From Thalia democratica (Eukaryota): a stretch of DNA of 64,000 nucleotides. A program made the position numbers and the translations under genes. The notes beneath the pieces are model-generated. The model had not been told where the DNA came from. It worked only from the letters and a program-made list of their open reading frames with translations, and made no database searches. Shown here one piece after another: positions 1 through 64,000 of this stretch. Position 1 is the first letter of the stretch. The number at the start of each line of letters is the position of its first letter. The stretch is from NCBI GenBank assembly GCA_965202585.1, contig OZ241827.1, positions 12,834,001 to 12,898,000 of the forward strand. The letters run 5' to 3'.

Positions 1-779
1 TTTCAATATTTCTTATATACATATTAAACTTTCTTGAATGGTCTTCCCTTAGTTCATTTTTAAGCTTGATACTACACATACCTATTACCAATCTAAAATT
101 GCTCAAATAATGATTGTTTTTACTTATTTCAGATTTAATGAAAATTACTTTTAACTAGGTTACAAAATAGCTATTCAATATAATTAGTTTTATAAAAATT
201 TGGAAAATTAATGGTTTTATGTTTTGATGGGTTACAAAATAGATATTTAATATAAATAATTTAATAAAAACTTGAAAAATTAATTACTTTTTGTTTTATT
301 GGGTTACAAAATAGATATTCAAATTATTTTTTTTAATGGTTAGTTTGATAAAAAGTTGTACAAAAGCTTATTTTTATCTCTTTAATTCTTTGTTTTAATG
401 AAAAATGTTTTATGTTAAAATTTTTATTTAACAACCTAAAATATTTTAATTTTTTTGACAATACAAGACTTTATCACCGGTCAAATACATAAATAATATC
501 TTTTTTACGTTTAAAAATCGTGTCTATGTTTTTGAACAGTTTTTAGTTTAAAACCAAAGGTTTTTTTCAGATAAACCAAAAATCAGTTTAAGTTTAAAAA
601 GAATCTTTCGTTATGGAAGCGTAAACTTTAAAATTCAGTTTCTTTAAATAATACATAAATTTTTTTATAAAGTTTGTTTGAACTTTTAAGTATATGTAAT
701 ATAAATATACTTATTAACATTGCTAAATGGATTACTTTTTATTAATACTTTTGTAACTAATTTATATTTAAAAATAGTA

Positions 780-1419
780 GTTATAGTGATTTATCCTGTC
801 AAAACTAAAGACAACCAGAAAAATAACTAGAGGTAGAACTTTTAGCCAGTATATAATTATTTTAATCACATAAAAAGCACACCAAAGTTAGATAGCTGAA
901 TCAAGTATAACCAAATAGTCATTTTTCTTACTACTTTATTGCTTTTCCCCACTTTAACACTTGATTATCATATTTGCTAAATAAATGTTGACAAGTTTAG
1001 CGCAAAATATATCCAAATGTTTATTTAAATTGTCCTATATACATTATATAAAAAAGTTAGATTTTAGAAATATGAAGCCTTTGATAGTTTATTAGCAAAG
1101 TAAACATTAGCAAAAATTAGCTTGCCAATAATGAAAAGTACTAATCTAGTTTTAGATAAATTGATTAATAATAGGTTAGCACTAAAAAATTTAGAACCAG
1201 AAGTTTTAAAACAAATTTTAAAGCTAGCCTGTTGTGAAATTTAATTCACATTTAGCAATTAGATGTACAAACAAACTGATGCAATCTCAATGGGATTTTC
1301 ACTCAGGGAAATATTTTTTAAATGTTTTCGTTGGTTTTCATGAACACCAAATCGTTAAAGATGATTCTCCTATATGTTGTAAGCAATATGTTGATGACAC
1401 GTTCGCTACCTTTCAGTAA
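780..1419 (+). mobile_element. Decayed Penelope-like retroelement reverse transcriptase fragment
   Basis: Joining frames across stops and one frameshift gives VLKQILKLACCEI*FTFSN*MYKQTDAISMGFSLREIF-NVFVGFHEHQIVKDDSPICCKQYVDDTFATFQ. This matches the PLE RT pattern F.FN..MY.Q.DGVAMGSPL...LANIFVG...YVDDTF. The left boundary is approximate. Confidence 0.75.
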
Positions 1420-1465
1420 TATACTTAGAAATCAGTCCTGGACAAGAAGTTAAAAGGTATCCAGG

Positions 1466-1552
1466 TGGTGTGCGACTCGAAAACCGGAAATCGTGCACCA
1501 GGTCCTAGGACCAAATATTTTGACAACTGTTTTTGTCGTTCAATAAACTACA
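1466..1552 (-). repeat. Dispersed ~90-bp repeat family X (TIR-like end TATAGTTTATTGAACGAC...CTCAAAATATTTGGTCC), copy 1
   Basis: Same motif at 4561-4645(+), 6168-6256(+), 7003-7066(-), 38296-38385(+), 39478-39535(+) and 45862-45935(-). Confidence 0.75.
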
Positions 1553-4319
1553 TAGATGAAAAATGCAATCGATAACAAGCTAGCATTTATATGTTTTAGT
1601 TCAATGGGTGAATCGTAATTTCTATAAAAATATATATAGAAAAAGTACTTTAAGTGGCAAATAAATCCCGTAAAATTCAAATAGCTTCATCAATCAAAAG
1701 TAAATTCAATAAGTTGCCTTTCCTATGTATAAAGCAACGATTTTTCTTAGTAAAAATAATAAATAGCAGGATTAACAAATGTGGAAAACTTTTTTTAGCT
1801 CTAGGATATCCACTGGGTATTATAATGTCGACTTATGCAAAAAAAGAAGGCCAAGTTTATTTTGTTGAAATTCGGACCTAAAAATTGCGCGGTATGATTT
1901 AAATTACCAAACAACACAGTTGTCCAAAATATTTTGAAGAAATTGATTGAGAACTATTACAGATCAGTTAATTTAAAATTAGTGTATTAAACAAATAAAC
2001 TGTTTAAGTTTAACAATAGAGAAAAACTACCAGTCTTTAGTACAACAATTTAGTGTATAATTTTTTTGTGTTCGCAACCAAACATACGTGGGTAACAAAG
2101 TAACCAAAATTTATAAAAAGTTCAATTACAAAACCTAAACAATTTTTATCTAACAAAAAAAGGGTGTTGGTAAACTACAGAAAATTAGTAGTATTCCAGC
2201 AATTGGTCAACGTTTGGTTAACAATTCGAAATGATTTAATATTATAGTTTGATATAATATTAATTCTACGTAATCATTCCATTTTTAAGACTCTAGAACC
2301 AGTTTGCATTTTACCCTTCAACAAGAACTTTACAAACAAGAGACACTTGTCTATTCCTCCAAATTTTTTATTTCTTTGAATTTACATTGATGAGTTGTAT
2401 GCTCTATTTTAGGATTCAGTATTGCTTCAGTCAGCAGGTCAAAAGTAAGAAAAAAACAGTTGTTGGCGAACCAGATCATTATATTTAATCGTCAAAAATT
2501 ACCCGGATATCTAGTATAGTTGTTCGTAAACTTTACCTATGACATTTTTTTTTCATTTCCCTCTTCATTTTCAACTGTACAGTAAATGCAATGCCTTTTA
2601 TGGGGCACCACGTTTTACATTCATGGGCCGCAGTTTTCCGAACCCTAATTTAAGTGTATGTTTCAAATTTAGTTTTAAAAAGACTAGTTTAAAAATTGGA
2701 TTTAGAAGCGTGAGTCTAAATTTTTACCTTTTACGTGCCTTATTCCACTTCTTTTGCTTGCCATTAACGGGCCGGTCAATTTTAACTTCGGTGCCCACCT
2801 CTACTCTATTTAGTTCGTAAAACATTTGTGTTACATTTTTTTACAGATTAATTTTTGCTTTATTTAGAAAGTTTTTAACTTACTTACGTTATTTTAAACT
2901 AATTTGTTAACAGTCTATTTTTTTAGCTATTACTATTTATTTTACAGTTATTACAAAATTTTAAACCACGAGTTAAATACTAAGGCATAGACGAAAAGTA
3001 CTCTTGTTATTTGATTATGTTTAATAAAAATGTGCTACTGTAGTTTATAAGTTTTTGTACTTTATAAAAATGTCTAAAACAAAAAAAATACTTTATTATT
3101 TAAAAAACAATTATTTTCACTGATAATTTTTCTTACAATTATATTACACGATAAAACATCTTTACAATATTTAAAAAAAAAGAATAAAGTAAATGGTTAT
3201 AATTAAGATTTTATTGCTTATAGAGAATCAGTTACTGTATTTTTTTTGCTCTGACACTCTTTTAAAATTAAAATAGTTTACATGTTTTAGAAAGTTTCAA
3301 AATATTGATCAATCATAAACTTCAGCAAAATTATAGTGACGTAATAATAGAGATAAGTAACCATTTTCGAGTAATGTTTCTCAATCTATTTGTACATAAG
3401 ATAATTATTTTAAAGCAATTTCAATGAACAGAAAATTGAAAATCTCTCTCTATTCAGTTGTTATTTACTGATTATCTGAAACCAGTATAAATTTTTAGCA
3501 ACATACTTTCTGCTTAACCTATAAAATAACAAATAGTTTACAAAAACTTCATTGTGAACTTTTAACATTGTTATTTTGATAACACTTATTGGCTTCAAGT
3601 TTTTTTTAAGGTAGAGAAACATCAGAGAACACACTCTCCCCTTTAATTAAATTAGTTAAATTGAGTTCTTTAATCTTTGCTTGTATATTAATATCTTACC
3701 AATAGAACTCACCACTGGAATGTTGAATTATGTTTATTTTTGAATTTTTTCAGTTTGAACAGTTTCTTATCAAGCTAATTTCATTTACTTGTTCTATCAA
3801 ATAAGTATCATCTGTCTTACTTAAATAAGATCACTCAAGTTTCAAAATCAATTACTAATCTGATAAGATTGTTACAGACTTCAGTTTTGTTTGTTTTCAG
3901 ATTTGTTTTAAATTGAATTTAATGTGATTTGTTACCATTTATGAACTTATTCATTTTGTCAGTATTTTCTACCATCATTAAGTTTAATATTCCTATCTTT
4001 TAACTGGTATTAGGTATTCTAGTATTTAAACTTGTTGAATAGTTTTAGTTTAAAAATTATATTAATTTTGAAAAAAAGTTGACAAGCATACTATAAAAAT
4101 AAATCAAGTGGACATATTTCCATTTGTTTCAAACATTAGCATATAAATAAACTTCTCTTTCCTTGCTTTTTAATATCTTTGCTTCAATAAAAGACAAGTA
4201 TTTTATCACGAGTAATATCAAAAAATTATAAACATTAGTGTATGGAAATTAAAATGGGATGAAGGTAGTCTTCCTCTTTTGATTTTAAAGACCGGCAGGA
4301 TTGAATTTTAGATAACAAA

Positions 4320-4425
4320 AATAAAAAATGGTAAGAACCATTAAAAAAAATCAGTCACAGTCTTATACAAGCACTTTAAAGAGATCTTTCGTTTATTAAA
4401 AAACAAACATTTTCAATTCTTATTC
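4320..4425. repeat. ~105-bp dispersed direct repeat, second copy at ~42733-42838
   Basis: ATGGTAAGAACCATTAAAAAAAATCAGTCACAGTCTTATACAAGCACTTT(A/G)AAGAGATCTTTCGTTTATTAAAA is nearly identical at both sites. Confidence 0.85.
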
Positions 4426-4560
4426 AAATAGAATTCATTACTATATGGCTAAATACTTTCTACAGAATTGTTATGGTGCAAATTCATTTATACTCTTTAT
4501 AAGCTGTGTGTAAAATGTTTATATATCATTTAGCACAGTGATCTTGTTAATTTTTTTTGG

Positions 4561-4645
4561 TATAGTTTATTGAACGACAAAAAAACGCTCAAAATATTTG
4601 GTTCAAAGACCCGGTGTACGAAAGAACCTTTCGGTTATCGAGTCG
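4561..4645 (+). repeat. Repeat family X copy 2
   Basis: Begins TATAGTTTATTGAACGACAAAAAAACGCTCAAAATATTTGGTTC. Confidence 0.75.
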
Positions 4646-5649
4646 TTTATTGATATCTGCAAACTTTTTGTTGAAAATCTTTTGCAGAAAGGAGTTTATA
4701 TTTTTTACAACTGTGTGTTTTTTTTGTCAAAATTAAGCAGTTGAAAAAAAAAATTTAATCTCAAGTTCCAATGTTTCTACAATAACATTGAAAAAACTTG
4801 TTAAGAATACATTTAAAGATTGTACACTATAACATTTGTCAGCTCTACAACAATAAAATGTAAGCAGAGAATAAATAATAATTCACAGCTGCTTTATTTA
4901 GTAACAATTTTTTCTTGAAGAAAAAACATAAATTTTACTTTGCCAACACTCTAACTTTAAAAAACTCAAGCTGAAGACATATTTTAGCGTACCTAGTGTT
5001 TTATTGCTACTTTGTCCTTTTGAGGAAAAATAGCCTAACATTACACATTTAATAATTGATTTTTGAAGTTATCTGATTTTTTTCTAAGTTTTGTTGATGT
5101 TTTTAATAAATTCATTGCTCATAGATCATTTGGATTCTAAAAATAGACAGAAAATTCAACTTCATAGTTTTTACAACATCCTTTTTAGAAAGATATATAT
5201 TTTTATGATAACTTTTCAAAATATAAATTTAAGTGTTTGCTAACAAAAGATTCTAAATACTTCACAAATTTCCTTAATTTTTTTAATAGCAATTTGAACT
5301 TGATGTTACTGTTATGTTTTTCTTTAAATGCAAAAAAAAAAAATTAAGTAAGAAAATTCTACTAACCTTAGTAATTGATGGATACAGTTATTAAGTCATT
5401 AAAAACCGTCGAACTGCTCTACGGTATGCCCTGCTGATAGAAAATCTTAAAGTAAATTGTGAATTTCTTGAAATATTTTATGATTTGATAAAATATTGTT
5501 TGGTGGCAGTTGATGTTAACACTTTTTCCTTGACTTGGTAAGCTTTGCCTACCACATCTATTTTGTATCTGTAACAAACAAATGTCATGATTTTGTAGGG
5601 CTGTTCAGAAAATATATAATATACAGTCTGTACAAAAATATCATCTCTC

Positions 5650-6050
5650 CGTTTTTTCCTTTTATGCCAATGCAGTTTGTCATTTTATTTATAGACATCT
5701 TGATTTTTACTGCACATTGGAACGCCAATGCTCCTTACGTTGCTTGGTTTCAGCCGACAAAACTTTTGTGCGCGCCGCATGCACAACAATAAAATCTGTC
5801 TACAATGTCCACAGGGAAAACTATCGTGACTTTCGAAGACATTCTTCCTGGAGGACAATTTGTTTCCATATTTGACAACGCTGCAAAACTTCGCCAGCTT
5901 TTTTCAATACATTGAGACATGGAGGCGCATCGAGTCATTGTACTCGATTCTTTCTTAAATTTTTACATCTAAACATCGCAACATTCTTCAAATCATAATT
6001 TGAACACTTGGAACGAAAAATTCATCTGAGTATCATGCAAAATCAAATGC
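5650..6050 (-). mobile_element. Possible decayed transposon coding fragment
   Basis: GC/CpG-richer island without clear splice structure. One minus frame reads FPCGHCRQILLLCMRRAQKFC (loosely SWIM-like) amid stops. Confidence 0.25.
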
Positions 6051-6167
6051 ATCGCATTTCGTGAAAAAACTTAGACACAAAAACAATTTATTTAGTTTTA
6101 TTTTCTCTTTCATTTTTTATGTATTATTGACCTAAAAGTAAATAAACATACATTTTTTCAAGAAAGT

Positions 6168-7066
6168 AAGCTTATTGAACAAAAACGAAAAGATGCTCAA
6201 TTGGGCAAAAGGACCAGGGTGCACGAAAAGGCCTCTTAACCGAAGAGTCGCACACCAAACTTCCAATATCTTAATTAAATACAATCATCAATCTTATAAC
6301 ATACATTTAAGTCATATAGTAGTAGTTGTTATTCAATCGTTGAAAATGAAGCAAAACAAGTTATTAGTCAAGAACAAAAAGATGATTGAAATATGTATGT
6401 TTATTATTTTAACCTCCTGTTATGTTCTCAGTCAGCATTTGAATTTCGATAAATTTTCATTGCATCTTTTAGAACATAACAGTTATGAATCTATAACCGA
6501 AAGATGTTGTCGCTTCACCATCTCTTATTCGCAACGCTATTTAAATGTCTTTCAATCGATTGTCACCTGTTTTGAAAATTATCCAAAAGTAACTTGCTCC
6601 GAAATATCTAAAGTAATCTGTCTAAATTTTGTTCTGGAGAAGTTAACATACAAGTTGATCCTAATGTATTTTTTAAAGGGGGACTTAAATATAGGGCTAA
6701 CATATATAAAAATGCTCGTTTATTAAAAAATCTTATTATCTTCTTAAATGGCTACTCATGGAAACCTAAAAAATCAATATTTTACAATTCCCAAGTTTTC
6801 TTTGATTTATTGTAGTCTGAAGTGGAATTATTCTGAACTAAACTTTCCACAATACATAATTTGGAGAAGGGCTTTCTAAATTTTTTTAATTTTACATGGT
6901 TAAATACAAAAGGTACAATTAAAGACACATATCTTTTCTTAGATGAATCACAGTCTATAAAAAACTTTATATACTAGAAATATGCTTTAGTAGTAAAAGG
7001 ATTTTTGTGCTCCAGGTCTTAGGACCAAATATTTTGAAGGTATTTTTCGTCGTTCAATAAACTATA
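6168..7066 (-). mobile_element. Internally deleted DNA transposon: inward-facing family X ends around an hAT-like transposase relic
   Basis: Inverted family X copies at 6168-6256 and 7003-7066. The minus frame reads NKRAF-(62 aa with stops)-RW, similar in spacing to the hAT NPRAF...TRW segment (recalled consensus). Confidence 0.45.
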
Positions 7067-10000
7067 TAATAAAAAACTTGCATGAGTTGACCATGTTTTG
7101 GATACTTACCTCCTTTTAGAAGAACATATTGTTTTAATTTTTTTTTCAAAATCCGAATTATTACTTTCTATAATGTTTAAGCCAGGTCCTTACACACTAT
7201 TTTTCGATAAATTATTACAAAATAAGGCTCAATTACAAACTGACTAAATGGGTGTGTGCCTGTCTCCACCATTATATCGTGGAGTGCTTTTAGTTTGGAT
7301 TACGATTGAGGAACATATAACGGTAAACGTAACTTTTGAGTTTTTTGTCCAAATCCCTCTTTTTTAATGTTATCTTAAAGGTCACGTCAAAACCAAGGAT
7401 TAATTAATTCATTTTGTATTTAAAAATAATTTGCGACCTGCACGGCTGACCACATTTTGGAATTATTTTATGGTTTGTACAAATTTTTATCAAAATCAGA
7501 TTATCTCTTTCGTAAAGTAGTTAACCTAAGATCTTGTATAAGTTATTAGAATTTGATAGTGACTTCTACAAATGATGTGAAAATTACTTACGAAAACAAT
7601 TTCGATAAAATGTTTACGCACATGCAAAAGTAAACTTTATTATTTTATGCCTAGATATTATTTGTTATTAAGCTTTTGTTTGTACCATACATGATACTTA
7701 TTTTTTTCAACATAAAATAAGTTTCATAGTCGTTGTTTACAAATTCGTCTTTTAACCTCACCTATTAACAAGAGTTTATTAACAGACAATAACTTTCGTT
7801 AAAGGTTTTTATTTTCCCACAAAAAATTATGTGAAAAGAAAAACTAAGCTTACTGTTTGATACAAATCAGCACTCAACAAAGTAGAAGATGGCTGCAGTT
7901 TTTGACAAGTATTTTTAGGTTTTACAGAACATCGAGCAAATACACATTTTGTATTTGTTTTGATTAGCATTTAAATTAGGAACTTATCACAACTGCATTC
8001 CGCCTGTTTTAAATACAATTATTAATATACAAAATCTATACACAATTTTTTAGTCTCATGATGATTTCAGTAATAGTTTTTACAAGTTTCAAATCTTTAT
8101 AGCAAACAATTTTGCTTGTCTATATTGCTAAATTAAAAAAAGTCACTTCAAATAAATAATGTGTTTCCTCAAAAGTACATAATGTTAGATTATTATGCTT
8201 ATTTTAACGCACATATCATATTTTGATGACATGTTGAAAACATGAATTAACATTTAATAATGTACGCTACATAATTATGTTGAACTTTAATTTGTTATAA
8301 AACATTATAAATTTGATTTTGTCTCTGAACAATAGTTAAAATAGAGATTGATAAATTTTAATCACTAGTTATTTGAAAGTGTAAATTACCATACGTTGTT
8401 ATAAAGGGAAAAAGTTAAACTTACCTATTTGATGTTTATATTTCAGAAAAAGTTGAAACTAATTTATTTTCAGATAAGTTACTACCAAAAAATTCCTTTG
8501 AAACAAAAAAGTTGGTGCTGTATAAAATAGTTTCACAGTATTTAATAATATCTACTTTAAACTACAAATACTTTTACAAGTCTCTTTGGTTCATACATAC
8601 TAAACAAAAAAGAAATAAACAACGTAAAAGGCAAGAAAAATATATACGAATAACTTTTTCAAATCAAAGTTGCTCTTAGTGTAACTAAATATCTAATTGC
8701 TATCACAAATAAGTTAAAAATATTTCAAAGAATGAGGCAATAGTTCAGCTAGATTGAGCTATTAGTTTTCTCTCAACCCCAAGACATTGACGCACCAATT
8801 CATCAAAATATTGGAGGAGTTTGGTGTATCACAAGTGGAAGATTGTTAAAGCTTTTCAGAAAAAAAGTAATTAGTAAACTAAAGATAATTGGAAAGCAAA
8901 TGGATTACGATAATATGAGAGTGGAACAATAAGATTCATTTAAATCAACTTAGATCTTTTCAACAAGTTGAGACAGTGTCTCAACATAGTCGAAGAAATG
9001 AAATATTAAAGGACTGAAATCTGGCACCATAAAAACTTTTTACAGGAGAAGCGACTGGAACAATCAGTATTATAGAATGAACGCAAAATCTTCAGCTGTC
9101 ATCGTTGACTACAGTGTTACCACTCTTTGATTAAAAAAAAACTATCCTTAGTGACTAAAAACTGTCCAGAGTCATCATAAGTTTTTTTCAAATCCTTAAA
9201 CTTTATATATTCGTAAAAGTTAAGACTTCTTAATAAAATTGGTTACTAAATAAAAAATTTTGGACCAAACCACTAAATCTTATTCAAAATTAAGAAAAAA
9301 AAACTGATCTGAGATTTTCAGAAATATTAAAACTATCCGGAGTTTTTGAAAAATCAAAATATCCTGAATGTGTGGCAACCCTGGGACTACTTAAACAGAC
9401 TGCTGTCGGCAAACGCGGTTTATGTTGTTAAAGTGCATTATTGAAATATTCTAAAGGTACTTATAAATTAGCAGGATTTTAGAACAACACATCAGCAACT
9501 TTTTGGTTAAAGCAATTGAAAAAAACTGAAATGACAGTATTTCATGGAGAGGCAATACTGTCTAAAATGTACAGAAAGTTCAAGACTTTTAGACATTTGA
9601 AGGTAAAATAGTGCCAAGACATATTGTATGAAGTCATTATAAAAATTGTAAAATTTGCTCAACAATTGAGTACTTTTGCATACACTTCTAAAATACAAGC
9701 ATTATACTTTAATTTTTGTTACTGTTGAATTTTAATCTAGTTCTTTGTTTGTAAATCTCGTCAGAGTGTTTTAGATTGAATTAAGTAACTTTTTAATTCA
9801 TTGTTATTATAAATATTTATATACATGTTAATTTAGACTAATAATACAAAAATAAGATTAAATTATTTTTTGTTAAAATTAAGTTACTCAAATTAATAAA
9901 ATACACTTAAAAAAACAGCTTGAGGTTTATGCTAACTTATTTTTCAAAATGTCATTTGAAAAAGTCTCAAAAAAAGGCATATATTTTTCTTTTAACCTAC

Positions 10001-10301
10001 TAATATAATGAAGTTTCAGATAAAATTAATTTTTTCATTGTTTATTCTATAATGTTACTTTACTTAAACTAAAATTAATATACAAAGGTATAAACAAACG
10101 TGCAACAATTTATTGAAAGATAATCGTACTATTTTAAAAACTAAAAACAACCTAGCAAACATGTAAAATCTCTAAAATTAATTAAAGTATTCACTAAAAG
10201 AGCTGCAGTTAAAATTTCCTAAAATTAATCTAAAATCACAAACGATCTAATTTGTCGAATGTAACAAAATAAAGGGTTCTAATTGGACGTTATATCGCCA
10301 T

Positions 10302-13300
10302 CTAGCGTCTTCCACCCTTCTTACCGCCTTTTTTCTTGCCTCCGCTGTTGATATTAATAAAAATTTTATTTTTAAAATTTGCTCATAAAGTCGTATTAAG
10401 TTAAAATAATCTAGTCCTGAGCTACTCATTCATTATCTTTTACTTGTTGATTATCACTAGAAGCTTAACTTGATAACAGTTAAATAATATTAAAAGAATT
10501 TAAATTTATTTATAATCTTCAGCTTTCACAAAATTTAAATTGAAAATTTCAAGTTTCTTAGTAATAAAAAAAAAATAAAACTCACGTCGTTGATGGAAGG
10601 CGACCCATTTCCCTATTAACAGCCTGCAAAAATTATTAAATTTTATCAAACAATTTAAAAGGAATACTTTGTTGTTTACTTTTAACCTTTATTGTCAGTA
10701 AGTTATTACCAAGTTTGAAAATTCATAGTTAGTATTACAGCACAAATGGGTCTCATTTGTAATAAAAAAAAGTTTCAAATGACACTCAATTTTTTATAAA
10801 ATTTTTAATTTTACCCCACTTATCAAAAAATTTTCATTCCAAATATTTTATTTGCAACAATTGCAATCCTCCAAATTTAGCAAAATTCAATATTTACTAT
10901 TTTTAAACAAAATAATATTAGGTCATAATTATTATTTTCTATAAACTTTATTAAAATCGATCCCACCCTTCTCCATAACTAATCAAGGGATGTAACATGT
11001 ATCAAATAATATCCAATCTATTTTTTATTTTATTTAAACCTTAGTAACATTGATGCCTCCCTTCTTCTTCATCGTCTTCAGCAGCTTCATCTGCTCCTCC
11101 CTTTCTCCCTTCTTCAACAGCGGATCGAACTTTCTCTTCACTCCCTTCTCCTTCTTTTCTCCCTTCATCTCACCTTCGAACATTCCCATGCTGGCTGTTG
11201 ACTGCTTGGCGTGGTGGAACGCTTTGTTGAGCTGTAACAGATATAAGTTGAAAAACCTGACTTGGTAGGTGACTTAGTTAGACTTAGTTTGAATTTATAG
11301 GAAGACAAATGTAATTTTGGAAACTATTTATACTTAATTAGTTGTTACTTATTTGATTTATTTAGGTATACTACTTTTTATTATCTTGCCAAACTAGCAG
11401 CTGACTGTTCAGCGTGGTGGAACGCTTTGTTGAGCTGTAACAGATATAAGTTGAAAAACTTAATTTGGTTAGGTGACTCAGTTTGAAGTGATATTTATTT
11501 GAACAATTGAACTTATATACACTTAATTCAGAATTTACGCTTTGTTCAGCTGTGTTGATTTATATGATGGTTAAAAAATTTGCATGGCTTGATAACTAAG
11601 CTTAATTGAGCATGTTTGATTAAAAAATAACAAAAACTGGTTTAAATTTTCAGCTGGGCTTAATGGAACAACAAAGTACAAAAATATAAGGGTTGAACAG
11701 TTTAAATTTAAATTTAAAAACAATGAAAAAGGTCCTTGTCTTGGCGACTGACGCACAGCTTACAGTGATGTATAAGGTTATAGGTTATATGAATAAAAAT
11801 ACAGGTTGAAAGTTTTTTTAATGGCCAGTATATACTACAATGGTGTATTTAAAACTATTTGTCAAAAAATTATGTAAAATGTAAAAATATATTATAAAAA
11901 GTTTAATTAATAAAACAATAATGATAAAAAAAAAACTATTTCAAGTACTTAATAAGATAGTTTACAATCACGCAGAAATATCAGAATTTAAATTGTCTTT
12001 TTTATGCCTAAGTCAGGTTTTAAAATAATTTTTATTTGGAAACTAATTAACGTTTAAACTGTAGGTAATATCGTTGAATAAAACGTGTTTTTGATTTGTT
12101 TTATATATCATAAGATGTTTTATGATATAAATATAAGAGAACTATTTCAGATTAATAAAGTGTTTGACAAACAACTGTACAAGGGAGTAAAATTAATTTT
12201 TTTAAATATTGCTGGCTGTTGGATAGCAACGGAAATATATTTTTATTTTTAATATTTTATGTACTTTATTAATTCTTAACTTCTTTTTTTTCTATAGAAC
12301 CCACAAAAAATTAAGATTACTAAGAATAAATGATTTGTACAGCTGTAGTATAATACATAAAACAAGAAACTACAAAAATATTCTTTTGGCTGAGTAAGTC
12401 GCTGAAAACTATTAGTTGCTTCGAACTATTGCATGTATAAGCACATATCAAATACAGTATGTAAAAACAATAGTAAATTTTATTATTTAACAAGTATATT
12501 AAACAAACAATGAATTTATTCTTTCAAGACTTCTTTCTTAAACAAACAATTATAAAGACTACAATTTGCACAGATTGTTCACACAGACGCTTAAAAACAT
12601 GATTTAATAAAAATGAATAGCTTAAAAGGACTAAGGCAAGTTCTAAAGTTCGACAATTTTTTTTCGGTTACAAAAGACACGTATGAAAACCAGTATATAT
12701 AAAACTTATTTAAAACAAATCAAACAGATAGCCAATTAGCCTGATATGCTCAAAACGCATACGTGTATCAATAAACCAATCAGAATGCTTGATTTCCACT
12801 TCACGCATGGATGCACACGAGCGTGAAAGTTCAGCCCATCGAATTGCAATTACTTACTTGTTATTAATTTAAAAACTACTTGAGCCACAATATACAACAG
12901 CTTTTTGTTTGGGAGCTTTTCAGTGACATTAGGGCGTATTATGCCGTCATAATTTGTTTGTGATTTTTTTAGTGGGGTGTGACGTCATAATAGAAAAAAA
13001 AAAATTTACTAGACATATATAAATAAAATTGTAAGCTTACTGTTATTAATTTTAAACCCGCAACAAACAACAACACATTATAATAAATCCGCAACTTTTT
13101 ATATGTTATACATTCAGTGGCAGTACGGCTTTACGCGCTTTTGTGACGTCATAATTGAACGAAGAAAAACTTGAAATGTCAGCGAATTATGACGCGACTA
13201 AAAAGTAGTCGTTTTCGATAAAAAATATACTAGTGTTTGTAGGTTTTCAATGTGGATATTTGTTTAAATAGTGTTTTTACGAATACGTAATCAATTCAAA

Positions 13301-16300
13301 ATTATGTAAAAACAATCAAGTTTAAGTTTAATTATTAACTGCATGCGTTCAAAGTCCAATTGCTGTTATTTATATAACTTCCATTTTTTAATTATAAAAT
13401 TTTTATTAGCTTAAACTTTGACAGATTCAACTTAATAACATTAAAAAAATTAACTTAAACGTGGAAAACATTTTCCAATAAATATTAATTCTACCATGAC
13501 TTAGATCTTATTACTAATTATCTTATTCAATTACTAATATTTGTCTACTTGTTTTATCATTGTGTTTTTTATACTTCAAAGCCCACAAAAAATTCTTGCT
13601 TTCATCACAAAACACCTTTCAATTAACTATATAGTTATCTAAAACCCTTCATGAATGCGTTTAACATCTGAACATAAACAAGAAGTTAATAATCTAAACT
13701 GGGACAGAATAAAATTCACCGAAAGTTTATTGTCTTTAAAAAGTATTTATGTACATTTGAATTGGTGAAAAATAAACCCTCACTTTGAGACTTTAAAGTT
13801 TTTTAAACAATTTTTAAATTGGTAAAATATAATTTTAACTTTGAGTTGACTTTAAACAAAAGTCAAATACAAGTTTAAACTTAAAAATAAACAACAGAAA
13901 GTTTGTAGTCATCAAAAAGCATTTACACAAATAACCACTTTGAATTGCACTTATAACAAGAGTGCTTCAATATGCTTATTATATATATGAAACCCACGCA
14001 CCCATTATAACGTGGCAATTCAATTTCATATAATTACTATATAGAATTTAATTATTTAATATCATTGTCTAAAGTAGATTTATTTCTACATACTTTAAAA
14101 TAACTTACTTTATACATAAACGTTAATTACAATAACTTTGTTAAAAATAAAGTCTGAAACTACATTAAGTCATAAGATATTTAAATGGTTTGTGTTGGTG
14201 ATTAACAATTGAAGATTGTAAAAAATACAAAAACTAAAGCTATTTTTTTAGATTACGTGTGAATATGAATATATGAAATTAAAGATTACTTCAAAAATAT
14301 TTTTTCATACTTATACTACCGAAAACTTTTAAATTTAACGAGTTTTTGTGGCTTTGTTTCAACTTATGAATAATTAAAAAGATTTCAACTGTAAAATTGA
14401 TGTATTACGTTGCTTACTGATGCATTCGAATTTAAGCTTGTAAAAACAATTCGAAATATTTGTGATTAATTATGTGTCAATAATTGAAACCAACAGCTTC
14501 ATATATAAATTTATATAAAGCAAATTAAAATATAGAGTTGGTTTTTAATCCAAGTGTTGAATATCGAACAGACGAAAAACTTTAACTTTTCTTAATACAT
14601 TATTTCTTTGTTTCGACTACAAGGAAAACATTACTTTTGTTCTTAAAAATGTAAACCAAACAAAGAAAAAACAATTCTTAAATTATCCTCTTCAATTGTA
14701 CTTCTGTACTGAGAAATAATACGAAATTGCAAAGATTAGGGTGATTTGAGTACAAAAGCTGTTTTTTGTTGAAAGCCACAATATATAATAACAAGGTCTT
14801 ATTAAATTAAAATTGAAGTATATTGAAATATAACAAGTTAAGTATGTTACAAAGTTAAGGAAGGTTTTGGGGAGGGAAAGGCACTGATGCTTGTCTTAAA
14901 CAAAAGTAAAAATTATGTTTAATTTAATTAATTAAGAAAAAGTGTCAAAACTAAAAGACATGTGTTTCAAAATTAGAAAAAAATAGGACAAGAGAAAATA
15001 TTAGGTTGGAATTTTGGGTTAACTTAAACTTTGGGTTAACTTTAATTTAACCACTTTTGAGAAATTATTTTCATACGAAATAGTTTAAATTTAACAACTA
15101 CTCAACAAGTTTAATGAAATTCTTGTAATAAAAAACACTAATAAACTTTTAACCCGGATTATTAGATAATATTTTAGCTAGCTTTATATCAAAAAGCTCG
15201 TTATTAGTATTGAAGTTTATAAAAAAAATTAAATTTTATAACTTTTTTTTTTGTTTAACACATTTATTCCAAAATTCCAACCTAATATTTGCTTTTGTCC
15301 TATTTTTTTTTCTAATTTTGAAACACATGTCTTTTAGTATTGACACTTTATTCTTACTTTATTAAATCAAACTCAACAAACACTATTTTTACTTTTGTTT
15401 ATCACAAGCATCAGTGTCTGTCCCCACCCGAAACTTTCCTTACATACATAGTATTTGTTATATCTTAATATACTTCAATTTTACCACTTACTATTACCAC
15501 TTACTGTTTTAAAGTTTCTATTCAACTCATGTCTTTGCTTTTATCCTTCCCAGTCACCAGCGCCTCCTCACACCCAATAAACACAAACTTATTTTCGTGT
15601 TAATCACACTACATGAATTTAACAAACAGCACATGTGCACCTCATATGTGTATTTTTATATGGTTAATAATCTTATAATGTCACTACAAACCTCATCCTT
15701 GCTCTTGTCCTTGCCTGGCATCAAAGTCTCCCCAACCCCGGGCACCTTCTTTCCCCGGTTCCTGGCGATGTTCCTCATCCTCTGCACGTCGTTCTTCGCG
15801 ATCCGCTCCTTCTTCGCCGTCAACCGCTTCTCGAACTGGTCCTCCATCGGGTCTGTTTCACAAGAGGGGATTTTATTATGAGTTTTAAAATAATGTTTCA
15901 ATTAAGGGGATTTTGAATTATAAGTTTATACAGGCGGTTTATACTTATCAGTTTATTTTTGTACTTAAAATTTTAAGGGTTTTGTCCTCTATCGGATCTG
16001 TTTCATAGGAGGAGATTTTCATGTTATATGTTTTATTATGACGGGTTTTATGCTCTTACAGGATTGTTTATGTTTAATGCATTTTTAAAGCTTTATAATT
16101 GAGGGAATTTTAACTTATTTTTAAATTATGTCACGGTAATAAGAAAATTTCTTATTGGAAGCAACAAGATGTAACTAGTAAAATTATTAATCTTTCAATA
16201 AAATAGGTTACGAAACATTACTACTTACCAGCATTGCCGGGTATTTCAATGCACCATTCTTTAGTGTCGTCGTTAGCACGCTTGTAACCCCAATTTGGTT

Positions 16301-18526
16301 TGTATGACTGTAAAATACATTTTTTTATAATTGGCAAAAAAATATACATCTAGTCTATAAGATTAAAAATTTAGTTAAATACTAGGTTTAAGTAATGAAA
16401 AAAAAAAAATATATAATTAATTACTTAAGGTATCAGCTATATAAAATCAAAAAGCCTATTTAAGAGTTTGTTTATGTTCTACATGAGTTTAAGACCTTTT
16501 TACGAATAAATAACTATTTAAATTATGAAATTTTCGCTACTTAAGAAATTCTGTTAATGAATAAATATTAATAATATTTTTTTTAATTATCTTACTTTTG
16601 ACTTCTCGTCCCAAACCATACGTTCCTTTTTCTTTTTCTTGATACCCTGAAACAAAATAAGTTATAAAAATAAATACATTTTTTTAATTGTGTAAAACCA
16701 TCTGTCTAAAAAAGGCATTATTATACGTTTGTATAGATAATAAAAGTGACTGGTGTTGCTTCAAGCTTTTTAACGAAGAATTTTATTTTTATAGCAGTTT
16801 ACTACATCTTCTTTTTAACTATAAAAACTGATTTTTTTAACAACAATTCAAATAAAAATAGCTTAATTTCCAACCTTCAATTTGGCAAACTCCTGCCATT
16901 TTGTGAGTGGCTTGTCCTTTGGAATCTGTAAAAACATATTATTTTAATTATTAAGTTTTTAACAAACTTATTTGTAAATTTTTATCAACTGTAGTTTTTT
17001 TTATTGGTAAAAGCATCAAACTTAATTTCAGAAACAAATCCATAAATGATACAAATCTTATTTACAGCTGAATTTTATTCTATATATTAAAAATGTCTAT
17101 TACAATACAAAATGCTAATTAAACTTTAAATAATATCCATTTGTAAATTTGAAAACAAAACTTATAACTTACAGGTTTCTCTCTGGGCAAAACGGTGGTA
17201 CCAGCAGGCAACTGAAAAAAATTAATGAACTTATCAATATATATTAATAAACAATAATGTTTTAATTTTAATCAATAATTTTTTATTAAGTAGTATAAAC
17301 GGTAGAAGACAAACTTTAGATTTGTCATTAAATTTTTAATATTACAGTACTGAACTAAAAATAAAGTATTTCAGCAAAATAAAAAAATTAGTTAAAAAAA
17401 TTTAATTGAAACAAACATACTTTTGCAATGTAGACGTTGTCGACTCTTTCGATGGGAAGCTGAAATTATAAATAATTAATAAAATATTTGTTATTTAAAA
17501 TAATTAAGAGTTATATAAAAGTTTTATAACTATTCGCATTGCAAAAAAAAAGTGTTTTAAAAGTAGTAAATGTTTTCAGAAACAGTTTAGAATTGACTAA
17601 TATAACATAACATACAAAATAATCTATCTACAAATTCAGTACTTTTAAAGTAATACTTTTATAGTAGCACAAAACACAAAACAAATTATATAAAACCACT
17701 GTTTAAAAAAATTATCAAAAATTTATACATTTAGTAAATACTTGAAGAAAAATTAGTAATTTTGAAACTAATGCCACTTATTTCAAAGGCATGTTTTTTT
17801 TATGTTCATAACCTTAAAATAAATAAAACAAACAACTATTACAAACCTTCCACAAATGATTAGCTAGGACTTGCATGTTGTCTCTTGCCAGTTCTTTGAA
17901 GTATCTCTCGCTGTCCTCACTGTAGAAATATAATGAAACGTAAATTAATATTTTTATGCTGAAAGCTACTTGACTTATTTTTAGCCGATTAAATTTTTAT
18001 CGCATAGAAATTAACATAAAAAATTTAAAGGCGTAGTATAAGCTTTTTGTATGAGAAAATTTTACTCAGTTCTACTACAAATATATGATTTTTAGTAGGC
18101 TGTAAAACTATTTGAATTAAATATTTATTTGTCTTTCACACACAAACTTAAGAATTATACAAAACGCTGCAGTATAAACAATGTCTTTAATAAAAAGCTC
18201 CAATACATTTTTATTATTTCCGTAGTATATAACAGTACGATATCAAAGCTTACACAAATTCATTTCTTGATTTTTTAAATTAAGGTTTTCCTTGGAAAAC
18301 CAAACAACATAATTTTTCCGTTTTGCATTTTCAAACTAAGTAAAACCCAAAAAAAAACACTAAAAACTAACACGAATTTATCCACATTGTGCGGGTTGAC
18401 GTCGGTGGACAGCAAGTTACCGACGTCGCATTCAATCTCAATGGGTTTGTTGACTGAGATCAGCTTCTCACTCTGCAAGATCTCGTCGTTGATTTCCTTC
18501 TGTATCCTGTCTATGTCGCTCACCAT
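10302..18526 (-). CDS. RRS1: Ribosome biogenesis regulatory protein RRS1, 11 coding exons, 306 aa
   Basis: Exons 18526-18372, 17919-17847, 17459-17421, 17211-17173, 16925-16875, 16646-16596, 16307-16229, 15852-15692, 11231-11040, 10623-10586, 10344-10302. All introns are GT-AG and phases are consistent (921 nt). Motifs: DVGNLL, LARDNMQVLANHLWKLP, LPREKP, PLTKWQEFAKLKGI, WGYKRANDDTKEW, DPMEDQF, AKQSTASMG, G/K-rich C-terminus. Confidence 0.95.
11381..11480 (-). other. Duplicated acceptor and 5' part of RRS1 exon 9 (decoy exon with stop)
   Basis: Near-identical copy of 11197-11280. The acceptor gives an exon start at 11434 that reads LNKAFHHAEQSAASLAR* (TAA at 11383-11381). Confidence 0.8.
12940..13200. 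other. Cluster of four ATTATGACG-type motifs (two full TGACGTCA) in RRS1 intron 8
   Basis: Motifs at 12944-12953, 12980-12987, 13144-13151 and 13186-13195 in a CpG-enriched patch. Confidence 0.5.
14810..15484. mobile_element. Foldback/MITE-like element with ~210-bp diverged inverted arms in RRS1 intron 8
   Basis: 14810-15018 is the reverse complement of 15268-15484, e.g. AAAAGACATGTGTTTCAAAATTAGAAAAAA versus TTTTTTCTAATTTTGAAACACATGTCTTTT. Confidence 0.75.
15524..15580 (-). other. Degenerate duplicate of the 3' end of RRS1 exon 8
   Basis: Reads IGCEEALVTGKDKSKDMS*, versus GVGETLMPGKDKSKDE in exon 8. Confidence 0.6.
15948..16020 (-). other. Duplicated acceptor of RRS1 exon 8 (decoy with stop)
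   Basis: ...TGAAACAG|ATCCGATAGAGGAC (start 15997) mirrors the true ...TGAAACAG|ACCCGATGGAGGAC (15852). It reads DPIEDKTLKILSTKIN*. Confidence 0.7.
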
Positions 18527-18548
18527 TTTGTTAATTACTAATATTTGT

Positions 18549-18556
18549 CTGGAAAA
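18549..18556 (-). promoter_or_regulatory. 3' splice acceptor 22 nt upstream of the RRS1 ATG
   Basis: TTTTCCAG|ACAAATATTAGTAATTAACAAAATG. Confidence 0.55.
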
Positions 18557-19338
18557 CGTTAACAAATTTGAAAGGCGTTTCGTAGAAAAAATGCTTTTTT
18601 TTACTGTTAAAAATTAAAAAGAGAATGTTTATAAAAAGTTCGACCAGTTTGTAGAATTAACAGGTCTGAGCATGCAAAAATAACAACGTCTAAAAACTTT
18701 AGATTAAAATGTTAAAACTAGACTAAAAGTTAGTTATTGCTAAAAAGTCTTATAGAGTTACATACAAACGAACTTAAACCATTAAAGATTGTCCGAGTAA
18801 TTCATGAAAATAAAACTGAAAAACCACCACCTTTACGTTTTATAGTTTTTGACAAAAAACACTTATATATACATATATAAAATACTATTTTTAATTCTAA
18901 ATTGTTTGAATATGTTGATGGAATTTACAAAAGCAAGTTTGAAACTGAATTTAAAAGATTTTATATATTAATTCAGGCACTAATTGCAACTGTACTTGGA
19001 AAAAATGGGTCATGAATACTATATATAAGATATTTACACTTTTAAACATTCTATTAAAAGATGCTTGTTCATAAAAAAAGGTTTAGTCTATGTCAAAAAG
19101 AAGTTTACTATCTCAGAAAAACGGGTTGAATGGTAAGAAAGCATAAGTTTACTCTATATACAAATGCATGAACGGGTTAAAAATCGTATATCAAAAGTAT
19201 AAATATGCACAAAAGTAGTAAATATAGTTTGTGTAATAAAAAACAAAAACAGAGTTCCACAATAAGTTCATGAAAGCTTCCAAAGACCCTCATTGAACGT
19301 TTTACTTGAGGGAAAACCCCTGTTCAGCAACTCAACAC

Positions 19339-20853
19339 TTAAGCGGGGAGGGAAAGCTTCTTGCCCTTGAGCACCTTGGTGACGTACAGGTAGAAGAAGT
19401 CGCAGTAGAGGATGGTCTGAACGACGCCGGCAACGATGGCGATGAGGTCGAAGAAGCCCTCGCTGTGGTAGCGGTACACCCAGTTGAAGAGGTACAGGCC
19501 GCGGTACAAACCGAGAGCGAACAGGTAGTGGGTGGTGATGGTCTCCGCCTCGCCTGTTTGGAAAATTTGAACGTTAAGATGGAGTTATAACTTTATTAGA
19601 ATAATGTTATTTAATTGTGTACTTTAATTAGAGGGTGAAACAATGTTTTGTTATAAATTTTTTAAAATAAAAAACTTGTTTTTATTTGTAAAAACTTTAA
19701 AACTTTACCAATTGTTAATTTTATTTTTTTTAATTCTGTCTTTCATCATATAAAAATATTTTTTTAATAAGAATTTTAATAACTTACCAGTCTTGCTGAT
19801 CATGAACAGTTGGGGAAGGATGGCAACCGATTCCAAGTAGATGGAGAAAGTCCACAAGATCTCCAATGCGCTGAACTCGTGGTTGACCAGGAAGGCGAGA
19901 CCGCCAACGGGAACAATGAGAAATTCCGCCCTGTTGTGTGGAGAAATAATATTAAATATTTAGTCTAAGGGCAGTGACTAAACAACTGTGTGTTAAAGTC
20001 ATCTGACTTTAAGGTAGTTTTGTTATAAACAGATTGTATTGAAAAGAGGCCAATGTAAAATAAACTTAGTTTTGCCAAACATAAACTTACAAAAAATTTT
20101 ATAAGGATAAACTCAGTGATAAAAACCTTAAAAACTGTTTATAAACATAAAACTAATAATTGTTTATGAAATATTTTTTTAATTGAAATTAAATATAAAA
20201 TAAAAATCTCAAAAAATGTAATGCATACCTGAAAGTGTCGTGATTGCCGTCGTAGGTGGCCTTGAACTTGACGTAGACGAGGTAGACGGTGAAGTAGGCG
20301 CAACCGATGTAAATGCACTTCATTGTCGAGTTGTACAGCGAGATGAAGTTGGTGAACAAGTCCAAGTATCTGCGAGTGATAGAATAAATTATACAAACAC
20401 ATCTAAAAACTACATAGTACTTAGGATCAAGTTGAAATAAATTAGTATAATGATTGCTTTAAGCCTCGTGGTAAATGCAAACATTGGCTGTAAGTAGAAA
20501 CTTATAAAAAGATGGTGAATATATTATTCTTTAATTTTCAAATAAAATTTATAAGCAATCTTGTTTGTACACAAATCTTTAAAAGGTTGAAAACTTTATA
20601 TTCTAGTTAAATTTTCAAACTTGCTGCTTAATCATTGAGTTTTGAAATACTTTCAGATTTTTCTATAATCAATTAACAAATGTAAACTGTATAAACTTTT
20701 ATTTTTAAACTACCTAGTAGTGAAGACGAGAGCGAACAGGAACTGGGATTTTCCGCTGATGCCTGCGCAACTCCTGGTTTTCCAGATTTTCATCAGAAGC
20801 AAGATGATTGCCAGCAAGTGGCTCAAATCCCCGGCCAGTCTGAACACATTCAT
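19339..20853 (-). CDS. KDELR: ER lumen protein-retaining (KDEL) receptor, canonical copy, 4 exons, 212 aa
   Basis: Exons 20853-20714, 20369-20229, 19930-19788, 19553-19339 (639 nt, GT-AG). Protein [17 protein letters not shown]...[10 protein letters not shown]...RYLDLF...[11 protein letters not shown]...[22 protein letters not shown], with R5, H12, R47, R169, D193 and the lysine tail intact. Confidence 0.97.
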
Positions 20854-20874
20854 AGTGAATAATTAATAAATAAT

Positions 20875-20884
20875 CTGAAAGAAA
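20875..20884 (-). promoter_or_regulatory. 3' splice acceptor 21 nt upstream of the KDELR ATG
   Basis: TTTCTTTCAG|ATTATTTATTAATTATTCACTATG. Confidence 0.55.
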
Positions 20885-21717
20885 CGTTTGGTTGACAACT
20901 ATGATGGTTGTTTAACAGTTAAATTAGTGTGCAAGATTGAAGTGTTAAACAAGTACATGTACAGAAAACATATTTATGCCACATAATCTAATCTGCAAGA
21001 AAATAAAAAATGATTAACGTAAAAACATAATGTCTGTTTAACAGTTAAATTAGTGTGCCAACAGTTGCTTCAACTGAGCAAGTTTATAATGACATTTAGC
21101 CTGGGGCTATCAGCTTTACTACTTTAAGTAGCTGTGAAAATAAAACAAAAAACAAAACGGTAAGTTTAAAGAAGTTTAAAACTCAGCACATGGTTAAAAT
21201 AAAAACTTGTATATTTGTAGGTTTAGAACGGTACAACTTAAAATTTCAAACAAGTACACATACACAAGGAACATTATACCATGTACTCGCAAGTTTAATA
21301 CAAACAAATACTTATAAGAAACAACAAAAGTTCAAAAATATTAATGTTTATTTGACTGCTGAAGTTTCATGATTTAATTAATATCATATCTACTTAGATG
21401 TATCTAAAATTACAAAAGGCAGTTTAAACTCTATGTACATAATTATAGTTAGAACATATCATATTGAATAACTCAAAAACGTTAAAGTTATCAGCATAAA
21501 AAAGTAAGATATATGTAAATAAAAAACTATATAACTACAAAGTTAATCTCATTAGAAAAAGTACAGACACTTGCAAAATTTAATCAGCTTCGTTTATGCT
21601 TTGCATAGAAAAAACAACTAATTGCTTGAGAAAAACATCCAAAAAATACACTTATCTAGTATTTGATGTACTAAAAACATGTTTTTGAATCACAGAAACA
21701 TCCTTGAAACTCAAAAA

Positions 21718-22499
21718 TCAAACTGCAGCAGCCTGTGTTTCATCGTTGACCTCATTTTTGACGACAACATCAACTTTTCCCTGAGGCTTGTCATCAACGT
21801 TGGAAGAAACAACAACAACTTCATTTCTGGTTTCCAACAAGTCATTCTGCTCCAGCTGAAGGTACCCCCTAAGTCTATACTTACTCCCTCGGACTACTTT
21901 AGTCGCGTACATGTAGAAGAAAGGACAGTAAATAAGAGTTTGAACGATTCCACCACCTATTGCTATAAAATCATAGAACCCCTCGAGGTAGTACCTGTAC
22001 ACCCAGTTGGCAATGTAGAAAGCCCTGTACAAGCCGAGCAAAAATATGTAATGGAGCGTTATGGACTCGCACTCTCCCGTTTTGTTGAGCATGCAGAGCT
22101 GCGGGACTATTGCCACCGCTTCCAAGTAAATGGAAAACGTCCACATCACTTCCACGAACGACAGCTCGTGGTTTATCAGAACTGCTAGAATGAAACAAGG
22201 TACGAGCACCAAGTAGGACTTTTTAGGATTGTTTTTTCCGTTGTAAGTGTCTTTGTAGGTGCGGAAGGTCAGAAATACTGTCAGGTAGGTCAGGATGACA
22301 AAGAGGCACTTCATCATTGTGTTGTAGACGCTGATGAAGTTCGTGAAAAGGTCCAAGTACCTGGTGGAAAACACGACGGCGTAGAAGACCTGAGAAATGC
22401 CTGAGAGGCCGGAAACCGATCCGGTTCTGAATATTTTAACTAGAACACAACTATTGCCAATAAGTGAGACATGTCACCGATGAGCCTGAATACATTCAT
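21718..22499 (-). pseudogene. Intronless KDELR paralog A, with a 1-nt deletion near codon 19 (~22445) and an extended C-tail
   Basis: ATG at 22499 gives MNVFRLIGDMSHLLAIVV. The frame then shifts (14 nt where copy B has 5 codons) and is open to the stop at 21718. No introns at the parental positions. Could be a recent pseudogene or an assembly error. Confidence 0.85.
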
Positions 22500-23312
22500 G
22501 GTGTTTTCGTTTTATGTTTAGTGTGGACAAAAGCTTACTCTTTAGACTTTAAACAGTTTAGTGTTCTACTTGTAATTATTTGATAGAAAACCCATGAACA
22601 AGGTGAATGCAACAATTGACGTTTTAAAATCTTTCAACTGTAGTCCCAACTCTTTACTCTATTACAACCTATTAATTAGTTATAGTAGTACTTACAAATA
22701 TTATTAGTTTTTAAAAGCATTACCAAATAAAAACAAACTTTGTGAAACTTTTTAAGCAGTTAAAAGCAAACATGATTTGAAACTAAACAAATCTTATGGC
22801 TAAAAATATAGAAGCACCTTGTGTTCAAACAATCTTGATTAAAAAAACTAAATGTTTTTAAGAATGAGTTATAGAAAACAACTTAAACTAAATTTAGTAA
22901 TATTCTACATGGTTAAGTGCATGACTATAAATACATGTTGATTTCGAAAAAAATTTTTGATTTCAAAAAAACTGCAATATTTTGTTCATGATATACTAAA
23001 TACCATATTTATGTAATGTGTGTGTAATGGCAGCTTAAGTACAATGTGAGATTAGTTCAACAAAACATATTAAATTTAAAAATACAAAATGGTGTTAAGG
23101 CTATATAAATTTTATTAGTAAACCGCACATAATTACAAAAATTCACTTTAAATTCATATGTTTGAAAATTTAATAAAAAATACTACAAAAAGACATTTGG
23201 CTCTACAAAACTTAATCATGTTTATCTAGCCACACTACAGTTTTTGGCTTTTTAATGTTCCAAACTTTCATGTAAAAAAATTATTTATTTAACTTGAATA
23301 TACTGAAACAAG

Positions 23313-23460
23313 TCAAACAGCAACTGGTTTATGATCTGGAACCAGCTTCAACTTAAATTTTGACACCACGTCCACTCTTGAATCATGTATGTCATCAACC
23401 TTGCTTGAAACTGACATTTTTTATGTTTATTTTTTACGTCCTGAGAATCTCTCTGCTGGG
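23313..23460 (-). pseudogene. Relic C-terminal tail of a paralog-C-type KDELR copy
   Basis: Reads QQRDSQDVKNKHKK(fs)MSVSSKVDDIHDSRVDVVSKFKLKLVPDHKPVAV*, homologous to the copy C tail QSDPQEVKNKRVSSKVEDVLDSRVDVV. Confidence 0.75.
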
Positions 23461-23755
23461 AAATTCCAAATTGTATGTTTATAACTATTGCTAATACAAA
23501 TTAGATAAAAGTGGTGAAATGATAAAAAATGTCAAGGTTATCACTCAAAATATCAAAAAATTTAAACAAAATTCAGTACAAAAACAAGATTAAGCTTAGA
23601 GCGAAAAAGTACAGACACATGCTCTATTTAATTTGCTTCATTTTTGCATCGAAAAACTTAATTGATAAAGAAGTACATCTAAAAAAAGCTAATTTTCCAC
23701 AATTTACATCCTAAAAGCATTTTTGGATAACACAAACATCATTCAAACTCAAAAA

Positions 23756-24535
23756 TCAAACTGTAGTAGCTAGCGTTTCTTTGTTGATCTCATTTTTCAA
23801 CAAAACATCAACTTTTCCTTGAGGCTTGTCATCGACGTTGGAAGAAACAACAGCAACTTCGTTTCTGGTCTCAAAAAAATCACTCTGCTCCAGCTGAAGG
23901 AACCCCCTAACCTTATACTTATTTCCTATGACCACTTTAGTTGCGTACATGTAGAAGAAAGGGCAGTATGTAAGCATTTGAACAATACCACTGCACAAGG
24001 CAATATCGAATTCCATTACTTCAAAGTACCAGTTCACAATGAAGAAAGCTTTGTACACGCACAGACAAAATATGTAATGGAAAATTACAGGCTTGCACTC
24101 TCCCGTTTTGTTCAGCATCCAGAATTGCGGAGCCATTGCCACCACTTCCAGGTAAAACGAAAACGGCCGCATGACCTCCGTGAACGCCAAGTGTTCGTTT
24201 ACCAGAAGCGCTAGAACCAGACAAAATATAAGGATGAAGTAAAACTTTTTATGATCGTTTTTGCTGTCGTAAGTCTTTTTGTGGGTTTTGAAAATTAGAA
24301 AAACCGTCAGGTAGGTCAGGCTGAAGTAGATGCACTTCATCACTATGCTGTAGACGCTGTACAAGTATAGGAAGATATCCAGGTACCTGGTGGAAAAGAC
24401 AATGGCGTAAAACACCTGGGAAATGCCTGAAAGACCGGAAACTGATCCGGTTCTGAGGATTTTAACCAAGAGGACGTTTATTGCAAACAAGTGAGACATG
24501 TCTTTCATCAATGTTAAGACGTCCATGGGAACCAT
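23756..24535 (-). CDS. Intronless divergent KDELR paralog B, 259 aa, intact ORF
   Basis: Single ORF collinear with KDELR (DMSHL, SGISQ, RYLD, YLE, PQ, TGE, HY, YCPFF), plus a 47-aa tail ending -ATTV. Flanks are homologous to those of copy A (~2-kb duplication unit). Confidence 0.88.
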   Translation of the reverse strand: MVPMDVLTLMKDMSHLFAINVLLVKILRTGSVSGLSGISQVFYAIVFSTRYLDIFLYLYSVYSIVMKCIYFSLTYLTVFLIFKTHKKTYDSKNDHKKFYFILIFCLVLALLVNEHLAFTEVMRPFSFYLEVVAMAPQFWMLNKTGECKPVIFHYIFCLCVYKAFFIVNWYFEVMEFDIALCSGIVQMLTYCPFFYMYATKVVIGNKYKVRGFLQLEQSDFFETRNEVAVVSSNVDDKPQGKVDVLLKNEINKETLATTV

Positions 24536-25482
24536 GTTTTATGCTTGGTGCATACAAAAACTTACTATTCAGACTCAAAACAGTTTAGTGTTCTGCTTGT
24601 AATTAGTAACTATGAGACCATGTACAAGATGAAAAACAACACTTGAGGTCTAAAAATCTTCTTAATAATTAAGTCTTAACTTTGTTACAACCTGTTATGT
24701 ATTAGAGTAATATTTACAAATTTCATTATTTTTATACTTCATTACTTAGTTATACTAGCAGTTACAAAACATATTTTTTTAAAGCCATTACCATAAACAA
24801 TTACATAAACATATGAAATTTTGAAACAGTAAAAGGTGAACATGATTTTATACTAAACAAATCTTATAGGTTAAAATATTGAAGCAATTGGTGTTTAAAA
24901 AAACTTGTTCAAAAAACTAAATGTTGTTTAGAATGAATTATAGAAAACAACTAAAACTAAATTTAGTAATATTCTGCATGATTAAATGCATTATTATAAA
25001 TAAATGTTGATGTACTGTTACTTTAATTAAAAAAATTATTAACTCGTTTAAGGAGTTATACCCAACAACAAGTTACAATTATTAAAAAGCCTAAATTGCT
25101 AACAGGTTCAGTTTTATGGTATAAAAAAAAACAATTTCAAAGCAAATTATTTCTTTAACTTTTTAATTTCAAAAAAGCTGAAAATTTTTGTTCAAGCTTT
25201 ATGATTTACTTAATACCATCTTTGTGTAGTGTGTGTTAGGCAGCTTAATGCAGTGTGAGATCATTTAAACAAAATATATTTTTTAAAAGCAAGTGGGTAA
25301 AACAAAATTTTTTATATGATGGTAGGCTATACGAGTTTATCAAGTGAACCAAACATAATTAGCAAAAAAATGCACCTTAAACTTAAATATACTTAAGACT
25401 TAAGACAAAACTTACTGAACTTACTGTATCTTATTACTACAAACTAATAAGCCACGCTAAAATATTTAAATGTTTTATGGCT

Positions 25483-26237
25483 TTAAAATGTTCCAATAAC
25501 CACATCAACCCTTGAATCAAGTACGTCCTCAACCTTGCTTGAAACCCGTTTATTCTTTACTTCCTGAGGGTCTGACTGCTTCACCTCATTGTAACTCTGG
25601 CACCCCTTCAACCTGTAGCCTCTTCCCTTGCGCGCCTTGGTGAAGTACAGGTAGAAGAAGGGGAAGTAGATAATAGTTTGAAGCATCCCTCCAGATATTG
25701 CTATAAGATCGTAAAAGCCTCCATTGTAATACCTGTCTGCCCAGCTGGCTATGTAAAAAGCCCTGTACAGACCCAATACGAATACGTAGTGCATTGTGAT
25801 GGTCTCGCACTCTCCCGTTCTGCACAGCATTATTGTCTGCGGGATCATGGTCACGGCTTCCAGGTAGATGGAGAAAGTCCACATGACTTCCCTGAACGAA
25901 AACTCGTGGTTTATCAGACAGGATAAAAGGGCTACAGGGATTAAGAGAAGAAGGGTCCAGTGGGTATCATTTTTGTCATCATAAGAGCTCCTGTACTTGT
26001 AGTATACAAGCACTACTGTCAGATACGTGAGGAATATGAAGGCGCACACGTTATCGTGTTGTAATAACTGATAAAGATTGTGAACAAGTCCAGGTATCTG
26101 GTGGTGAACACCAGAGCGTAGAAGACCTGAGTTTTTCCAGACAGTCCTGAAACAGATCTTGTCATGAGGATCTTAACAACCAGAATGACCAAAGCAAGCA
26201 AGAGGGAGATATCAGCTATGGGCCTGTATATATTCAT
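25483..26237 (-). pseudogene. Intronless KDELR paralog C, with a 1-nt deletion near codon 64 (~26049)
   Basis: ORF 26237-26019 (MNIYRPIAD...RYLDLFTIFISYYNT) joins ORF 26049-25483 (CAFIFLTY...YFPFF...) when one base is restored. Confidence 0.85.
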
Positions 26238-27209
26238 GCTGAAGTTTTTCTTAAAGGACTTAATAATAATTTACAACATCCTAGTGTTACTTAAAAGGTA
26301 AAAAAACAAAAACAACCATACGAATGCTTAACAACTTGACATTAGTACATTTAACTTGCGATTGGCTGTAGATTTCTTAATAAATATGCTGACTCCCATG
26401 TACGCACTCTGCTGAGTTGGTTGAGGTGTAGAAGTTTACAAATTAGTTATTTATAATAATAACTGTAAAAATATTTCAAGTTTAGTAAAAAACTCATTTG
26501 TCTAAGTTTATAAAAACTATAAAATCTAAAAAACTGCACAGAACACATTGTGTATGTTCTGATAATATTTTAAAAGTGTGCCCTAATAAGGTATTGCATA
26601 GATTTTTAGGAAATTATTAAAAGGTGATGCATACTTATGTTATAAAAGAACGTATTAAAAAAGTTAAGAATTAAGTATTTCAAAAATTTGAGTGTTATAA
26701 AAGTCTACATAGCAAGATATAATTGTAAATATTAGCTAATGTTAAATTTTACTCAAAATTAATGTAAAAAGCTAGAAACTTGTGTAAGAAACAACAGAAT
26801 GGCTTCATTGATAAAATACATTATTTACAAATGTTTACACAACATAATTGCACTTCTATTTAAACAAAAAATGCAGTTGATTAAATTTAATAAAGTTAGA
26901 GGTCTTTAATTTATGCATTAATGACAACAGTGTACTCATAAACTTATTAAAAATATTTTATTTGTATGTATCAAACATACATTTTTAAATATATTTAGTT
27001 ATTAATTTACTATTCTTTCTTATTTAGTTACAATAAGTTTGAATCAAAAAATTCGAATGAAAAGTTTAAACCTGCATTTACAATGAATGCATGTGTGAAC
27101 CTGAAAGCTAAAAACTTACTTTATGAAAACCAAGTATTATGTAACATTAATAAGCAGTGAGCAGCTGTAAGTATATTTAAAAAATTGTATTTTAAGTTGT
27201 GTGTAAAGT

Positions 27210-29483
27210 CTACAGCTTCAATCGCTTGATGTCTGCATCCTTGAACTCCACCCTCAGTGCCAATATTTTTTTTACCTCAAAAGGGGTCAACCTCCACGTC
27301 ATGTGGCTCTGACCCCACCAATCCTTCATTTCCTCAACACTGTCCAAATTTAAAACAGTGCTGATCTGGTTCAACCTGCTGAACCTGTCCCTTACCGACC
27401 AGGAAGCTACAGTTGTGATGTAGGTGACCAGTGATCGGAGTTCCTTGTCAAAGAACATGGCACCTAATCTGTTGAACTTGCTCTTGACTACAGTGTTTTC
27501 TAGCAGAAGGACAACTTCGTTGACCACCCTGGTTATTAATTGGTCGTATATTTCCTCCATCAACAATTCATTGAACTTGCTTAATAAAGTTTGCAGGTTG
27601 AATATGAATTGCTCTGCCCACGGATCATCAGCCTCATACTCCTCATGCTCTTCCTCAGATATGTTGTGGCTGACTGACAAAAAGTTTGACACCTGCGGCT
27701 TGTACTCTGGCTTCACTGCTTTGTTGTGCAGTTCAGTGATTGCAGCGTCCCTGATTGCCACAAACTGCTGTGAGAGATTGTCCAGGTCATCCAGGCAGCT
27801 GTTGAACTTGTCCTCGTGGCCCTGCAAGTGATGCCTGAACAGCCTGTTGATGTCCTTGTCCAAGCTGGACTTCAGCCTCAGTATGTGCTGGCTGCTCACC
27901 TGCAAGTTGTTAATGGTGATCAGGTAGTTGTGCTGGGACACCCTCGTGTTGTCATCAACACTTTTGATCTTTCCCTGCTGGAAAGAGGACTGCATGACAG
28001 TGTAGGCGGAGCTGATGTTGCCCAAAACGCCACCAGCGTTGTAACCCTCCTCAACTGTGGCTTTCAGCATGTTTTTGAGGTCAGAGTCAAGTATGGTGAC
28101 AGTGTGGTTCAATATGACGCACACACAGTCTATAGAGGAGCTATCAATGGACCTTGCAATGCATTTTCTTATGATGAAGAAGACATCATCAACTATGCTT
28201 GAAGTTGTGCAGCCCTCTTCCAAATGGTTGAGCTCCTTTGCCCTGTGGATAGACTCCTTCATGTAGTACTCTTCAATGACTATGTATTTTGAAATGACAG
28301 TGTGAATGAACACTGACAAGTCAGAGCTTTTTATCCACTTTTGGAACTCAGACCAGGACTCATCTCTTTCACTTTGGTTCGGGTAGACAATCTCAATGTC
28401 AGCCTTGATGCGCCTCTTGATGAACCTGAGATAGAGCTCAGCGCGGGAGCTTATCACTGTTATTTCATTTAACAATGTTTCCAGCTTTCTGGGGTCAAGC
28501 TTTTTAACTTCTTCATTTTTCTTGCTGTTGGCAAACATTGAAATTTGAACCTGCCTCTCAGTCTCAGCAAAGTTCCTCTGCTTGAGAAACTCATTGAGTA
28601 TCTTGTTGGCCTGCTTGTCACATTCAATCTGCAGGTTTTTCATCAAATCAAACAGCTTTCCAGGGCCATAGTAAGTCTCAACAAGAATCTGCTGCGTTTC
28701 TATTGTCTTGGCAATGCCCTCAAACAGAATTGTCAGTATGTCTGAAAAGATAATGTGGTACTTGGAGTCTGTTTTTTCAATGTTCACTGCTTGTTTAAGG
28801 TTGCTGGTGGCGCTCTTTGCAATTTCACCAGAGAGGTACTTGGAAAACTTGGTCAGGCCCAGGTCTTCCAGTTTCAGCCAGGGGAAAATTTTAAAGAATT
28901 TTTCAACATCTGCCTGGTTTCCTTCCTGCACTGCTAGGTCAAATTTTTCAGAGACCACTTTTGACATCTCCTCCCTGGCGTTCTTGAGAACTTGCAGTGA
29001 GGCGTTTATGTTGGTGCTCTCAGCTCCAATGTTCACGCTCTGCTTTATAACATTCTCATCTAGGCACAGGTACCTGTGAATGTTTGCAGCAGCCTTCTCA
29101 TAGTCCTGACACTCCATGGCCATCTTGACACCATCTGTGCAGGTTTTCAGGTCAAGAATGTCATCAACCCTTTGTATGGCCTTGAACACCTGGTTCTTTG
29201 CCAAATCTAGCAGCTTCACTTTGGAGCTGATGTCGTCAGCAAGCGTGGAAGTGAACTCTATGGTCTTGCCCAGTCCAACCAGCTCTGTTTGGGCGACTGA
29301 CAGCAGTGGAATGCTGCCATAGAGCTGCTTCATCTGGGCTTCCAAAGTGCTTTTGTTCTGCAGCAGGCCGTCCAGTTTTGCAGTGTGGTGTTTCTCTTCA
29401 TCTTCAACTCTCAAGATTGCCTCTTCTATTTCGTCCAAAGTTGACAGGTTCTTAATTTTGTCTGGAATCTTAGCCAGCTCCAT
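27210..29483 (-). CDS. COG4: Conserved oligomeric Golgi complex subunit 4, single coding exon, 757 aa
   Basis: Motifs LLDLAKN...QRVDDILDLK...DYEKAAANIHRYL, SSIVDDVFFIIRK, KFNRLGAMFFDKELRSL and WRLTPFEVKKILALRVEF match recalled COG4 sequence. Confidence 0.95.
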   Translation of the reverse strand: MELAKIPDKIKNLSTLDEIEEAILRVEDEEKHHTAKLDGLLQNKSTLEAQMKQLYGSIPLLSVAQTELVGLGKTIEFTSTLADDISSKVKLLDLAKNQVFKAIQRVDDILDLKTCTDGVKMAMECQDYEKAAANIHRYLCLDENVIKQSVNIGAESTNINASLQVLKNAREEMSKVVSEKFDLAVQEGNQADVEKFFKIFPWLKLEDLGLTKFSKYLSGEIAKSATSNLKQAVNIEKTDSKYHIIFSDILTILFEGIAKTIETQQILVETYYGPGKLFDLMKNLQIECDKQANKILNEFLKQRNFAETERQVQISMFANSKKNEEVKKLDPRKLETLLNEITVISSRAELYLRFIKRRIKADIEIVYPNQSERDESWSEFQKWIKSSDLSVFIHTVISKYIVIEEYYMKESIHRAKELNHLEEGCTTSSIVDDVFFIIRKCIARSIDSSSIDCVCVILNHTVTILDSDLKNMLKATVEEGYNAGGVLGNISSAYTVMQSSFQQGKIKSVDDNTRVSQHNYLITINNLQVSSQHILRLKSSLDKDINRLFRHHLQGHEDKFNSCLDDLDNLSQQFVAIRDAAITELHNKAVKPEYKPQVSNFLSVSHNISEEEHEEYEADDPWAEQFIFNLQTLLSKFNELLMEEIYDQLITRVVNEVVLLLENTVVKSKFNRLGAMFFDKELRSLVTYITTVASWSVRDRFSRLNQISTVLNLDSVEEMKDWWGQSHMTWRLTPFEVKKILALRVEFKDADIKRLKL

Positions 29484-29504
29484 TTTTTTAAAGATTTTAA
29501 AAGT

Positions 29505-29515
29505 CTACAGAAAAG
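29505..29515 (-). promoter_or_regulatory. 3' splice acceptor 21 nt upstream of the COG4 ATG
   Basis: CTTTTCTGTAG|ACTTTTAAAATCTTTAAAAAAATG. Confidence 0.55.
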
Positions 29516-29944
29516 TACTTGTTTTTTAGTTGATTATAATAAATGTAACTTTCAGATATTAAAAAACTTTATTTGGATAATTTTAATACAAAATCTAATT
29601 CTAATAACTTAATTTTTTTCAATACTTTTTGACTGCACAAAACTAAAAAAAAAGTTTTTAATCATTTTAAACATTGAATTTAACATAACATTTGAGTTGG
29701 AACTAAAACTTGGTTTTATTTCTAATGGAAATTATTGACATTAGAACTTGACTTAATATAAAAACACACATAGATCTTATTCATATTTTTTTTAATCTCA
29801 TAAAAAAAGTTTAGTTTATCTTAATTACGAAATCAACTACATATGCTGTAACATTAGAGTTCGAAACATACTAAAATTTGTAAGCTTGACTAAATTTTAT
29901 CCACAAGCTTTTATCTCAGGTTAATTTAGTAGAAAATCTACTTA

Positions 29945-30261
29945 CAGGGCTATCACTCGTTTTTTCAAAAAATTTTCCAGGTTTTCCAAATTTCTTCCAG
30001 AATTTTAAAAGTACACATTTTTGGGTCTATTTTTATTTTAAAGATTATTTTAAGGTAAGGAACTGTGTTAAAAAGTATTAAAAAATTGAAAAGATACTGT
30101 AAAACTACTTTCTATGTTTTTTAATAAAAAAATTTAAATGACAAAATCTTTTTATCTATATGATAGATTTTTTGAGTCAAATCAAAATTTTACTACTGTA
30201 CATGTTAAAATTGTTAAAATTCCATGTTTTTCCAGGTTTCCAGGTAAAGTGGCAACCCTGT
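29945..30261. mobile_element. ~317-bp MITE with CAGGGTTGCCAC-type TIRs (hAT-like)
   Basis: Left end CAGGGCTATCAC, right end GTGGCAACCCTG, flanked on both sides by TACTTA. Related ends at 9372-9383, 32430 and 48782/49079. Confidence 0.65.
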
Positions 30262-33202
30262 ACTTAGTTTGTAAAGATATAACTTTTTTTTGAATTATCA
30301 AGAATGCAAAATAGAGCTTAAAAAAAATATTACACACATAAAGAAAGTGGTATTGCAAAAGCTTAATAAAAAATTTTAACAATAATATAAAATTAACTTT
30401 ATATTGAAAATAGTTTTAGTAAAAGTCAAAGTCTAGAAAACTTTATACTTATGTATTATGAATACTTAAAAGAATCATAATAATAACAAAAGGTATTAGT
30501 TATGAAAATAAAAATAAATGCTTTTTTGTAACAAATTTGATTTTTATTTATAATAAAAACTAGCCTGAGATTAATATATAAAGGAAATATATACAAACAT
30601 GTCTAAAGCTAGAAAAAAAAATTCAGAACACCTTAAGTTTTCAAATGAACTGAAGAATCTTAAACTAGTCTGAGTTTTAAAATTTTCCAACTAGCATGAG
30701 TTAGTCTAAAAGGACTGAGAAGCCTGAGTCTAAAAGGTATCCCTGATTTTTAGAAGTATTAAGTTAATAATCAATATAAAAGATTAAGGTTTGGCTTCTA
30801 ATTATTACAAAAAACTTTTTTAAATTAGTGTAAGTAATTTTAGCTGTAAACAAAAGATATTATAATAATCTATTTATTCAAGTACAAATATTTAATGATT
30901 TAAATTAAATTTTAGTGTATTATGTTAAAATTATTTCTTAAATTTAAAATTACACCTGAAATATATAAAGTACTTAATATTAACGGTTTTAAGCATTAAG
31001 CAAACAATTCAATTAGTGAAAATGTAATTTTTTTTGTAAAAACAACCAAAATAACATTTTTACATTAAAACACACACACTATGGTTTTTAATCAAATCAC
31101 ATCAAATTTCATACTTAAAAAAATTTTATTGAATATAATTTAAACAACTACTTTGAAACTATCCAGCCTAATTATTTTTAGAAATATTTTAATATACAAG
31201 TCTAATAAAATTAGTTTTTGTGTAACATGCTACAATTTTAAGATTCATTGAAAAAATGGTATGAAGAATTTTATATGAATAAGATTTAATAATTAACTGA
31301 TGATCCCTTTTCTGAGTGAAACATTGTTTTGAAAATAAAATCTTAAAAGATTGGAATTTATATTATTCTCTAATTAATAAGATGTGATCTATAATTTTTA
31401 TCTTTAAAGATAAAAGTTTTACAAGAAATAATAGTATTAAATAAACCTTTTCAACAATTTTTACATTAGATCAAACTTAACCGAGTTTTTATTTCAAGTT
31501 ACATCATTATAAATAGTTTTAATTTAAAACAGCATACACTTTAAATGAGCTACTGGAACAACTTTTTAGACCCACTTATATTTTTCAACTGGCTAAGAGA
31601 CAAGTAAAAAAATAAATAAAATGTAGCAAAAACCATAAATATTTATTTACCATACCAAAATATGCAGCAAACAACTAGTTTAAAATAGCCTTGTTTTTTT
31701 ATAAATTTTATAATTATTAAGCAGATTTAATAAATATTAAATTTCAAGTAGATAAAAACTAACATTATTAAAGAATTTCCACTAACTAAGATGAATAAGT
31801 TAAACTAGCTCATTTTTCCAAGTAAAAATTTGGTTTAATTTAAAAAACTTATAATTTCAGTTTAACCTTTTATTTTTTCTAAGATTTTAACATAATTATG
31901 AAAGCATTCAACACATTTATAAACAAAATAATAACTTATAATACAATAATAAAATTGATATATGATTTAATAAAAAAATATTTAATTTATCTTAAGTCTA
32001 ATAAACATTTGTAAAACTTATGAGTAGCCAGGGTAACATTGGTCATTCATACTATAACAAAGAAACTTATATAAAACATTTTATTATTTTCTAAATTGGT
32101 CATGTTTATTGTGTTTGGAACACTTTTTCTACATATTTTTTTAATTCACAAAAATAACTGATAAACTTATTGTAATCTAGTTAAAACAGTTTTTTTAAAT
32201 ATCTTAGAAAAGAAGATCTGTATACTACAACATCTACTTGTGGAGGTTTAGATTACAAAAGCCCTGTATTCCAAAAGGTCCTTTAATAAATGTTTAAGCT
32301 TTAAGAAAATTCCAAAAAACAACAGTTATTTAATATAAAGATAACTGATTTGTTTTATTTAAATTATTAAATATATTTATTATAAATAATAAGAAAACTT
32401 TATATCTGTTGAATTAATTAAAATAATTACAGGGTTGCCAGTTATTTATAAGAAATTTTAAGTTTTCTTAATTTCTTCCAGGTAAAAAAACCAAGTATTT
32501 TTGTCTCTTTGTTGTAAAAAAAAAAACTTGAGGTAATAAATGTTTTTAAAATAATAAAGATACAGAAATGGTACTACATTTTTTTTTTTAATAATAAGTA
32601 AAGGTCTGATAAATATAACAACTTACTTATTGTATACATTAGTTCTACCTTATCTTATCTGATTTTATTATTTTCATACTAAAATTATTTAAAATTTTTA
32701 TTTTTTTAACTTTTTTGTTCAACATTCAATGCTTTTCAAAAGATCAAGTTACAGGGCTTTTTTTTTTCAACTATCAAATTCTAGGTTCAATGGCTACTGT
32801 TTTAGATTAATTTGTAGTCGTTAGAAATTCAAAAGTTTAAAAGTTGTTTTAATAAAAAGAACGATTATTTAGAAAATTATTAATTTTTATCATTTTCTTA
32901 TAACCTTAGTTCCTAAGAATTCAATAAATTAGGTGCTTACAAAAAACAATATGAAAATGAAACTCAATGAAGCTGGCTAAGAATTTCATTATCAATAACT
33001 TTAAAAAACTAAAAGAGACCAGTTTATGATCAAAAGTTTAAAGTTATCTTTCAACTTTAGTGACTATGTTTTTTTTATTTTTTATTTTTTTATTTACAGA
33101 AATGTTTAAGATTTATATTGAAAGTGTTTACAACAATGTTCCATTCATTTTTAATCTAACTTCTAAATAACTTATTTTACTCATACTATTTAATTTTTTT
33201 TT

Positions 33203-33750
33203 AATTAAGGGCATAGGGGGTATATCACTTTTTTCACAATTTGATCTTATTTTATAGAGTTTTAACAAGCTGAACTAAAACAGTAAATGACTAGAAATCA
33301 CTAAAAATCTATATTCTCCAACATTTTTTGAGATAACTTACTCAAACATTCAGGAAATGTACCTTGCAATATTTAGAAAATTATGTCGGATCAGAATTAA
33401 AGAAATCAAAGAATTAAAGAAATAAAAATTTTAAGACAAAAAATTAAAAAACTTTTTTTTTTATTCCTTCTGACAGAATTTTACAAGTATTGCATGGAAC
33501 ATTTCCTGAAAGTTGAGGAAGTTATCTCAAAAAGCATAGGAGAAAATAGATTTTTAGTGAAATAGCCTTTTTTGCTGTTTTAATTTGCACCTTCTATGAG
33601 GAACCTATTGTTGCCTTCAACTTTGGCCTGCTATATCTTAAAATTATTTTAAACTTATGAAATCTGTAAAAAGCATCTTATAGCTTAGTTAAAACTCTAT
33701 AAAATAAGATCAAGTTGTGGAAAAGTGATTTACCTCCCCTTATGCCCTTA
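33203..33750. mobile_element. Palindromic MITE, TTAA-flanked, with GGGCATAGGGG TIRs (Kolobok-like termini)
   Basis: TTAAGGGCATAGGGGGT...CCCCTTATGCCCTTAA, with long internal inverted arms. Second copy at ~50927-51606. Confidence 0.75.
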
Positions 33751-36379
33751 ATACATTATTTTTTTTAATAATTATTAATAATACATATTTTCCCTAATTA
33801 TCTACCTTTATTATCATTTACTTTTATTCTTATACTCCATATATGTTTAATATTATGTGAGGAGGGTTAAGGATGAATGTATGATTTTAATGAAAACATT
33901 TAAGTGTGTTAAAATTACATTAGTAATTAAGTATAAATATAAAACTTAAGTAGCAATGACATCAATAACAACATTTAAAAATATGTTATCAATAACCAAT
34001 TCTTAAACTATATAACTTTTTTGTCTATTTAAAAGAATTTTCAAGTCCAGGTGTTGTAAATAAATCAAATACAGAACTGAAATGTCTTTGTAAAAACCAT
34101 TTTGAGAATTATAAGACAAACATGATCATAAAATAAAAAAGCTGTGTGATATTTAAATAAATATTATTAAATTAAGTTCTTAATTGACTTATTAACAATA
34201 ATAATTTTTTTAAAGAAGAATTTTACAATTTTATAAATTTAATTCTATTGTAAGTGGTCACTAAACTTTAAGCTTATGATATGTAGAAAATTTGATACTT
34301 TAATATATTTTAATCATACTTTTACATGAATTAATCATTACAATATTATTAAGAAATTACTGAAACACTTTTTAATATATTTTAATATAATAATAATAAA
34401 TATAATTCTTATTACTACATTTATTGACTTGTTTATTTACTTCAACAAGAAACTAAATGAATGTAGATTATCAAGTAAGTTATAGGAAAGTTCAAACTAT
34501 TTTAAGTTAAAAAAATATGTTATTCAAATTTAATTTATTTTAAAATAATAAGAAGTTTCAAACTAAGTATTTGTTGATAAGTTAATCTGAATATTTTTTA
34601 TTTAATATGAAAAGTTTGTTACAAAACAAATTCAAGTTGAAATGAATAAATGTTTTTCATAACTTAAAAGTTAAAACTAACAGTAGATTTTTATAAGCAA
34701 CAGACTTGATTCTTGTTTTTATCAAATAACTACCTATGGGTATGAAAGTTTTGTTGATTCCTTATCTTACTTCTATCTGTTTAGTTGTTTATTTTTAAAT
34801 CCATGGAATTTGGTTTCTTACTTTCTTTATTAAATTTGCAAATACCAACGTAGCAAAACATAAACCAATTCGCCCTTTTGACATTTTTAGTCGTAAGATA
34901 AAGAATATCAAATGACGTGTCACTGATAATAGTAAAGTAGTTTTTTTATTTTTCCTGTTTACCGTCTACCACAGTTGCTAAATTTCTATGAAAAAATTGC
35001 CACACAACAATTTTAGTATAATATTTTCAATGTAAACTAAAAAAAAATTATTCATATACAAAATTATTTATTATATAAAAAACAACTAATTTTCAAATCG
35101 TTTACTTAGTTTTAATGCTTTGTGCATCTCCTCAGAACGAAATAAAGAACATAGTAAGATTTTTTAAAATCACACAAAAAAACACATTGTGACGTTTCAA
35201 CTAAAAATGAATAATTTTAGTTAGCCTATTTTGAAAACAACTTATGTACAAGTTAACTTATTTTTGCTTTGTTTGTTCTTATTTTCGACTTATTTTGTTG
35301 TTATTTTTTTGTTATTTTTTAGTTGTTTTTGGTTTTTTTGAAATACATGTTTTGATCATGGAGGCAGGGTTGCTGCCTTTCTTTTCTTTTATTTAATAAT
35401 AAATCTTATTTAATTTTTTTAATCTCCTACTTTTCCAAGCAACATAAATGGCATGTTTTATTGTTTTTAGGTTTTGTTTTGGTTCTGCAGAGTATTTCCC
35501 ATTTTAAATTATAGTCTTTTTTTGCGTCTTTTAACAACCAAATATAGTTCGATAATTCGGTATTGTGCCTTTTTAATTTGTTAGTAAAGCTTGCTTTATG
35601 GTTGCTATATCTGTTTTTAAATACTGTACTAGTGGAACCTACGTAAAATTTTGTTATATCTTATGTTTTTATAGTTGCTTGGTAGATTATATTTTTTATT
35701 TATATTTTTCATTTCTGAGACTCTGTTCTGACGATTCTGTATTTTTCTTTTAATATTGAACTAGAGAAAAAAAAAAAGCAACTTTTTAAATAAATTAAAA
35801 CAGTTTTACTTTAATTTTTACAATACTTTTTGAATATTAGAACCTAGACAACTCTTTTTAACAAAGCTATATTTTTAGAAGCCTATCAAACTATTTTTAT
35901 TCACCGAACTACTTAAAAATAGTAGATTCAATTTTGTTGTTAAAAAAAACTTTAAATTCAAAAGTTTAAACAGTGAATAGATATTTTTCCGAAACAATGT
36001 TAATACTATTTTCTAAGTCGTTTCAAAATATTATCCAGTCAATACGCAGCACCACAGCTGTTTCAATACTTTATTTATAGTTTAAATAAACCATTATATT
36101 ACAAAAATACTTTATTGAGTGTAAATAAAGTAAAAATATTTATTTACAACTTTTGAATTTTAATATTGGTTTAAAAACTTTTTTTTCCAAAAATTGTATT
36201 AAAATATTGAAGAAACAAGTTAAAAGTTTTATCCTTACTTTTTCATAATAAACTATCAAAATATCAGTCAAATTACTATATATAGTTCATAGCAATTTTT
36301 AACTATATTTCTAACTTTATTTTTCAACAGCAAACCATAAGCCACCTCTTCTAGATTCTTAAAAAATAAAAAATAAAAC

Positions 36380-36950
36380 CGTGTAGACTTTTTAAGGTTT
36401 TTTCAGTGTTTCGTCTTTTTAAAAGCTGAAAGACTGATTGTTAAAGTTTTTACACTAACTTAAATCAATAAGTTATTGATGTAGACTTATGTATCAATCT
36501 AACCCACTGCTGTACGAAAACTGTAGATTGCTTCTAGGTTTTGAGACTGCATTCAACAACATAACAGTAAATATTTTTCGTTAACTATTATTAAAAAGTC
36601 ATCGCTAACTACTGAAGATATTTCATTAATACGAAAAGTAAATTGACGCTCCGCTTTTAACAAAGTTTGATCAAAATAAAAGTTTTTTGCTCTACGTCGG
36701 CCGGATTGCAATTTTGTATGCAACTACAGGTTTTTTCTCAACTTGTTGGTCGGTAGTTTGATTTTTTTGATGAATTTTCACGTTTAGGTGTCCCATATTA
36801 TTTTAAGTCGTTTTCCTTCCAAATCTCTTTGGATTACTTTTTTATGAAAAGCTTTAATACTTTAAAGTCTAAATTAATCGAGAAATGCGTGGTATTAAAC
36901 TTGAAATATACAAAATCCTCGTGTTATTCAACTATATGGTACATCATTGT
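36380..36950 (-). mobile_element. Decayed non-LTR (LINE) reverse transcriptase fragment
   Basis: Minus strand reads KEIWKEND...SKKSNYRPTS and ERQFTFR, resembling the P..WK.A...PI.KK...SNYRPIS and QFGFR motifs of CR1/L2/Jockey-type RT. Many stops. Confidence 0.5.
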
Positions 36951-38295
36951 TTTAGCGTTGACAGAAAAAAAACATTCAAAAAGTCAATCGATCAGTATAG
37001 TTGAATTGTTTTAGAAATTACATAAAACTGTTTTAATACTTTTCTAAATACCATTAAATAGTTATATTGAGAACTACCCATATTTCGCCTGTAATCATCA
37101 TCAAAATAATCTTTCTACTCAGTTTAACTCTATTTATTTCAGGTTTCATAAAAGCAGCAGTAAAAAGGAAATGATCAAATAGATAAAATAAACACTTTAT
37201 TTAATTTACTCATTAATCAAATAAACATTTCTAACCAAGCAAAAAAAAAGTACATAGTTTTATTTGTGTACTCTTATTTTAAGAGTAACAATCAAAGTTC
37301 TAAACTTGCATCTAGGGATAATATATATTTTTTTGTCTTATTTTGACTAAGGTTATTAGATTAAGCCACTGTCCACAAAACTGCTAAAAAATTTTGTTTC
37401 AAGATTATAAAATCTGGCCAGCAAACCTCTTTTATCTTTTAACGATGATCTACAAAAAAATATAGAAATAGTTAAAACTAGTCAACTTTAGAATAAAATG
37501 TTAACATACTTATTGACCTTATACAAACTAAAAATCTACTGTATGTATTTAATTTGAAATTCCATATGTTAGAGATTAATATTTATGCAGATTGTTTAGA
37601 TTTTTGTTAATTTTCAGCTTCGTAATTTTTAATCCTGTAGCAAAGAAACTATTTTGAAATATTTATCAATTTTATTTAATTAATTTTTATCTATGTAATA
37701 ATAACAAAGATAATCTATTTTTAAAGTATTTTAGAAACTAACTTATGTCTCTTGTTTTTAAAAATTATCACGTTATCAATTGAATAAAGCTTTCACCATA
37801 AAAAATTATTTGTATTGCATAGATTAAAAAAAATATTTTTACTAATTGTTTAAGTAACAATGTAAATTCCCTGACTTTGAAACGTATACTTTTCAGAATT
37901 TTTAGTTTAATATAAGAATTGACAAGCTCTTTAAGCAAAACTTAGGTTGCAGAGTAAGTCTATATAATTCCCAAAGACTTTTGAAAAACAACTATATTTT
38001 AAAACTTACTGTTATACACTTAATATATTTTTCGATAATATACAGATGAGGTAAATAAAATTCAAAAATGGATGCTTATCGAGTTTTATTTTAGACTTAT
38101 TGTTCACCAACTTTATTTTTCAAACTTTGTAAAGTTTTTACTACTGAATACTTTAAAAAGCCTAAAAGATTATTTTAAAGCTATATAAAGCATTTGTAAT
38201 AGTTACTACTCAAAAAAATTCTACTAATTTAAACTAACAATTTTTATCATGATATATTTAGTCATTACATGATTTATTTATAAATGTATAACACA

Positions 38296-38385
38296 TCGTT
38301 TGTCAAACGAAAAAAAGCGCTCAAAATATTTGGTCCCAAAACCTATTTCACGAAAAAACATTTCGGTTATCGAATAGTGCACCAC
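38296..38385 (+). repeat. Repeat family X copy
   Basis: AAACGAAAAAAAGCGCTCAAAATATTTGGTCCC...TTCGGTTATCGAA. Confidence 0.65.
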
Positions 38386-40999
38386 TTAGGTAAAGTTTAA
38401 AGTCTTGTCAAGGACTTTAATTATAATTAAATAATTGTCCAGGAAATTATAACCATAAAACATAAATTCTGTATCAACTAAATGCAAAATCTTCTTCATT
38501 TTCCGAAAATTCTACCTCAATGTTATATTTCAAAATACTGTTCAGTTTAGAAAGGTTTTATGTTTAGTATTTTCCATGAACGATTTATAAAGCATATTTA
38601 GCAGGTTAAAAGCAATTAATAAAATTTAGAAATAATCTTACAGTTTTCTTATAGTTTTTTTAAACTTAAAGCAGTAAGAAATTTACGAAGAGCCTTAGCT
38701 TAACATTAACAAAAAAACACTTAACTATAAATTTGAATGTCAACTAGCTTAGATGAATCTGCCTTGTTAACTTGTTTATTGAAAACTACATTGTTTAGCT
38801 ATCATAATTTTCAAAAAACATTTATCGTTGTAGAGGGAAGAGTAAGTCTGATGTTTTTCTAAAAAAAAGCGTAAAAACTTTTATTTGCGAGCATTAAAAA
38901 AGTCTAATAATGGCAGTTGAATTATCTATGGAAAGGTATATACATAAACAAGACAGTGCTTACAAAAACATTAATCTAATACAAACTTTAAACTATAAGT
39001 TTACTTAATTATTTTAAAAGTAAGCTAAGCTCTTTTTGTGGTAATAGACTAAATTACACCGCTGTTACACAATACACTTTTCCTTACTAATATGTATGAA
39101 CTAATGCTGTTAATGATTCTTTAAGTTTAAAAAAACTCAAAGTTTGCATTATCGTTTTTATTTAACTAGCTTGTTTTTTAGGTTTAACTGCTAAAAGTGC
39201 TGCAAAAGTTTTCTCTGTTGTTTAATTTAAATAGATAATACTCAAAGTCAATTACAAGCTTTTAACAACTGAAGTATAAAAACTTGGTAGTGTATAAATA
39301 TTGTACACATTTATCCCTTGTAAGAAAAACGAACACTTGTTTTAAATGCAAGACAAATAAAAAAGATTAATAGCTTTTTAAAGCAGTTCTAATATCACTC
39401 TTAAAACTTTATTAACTTTGTTTACTCTTCAAGATTTATAAATCAAGTCAAATTTTTGCTAAAAATATTCAGTGTCAATTGAACGACAAAAGAACAGGGC
39501 TCAAAAATTTTGGTTATAATACGAAAGGCCTTTTCACTTACTACTACAATAAAAGAAACTTAAAACAGTATATATATTTTATTTATAGTTTATTGGGTTT
39601 ACAAAGTAAAGTAATTGTTAAAAGATAAATATTTTTATATCTAAAACAAACAAAAATAACTTGTTTTCACAAATTTTACATTAACTAAATGTTATAAAAC
39701 AGCTAAAACTACGTTTTACCATCCTTGACTTACAAATTTGTTGTCAAATTTGGTGTTAGATAAAATTTTGCGAATTAAATTTATCAAGATAACTTGTGCA
39801 AAAGTATAATGACGTAATAAACACTTTACTAGATTTAAGAATTTGTAAATTTACCATACATATGATAGATTGTTAGTCAAAGAAGTTTTTTACTGCTATC
39901 ACATTTCTTGCTTATCAAATGAATTTCTAAACAGTTTTCTGTCAATACTTACAAGTAATTAGTGAACATATAAATTATTTGTTATTTACTCTTCTCTTGA
40001 ACTACTTTTTTTTTCACATTATTCTTCCTGGTGCAAATTGGCTACTAAAAACTTTAACTCTTTAATTTTGAGCTATTCCCAATGTACCTTTTAAACTAAA
40101 TTAATGATTGATAATTTTATTTTTCTGTACTGTATTCTATGTAAGAATACTAGTTTAATGAAAATCAGTTGTTGTTCCTTTTGAAAATATGTAGATGGTA
40201 TTATAGTTTTGAACTTTTAAGACAATAAATGTAAGATTCATTGTTAGTTTATTAAATTTTATTTTCCACCTTTCCATTTTTGAAGAAAGTTGGATAACCA
40301 CACTAATTTATTTCAAATGTCTAGTATTTTAATCCACAATTGTTCTCTATAGTCTAAATTAGCTCTTAAAAGGCTTTCTATAAACTGGACTGTGTATGCA
40401 TTTTCAACCTGTTCTGGTATATGTTTTTACTTAATTATAAAGTTATCAACAATTCACAGACTAACCATCAGTCAAGGTACCTTTTCATTCCGATATTCTG
40501 AGTCTTCAACGATTGTCTCTCGGCCCTTTGTTACATATTAACAGCCCTCGTTTTGAATTATAACTAGTTTTAAAGGAATTGTTATTACTCACAGTTATTA
40601 TGTTGTTAATTAAAAAAACAGTGGCTTTCAAAATTTATTTCATTTTTGACATATTGACTCTTTTGGAAGAACTTTATGTTCAATATTATAAACTACGGCA
40701 ATACCTCCATCCAATTTTTTTTCCTTAAAATATTTTTCTTATAAAATTATTATATGCACAAAAGCACTCAATATTACCACATCTTTTAATAACAAATTTT
40801 TATTTAAAAAGTGAAAACTTTGAAATATAACACATTATTAGAAATAATATTTAAAATAAGCTTAATACTTTTGAAAAATTTCACACTGGTTTCTTAATAA
40901 GTATTTAGTACTCTTCCTCTCCAAGTACATCAAATAGTTTGTAGTTTCAAATATTTTTATAATTAAAATTGTTTGGGTTTGCACAAAAGCTATGATCAT

Positions 41000-41680
41000 T
41001 GTTACTGCAAGCAAAGTAACTTTTGTCTAATGTTTTCGTGAAAAGTACAGATAAAATTTAGGAGCATCAAAACATTTGGTCTCACCAACTTTAATTTAAG
41101 AAGCTGTTGATATCATTTTGTTCATTAAACTTTCTTGTATTTTATCCTTCTTACATTTATCAACTCCAGCAACATTTCACAAAACAGATTTTGCTCACAG
41201 AATGTTGTACATAGAGAAGAACACCAAGTTTAAATATTTCATGAAGCAGCATCTGTTACCAAAGTATTTGACTGTCCGAAACCAATTTTTCACATATTTG
41301 TTGGTGTGTCTCTTGTTTTAATTACATTAACCATAGTGGAAAAAGTATTCATTTCCCTTCATAATAAGTAACACTGAGTTTTTTCAGTCTCAAGTTTTAA
41401 GTAAGCTCTGGTTCCTGTGTAGGCTATCTTGCCTTCAGTTTTGAAGTAACTATCCTGAATCAAATTGTTTCCAAGTTATATAAAAACTGTTGGTTTCAAC
41501 AGTTGCCGTATTGTATTTACTGAAGTATCTTTCAATCCACACTTACTTATGCCAGCAAAATTTTCTACTTGTAAATTATTATTTTGGAGAACATCTTCAA
41601 CAGCTTGGGCTATTGCTTGCCCTGTTCCTTTCTCTAAATCTTTGAGACTTAAGAATGAACATTTTAGATTCATTTAAACT
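41000..41680 (-). mobile_element. Decayed hAT-like transposase fragment
   Basis: ORF 41673-41476 reads FLSLKDLEKGTGQAIAQAVEDVLQNNNLQVENFAGIS, which resembles the hAT segment FL.L......TG..I......L....L.......IS.DG before a catalytic Asp. It lies between inward-facing family X ends at 39478 and 45935. Confidence 0.5.
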
Positions 41681-44600
41681 TAAGATCAAAATTATAGTCT
41701 TCAACTTATAAATAGTTAAAGAGAATAGTACAACTAAAACTTTATTAATAAACTAATTAAATCGAGTAAACATTGTTTTAAATCAATTTTTTCAATATTT
41801 TTAACAACATAATTTTCAAATTCTTTCGATTCATACCATCTAAACAGGGTAGTTGATTTATATTTCAATTTTAATCAACTGAATTATATTTGTTAAAATT
41901 TTATATGTTATGAGCACGTCACAAAAAACACACATTAAAGTCAAATTGGAAAATAATTTTGCCTAGTTGTTGTAGTTTAGAATATTCATTTCAAAGTATG
42001 CATAAAAAACATTCAACTGTTTTTGTTCGTTGAATGCCTTATTTGAACAAAAGAAACACTTTATTTCAATAAAAGATTGCATATCCATGTTGCAACAGTT
42101 TTTTAATACTTTCATTCTTTAAACAATTAAATTTTTAAACTTTTAATAATGGTTTAAACAGTTTAAAGACAGACCTTACTACAAAAATTCAATCACTATT
42201 CTCAAAAAGTAATCCATTTTTTTCAGGAGGATTAATTTCAATAATACATTGTGTTGTTTTCATTTTTATAGAACAACAATTTTATTTACATAGATTTGCA
42301 AATCAGAGTTTTGAGAAAAAAAAGAACACTTTTCTTATAATTTTGTTCAGTACAATTTTAGACTGAACTTTTTATTTTTAAATCGTACACACATAATTAA
42401 TCTTTGAGTTTAATCTAGTAAAACACTTTAATAATTTAATCTAGACTGAATTGTCTTTACACTCTTCATAATTATGTCTTTTCAGTTTTACACACAGGTA
42501 TGTTTATAAAATATAAACAATTTTTGTTGTTATACTAAAAATAAAAAAAAGATATTATTCTTAATGTACAACAGTGTTCTGACTAAACCTCCCTAATGCA
42601 TTTCTATCCGCTTTTAAAAAGCTTTGAATTTGTTATCCATCATTCTATAAATGGATTAAAATTTTCACTGCTTGAACAAGACCTTTAGTAAAACAGCATC
42701 AAGAAGCAGAAAAGTAAACTGATTTTTTTTAAATAAAAATGGTAAGAACCATTAAAAAAAATCAGTCACAGTCTTATACAAGCACTTTGAAGAGATCTTT
42801 CGTTTATTAAAAGACAAACAATTTTAATTTCTATTCGAGTAAAATAATATATATTATAATGATATTGATTTTTTTTAACGCATTGGTTGTTTTTACTTTT
42901 ACGCAAACTATTTATTTCCTGACAAAAAGTTAAGATCTCTAGGATATATAGTTAAATCATGTTTAATGTCTTTGGACTGACTTTTGCTCAGACTCTTTCG
43001 TCCTCGCAAAGTAGCAGAAAAATGGATGTTGCTTTGACGGCTAAAACTATAATGCATTTCATCTTCAAGGACAACAACTAAGTCGTCGTCCAAAGCTGCT
43101 AGCAGGATTCACCGGATATTTTTTAAACCTGTATCTTAACAATATTGCTAAACCTTCTTACCTCTCTCTTCTTAATAACTTTTTTCATATTTCCCCCTAG
43201 TGCTATTCAATGGTTTGGTTGTGTATCCACGGGTCAACGAAGCCTACTTTATGGTTAACCGTGTGGTGTTCATATTATATTCTAAATATATACTTTTCCA
43301 TTAATAAAAGCTGTCACACTCATTTCATCTATATTTGTTAATGGAAGAGAAGCATCAACTAGACTAATTAAAGTGTCTCAATAAAACTGGATGTTGATAA
43401 ATTACGCTTAAATATTTTCGTACTTGCAATAAGCAATACAACAGTGTGTAAAATTTGCAATTGACACTGAATTGTTTTTATTCTTTTTGATTGTCAAAAG
43501 CTGTTTTAAGAGAAAAAGTGTAAGATTAATTCATGCCTTACTTTTTTTTTGCACCATATAGATCATTGTAAAGGCTACTTTTTTACTAACTTACCTAACA
43601 TTAACTTTGCCTGTGTGCAGCTGCTACGGAACACGCAACCAGCTGCTATTAAGACAAAAAAAAAATCAAAGTGTTAATCATTTTATTAATTCAAATTCAA
43701 GAAGATTTTTTACGAGCTAGATAACCACCAGTGTCCGGATTATCACTTGTATAAGGATGGTTGAGCCTCACATGCTTTGTTTTTTTACTATCAATTGGTT
43801 TAAAAAGTTGTCTATTTTAAGTTGGCTCATATTTCTTATTATTCGAATCATTTGAAAAATCATCGCTGTCGACTATTACTTATTTTACAATTGCTATCTT
43901 GTCTAACCTTATCTAAGTAACAAAACAGTTTGGCTACCATTATTTATCAGTAGCAAAAGTTATTGAAGATCATTGAATAATATCTTCGTATCCAACAGCT
44001 GTACAATTAAAAAATGTGTTTAGTAATTTGTCAGTTGTATTTTCTAAACAATTTACATAAAGTTTAATGTAATTATAAGTATATTTAGTGCACGCAATAT
44101 GGGCAACTCCCATCTACGTTTGCGGTGTGCCAACTTGCATTGTTAAAGAAAATACTGAGTCAAGTGTATGTACTTTTCTCTTATTTGTACAACCGCATCT
44201 TTATTCTTAACCTCCTAAACAAATACTTTTAATCGAATTTCTCTATGACGGTTTTCAATACCATACAGGGGCTGGAAAATAGCATTAATTAAACAATTCC
44301 CAAGAGCACTGTCTAATTTATCTTAATTGTTGAAATGCAAAATTATTTTTGCAAAAAGTTTTCTCTTTAAAATTCACATTTGTTTATGAGGAGTTTCCTG
44401 TCTAAACAAATAAACATCCTATTTTTAAAAGCTCGTCTGCTATATCCTCACGAAGATCATTTGGTGATTTAACACAGTTCACTCGTCCGCTAGACATCAT
44501 TTGCTAACTATTAATGTTAACATTAGAATAAAAATTCTTAGATTGTTAAAACAACATCCAGCACAACATTTTGAACTTATTGCCTCTAATACATGAAGGA

Positions 44601-45861
44601 TGTCCTGTAATAACTTATTATACTTTAAATCACAGTTCATAATTTTACAAAGGTAAGCTCCTAATGCTTTTTTATTTTTTTAGGTTTAAAGAGTTAACTA
44701 TTATCAATGTTTATGAACAACAAACTAAATATATTTTAGTGAGTGATGAATTTTCCGTAGTTATACTCCACAGCTGTATTTCTTCTAACTCAAAGTATCG
44801 GACTCGTCAATTTAATCTATTTTACCCGGGCTCTCTTTTTTCTATTGAATGCAGGCTTTCCTTACAACTCTTCGCTAGAGTTCTACACTTAATATAACCT
44901 CTACAATTTTATAAAATTCAAAAACAACAAAAGAAGAAGTTAGGTTTCAAACTTTTCATGTTTTTAAACTTTTCATAGTATCTACTTTTTTCTGTCTCCA
45001 CTAGAACTCCTCTGGCAGAGTGTCCTATGTATTCTCCACAACTTATTCGGTTCCATCCTGGATGGTTCTACCCAAAGTTAAATTATCAGTCATGCCCGCA
45101 CAGTAAACGGTTCATAAATTTATGGTAACTTACTTTTTCTTTTAACATAGTTTGGGTCTTGTACAAAATCATGAACACAACGGATAATCAAGTGTGAAAC
45201 TATTCGCCAATTAAATTGCTTATACTTCTAAAATATTGTTTTCACTCGAATAACGAGTTAATAATCTGCACCTAGAAACATAACTTAGTTGTAATAAATT
45301 AAAAAAAAGTTTGTATTGATACAATCAAAACAAAATCCTGCTGAATTCAACTTGAAGTTTATTACAAAAACTTATTCCTACTGGGTTACATACAAAGTCT
45401 AACATTTGTATCTTTTTAATTTGATAGATTGTTTATTTTTTCTAACCAACTGTACTATCATTAGTGCTTATACCAATTATACATCTTTTTATACTTAAAT
45501 ATATATGTTTATTTCGACGCACTTGTTCGCCAAGCATACGGAAGAAAAATTCTAGTTGTTTATACATTTTACTATTAAAACTCAACTTTCTAAGCGGTAA
45601 TGTTTACAACTTTCTAAATAAACTAATAGTGTGAAAATGTACACACTTTCTATAGTCTGAAACATTATGTTATATAGTTTTCTTAGTTGGAAATAAATTT
45701 ATAAGCCTTATTTTGAAAAACTTGCTCTATAGATCATTGTTTTAAAAAGTTAGACCATTTTAAAATCATACAAATTGATAAAGTGCTTTTGAAACGTCAG
45801 ATTCATTTTTGAAATGAGTTTTGTTCATATGTTTTACTGTCAAAATGAGTATCGATATACA

Positions 45862-45935
45862 AAAGGTTCTACGTACGCACCAAGTCGTAGGACCAAATAT
45901 TTTGAGAGTTTTTATTTGTCGTTCAATAAACTATA
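45862..45935 (-). repeat. Repeat family X copy
   Basis: GGACCAAATATTTTGAG...TTTGTCGTTCAATAAACTATA. Confidence 0.7.
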
Positions 45936-48781
45936 ATCGTTGAACTAATTAAGTTTCTCTACTCAAGAGACTACTCTACTAATAGCTTTTTAATTCAAAG
46001 AAGAACTCCGCGATCTTTATTCTATTTGTAATATTTAACTTGTTTATAAGCGTTTTTTTTTGCTTCATCAACTTTTTGAAATATTGTTATGCAACAAGTA
46101 GTTCTTTAAGTTTTGTTGGAATAGCTTTATTTTTACAGCCATAAGATTGCTTTATTGAATGATGTTATTTAAGTTACCTAACTCTTTACACACATGTATT
46201 CTCTAGTTTTGAGCAAATAAAAAAAGTATATATTGCTTTTTAGTCTCCAAATATATACCAATTTTCTTCAATAGTTATAAATTTTCAGTTCTGTAGAATT
46301 TTATATGTGTAACCTTTTAAAGCCGTACTAAAATATTTAAAATTAAAAAAAAAGTTTATAGAGCGTTCATCAAAACTTTCTGTTTAACGTTTAAACACTT
46401 AACAAAAACTTTAGGAAATGTTTTACTTTTATAATAATTTAATTAATATTATATAAACATTAAGATAAGCACACCTCATATCATTCATAAAGTTTAATGA
46501 ATAATTAAAATCAGCATCTAAAAACATCTTTTATGTTAATTATTCTATGTTTTTCATAGAATTGTGTAAAAAGTACTTTTTTTTTAATTTGCTAAATTTT
46601 TGATGTGTTCACAAATTAACTTTTTTTTAAAATGTGTTTTTAAGTTTCGTAAATATGTTTTCTACACGGTGTTTCATTTTAATTTGACTTTATTAACACT
46701 AACCCACCTTACCAAAGCATAACTAAAAAATACGAAAAAAAAACTGTAATTAATTACAAAAAATAGCCAACCATAAGCCCCTTGATTTTGTAGCTGACAG
46801 TACTATTAAGTTTCATTATAAACATGAAATGTTTAACAATATATAAAAGTATCAAGTTACTAAACTTTTTCGTTGCAAGGCTACACTTCCTGTTTGATGA
46901 TGTAATATATATATAATCACAAACTGAAGGTGCAGTGCGAACTGACGCGTATATATACGAGGCTTGCTTCAACAACTACCACAAGGATCGGTAATCAAGT
47001 ACGAACGGTACAATATAAAACCACGTAGTTGATTGCCATGCTTGGCCCAATTTTTCTCTACCTAATGAAGTTATCTTTCTTTATAAAAGCTTTTTAATTT
47101 TACTGCTAGAAGCTGTTGCTTTTAGACATATATATTTTTTCTAAAAGCCTGTTTAATAAGTAACTTTAAAGTTACTTAAAAAATAAAACAACTTACTACT
47201 TTACATTACTTATACTAATGTTTAAAATGAAAAATAACTCAAACATTTGAACGTGTAAACAATGAAAAAAAAAGTTAGAAAAGGTGTTCTAGTAAACACA
47301 CCATTAAGCTTTTTTGTCTAAGTTAATTAGAAAAACTAATACTTTTGCCTAAACAGTATTATAATTATTTAACTAGCTGGCAGTAGGGCTTACCAAAATG
47401 TGCAATGTTGTCTATTTTTAATTGAAAGTCATTGTTTTATAACAAACATCTCATTTGAAATAAATAACTTTCAAAATTTGGTGATATAAACCTCTTAAAG
47501 TCTAGTCTTTAATTTGATGATTTAAAGACTAACAAAGTCTATTATTTTTTAAAAAGTAGCCACTCCTAATCTCATAAGCTTAAAGCATCAAAATGTATTT
47601 ATTTAACAACTTAGTTTTAATTTTTAGGTTTTAAGTAAAATGAAGCATTAGTTATTTCAATGTTTTCTTAGGATGTTCATTATAAAGTAAATGTATAGTT
47701 ATCCAAGTTACTAATTGTTTTTAAATTTGTTTTCTGTTTTTGTTCATAGCGAGCAAATATAATATTTTTCTTAATACATAGCCTATTAATATAGTTATAC
47801 AAACTCATAACACTTAGTTGCTTGGTAATAAACAATTATTATAACACAATATTTTTAGAAAAAATATTTATAAACTCTATTTATATAATTAATGATGTTA
47901 CCGTTTTATAGAAGCCACTTGAAAGTTATGAATGTGTTTACTTTCCTAATTATTATATGAAAATTTCCCTTAAATCAATGTTAAAATCAGTTACATTAAA
48001 AAATATTTAAATTAAAATTTAAAAAAATGTTTTAATTTTGAGCAACTTTAGTTAAACAGTTTGTTAAAAAACTAAATTAAGTACAACTTATTACCAAGAA
48101 AACTCAAAAGCATAATTTTATTTACAAAAACAGAATAAGAATAATCTAGACGCTTCAATTAATTTCATTAACTTAGTTATTTTTTTTAACACTGAAAATC
48201 TAAACTAAGCGATATTTACTGTTTCTTAAGCACTAATAATCACTTTCAATACCGAATAAAAAAATCCAAGGTGTATATATATTTTCCCGATATAATAAAT
48301 TTAAAATTGTCTAAAGTAAGTTATAGCTGATTAAAAATTAAATCGTCTTTTTTGTTTATATTTAGTCAAGTAAGTTTATTTTATTTTTCCTCAAAACTAA
48401 AGTTTTAGCAAAAAGTTGAGGTTCATCGCTGACCTTGCGTTTAATTAGTGGGAAAGTTTGAACTGGTTTTGAAATCCGGCTGATTCTGCATTGAGCACAA
48501 AAAAGAATTTCTTATGGTAAATTTGCACTGGAAAAAGGGATGTAGTAAATCAATATTGCAATAAATGCAAACATTAAATCAATAAAATTTGCTTGTTTGC
48601 TTAGACATGGCTCTTCGTGTTTGCATTGCTAATTAAACAGTGATGTGTGAACAAACTCATAAGTATAAATTTAGCTTTTTCATAAAAGTTTATGATTACA
48701 GATCAAAAATTAGCATTTATAGTATATAATAATGTAGAAATAATTTATTTATTAACTTCACAGTAATTTGTATATTAAAAA

Positions 48782-49079
48782 CAGGGTTGCAATCAGAATA
48801 GTTTATAAAAACTTTGCTGGTTTATGCTTTTTAAAAGCCTTTTTGCAGAACTCTGGAAATTATATATGTTTTTTTCTAAATTTTAATTAATTTTTTAGTA
48901 CTTAAAGATATTTTTTCATTAAAATCAATGTTTTGCACTTTAAAGTAGTAAGTTTTGTTATAAATGAGATTATTTAAGTATCAAAGCTCAATTAATAGTA
49001 TATTTCTTTAGCTTTTGACTTATACTACATTTTTATTCAATTTTCTCACAACTTTTTGCTTCAAAGAGTGACCACCCTG
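48782..49079. mobile_element. ~300-bp MITE with CAGGGT(T/G)G TIRs
   Basis: CAGGGTTGCAATC ... GTGACCACCCTG. Confidence 0.5.
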
Positions 49080-49103
49080 TTTTTACTTAAAAACCTTGCA
49101 TAA

Positions 49104-49107
<4 letters not shown>

Positions 49108-49139
<32 letters not shown>
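49108..49139. repeat. (AT)16 microsatellite
   Basis: Perfect dinucleotide run. Confidence 0.95.
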
Positions 49140-49142
<3 letters not shown>

Positions 49143-50926
49143 TTAGTTTGTCTTTTGAGGCCGGATTGTTTAGAGGTTCTAATGACAGCTTGAAAACTTT
49201 TTCAGTTGAACGTTGTAAGAACCAAGCTCATGGCCAACACATGCACTAAATAATATTTCTAAGATTCCTCTAACTAAAGGAAAAGTCCTGTGCATACTAG
49301 ATTATTAAGTGATAGCAAGACTGTTATATTTTTACCATTAAAAATTACATTAAAGAACATATAATGATTTTATAAAAACTAAACGCTATACCTCAGAAAG
49401 TAATGTCAATAAACAAACAATCAGTCACTGAAATTGTAAATAAATTTCATGTAAATTATAGAAATAACTATATTAAAAAACTATCAATAAAAATGTTAAA
49501 ACAAATTGAGATGGAAAGTAAGTATTAATTACTTATCCTTCTAGCAAAAATAAATGTACTAAGTATGTTGAATTGGTTTTTTGTTTTTTAACACTGGATT
49601 TAAAACAGTAAATTACAAATTAAAACTGCAGTTAAACCTAATATAGTTATTGAAATAACACTGGATTATTTTTAAAATTCTATAGAAACTCTGAGTTTAA
49701 TCTATTCTACAAGAGAAAGAAACACTTGATACAAAGAGTGATACTTTTAATTTGTTATAATGGATTTAAATGCATGTTAAGTTTCAAAATCAAGTGAAAT
49801 AATGCAAAAAACACAACAACATGTAGTAATTACAACAACATGACTTGTAGGGTTCCTAGTGATGGCTTTAAAAACTCTCTGAGACCATTGCAATATGAAA
49901 ACCCTAATGATCGCAACACCTATACATAAAAACTTATAATTAGATCAGGTTTTGACAGTCTTTCATGAAATACAGGATTTACTCAAAAAAGTCTTTGATA
50001 GCCTTATTAAGAGCAAAAAATTCTTTGTTTTCCATAGTTTTTTTGAAAGTTTTTACTGAAATATAAAACAAATTATTAAGGAGTTATGTGAGTAAAAAAT
50101 TGTATAGATATATATTTTACTCAAAGCAAATAATATTTGAAAATATTTTTTCATGAAAAACTTTGAACTTGCTTCTGCATTAGTTTATTCAGCTAAAATG
50201 CACTTTGTAGGTAAGAAATTTTTACTTAGGATTACATATGGCCTTGAACTGCAGTTTACTTGTATTTTTAACAGATAAGTGTAAATTTGTTAATGTGGTG
50301 TGTATTTGAAATTTTCAGAGTAGGGCATAACAAACTACACTTAATCAACAATGATAGAAATACCTAAAAACAAGTAGCTATTAGTCTATGAAAAACATAC
50401 ATCTATGTGGTAATAAATAATTTTGATGATTAATAAATTAATGTATTTTGTTAAATTCACTAACTTCATATTTTAAAATCTCATGTTAACTATATTTGTA
50501 CACTGTATCCAATCAGTCCCTTTAAAAAAAAACAGGTCAGTTATATAAAACATATAATTGATAATGCACACATACACACACTATTGTTAGTTTTTTTTCT
50601 CTTTCCAGAAAGTTTATTAGGTGAAGAAACTGTTTCTAAAGCAGACCTTTTAGTATTCTTATTTTATTTGAAAAACTGGTATTTTATAGATTTATATTAA
50701 AATGTTATAAGTTATAACTCTAAAGTGGTAAAGAGTTAACAATTTGATAATAATAAAATAATAGATTGTACCTAAAACATTTATAGTATGCACATCTTTT
50801 TATGTGAATAACATGTCTTATAAATAATAGAGGTAGGCTGTTTAAACTAAAGATCACTTTTTAAGACACAATAAATATTACTAAAGTATACTTTGTAGAT
50901 ATATTATGTTAGTTTTTTGTTTAGGC

Positions 50927-51606
50927 AAGACATTGAATGGGAGGTAAATCACTTTTTTCATAATTTAGTCTTATTTAATTGAGTTTTATCTAAGCTAAAA
51001 GTTTTGTTTTACAGATTTTTGAAACTCAAAATTTTATTTGAAATATAGCTAATCAAAGTTGGAAACTACAATAGGTTCCTTACAGGAGGTGCAAACTAAA
51101 ACTGCAAATAATTCTAAATCACTATAAATCTATCTCCTACGTTTTTTGAGATAGCTACCTCGAATTTTCAGGAAATGTTCCTTGCAATATTTAGAAAATT
51201 CTGTCACAAGGAACTTATAAATATTTAATAAATAAAAAATTTATAACAAAAAACATAAAAAAGCTTTCTTTTTGTTAATTTTTTAATAAAAATATTTTTT
51301 TAATTAAAAAAAAAATTTCTGACAGAAATTTCTAATATTGCAAGGAACATTTCCTGAATGTTTGAGGTAATAATCTCAAAAAACGTAGAAGATAGATTTT
51401 TAGTGAAATAGTCTATTTTTGCTGTTTAAGTTTGCGCCATAAGGAACCTATTGTTGCCTCCAAATTTGACCTGCTATAACTCAAAAAAAATTTTGTTTTA
51501 AAAAAAACTGTAAAACCATCTTGAAGCTTAGTAAAAATTATAAATAAAAACTATATAAAATAAGATCAGTTTGTGAAAAAAGTGGTTTAACCCCCCTATG
51601 CCCTTA
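50927..51606. mobile_element. Second copy of the palindromic TTAA/GGGCATAGGGG MITE
   Basis: Right end CCCCCCTATGCCCTTAA. Internal arms 51060-51210 and 51316-51470 are inverted and homologous to 33203-33750. The left TIR is degenerate. Confidence 0.75.
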
Positions 51607-52272
51607 ATGTAGAATGTTAGTGTAATTAAATTTAGACCATAGGGGTGCAATATATATTTGTTTTAAAAAGTTAATTCCCTCAAATGAAAGCTCTAAATGT
51701 GAACTACAGACCGGTTTTTGTAGAGTAAAATAAAAGAAAAAATTTTGTATTATATGATAAATTTTTAAAAAGTTTCCAAACTTATGGACCACAATTTTTA
51801 TGTCAATTTTTTCAAAAATTTAAAAATTCACAATTTACATCTTTAGTTTTTTAGCTGAACAAATGAGATTTTACTTGCAACATTTTGAAAGGTCTACTTG
51901 AATTTTTTTAACAAAAATTTTATAAATTTTCTCAATTTTTATCTTTATAAAATTTGATCGACAAATTGGCTGAGTAAAAAAAAGATCAAATAAAATCTAC
52001 TTTTTTGAAGTGGTTGTTAGTTGATTATCATTTTTAAATATAATTTACCAAATTAAACAACAAATACCACTCCAGAATTTTATTTTATTTTATTAATTCT
52101 ATTATTAAAAATTTAATTTAGCAAGTTTGATTAGATCTTTAAATATAAAGATTGAGAAAGTTTGAAATTGAATAATTCTTGATTAAAAAAATACTATTGA
52201 CCATCTTAAGAATTATTTAAACAGTCACAAATTAACAGATTTTGTAAAATTTTAATCAACGAAGCAAACAGC

Positions 52273-55200
52273 ATGTCGGAGGTGGAACAAGAGCAACCTC
52301 AGCAACAAGAAGCAGCAGAAGAGAGCAACGGAGCTCCAGTAGAAGCAGCTGGTGAACCACAAGCACAAGCAGCAGGTGAGAACGGAGCGGAAGCGCCACA
52401 GCAGGAAGTTGTCACTCCAGTTGTTAAGAAGGGTAGGGGAAGGCCAAGAACAGGTAGATGTGTTGGTTATTAGTAAATGAAAAGTAAAAAAATAAGTTTG
52501 AAAGGCAGTAAAATTAAGGATAATAAACTGTTAATAAGAGTCATGATGTTAAAAAAAATATATGCATTTATAAAGTTAGCTTTTTAATGCTATTTGAAGA
52601 AAAACTCTTTGTGCTTAAATACTTTGTTAACAATGAAAAATCTGAAAAGATATTTAGTATAAATATAAACACACATTTATGATATGGACACTGATATATA
52701 GTAAAATGTTCAATTATGCTACATTATTAGGTTTGGTGTTTTTTGTTAGCAATACAAGCCAAGTTAATTTAATTTCTTAGTTTTATTTTTAAAGTATTTA
52801 TTACCGTTCGTTTAATAATATACTTTTTTGCTACAAACATCATTTTTCTAGCTTCTACTTGTTAATCACACAAAAAAGTTCTTAAAATTCTATACAAAAG
52901 TGATAAAATAATTTGTTTTGTTTTAAAAAGGAACAAAACATTATTAACAATAAAATATCATTATGGATCTATTTATAATTTTGCTTATTGTTTTTAAGTT
53001 CAAGCATGTATGTTTGATTAAAGCATAAATTTTATGCTAATTTTCAACTATTATAAGTCAAACTAAGCAAATGTATTTATTCTGCTTTAGATATCTAAAT
53101 GGATAAAAATAATTCAACTTGAGATTTATTTTAAACTGAACAAGTTTAAAATCATATTGTCAATCTAAGTATGTAAATTAGTTTCTGCTGTGAATTTTTT
53201 AGTTAAATTTATATTTGCTATTGCCCTGACTAATTTTTGAAAATTAAAGAAAAACAATTAAAAATGTTATTTTGTTAAAAAAAGAAGCTTTTCTAAAATA
53301 AAGAAATTGGAAATGGCAGAAAATACAAACTAATCATGAAAAATTTTTATTTTAAATTAGGCTGTTGAAAACTGTTAATGAAAAACTCTTCCTGTTTTCT
53401 TTATAAACTAAAAATTGTTAGAAAAAAAACATTTAAAATCAAATAATTTTAAACAAAACTTGAAAAATTCTTTGAAAATGACCTGTTTTTATTTAGTAGT
53501 TTTTAGTTGCAAATGTAAAATTTTTTCCCAATACAAAATCATTTAAACCCATCTAATTATTAATTACATAGCCATAACAAAACTGTAATCATTTTTGTCA
53601 TAAGACTTATTTTCTAACAAAAAGGGACATAAAGACTGTTTGTTTTAGAAACTTGCAATAAAACAGAAATCAACAGAAAACAGTAACAACCCTGTAATTA
53701 AATTTTGTAGAAGAAAAACTTTTTTGTTTGTATTCAATTTTATTTCTTATTATAAATTTTTCAAACTTTTTCGATTAAACAACTATGCTTTAGTTTAAGT
53801 CTTTATTAATTTTACTTAAAAAAATAAAGTCTTATTCATATATTCAAAGCTTAAAACTGATGTTGATAGGATACAAACAAAAAAAATAACATATTTTACT
53901 ATTTAACTAAAAATTGTTAAATTTCTTGTCACTATGACTTTTACTTTGTTTATAGTTTACATTCCGAAATATTTATAACAAAGCATTGATAAATTTTACT
54001 TAGCTTTCAAACACCCACACCCATAGTAAAATTAGGCAAGGATAATCTAAAACTCTTCATTCCATATATTTTACCCACTTTATAATAAACTTGCATTCAT
54101 ACAATCACATAGATTGTACAAATAATCTCATTTAAACTTTATTAAATTTCCAAACAGCCACACCAAAGGATGTTTACTTTTTTCATACACCTTCATGCAT
54201 ATATTTATATAAAATTATAAGTTTTTACTTTTTAAATTGAATAGCCACGCCAAAAGTGAAGTCAGGCAAGGGCAGGGGTCGACCAAGGAAGTCCTCGTCG
54301 GAGCTGAAGGGACCTAGGCAAACCCCAAAGAAGAAGGCGAGGAAAGAGCCGCAGGAACCATCGAGGAAGTCATCCAGGAAATCGACCAAAGTTTACGATA
54401 ATCTCAATGATGATAAGGTTAGAGATAAAAATATTTGTATTGTATTAAATTTGTGAATCTTAGTAATTATTTAAATCAACTGAAGTTTATGGTAACCTCA
54501 TTGATGACGAGGTATTTAATTTTTTTATAATAATTTTGATTTAAATCAATAAAAATTAATGAAAATCTCAGGTCAAGGTTCGATAAAAATGTTAACTACT
54601 TGTGTTGTGAAGCTTTGTGTTTATTTGAACCAACTAAAGTTTATGGTAACTCGAATGATGATAAAGATTGATAATAAATATTAATAAAGATTAAATTAAA
54701 TTAAAGATAATAGCAGTTAGTTTATTTATAATAACTAGTTTTTAATTAAAGTTTAAGTTTATTTTTTCTTTGAAATATTATTTTAATGTTTTAATTTTTT
54801 AAATATTATACTGACAATCAAATATTTTTTCTTTTAGATTCATTACTTTCAAAGATAATTGGTTACTATTTATTTTTGAAATGCCTGTGTGCATCAAGTT
54901 TAAATATTTATTTTTAAAACTAAAATCAGCCTATTGTGAATGAACAATATGCATTTTATATTTATATCTACGTATATGTAACAAAATTATGTGTGAATTG
55001 AAAAATAACCATGTAAAGGTATTAATCTATAAAGAATATACTACAGGGAGCAGTATAATAAAATAACAAATTAATAGCAGTGCAATAATTTGTTGATTTG
55101 ATTAAGTATAATTTACAAAGTGTATTATAGGTATTAAACTATGAAGAGGAAGATGTAGTGTACTACAAGAAGGGAGCGACCGGCAGAAAATCCAAGTATC

Positions 55201-56201
55201 AGGAAAACTCGTCAGATTCTGAAGAAGACGATTACGCTGCTTACGACTTCGATGAAGAAGAAAAGAAACCCAAGAGGTAATAGTAAATTTATTTTTTAAG
55301 TGTAGCTTTGAGATTGTGTGGGCTATTAGTTTTGTATTGATATTATTTATATTAATATAGATCCAAGAGATTTATTAAAAAGGTTAATTATACATCAATA
55401 TAAAAGCGCTTTATAGGTATTTAATATCAATGGATTATGTATGCTATACAATGATTACATTACAATCTAAATTAAAATGAAATTCTTATAAGATTTTTGG
55501 AGGCCATAACGCAGTATATTTATAATTTTGGTTAAAATAAACGAGAAGGTCCTACCAATAATAATTAATGTTGGTAAAAAATAATAATTAAAAGAGCCAA
55601 TTCATAATGGCTCAGAGTTTGAAATGTTGTGCACCCCTATAAAGCCTTGACAATACTTCAAAAAAAAAAAGTTCAACAAACTTTATAATTTTGATAATAA
55701 CCAGGTTAATACTTTAAAGTTTATACTTTGTTTAATTTTTTTTTTAGTATTTTAGGCTCTACAAATCAAAGACCATTTGTCTATTTTAGTTTTGAAAAAT
55801 AATGTTAACAGAACAAACATTTAATTTAATTTTCAGGTCGGGACCAGCCAAGAAATACAGTTTGGACGATGATGAGGTAAATTTTAAATCTATTAAAATA
55901 AAATAAGTAACTATATATATTTACAAAAACTATAGTTTAAAAATAGATTAAAAAATATTTAAAAAAAAATGTGCATTCTACTCTAAAGTTTTTAATATGA
56001 TTAGATTGAATGATTGCTTTATAACAAGTTATTTTTCAAAATTTAAACTATTTATCAGCAAAAGTGAAACGTACGAGATAGAACATATCCATTAAGAATA
56101 GTTAGTCTGTAAAATGTATAACCTAATTTAAAATTATTATTTTTAATCAGGAAGAGGTGATGCCCACCCCCAAGAAAAGGGGACGTCCCAAGAAGGTGTG
56201 A
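52273..56201 (+). CDS. AT-hook chromatin protein (HMGA/D1-like), 5 exons, 196 aa
   Basis: Exons 52273-52453, 54245-54417, 55131-55276, 55837-55876, 56151-56201 (591 nt, GT-AG, consistent phases). AT-hooks: KKGRGRPRT, GKGRGRPRK, KKRGRPKK. Acidic N-terminus and acidic internal block. Confidence 0.85.
54475..54670 (+). other. Two degenerate duplicates of the 3' end of exon 2 of the AT-hook gene
   Basis: KSTEVYGNLIDDE|gtattt (~54477-54520) and PTKVYGNSNDDK (~54630-54665), versus the true KSTKVYDNLNDDK|gttaga. Confidence 0.7.
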
Positions 56202-56220
56202 TTCAAAACAGGGAAAATTC

Positions 56221-56245
56221 CCTCAACTGAGATCCAAAGTTGAGG
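56221..56245 (+). other. 8-bp stem / 9-nt loop hairpin in the 3' UTR of the AT-hook gene
   Basis: CCTCAACT-GAGATCCAA-AGTTGAGG, starting 19 nt after the stop codon. Confidence 0.5.
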
Positions 56246-56899
56246 TGAGCATGCGTGTACAGAAAATTGTGTCCGTTTAATTAGAGAGTTAATAAAGTTG
56301 TAAATATTATTAATAATCAAACTCGCTCGGTTTCAGCGACACTTTTAAGAAGTCGTTTATTAATTAAAATTTAATGAATTTTTTTTTCAATTATTAAGAA
56401 AAGCCGCTGTACAATTGATCATTGTTTTCAATAAGTTTTTGTCATTTACGTCTGAAGCCGCTGAAGTGTTTTCTGTTTAACAAGCTACTACTAGAAAGTT
56501 CGATAACAAGTTTCTGTTTACAAATGAAATTTCTACATCATGTACTCATATATGTGTTTGCGTCCTTTTTTAATTTTTTTGTCAACTTCAAATTATTGTA
56601 CAAATTTTATCTCGTGTGTCTAATATTATATTTTGTTATATTAAACAAAAATTTTACTACTTGTGTTTTGATTTTATGTATAAGTTATTATTAAAACCTA
56701 CTCGGTTGTTTAGCAGCAATATGCCTGTGGTTGAAAAATAGGTGACACAAATTTAACTTAGTTTTTAAGTATACATTTTACTTAAAATGGTTTTATTATT
56801 ATTTTAAATTAGAATAGTTGCTCTAAACTTAAACTTAAATTCAAAAAGTATAAGAAAGATTATATCAGTTTAAAAAGTTCATGTTATTTATAGTAAAAA

Positions 56900-57255
56900 A
56901 AGTGGTCTTCAAGCTAATCAAAATCTGTGCATCCTAAATTGCAAAATTACATTTCTCTGCACCCCAATGTACGAGTATCTAGTATCAAATTTCCGTAATA
57001 TCTAGTGCAGGGTTTCCCGAACTTTTTTTTCAAAAGGCCCCCGTTATGCTTTGTCCCCCTACAACAAGATTTTTCAAAAAACTACCACTAAAAACGCTTA
57101 AGACCTTTTTTGCTCTTCATCATCAAATCAAGAGTATCTAGTGTAATTTTCAAAATGTAGGATAAAATTTTCAAGTTACGACTCATGCACCCAAAAGGTT
57201 TCTTGCACCCCAAAATAAATTTCGTGTGCACTGGTGCATACTTTGAAGACTATTG
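56900..57255. mobile_element. Probable hAT-type MITE(s)
   Basis: AGTGGTCTTCAAGC / CTTTGAAGACTATTG ends, internal CAGGGTTTCCCGAACTTTTT, and TGCACCC repeats. Confidence 0.4.
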
Positions 57256-60200
57256 GTATAAAAGATAGTATTTAAATATGGTATTGTCTACCCGTTACTT
57301 TTATAATTATCTTTTACATTTGCAAAGTTACTGCAAACTTTGAATCATAACTCGAATTGAATAAGTATGTTTATATTTGTAGATGGGTAGGTGTCAAATA
57401 TGCACAAAGGAGACATTTTTGCTTGAAGAGTCACTTTTATATGAAGACATTTTTGCATGGGTGAAAATTTTTTAAACTATCTACCTTTTTAAAATTATTT
57501 ATTATAATTTTATTTTTACTAACATTGTTACCCCTTACCCTTGGTCGGTATTTTAAAACAAGTTTGAGTCCTCTAAAGTCTAAACCTTTTAACACAACTA
57601 TTTTCTTATCTTTTAAAACACTTTACATAAAGTAAACACACTAAGGGAAATGAGATTTGACTATTATGATCTGCTTTTATTTTTGTAAAAAACTGTTTAA
57701 GTATATTGCATAAAGAGTTATTATGCAAAAAAGGTTCACACTTATATATCTTCGCATATTATCTATACATATTTAAATGGTCTATGTTGTTAAAATCATT
57801 TTCTAAACCCCAATCTATTCTTACTTAAATGTAAGCAAAATAATTTATTTAAGCTACTAAACTAATTTTTTTTTTTCGATTTCTCTAGTAAAAGGTAACA
57901 AGAGTTTATTACTTTTTGTTAAAGCAGTTTAACTTGTCTAACACTAAAACCAAAATACTTATACACATATATTAGATTAGCTAGAAATTAAATAATTTAA
58001 AAGTTTAGTAAGTTTCAGTGCTTAAGTTTGTTTAAGTACGTCCCTGATCAGTTATAATGTGAACAGTTTGTAATTTACTTATGAACATAGTTATAGGTTT
58101 CAAATGTGTATATTTATGCCGTTAGTTAAAGGCTTTCAGAATTCGTTTATGATAACTATGTTTATTGCAACAATGTAATCTAATTTTCGTTTAAACTATC
58201 CTCTGTTGTTCAGAAATTCGATATTAATAACGATAAAAAAATAAGAAAAACTATTATGATTAATTTTTATCACTGCAAAAATATATTAATTTTTCCTACA
58301 ATATACTGAATTAATAAATAATGGGAAGCTTTATTACTTTATAAAATTTTAAAACTAAATAAAAAGTAATTTAGTGATTAATATCAACAAAACTAAAACT
58401 TAGTAAATTTTAACAATAAGCACTCTTTCACCAATACTTAATACTCTTAACAAAAGGTAGCTTTTTTGTCAAACCCAGTTAAAAAAATTATACTTACCAA
58501 AAATACTATGCCCAAAAACAATTTTTCTTATTTTAAGAATCACAAAAATCTTGATAGAAATTTCTAATTTAACACTTACCTTGATCAAATAAGTTTTAGT
58601 CATTAATACTGTGCTGGTCATCTCAGTACAGTTTATAAGTTTTTTTGAATGACTAAATATATTATAATACTGTATATGTAGGCTTATATTTTAAATCAGA
58701 ATGGGTAAATCTTATGTATCAAGTCCTGGTACTTTTTTATTTTCATTTTACTTTTTAGAACTTTAGAAACCTATTTTTCTTCGGTTTAGCTTAAACTATC
58801 CAAGTAATTAGCTTTAAAATTGCATGTTTCATGCCAAATAACGAGCTTGTGATTAACATAAATTTGCGGGAATTAATGTAAGTAAATAGACCTATACCCA
58901 CAGTTGGTTTTCAAACCAGATTACAAAGAAAACTTATTATATTTATGTCTAAAATACTTTTAAATAATAGTTATGTTTTTATTAGATTTTACATAAAGTT
59001 TTTCACTTGTATGCCCTAAAACTGCAGGTAATAGAAAAAAATTTTAGGAATTTATTTTTAAGGATTCAATGAAATATCTAACCATATTTTTTTGAATTAA
59101 TTATACAAAATATAGATTATTTATAACTTGTAAAAAGACGACTAATAAGTTTGAAACAAAAACTAATAATTGGTAAGTTTGCGGTTCAAACATTTTATTT
59201 GGTTTGTTATATAAATATAAATATTTATTTTCTTTCGCTTAACTTAAGATTTATAAATGTTTGATTAACAACTAAAATTATAGTAAAATTAAATTATTTA
59301 ACTTTTTCTAGGCTATGATTAATTCGTCTATTTGGATTTCGAAAAAAGTAAATTTATAGAGGATTTCATTTAAATGTTGTTTTAAAGTATTTTTGTCTAG
59401 TTTTTCTCCCTGCACATTTTTACAAATCATCATCTTAAAACCATCGCTGATTGAAGACTCAATATTTTATATAAAAAATTTTAAGCCTAAGAGTCGAACA
59501 ACACTTATGTGGGACATACAAAATATTTTTTACTTACACGTCAAAAAAGATGAATAAACTAAATATTTAATTTTTCTTACCTGTTGAAGGCATTTTATAT
59601 GTATTAAATATGGATACAGTTTTAACATATATGCAAAACAGATCTACCAATTTCATATAGAATTAAGCGCTTTTATATTTTAGATCAATTTTAATCGTAG
59701 TTTAAGTAAAAGAAAAACTAGTGCATTTTTTAAATACATAGAAAAATCAAGCAAATAAAAAAAAAATTTTTTAGCTAATTAAAGATATGCCACGTGTTTT
59801 AGGTCATACCTCGACCAGCCAACTTGTTTTATTAAAGTTTCAAGTTTTGAGACAAAAATTAGAAAAAAGATTTCAGAAAATTACGCTGTTAAAAATGTAA
59901 AAGTTAAAGGTTAAAAATTCATTAATTAAGTGTTCTTAACAATATAACCTTATTTTCTGAGATCATTGTGCACTTTAAATTATTGATAATTTGTTTTAAT
60001 TTTAGTTGTCAATTATTGTCTTTGTATTACTTATATACTTTTTTCTTCTTTTCATAGATCTTTGTACTATTGATCCTCACGAAGATAAGCTTTTTTAAAG
60101 ATGTAGCATTGTTTAATGTTTATAACTAAACATAAATTAATTTATGTAATTTACTTCAATGATCTACTGTAGTTATTGGTTGTTTAGCTCTAGTCGACTA

Positions 60201-60540
60201 CAAGTCTTTTGAGTAAAAAAATCAACACTGTTAAACTCCTTAGTATAAGTAAGAATAAACATGCAAATTTCATGAACGTGGATATTTTTATTAATTTCAT
60301 TTGAAAAGAACAAATGCAAAAAGGATACAGCAAAAACAACAAAGCAGATCACAATTACCAAAAACTAAAAATAACACAAAATTAATTTTATACACATGAA
60401 CTGCCATAGCATTAAACAACTAATCTGGATCAAACAAAATACATAGTAAGCAACTTAAATTAAATATTTCAAAGCAATATTAATACACATGAGCAAAACA
60501 CTAATTCAACTAAGGAGTCACAACAAACTCACTTCTCAAT

Positions 60541-60795
60541 TCAGGAACTTTTCGAGTAGATAGAGAAACAATACCTGAAAATCAGGAACGCCACGGACAA
60601 CTGTAACGAAAGCGGGGAGACGATCTCTCTGAGGTCTCCGCAGCAGGTGAAGTCGATCAGGTGGAAGTAGACGCACAAGATCATGAACATGGTCAGCAGG
60701 TCGAAGGCGAGGTGCAGGAACATGGAGCGTTTGTTCGGGAACAAGGGAAGGTTCTTCTTTGGGCTTTTGTGGAAATTGTTCGGTAGTTCAGACAT
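60541..60795 (-). CDS. Small predicted two-transmembrane protein, 84 aa, unknown function (may be the first exon of a spliced gene)
   Basis: GC-rich, C/G-ending codons like the confirmed exons. Two hydrophobic stretches (FLHLAFDLLTMFMILCVYFHLI; IVSPLSLQLSVAFLIF). Acceptor-like TTTGTCAG 34 nt upstream. A possible donor CAG|GTATTG lies near the 3' end. Confidence 0.65.
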   Translation of the reverse strand: MSELPNNFHKSPKKNLPLFPNKRSMFLHLAFDLLTMFMILCVYFHLIDFTCCGDLREIVSPLSLQLSVAFLIFRYCFSIYSKSS

Positions 60796-61587
60796 TTTGA
60801 AGAGTACAAATGACTTAGTTGAAAATTATCTGACAAATTGTTTGTGTTAGTGCTAAGAAACTATTTTTTTTAAAAATTAATTTTCAACTTTTTTTTTTGT
60901 AAATAGTGAGTTTTAAATACTAAACACTTTACTTATCAATAAAAAATTTGCAGAAAAGCATTTACATTTGTACGAATTTTATTCGACATTTTAGTTTAGC
61001 TATACTAAATAAAAGACTTTTGAATTAATTTTAAATTATGGTACAATATATCTGCTTTAACTAAATCCATGATTTGAATTGCTTCTAGTTTAAATAGCTA
61101 AAAAAGATAATAAAGTTAAGCTAATAAGCAAAATTACTTATAAAAGTAATTTTTATTGACAAAAGGGACTATTTCGAACTTTTTACAAACTTTTTTTGCT
61201 ATTTATCATACTTATAAACTCTTTGTTTAAATAATATTTTTAACTGATGGCTTGATTTCGTAACATTTTTCTATTAACCGTAAATACTGTCTATCCCTAA
61301 GTTTTGTAGAATGTCAATAGTTCAGTGTTTTTATATTTTTAAAAGTAAGTGTAGTATCAAATTTAAACAATCATTTTTTGACAAAAAAAAGTTAAATTCT
61401 TGAATTAATAGTGCTATAGTGAATAATCTAAAGCTCTCTTATTGATTATTTAATAATATTAATGATTTAAAATAGTATCTTTATTTTGCTTACTACGGTT
61501 ATTAGGTTACCATTTCAGACAACGACGTTAAACTGTATCCGTTAGTCGTAAACTGAGTAGTCGTAAACGAATCGACAATTGAAATGT

Positions 61588-61742
61588 TCTGCACAACAGG
61601 TCTTTAAACTAAATGTTTTGAGCCCGTATTTTTTATTATAAATAATTGCAACCCGAAAATTACTTTTTATATACAGTGTGGCCCGCGAGTAACTTTTTCA
61701 GCAAAAGTTGTCCCGCGACTTATAAAAGGTTGCCGATCCCTG
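61588..61742. mobile_element. ~155-bp hAT-type MITE
   Basis: CAGGTCTTTAAACT ... GGCCCGCGAG ... AAGGTTGCCGATCCCTG (CAGGGGTCGGCAACC-like end). Confidence 0.55.
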
Positions 61743-62711
61743 CTCTAAGTGATTAGTCACAAATGAAACGAAACAACTAGGACTTTAGTTTTTAATCGTC
61801 TGGAATTTTTTTATCATTGGTAAATTTTTCGATGTCCATTAAGCTCTTGTTTTTTATTTACTAATTTTTGATTAGTATGTAATACTCGTTTTTTGTATAA
61901 AAACTTACATTTTGTAATTTCGTTTTTTATAATTCTACGATAATACTTTGTTGAAACAAAAGTTATTGTAAAAAGCTTTATGACGTAGCTATCTTTGACT
62001 TAATGAAAATGAAGTTGACTTACTTATTTAATTTAAACAGTTTTTTCTTTAAATTTACTTTTGTTGCTAGTTTAAAACAATTTTTGCTATAAGTTTCATC
62101 TTCAAAGACAAAGTTTTGAATTTATTGGACAGTAGGTTTTTAAGAAATTTTAAGAAAAATCAATATTTATTTAACTATACACTAGAGTTAACTAGGTATA
62201 ATAAATTGAAATTCGTTACAGAAATTTTTTTTTTTAATATTCCATTCAAAAAGTCTGTAAATCTTACAGATTTTGTAAAGACACATACATCTTCTTATGA
62301 TCATAAAAACTAACTTAAATAAAAGTTTTGCTTGCAACAAATTGTTACAAAACACATTAAAAACTCGGTTTTTGCGAAAGGTAATTTTGTTTTTTTACCG
62401 TTCTCAAAAACGCAAACTTAATTTTTAAACTTTGTTATGATATCAATCAAGTAATAAGTTTAAGTATTCAACTCAAGTTGTTTTAATAATTCTGCATTAA
62501 CTAATTTTAAACTATTATAGTTTGTTGTGTTCGACTATTTTTATAGTTTAAAATAATTTCTTACATTTACAGAAGAATAAGGTACAAAATACGGTATACA
62601 TCGTTGATCAAGTTGTTGTTTTAAACAAAATATTTAAGTTTTACAGAAAAAAAAGTTTGGTTTTATATATGTTTTATAAAGTTTTTTTTAGGGTAAAAAA
62701 ATGGTCTAAGA

Positions 62712-62955
62712 TAGGGGCGGGCAACGTAAATAGTTGACGGGCCGGATCCAGAAAAATATAGTCCTCAGCGGGCCGGATCATTTCAAGTTAGTGATCTTTT
62801 GGATTCAGCTGGATCCTTTTTTAGATCCGGATCCCATTAAAAACATATTATCCAGATCCGGCTAAACAGTAATTTTAGACAAAGATCTAAGTCCGAATGG
62901 AAGTTAATTTCAAAAAGATTTGGATCCGGTTAGATGCTTTTTGATCGGGTATTTC
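62712..62955. mobile_element. Transposon end with clustered CCGGATC/GGATCC subterminal motifs
   Basis: TAGGGGCGGGCAAC terminus followed by repeated GGCCGGATC, GGATCC and GATCCGG motifs in an otherwise AT-rich region. Confidence 0.5.
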
Positions 62956-64000
62956 AGAATTTTGAATCAATACATTAATTACCAAGGTTCTCAAGTATGA
63001 AATTTTATGTTAAATTTAGTTAAGTATTCATAATTCTATATTTATTATAACTCTGGACCGAATTAATACTAGTTAGTTCTAAAAAATTTATAGTTTGATT
63101 ACTAAAAGTTACTCGAGCCCAATATTTCAAGCTAAAACATAAAAAAATTGCTTACTATTCGAAATTAATTAATTTTGGAAATCCTTATCTTGAGTTTATA
63201 GTGATAATATGTTTTTAAATTTAACAAACAATACAATATTAAACTATTGTTATTTAATTTAATTAAGCTAAAGAAGATTCATTACATTTTTTGCATGTAT
63301 AAAAGAAACAAAACGAAAATAATTCTGATATAATAAACAGTTTTACCATAAAAAGCAAAATAAATGAAAGATCTCGATGAATAACTAAAGGTTGATCATG
63401 TATTAGAGTTGTTTAAATCTAGTTGCATGAAAATTTTTGAAAATCTGCAAGTGCACAGAAATACTGATTAGGTTTGAAGATAGCTTATCCTTGTTAATGT
63501 TTATTGTCGGAAATTTTTTTTTTAAATGTATGAAGTATCGAACAACACAACTAGTTCCATGGTCATCTTTAGAAGTTGACAAACTTTAGCTCGATAAATA
63601 AAACATAAAATCTATCTAAAAATTTTATAATGGCAACAAAAATTATATGTTTGGTTTGAAATTTTCTTATTAACTTATTTAAAAAACAGTTAAGTCTAAA
63701 TAACAAATTACTTTGGCTTAAAATTTTAACACTTTTACTTTCAAAATATCAAATAGTTATAATTAACTTACGAAATTTAACTAAGTTCTGTACTTTAAAA
63801 ATTTTAATCAAACAGTGCACCTAAAATACTTTAATAAGAGTACTAACATAAAATAACGAAATATTGAAACAAAAAAGAAATTAATAAATATTTTTAGCAT
63901 ACCAAACATTTTAGTTTAGTAGACTTTTAGATTAAGATCGATTTCACTAGTGAAAATATTACTAAACGAAAAACTAAAACATAAAACTGTCACATTATAC

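Follow-up and report, generated by a model that had tools for sequence, protein, structure and literature searches.

A putative Ciona-type operon junction and spliced-leader trans-splicing in a COG4-KDELR-RRS1 gene cluster of Thalia democratica

A six-unit cluster with candidate spliced-leader acceptors

We found evidence that a cluster of six co-oriented units in a 64,000-nt stretch of the Thalia democratica genome (the window), comprising COG4, four KDEL receptor (KDELR) units and RRS1, is processed at least in part through the trans-splicing of a spliced leader (SL). On the reading that we favor, with a probability of roughly 0.68, COG4, the last KDELR unit (KDELR-D) and very probably RRS1 are SL-trans-spliced, and KDELR-D and RRS1 are joined by an operon junction of the type described in Ciona, while a single operon of six cistrons is not established. 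A 16-nt leader identical to that of Ciona would be added at AG dinucleotides 21-22 nt before the ATGs of COG4, KDELR-D and RRS1. The KDELR-D transcript would extend via a 790-nt 3′UTR as far as the RRS1 acceptor, at whose AG the precursor would be cut. Of the two products, the upstream one would be polyadenylated at that very AG with no AAUAAA signal, and the downstream one, RRS1, would receive the SL. The three intronless KDELR copies between COG4 and KDELR-D would be tandem DNA duplicates, two of which are disabled in this genome.

The six units are all on the minus strand at 18.3-29.5 kb of the window, an arrangement that the earlier note on this DNA had correctly read straight from the sequence, and their stop-to-start spacers, in order from COG4 to RRS1, measure 972, 947, 1256, 864 and 812 nt. 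The three acceptor AGs that it had singled out are likewise in place, at 29506-29505, 20876-20875 and 18550-18549, preceding the ATG by 21 nt in COG4, 21 nt in KDELR-D and 22 nt in RRS1. Each of them is accompanied by a YTNAY-like branch motif (TCAAC/TTAAC) and is preceded by sequence with 60-73% pyrimidines. All four KDELR units that the note had counted are present; those intact in this genome are copy B and the four-exon copy D only, a single nucleotide being deleted in copy A and likewise in copy C. Upstream of COG4 there is a 13-kb AT-rich stretch without genes. The assembly as a whole spans 802 Mb and the window has about 25% GC outside exons.

The leader and its candidate gene in the genome

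We searched the genome with the 16-nt Ciona leader as printed in PMC1488885, extended by GT, using the reversed pattern as a control. There are more than 100 exact copies of this SL plus GT, for which we estimate a chance expectation of about 0.4, and at up to two mismatches we recovered 2650 sites versus 442 for the control. A conserved version, in which SL-GTAAGT is accompanied by a short hairpin, is repeated at a period of 15,085 bp along one contig (C26) and is also found near the ends of two others (C9 and C10). The repeat bearing it is the rDNA unit, in which 18S, 5.8S and 28S share their strand with U2 and U5. From this sequence context, we take the SL-GTAAGT unit of the rDNA-U2-U5 tandem repeat to be a real SL RNA gene, and the organism would therefore have the machinery that the trans-splicing hypothesis needs. 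That hypothesis calls for trans-spliced mRNAs alongside an SL RNA gene, and we found both, the latter as the putative unit associated with rDNA, U2 and U5, and the former as SL-bearing cDNAs of orthologues (see below). We also searched the same genome for retrocopies in which any of the three junctions carries the SL, and found none elsewhere.

The leader is joined to KDELR-D at the predicted acceptor in close relatives

The KDELR assignment in the cluster is confirmed by the Pfam domain ER_lumen_recept. KDELR-D (19339-20874, minus strand) encodes 212 aa in four exons (20714-20853, 20229-20369, 19788-19930 and 19339-19553), as judged from the gene model and six spliced cDNA contigs. Its 5′UTR comprises the 21 nt (20854-20874) that precede the ATG at 20853. 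The RNA data are assembled public contigs of relatives, which in the case of KDELR-D show 88-96% nucleotide identity in exons. Proteins 99.5% (P0147) and 98.1% (P0143) identical to copy D are encoded on six JGI contigs (L030-L035), each of which matches the window as four segments delimited exactly by the borders of its three introns. Being spliced precisely at these introns, they are cDNAs. One of them, L035, displays at its 5′ end the end of a template-switch (SMART) oligo (acatgggg), followed by the complete 16-nt SL, a 28-nt UTR and the ATG, and the start of this UTR resembles the start of the exon in the window. In the other five, the first nucleotide falls 0-10 nt past the predicted acceptor, and none of them starts upstream of this site. 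On account of the SL junction of L035 and the starts of these five contigs, the AG at 20875-20876 (minus strand) corresponds to a site that truly accepts the SL in close relatives.

COG4 and its trans-spliced orthologue

COG4 (27210-29504, minus strand) consists of a 21-nt 5′UTR and an intronless coding sequence of 757 aa (27210-29483) with the Pfam COG4_N, COG4_m and COG4_C domains, and is single-copy in the genome. Its best named matches are the proteins of the tunicates Ciona (56%), Clavelina (55%), Phallusia (53%) and Styela (52%), and Tara Oceans metagenome scaffolds encode further matches at 99%, as fits a planktonic tunicate. An exact look-up of the window protein returned no identical record. 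The predicted SL acceptor is the AG at 29505-29506 (minus strand), which agrees with the starts of relatives' cDNAs. Contigs of near relatives, whose JGI accessions fall into one series with those of the proven cDNA samples, begin 16-23 nt before the ATG, with no sequence further upstream. Two cDNA contigs, L044 (JGI) and L045 (Logan), represent a more distant COG4 orthologue with 65% amino acid identity, and in both of these the template-switch oligo is followed by the full SL, a 23-nt UTR and the ATG.

These cDNAs bear directly on the caveat, raised in the earlier note, that the AGs might be acceptors of short cis-spliced 5′UTR introns, served by a donor such as the GTAAGT upstream of COG4 at 29945-29940. 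This motif does exist in the sequence (29940-29945, minus strand) and is what speaks for such introns. Against them, the SL sits directly at the junction in the full-length cDNAs of the KDELR-D and COG4 orthologues, seven more cDNA contigs stop at the acceptor with no upstream exon, and no upstream exon is joined to COG4 in any of the cDNA contigs of near relatives or of the distant orthologue. We hence consider cis-splicing highly improbable for the cluster as a whole and reject it for the KDELR-D and COG4 orthologues. The proposal that the AGs are SL outron acceptors is, in turn, borne out by SL-bearing full-length cDNA for the orthologue of KDELR-D (L035) and for the more distant one of COG4 (L044/L045), with the AG of RRS1 considered below.

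The distant COG4 orthologue is also informative at its other end. L045 terminates 567 nt past the stop in a T-rich AG followed by A17, without an AATAAA, and L044 reads through this very point. In this more distant relative, COG4 is trans-spliced and lies upstream of an operon-type junction. By analogy, COG4 of the window probably likewise occupies the upstream side of a junction of this kind. At the same time, the spacer between COG4 and copy A contains AATAAA/ATTAAA signals 247-318 nt past the COG4 stop and the COG4 contigs of near relatives end 190-303 nt past it; consequently, COG4 may here end well before copy A. What follows COG4 on L044 is not KDELR-like, and the functional link between COG4 and KDELR is thus not matched by a conserved adjacency in the one other relative seen. 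No SL relic was found upstream of the intronless COG4.

The KDELR-D transcript ends at the RRS1 acceptor in a sister species

The six KDELR-D cDNA contigs extend far into the apparent spacer between KDELR-D and RRS1, reaching, in window equivalents, 19088, 18923, 18864, 18725, about 18575 and, in the case of L035, 18549. The 3′ end of L035 shows a T-rich tract, CAG and then A11. A Tara genomic contig from the species of L035 (L039) is 97.7% identical to it along 518 nt; the alignment stops exactly at the G of this CAG, beyond which the genomic DNA continues with 20 nt that are not A-rich up to the ATG of RRS1. This genomic sequence rules out that the A11 is genomic or a product of internal priming. 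Since L039 lacks an A-run at this place, that of L035 is a poly(A) tail positioned at the proposed RRS1 acceptor AG. Accordingly, comparison of the L035 cDNA with the L039 genomic DNA identifies the AG at 18549-18550 (minus strand) as the poly(A) site of the KDELR-D mRNA in the sister species. As this poly(A) site abuts the RRS1 acceptor, the 812-nt "spacer" is in effect a 790-nt 3′UTR of KDELR-D (18549-19338, minus strand), in keeping with the coverage by the six cDNA contigs.

The site is strongly conserved. About 30 nt upstream of the AG are invariant in the window and in five genomic contigs of relatives (L039-L043; n=6), ending in TGTTAAC, GTTTT and C/T-CAG. In the window, this invariant block occupies 18549-18580 (minus strand) and ends with TGTTAAC-GTTTTCCAG. 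Directly downstream of the AG, the RRS1 5′UTR varies freely among the same six genomic sequences. Neither AATAAA nor ATTAAA is found within 60 nt of the poly(A) site at the junction. The KDELR-D 3′UTR contains one canonical poly(A) signal, 443 nt past the stop, and two of the cDNA contigs (L032 and L033) end near it, which suggests a proximal KDELR-D isoform that would not feed RRS1.

In the operons of Ciona, the poly(A) site of the upstream gene directly follows the acceptor AG of the downstream gene, leaving no DNA between the cistrons, and a canonical signal is missing from 16 of the 18 cases (Satou et al. 2006, PMC1488885). KDELR-D and RRS1 are likewise neighbors on the same strand, the upstream 3′ end abuts the downstream acceptor in the sister species at a site that is conserved in the window, and the 40 nt around the poly(A) site of the upstream gene contain no AAUAAA. 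Going by these sister-species sequences, KDELR-D/RRS1 is the predicted junction of a Ciona-type operon. The operon proposed in the earlier note is therefore upheld at this point, where the sister-species poly(A) tail falls exactly on the RRS1 acceptor AG; its extension to a single six-gene operon is possible and not established.

One could instead regard all of the units as monocistronic, with the SL merely trimming private outrons and a promoter of RRS1 inside the KDELR-D 3′UTR; that the poly(A) site falls on the AG would then be a coincidence without functional meaning. Most trans-spliced genes of metazoans are indeed monocistronic (PMC1488885), the KDELR-D UTR has its proximal poly(A) signal, and the contigs recovered include no bicistronic KDELR-D/RRS1 RNA, none of them crossing 18549 into the RRS1 coding sequence. 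However, polyadenylation at the exact nucleotide of a conserved, pyrimidine-rich AG 20-22 nt before the next ATG, without AAUAAA, is the defining signature of Ciona operons, and it was found at both of the full-length 3′ ends that were recovered (L035 and L045). We therefore rate independent transcription of all units as unlikely; RRS1 may still have a promoter of its own within the long UTR.

RRS1 (11034-18548, minus strand; the 3′ limit of about 11034 is approximate) has a 22-nt 5′UTR and a first exon at 18374-18526, whose ATG lies at 18526; many short exons follow. A fragment of one exon scores below threshold against PF04939, which is to be expected of a fragment. Exon 1 gave one irrelevant match in a representative library and, in the 90% library, only exon-1 ORFs on genomic contigs, which supplied the genomic DNA for the junction comparison. 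A degenerate pattern combining the SL, a gap and the first 19 coding nucleotides of COG4, KDELR-D or RRS1 retrieved two bacterial false positives only from JGI metagenome contigs. On indirect evidence, the RRS1 AG is very probably an SL acceptor, and we infer both the addition of the SL to RRS1 and a promoter shared with KDELR-D.

The intronless KDELR copies and the extent of the operon

Copies A, B and C lack introns and carry C-terminal extensions. Copy A (25483-26237, minus strand) is interrupted by a 1-nt deletion near 26050-26054 that is followed by a stop at 26021-26019, and has intact orthologues in relatives (P0133, P0136). Copy B (23756-24535, minus strand) is intact, encoding 259 aa recognized by Pfam; an orthologue (P0132) is 82% identical, and an exact look-up of the window protein yielded no identical record. 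Copy C (21718-22499, minus strand) also has a 1-nt deletion, with a stop at 22442-22440, and intact orthologues (P0128-P0131). In a self-comparison, the regions containing B (25011-23525) and C (22942-21475) share 73% identity across 1.5 kb that takes in their flanks, and a fragment of the copy A tail is repeated at 23457-23365. This pattern indicates that B and C are tandem duplicates at the DNA level, spacers included, rather than separate insertions. No SL relic was found upstream of copies A-C, which thus show no sign of being retrocopies of a trans-spliced mRNA. The idea that these paralogues came to be expressed by landing inside an operon is, therefore, not sustained: B and C are tandem DNA duplicates, SL relics were not found, and A and C are frameshifted here. 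The accession series of the proven cDNA samples also contains contigs of the A-type (P0136) and C-type (P0130), which suggests that the KDELR paralogues are expressed in relatives.

This part of the cluster determines how far the operon might extend. At its widest, the whole 11-kb cluster would be one unit of six cistrons driven by a promoter upstream of COG4, in which the "spacers" would be 3′UTRs ended independently of AAUAAA by trans-splicing and the KDELR duplicates would be expressed by virtue of having duplicated inside it. Several observations are consistent with this: the common orientation of all six units, the 13-kb gene-free AT-rich stretch before COG4, the SL trans-splicing of KDELR-D, as must be the case for a downstream cistron, and the COG4 of a relative, which ends at a pyrimidine-rich AG and has a read-through contig. 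Copy A is likewise preceded by a conserved strong pyrimidine tract and AG, 43-52 nt before its ATG. Two contigs of relatives (L036 and L037), both from the accession series of the proven cDNA samples, have leaders of 188-208 nt upstream of C-type and A-type copies, without an SL; L037 starts 208 nt before an A-type copy and crosses a spacer of 962 nt to enter a C-type copy. Such a contig would look like an unresolved precursor and equally like contaminating DNA, these copies having no introns. On the other side, the SL acceptor and poly(A)-at-AG signs are limited to the KDELR-D acceptor and the KDELR-D/RRS1 junction, no pyrimidine-rich AG occurs within 120 nt of the copy C ATG, canonical poly(A) signals are found 120-640 nt past each stop, A and C are frameshifted here, and just two six-gene operons are present in Ciona (PMC2760879). 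A single six-cistron unit is accordingly a doubtful proposition, and we favor the more confined reading, with trans-splicing of the individual genes and an operon junction between KDELR-D and RRS1.

Comparison with known systems

To our knowledge, operons without intercistronic DNA have been characterized so far chiefly in Ciona, and in the literature searched we found no papers on SL trans-splicing in salp-like planktonic tunicates. The leader of Oikopleura dioica, another tunicate, is a different, longer SL. Oikopleura resembles the present case in using one SL for both monocistronic and operon genes and in having upstream cistrons without AATAAA, and differs from it in its intercistronic regions of 23-30 nt (PMC1488885). 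The SL1-type operons of Caenorhabditis elegans are comparable in that they have no intercistronic sequence and an ordinary SL resolves the junction; unlike the KDELR-D/RRS1 junction, they keep a canonical AATAAA, and both the lineage and the SL are unrelated (PMC1488885).

The closest likeness is to Ciona intestinalis, with its identical 16-nt SL, a poly(A) site that abuts the acceptor AG, no AAUAAA within 40 nt and an acceptor about 20 nt before the ATG, this likeness being drawn here from sister-species metatranscriptome contigs that include neither an RRS1 SL nor a dicistronic precursor. The single-exon COG4 at the 5′ end of the cluster is a further parallel, as single-exon genes are the commonest 5′-most operon members in Ciona (Satou et al. 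2008, PMC2760879). In contrast to Ciona, the upstream 3′UTR is long (790 nt) and the 802-Mb genome is AT-rich and not compact. [quoted passage not shown] For pairs of this kind, distance-based operon calling (e.g., with a cut-off of less than 100 bp between gene models) would need correct UTR ends. The Ciona leader and a junction with the poly(A) site at the acceptor would here be found in a genome about five times as large as that of Ciona, behind a 790-nt 3′UTR, pointing to an operon architecture that is independent of genome compaction.

Duplication of the KDELR copies

On sequence comparison, the units carrying the intronless KDELR copies B (window 25011-23525) and C (window 22942-21475) arose as tandem duplicates at the DNA level, the two stretches being 73% identical with their flanks included. 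A fragment of the C-terminal tail of copy A (window 25580-25499) recurs downstream of B (window 23457-23365), and on the contig of a relative (L037) a C-type copy directly follows an A-type copy, with B absent between them.

Upstream of copy A, a region on the minus strand (window 26238-26445) displays conserved blocks common to a relative's contig, with 75% identity overall and some stretches that are near-identical. These blocks harbor a strong pyrimidine tract with an AG (window 26291-26281), and copy A may have its acceptor or its promoter region here.

The 3' end of KDELR-D and the composition of the cluster

Within its 3'UTR, the four-exon KDELR-D has a single canonical poly(A) signal, about 443 nt past the stop codon. 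Two cDNA contigs of its orthologs from close relatives (L032 and L033) terminate near this signal, at the window equivalents 18864 and 18923, which suggests that KDELR-D has a proximal alternative 3' end.

COG4 (window 27210-29483, minus strand) has no introns, and the 802 Mb genome contains no second COG4 gene. Its coding sequence has a GC content of 45% and a GC3 of 61%, and KDELR-D reaches a GC3 of 81%, against surroundings of roughly 25% GC. The stretch of ~13 kb upstream of COG4 (window 29500-42900) has a mean GC of 20-25% in 2-kb windows and features no segment as high as 40% GC when scanned in 120-nt windows; its length contrasts with the 1-kb spacing within the cluster.

Probable spliced leader RNA gene and dispersed leader copies

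The 16-nt spliced leader (SL) occurs once without mismatch on the minus strand at window 4419-4434, and 8 nt after it comes an ATG that opens no long ORF; this copy is one among thousands scattered through the genome. Genome-wide, and at the loci inspected (L006-L015, L019-L022 and L025-L027), SL RNA genes are a minority among these dispersed copies, most of which are something else. At L008/L015, L012 and L013, the SL leads into a short UTR and then an ATG with what looks like coding sequence, and these copies resemble trans-spliced mRNAs retro-inserted into the genome. At L011, L019-L022 and L027, it opens a small repeat with hammerhead-like motifs (CTGATGA...GAAAC), which sometimes occurs as inverted pairs (L027). 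A conserved unit that is probably the SL RNA gene, in which the leader is followed by GTAAGT, is housed in the rDNA tandem repeat of 15,085 bp (L047, G000:C26:7000-16999), where it shares its strand with 18S, 5.8S, 28S, U2 and U5. Two further contigs (C9 and C10) likewise carry the conserved SL-GTAAGT unit, near 9-10 kb, with the leader being the same as that of Ciona.

What the first reader, a model, noticed from the sequence alone, without database searches (positions are those of the whole stretch)
21718..26237. KDELR paralog array that lost retrograde-trafficking determinants while copy A keeps the ligand pocket: a candidate non-retrieving (decoy/forward/surface) KDEL receptor subfamily
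Seen: the parent has YCD193FF (GAC at 19399-19401). All three paralogs have Pro there (A YCPFF 21921-23, B YCPFF 23960-62, C YFPFF 25660-62). The parental KVLKGKKLS209 becomes KVVRGSKYR (A), KVVIGNKYK (B) and KARKGRGYR (C). Copy A (frame-corrected) keeps R5, D9, H12, R47, Y48, E117, W120, E127, Y158, R159, Y162, W166, R169 and D177. Established: D193N receptors bind ligand but fail to recycle, the K204/K206/K207 cluster recruits COPI, and S209 is a PKA site linked to retrieval. Inference: the shared ancestor of the paralogs uncoupled cargo binding from Golgi-to-ER return. It could sequester or export KDEL proteins, or act as a surface receptor.
Basis: partly seen in the sequence, partly recalled or inferred. 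Interest (0 to 1): 0.85.

Follow-up and report, generated by a model that had tools for sequence, protein, structure and literature searches.

The report
Tailed KDEL-receptor subfamily in pelagic tunicates
Next to the normal KDEL receptor gene of a planktonic tunicate lie three intronless copies of a conserved receptor family that keeps the cargo-binding pocket but has rebuilt its cytosolic side and gained a new tail, so cargo binding has probably been uncoupled from return to the ER.

Summary
Three intronless KDELR paralogs (C, B, A) lie between COG4 and the 4-exon parent, all on the minus strand. All three have Pro at D193, altered K204/K206/S209, and a 40-50 aa tail.

They are not a private oddity. 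Nine intact orthologues occur in Tara Oceans contigs of related species, which makes a 12-member clade (100/100). Gene order is conserved, and dN/dS is 0.06-0.35. D193 is invariant in 70 canonical receptors and is Pro in 11 of the 12.

Conserved positions are replaced mainly in the cytosolic half (21/77 against 2/51 in the luminal half, p=7e-4). The LxLPA C-terminus is lost. The tail carries an invariant G-Y-x-x-hydrophobic motif, with the Tyr at the old stop position.

Caveats:
- In this assembly, A and C each carry a 1-nt deletion.
- C also has H12L and a K64 lesion.
- B is intact but lacks pocket residues.
- The RNA evidence comes from a sister species.

The scan noted this same stretch before, with other readings (s1-292047, s1-292046, s1-291954). 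I judge it a new variant of a known kind, of moderate to high interest.

The parts
19339..20853 (-). Parent canonical KDELR, 212 aa. Its 4 exons are 20853-20713, 20368-20228, 19929-19786 and 19551-19339. It has D193, K201/K204/K206, S209 and the LSLPA end.
   Evidence: GT-AG introns. The spliced exon 1-exon 2 junction is seen in metatranscriptome X3 at depth about 2000. P0018 is identical but for one residue.
21718..22499 (-). Copy A (A-type), intronless, 260 codons. It has the full ligand pocket, P193 at 21922-21924, and a tail at 21721-21864 that starts with Tyr (TAC) at the ancestral stop position.
   Evidence: Terminal-branch omega is about 0.18.
22444..22446 (-). 1-nt deletion in copy A relative to all orthologues (codon 19), which creates a TAG.
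   Evidence: The only contig of run X5 at this site carries the extra base that restores the frame.
23756..24535 (-). Copy B (B-type), an intact 259-aa ORF. P193 is at 23960-23962. The pocket is degenerate: R5T, W120R, R159K, Y162F, R169 deleted. The tail is at 23759-23902, and its Tyr and di-Leu have become Phe.
   Evidence: The orthologue P0001 is 82% identical, and omega is 0.34. No RNA run holds it.
25483..26237 (-). Copy C (C-type), intronless, 251 codons. P193 is at 25660-25662, H12L is present, and the tail is at 25486-25602.
   Evidence: Orthologues are P0011 (about 90%), P0012 and P0006.
26046..26049 (-). 1-nt deletion in copy C at codon 64, with M63T and loss of the otherwise invariant K64.
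   Evidence: The X5 contig carries an extra base here that restores the frame.
27210..29483 (-). Intronless COG4 (757 aa), the upstream neighbour. The COG4 -> C-type gene order is conserved in a related species.

Best explanation
The three copies belong to a lineage-specific, intronless, tandemly arrayed subfamily of KDEL receptors found in pelagic tunicates.

Shown:
- The subfamily is monophyletic and syntenic across species, and it has been kept by purifying selection.
- A-type members, and some C-type members, keep the luminal machinery: R47/R159 for the ligand carboxylate, the E127-Y158 bond and the pH sensor H12.
- The cytosolic half is rebuilt. D193 is Pro, KxxKxK has become KxxRxN, S209 is lost and the loops are changed.
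- The LxLPA end is replaced, probably by a stop-to-Tyr change, with a disordered 40-50 aa tail.

Inferred:
- A-type receptors still bind KDEL-like C-termini in acidic compartments but no longer couple binding to COPI return or cis-Golgi residency.
- The tail takes over sorting and sends the receptor on a different route, most likely post-Golgi. Its conserved elements are G-Y-x-x-hydrophobic, an S-x-x-acidic cluster, E-x-x-x-L-L in A-types, and a K/R-V-D-V-V hydrophobic end.
- B-type copies are relaxed offshoots that lost the pocket.
- In this assembly, A and C carry young frameshifts that are either null alleles or consensus errors.
For: - Family: PF00810 matches. Nine intact orthologues of 241-263 aa in Tara Oceans contigs. 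Clade support 100/100.
- Synteny: COG4 -> C-type, C-type -> A-type and B-type -> A-type.
- Selection, pairwise omega: A-type 0.06-0.16, C-P0006 0.10, B 0.34.
- Selection, window terminal branches: omega 0.18, 0.43 and 0.26-0.35, with p = 7e-4 to 0.03 against neutrality.
- Selection, ML omega: core 0.23, tail 0.34.
- Residue table.
- Cytosolic against luminal replacements at conserved positions: 21/77 against 2/51, Fisher p = 7e-4.
- Structure: the AF2 core superposes on KDELR2 (TM-score 0.97, rmsd 1.1-1.2 A), and the tail has pLDDT below 50. The alignment to chicken KDELR2 is gapless over residues 1-210.
- Tail invariants across types.
- Literature: D193N stays in the Golgi after ligand binding, and S209 is a PKA site (PMC6888596). 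K201/K204/K206 are the COPI-exposed lysines (PMC7561476). LxLPA is needed for function and Golgi residency, and masking it inactivates the receptor (PMC10036638).
- Transcripts over A- and C-type genes, with no depth in most of the spacers, in metatranscriptome X3.
Against: - No localisation or binding data exist.
- YxxPhi and di-Leu are short motifs that arise easily. The E-x-x-x-L-L is absent from C-types, and both motifs are lost in window B.
- R169, and in some copies other pocket residues, are lost in 5 of 12 members, so ligand binding is not constrained family-wide.
- Alvim et al. saw no post-Golgi leakage when LxLPA was masked.
- In this genome A and C are frame-shifted. An X5 contig has a further +TT in A that would create a stop. 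C has H12L and a K64 lesion.
- X3 reads over A share 16 of 18 variants with L004, so they come from a sister species.
- No RNA run holds B.
- The AF2 model is biased by canonical sequences in its alignment.
Confidence: 0.5

Rival explanations
1. In this species the array is decaying. A and C are young pseudogenes, B is a relaxed relic, and the family's function, whatever it was, is being lost here.
For: - 1-nt deletions in A and C, in non-homopolymer contexts.
- A different +TT lesion in A in run X5.
- C has H12L and loss of the invariant K64.
- B omega is 0.34-0.43 with pocket residues gone.
- No RNA run holds B.
Against: - Terminal-branch omega of window A is 0.18 (p = 7e-4) and of window C 0.26-0.35, so any decay is very recent.
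- The only X5 contigs at both deletion sites carry the frame-restoring base.
- B's ORF is intact.
- RNA contigs near-identical to the window cover C's 3' end.
- Orthologues in the other species are all intact.
Confidence: 0.2
2. The paralogs are still ER-retrieval receptors that have been subfunctionalised by tissue or by ligand variant. D193P and the tail would then be tolerated or compensated.
For: - The pocket, H12, K201 and the overall fold are kept in A-types.
- Selection is purifying.
- They lie in tandem with the parent.
Against: - D193 is invariant in 70 canonical receptors.
- D193N blocks retrograde movement.
- LxLPA is required for function and is inactivated by C-terminal masking.
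- K204/K206 and S209 are changed.
- 21 conserved positions in the cytosolic half are replaced.
Confidence: 0.15
3. The paralogs are Golgi-resident ligand sinks or dominant-negative modulators. They would work like a natural D193N, binding KDEL cargo without moving and so tuning chaperone secretion or KDELR signalling.
For: - D193N binds ligand and stays in the Golgi.
- The pocket is kept in A-types.
Against: - This does not explain the conserved tail with its invariant Tyr motif, nor the loss of the Golgi-residency motif LxLPA.
- Pocket-less B-types could not act as sinks.
Confidence: 0.15

Closest known systems
Canonical KDEL receptors (KDELR1-3 / ERD2; chicken KDELR2 structures 6i6h, 6i6b, 6zxr)
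   Same: - PF00810 domain.
- 57% identity, gapless over residues 1-210.
- The predicted core superposes at TM-score 0.97.
- A-types keep R47, R159, E127-Y158, H12, D50, E117, W120, W166 and R169.
   Different: - D193 is Pro.
- K204 is Arg and K206 is Asn, Ser or Asp.
- S209 is lost.
- LxLPA is replaced by a 40-50 aa tail.
- 21 conserved cytosolic-half positions are replaced.
- The genes are intronless.
Engineered KDELR1 D193N mutant
   Same: The same position is lost while the ligand pocket is retained. The mutant binds ligand but does not return to the ER.
   Different: This is a natural, fixed change to Pro rather than Asn. It is accompanied by many other cytosolic changes and a new tail. 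Its behaviour is untested.
C-terminally masked or LLGG-mutated ERD2 (Alvim et al. 2023, PMC10036638)
   Same: The native LxLPA end is destroyed or buried by extra C-terminal sequence.
   Different: Those constructs are inactive artefacts. Here the extension is conserved under selection and carries its own motifs.
Adaptor-sorted post-Golgi cargo receptors (M6P receptors, sortilin, plant VSRs), from my own knowledge
   Same: A luminal pH-dependent ligand site combined with a disordered cytosolic tail carrying YxxPhi, an acidic cluster and di-Leu-type motifs.
   Different: There is no homology, and the resemblance rests on motifs alone. A seven-helix PQ-loop fold replaces a type I receptor.
P0015 (L010), a tailed KDELR duplicate in an unrelated, arthropod-like organism
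   Same: D193 is lost (to Lys), there is a C-terminal extension of about 56 aa, and it lies in tandem upstream of a canonical copy.
   Different: It keeps the KxxRxKK cluster and canonical loops. It groups outside the tunicate clade, so it is probably independent.

Membership tests
KDEL receptor / ERD2 (PF00810) | Pfam ER_lumen_recept match above the gathering score | tested here: met
   A 150.7, B 137 and C 115.1 bits against a cut-off of 25.6.
KDEL receptor / ERD2 (PF00810) | Seven-helix KDELR fold | tested here: met
   The AF2 model of the A-type orthologue P0002 matches 6zxr and 6i6h at TM-score 0.97 and rmsd 1.1-1.2 A. The window copies themselves were not modelled.
KDEL receptor / ERD2 (PF00810) | Ligand and pH machinery: R47, R159, E127-Y158 and H12 | tested here: inconclusive
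   All are present in A and most A-types. B has R159K. Window C has H12L. Binding itself was not tested.
Retrieval-competent KDEL receptor | Asp193 in TM7 | tested here: not met
   Pro in 11 of 12 members and Ala in 1. Asp in 70 of 70 canonical receptors.
Retrieval-competent KDEL receptor | KxxKxK lysines K201/K204/K206 | tested here: not met
   K201 is kept. K204 is Arg or Ile in A and B types. K206 is Ser, Asn, Asp or Arg in all members.
Retrieval-competent KDEL receptor | Ser209 PKA site | tested here: not met
   Arg or Lys in every member, except that the position is deleted in the B-type orthologue.
Retrieval-competent KDEL receptor | Free C-terminal LxLPA motif | tested here: not met
   L208 is Tyr or Phe in 9 of 9, P211-A212 are changed, and 40-50 residues follow.
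Processed pseudogene | Neutral evolution (dN/dS near 1) and decay across species | tested here: not met
   Omega is 0.06-0.35, and nine orthologues are intact.
Processed pseudogene | Intronless copy of an intron-bearing parent | tested here: met
   The ORFs run uninterrupted across the parent's three intron positions. No poly(A) tract or target-site duplications were looked for.
Adaptor-sorted post-Golgi receptor (works-like claim only) | Conserved cytosolic YxxPhi or [DE]xxxL[LI] motif | tested here: inconclusive
   G-Y-x-x-L/V is invariant in the 8 orthologue tails aligned and present in window A and C, but is Phe in window B. E-x-x-x-L-L is kept in A-types and in the B-type orthologue, and is lost in window B. 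Adaptor binding is not testable here.

The most novel reading that the evidence does not exclude
The subfamily may be a forward-running KDEL receptor that reuses the pH switch in the opposite direction. It would bind KDEL-like C-termini in the acidic TGN or endosomes and carry them to the cell surface. It would release them at the neutral-to-alkaline pH outside the cell. The empty receptor would then be re-internalised through its invariant tail tyrosine motif. That would make it a dedicated secretion or exchange route for KDEL-tagged proteins in heavily secreting pelagic tunicates.
Probability: 0.12. Interest if true: 0.85.

Novelty: new variant of a known kind. Interest (0 to 1): 0.6.

Why it matters
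KDEL receptors are among the most conserved trafficking receptors, and how ligand binding is coupled to coat choice is still disputed (recycling against the Golgi-gatekeeper model).

This family is a natural experiment kept by selection. The luminal pocket is preserved, while D193, the lysine cluster, S209 and the LxLPA end are all replaced and a new tail is added.

Expressing these proteins, or grafting their changes onto human KDELR, would test directly which cytosolic elements set the receptor's itinerary. It would also test whether a KDEL-binding receptor can work outside the ER-Golgi loop.

Tried and rejected
- A profile of the tail alone against 1.84 billion representatives found nothing. 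A language-model look-up of the tail gave only scores below 0.8. The tail therefore has no detectable relatives.
- The tail DNA shows no similarity to the present parent 3'UTR beyond shuffles. The stop-to-Tyr read-through origin therefore rests on alignment position only.
- The tree could not place the family relative to the parent, because the canonical KDELRs form a polytomy. Derivation from the tunicate parent rests on shared C65 and V167, seen by eye (C65 is also in the table).
- I looked for independent same-species contigs through the 99%-identical COG4 (P0123). Those contigs turned out to be from a sister species with 88% nucleotide identity.
- A search for RNA runs holding copy B found none.
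- Literature searches for tunicate or intronless KDELR paralogs found nothing relevant.
- Pure pseudogene decay of the family is rejected on dN/dS and the intact orthologues.
- The upstream and downstream flanks of the copies show no similarity to the parent's UTRs. A and B do share flanks, so they arose by segmental duplication.
Full report
**What is there**

All features are on the minus strand. An intronless COG4 (27210-29483) comes first. It is followed by three intronless KDELR-like genes: C (25483-26237), B (23756-24535) and A (21718-22499). The 4-exon canonical KDELR follows, with GT-AG introns and exons at 20853-20713, 20368-20228, 19929-19786 and 19551-19339.

All three paralogs match Pfam PF00810 far above its threshold. 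No other copies are in the window. The best named COG4 relatives are Ciona (56%), Clavelina (55%), Phallusia (53%) and Styela (52%). The stretch is held by marine metatranscriptomes and Tara Oceans metagenomes. The organism is therefore a tunicate. A pelagic, thaliacean-like lifestyle is my inference.

**Checking the observation**

- The parent's D193 is GAC at 19399-19401.
- Alignment of an A-type orthologue to chicken KDELR2 is gapless over residues 1-210, so the numbering transfers directly.

D193N stays in the Golgi after ligand binding, and S209 is a PKA site needed for COPI recruitment (PMC6888596). The structural papers, however, name K201, K204 and K206 as the exposed lysines (PMC7561476).

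**The copies are part of a conserved family**

Searches found nine intact proteins of 241-263 aa in marine contigs:
- A-type: P0002, P0003, P0004, P0005.
- B-type: P0001.
- C-type: P0006, P0011, P0012.

All are intronless in their contigs. With the window's three copies they form one clade with 100/100 support, split into C-type and A/B-type subclades. B-type sits on a long branch inside A-type.

Gene order is conserved in related species:
- COG4 -> C-type in L011.
- C-type -> A-type in L008.
- B-type -> A-type in L002.

**Selection**

| Comparison | omega | Source |
|---|---|---|
| A against its orthologues (dS 0.28-1.9) | 0.06-0.16 | |
| C against P0006 | 0.10 | |
| B against its orthologue | 0.34 | |
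| Window A terminal branch (parsimony) | about 0.18 | |
| Window B terminal branch | 0.43 | |
| Window C terminal branch | 0.26-0.35 | |
| ML, family core | 0.23 | |
| ML, tail | 0.34 | |
| ML, A-type | 0.16 | |
| ML, C-type | 0.26 | |

All three terminal branches fall below neutral expectation (one-sided p = 7e-4, 0.026 and 0.003-0.004). Synonymous divergence from the parent is saturated, so the duplication is old.

**What changed**

D193 is invariant in 70 canonical receptors. It is Pro in 11 of 12 family members and Ala in P0001.

I took positions that are at least 90% conserved in canonical receptors and split them by membrane half. The family has replaced 21 of 77 in the cytosolic half but only 2 of 51 in the luminal half (odds ratio 9.2, Fisher p = 7e-4). 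The helix boundaries I used are approximate.

The cytosolic replacements include W24, R27, C29, F40, the 82-96 loop, A144C, D193, L208 and A212. K204 becomes Arg in A-types. K206 is never Lys. S209 is Arg or Lys.

The canonical end LxLPA is required for ER-retention activity and Golgi residency, and it is inactivated by C-terminal masking (PMC10036638). In the family it is replaced by Y-K/R-L-R/K-G plus 40-50 further residues.

**The tail**

- Its first invariant residue is a Tyr that aligns exactly with the parent's stop codon (parent TAA, copy A TAC). This suggests a stop-loss read-through. No DNA similarity to the present 3'UTR remains.
- Across A, B and C types the orthologue tails keep G-Y-x-x-L/V, a Q-x-D, a Ser followed by acidic residues, and K/R-V-D-V/I-V near a hydrophobic end.
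- A-types also keep E-Q-N/S-D-L-L.
- AF2 predicts the core with pLDDT 81-96 and the tail below 50. The core superposes on peptide-bound KDELR2 at TM-score 0.97.
- The tail has no detectable relatives.

**Caveats for this genome**

- Copy A lacks one base at codon 19, which gives a TAG. Copy C lacks one base at codon 64. All orthologues have these bases.
- In run X5 (the same species label, mosaic identity) the only contigs over both sites carry an extra base that restores each frame. The X5 contig over 22109 also has a TT insertion that would create a stop in A.
- Window C also has H12L, and M63T with loss of the otherwise invariant K64.
- B is intact but lacks R5, W120, R159, Y162 and R169, as does its orthologue.
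- R169 or other pocket residues are also lost in P0003, P0012 and P0006, so ligand binding is not constrained in every member.

**Expression**

Metatranscriptome X3 shows the following:
- spliced parent mRNA at depth about 2000;
- copy A coverage over 21694-22208 at depth about 46-77;
- copy C coverage over 25499-26209 at depth about 8;
- no depth in most of the spacers.

However, X3's variants over A match L004 at 16 of 18 sites, so these transcripts belong to a sister species whose A-type ORF is intact.

Contigs near-identical to the window in X1 and X2 (X2 is oligo-dT primed) cover C's 3' end and the spacer towards B at low depth. No RNA run holds B.

**Interpretation**

The family is a real, selected derivative of KDELR whose cytosolic sorting information has been exchanged while the luminal pocket was kept in the main (A-type) lineage. 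By precedent from D193N and from LxLPA masking, it should not perform canonical retrieval.

The conserved tail motifs resemble clathrin-adaptor signals. I therefore favour a non-cis-Golgi, probably post-Golgi, itinerary. This is inference from short motifs.

Rival readings are given in the report with their tests:
- recent decay in this species;
- retained retrieval with subfunctionalisation;
- a Golgi sink.

**Novelty**

No paper in the searchable library describes such paralogs. I class the finding as a new variant of a known kind.

The same stretch was noted before by other first readers of this scan, under different readings: intronless tandem paralogs, tails past the stop codon, and a possible operon.

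Noticed in passing
L010:551-1357 and L010:3465-3839: P0015 is a 268-aa KDELR with C192W/D193K and a tail of about 56 aa. It lies 2.1 kb upstream of a canonical-looking, uninterrupted KDELR copy in an unrelated organism (a Logan assembly). In the tree it groups weakly with a beetle receptor. It is possibly an independent, convergent origin of a tailed KDELR that lacks D193.
   Followed up: partly
window 21721-21864 against 23759-23902; L004 against L002; L001 against L003: The tails of tandem A/B-type copies are far more alike within a species than the cores are. Nucleotide differences are 3.8% against 24%, 4.2% against 16.5%, and 15% against 25%, and synonymous sites follow the same pattern. 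This points to gene conversion at the 3' ends.
   Followed up: partly
L004:337-1080 and L002:642-1367: In one related species both the A-type and the B-type gene end 13 codons early, right after the V-D-V-V motif. The last 13 residues are therefore dispensable there.
   Followed up: no
window 22109-22111: The only contig of run X5 over this site has a TT insertion inside copy A that would create a premature stop. This would be a second, different lesion in A in this species, if the contig is from this locus.
   Followed up: partly
window 24702-25548: RNA-library contigs near-identical to the window (X1, and X2 which is oligo-dT primed) cover the 3' end of copy C and about 780 nt of spacer towards copy B. 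This could be a long 3'UTR, read-through or a polycistronic transcript. Contig L008 likewise spans a C-type and an A-type gene.
   Followed up: no
window 27210-29483: COG4 is a single 757-codon ORF without introns, while the neighbouring canonical KDELR keeps three introns. Intron loss seems common here, so intronless paralogs need not be retrocopies.
   Followed up: no
window 26238-26243 and 20875-20885: An acceptor-like 'ttcag' ends 1 nt before copy C's ATG, and 'tttctttcag' ends 22 nt before the parent's ATG. These are possible spliced-leader acceptor sites. No such site is obvious upstream of A or B.
   Followed up: no
P0010 (Cyprideis torosa, 383 aa): This public annotation fuses about 1.8 canonical KDELR units into one protein. 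It is probably a tandem duplicate merged by gene prediction and is not a family member.
   Followed up: no
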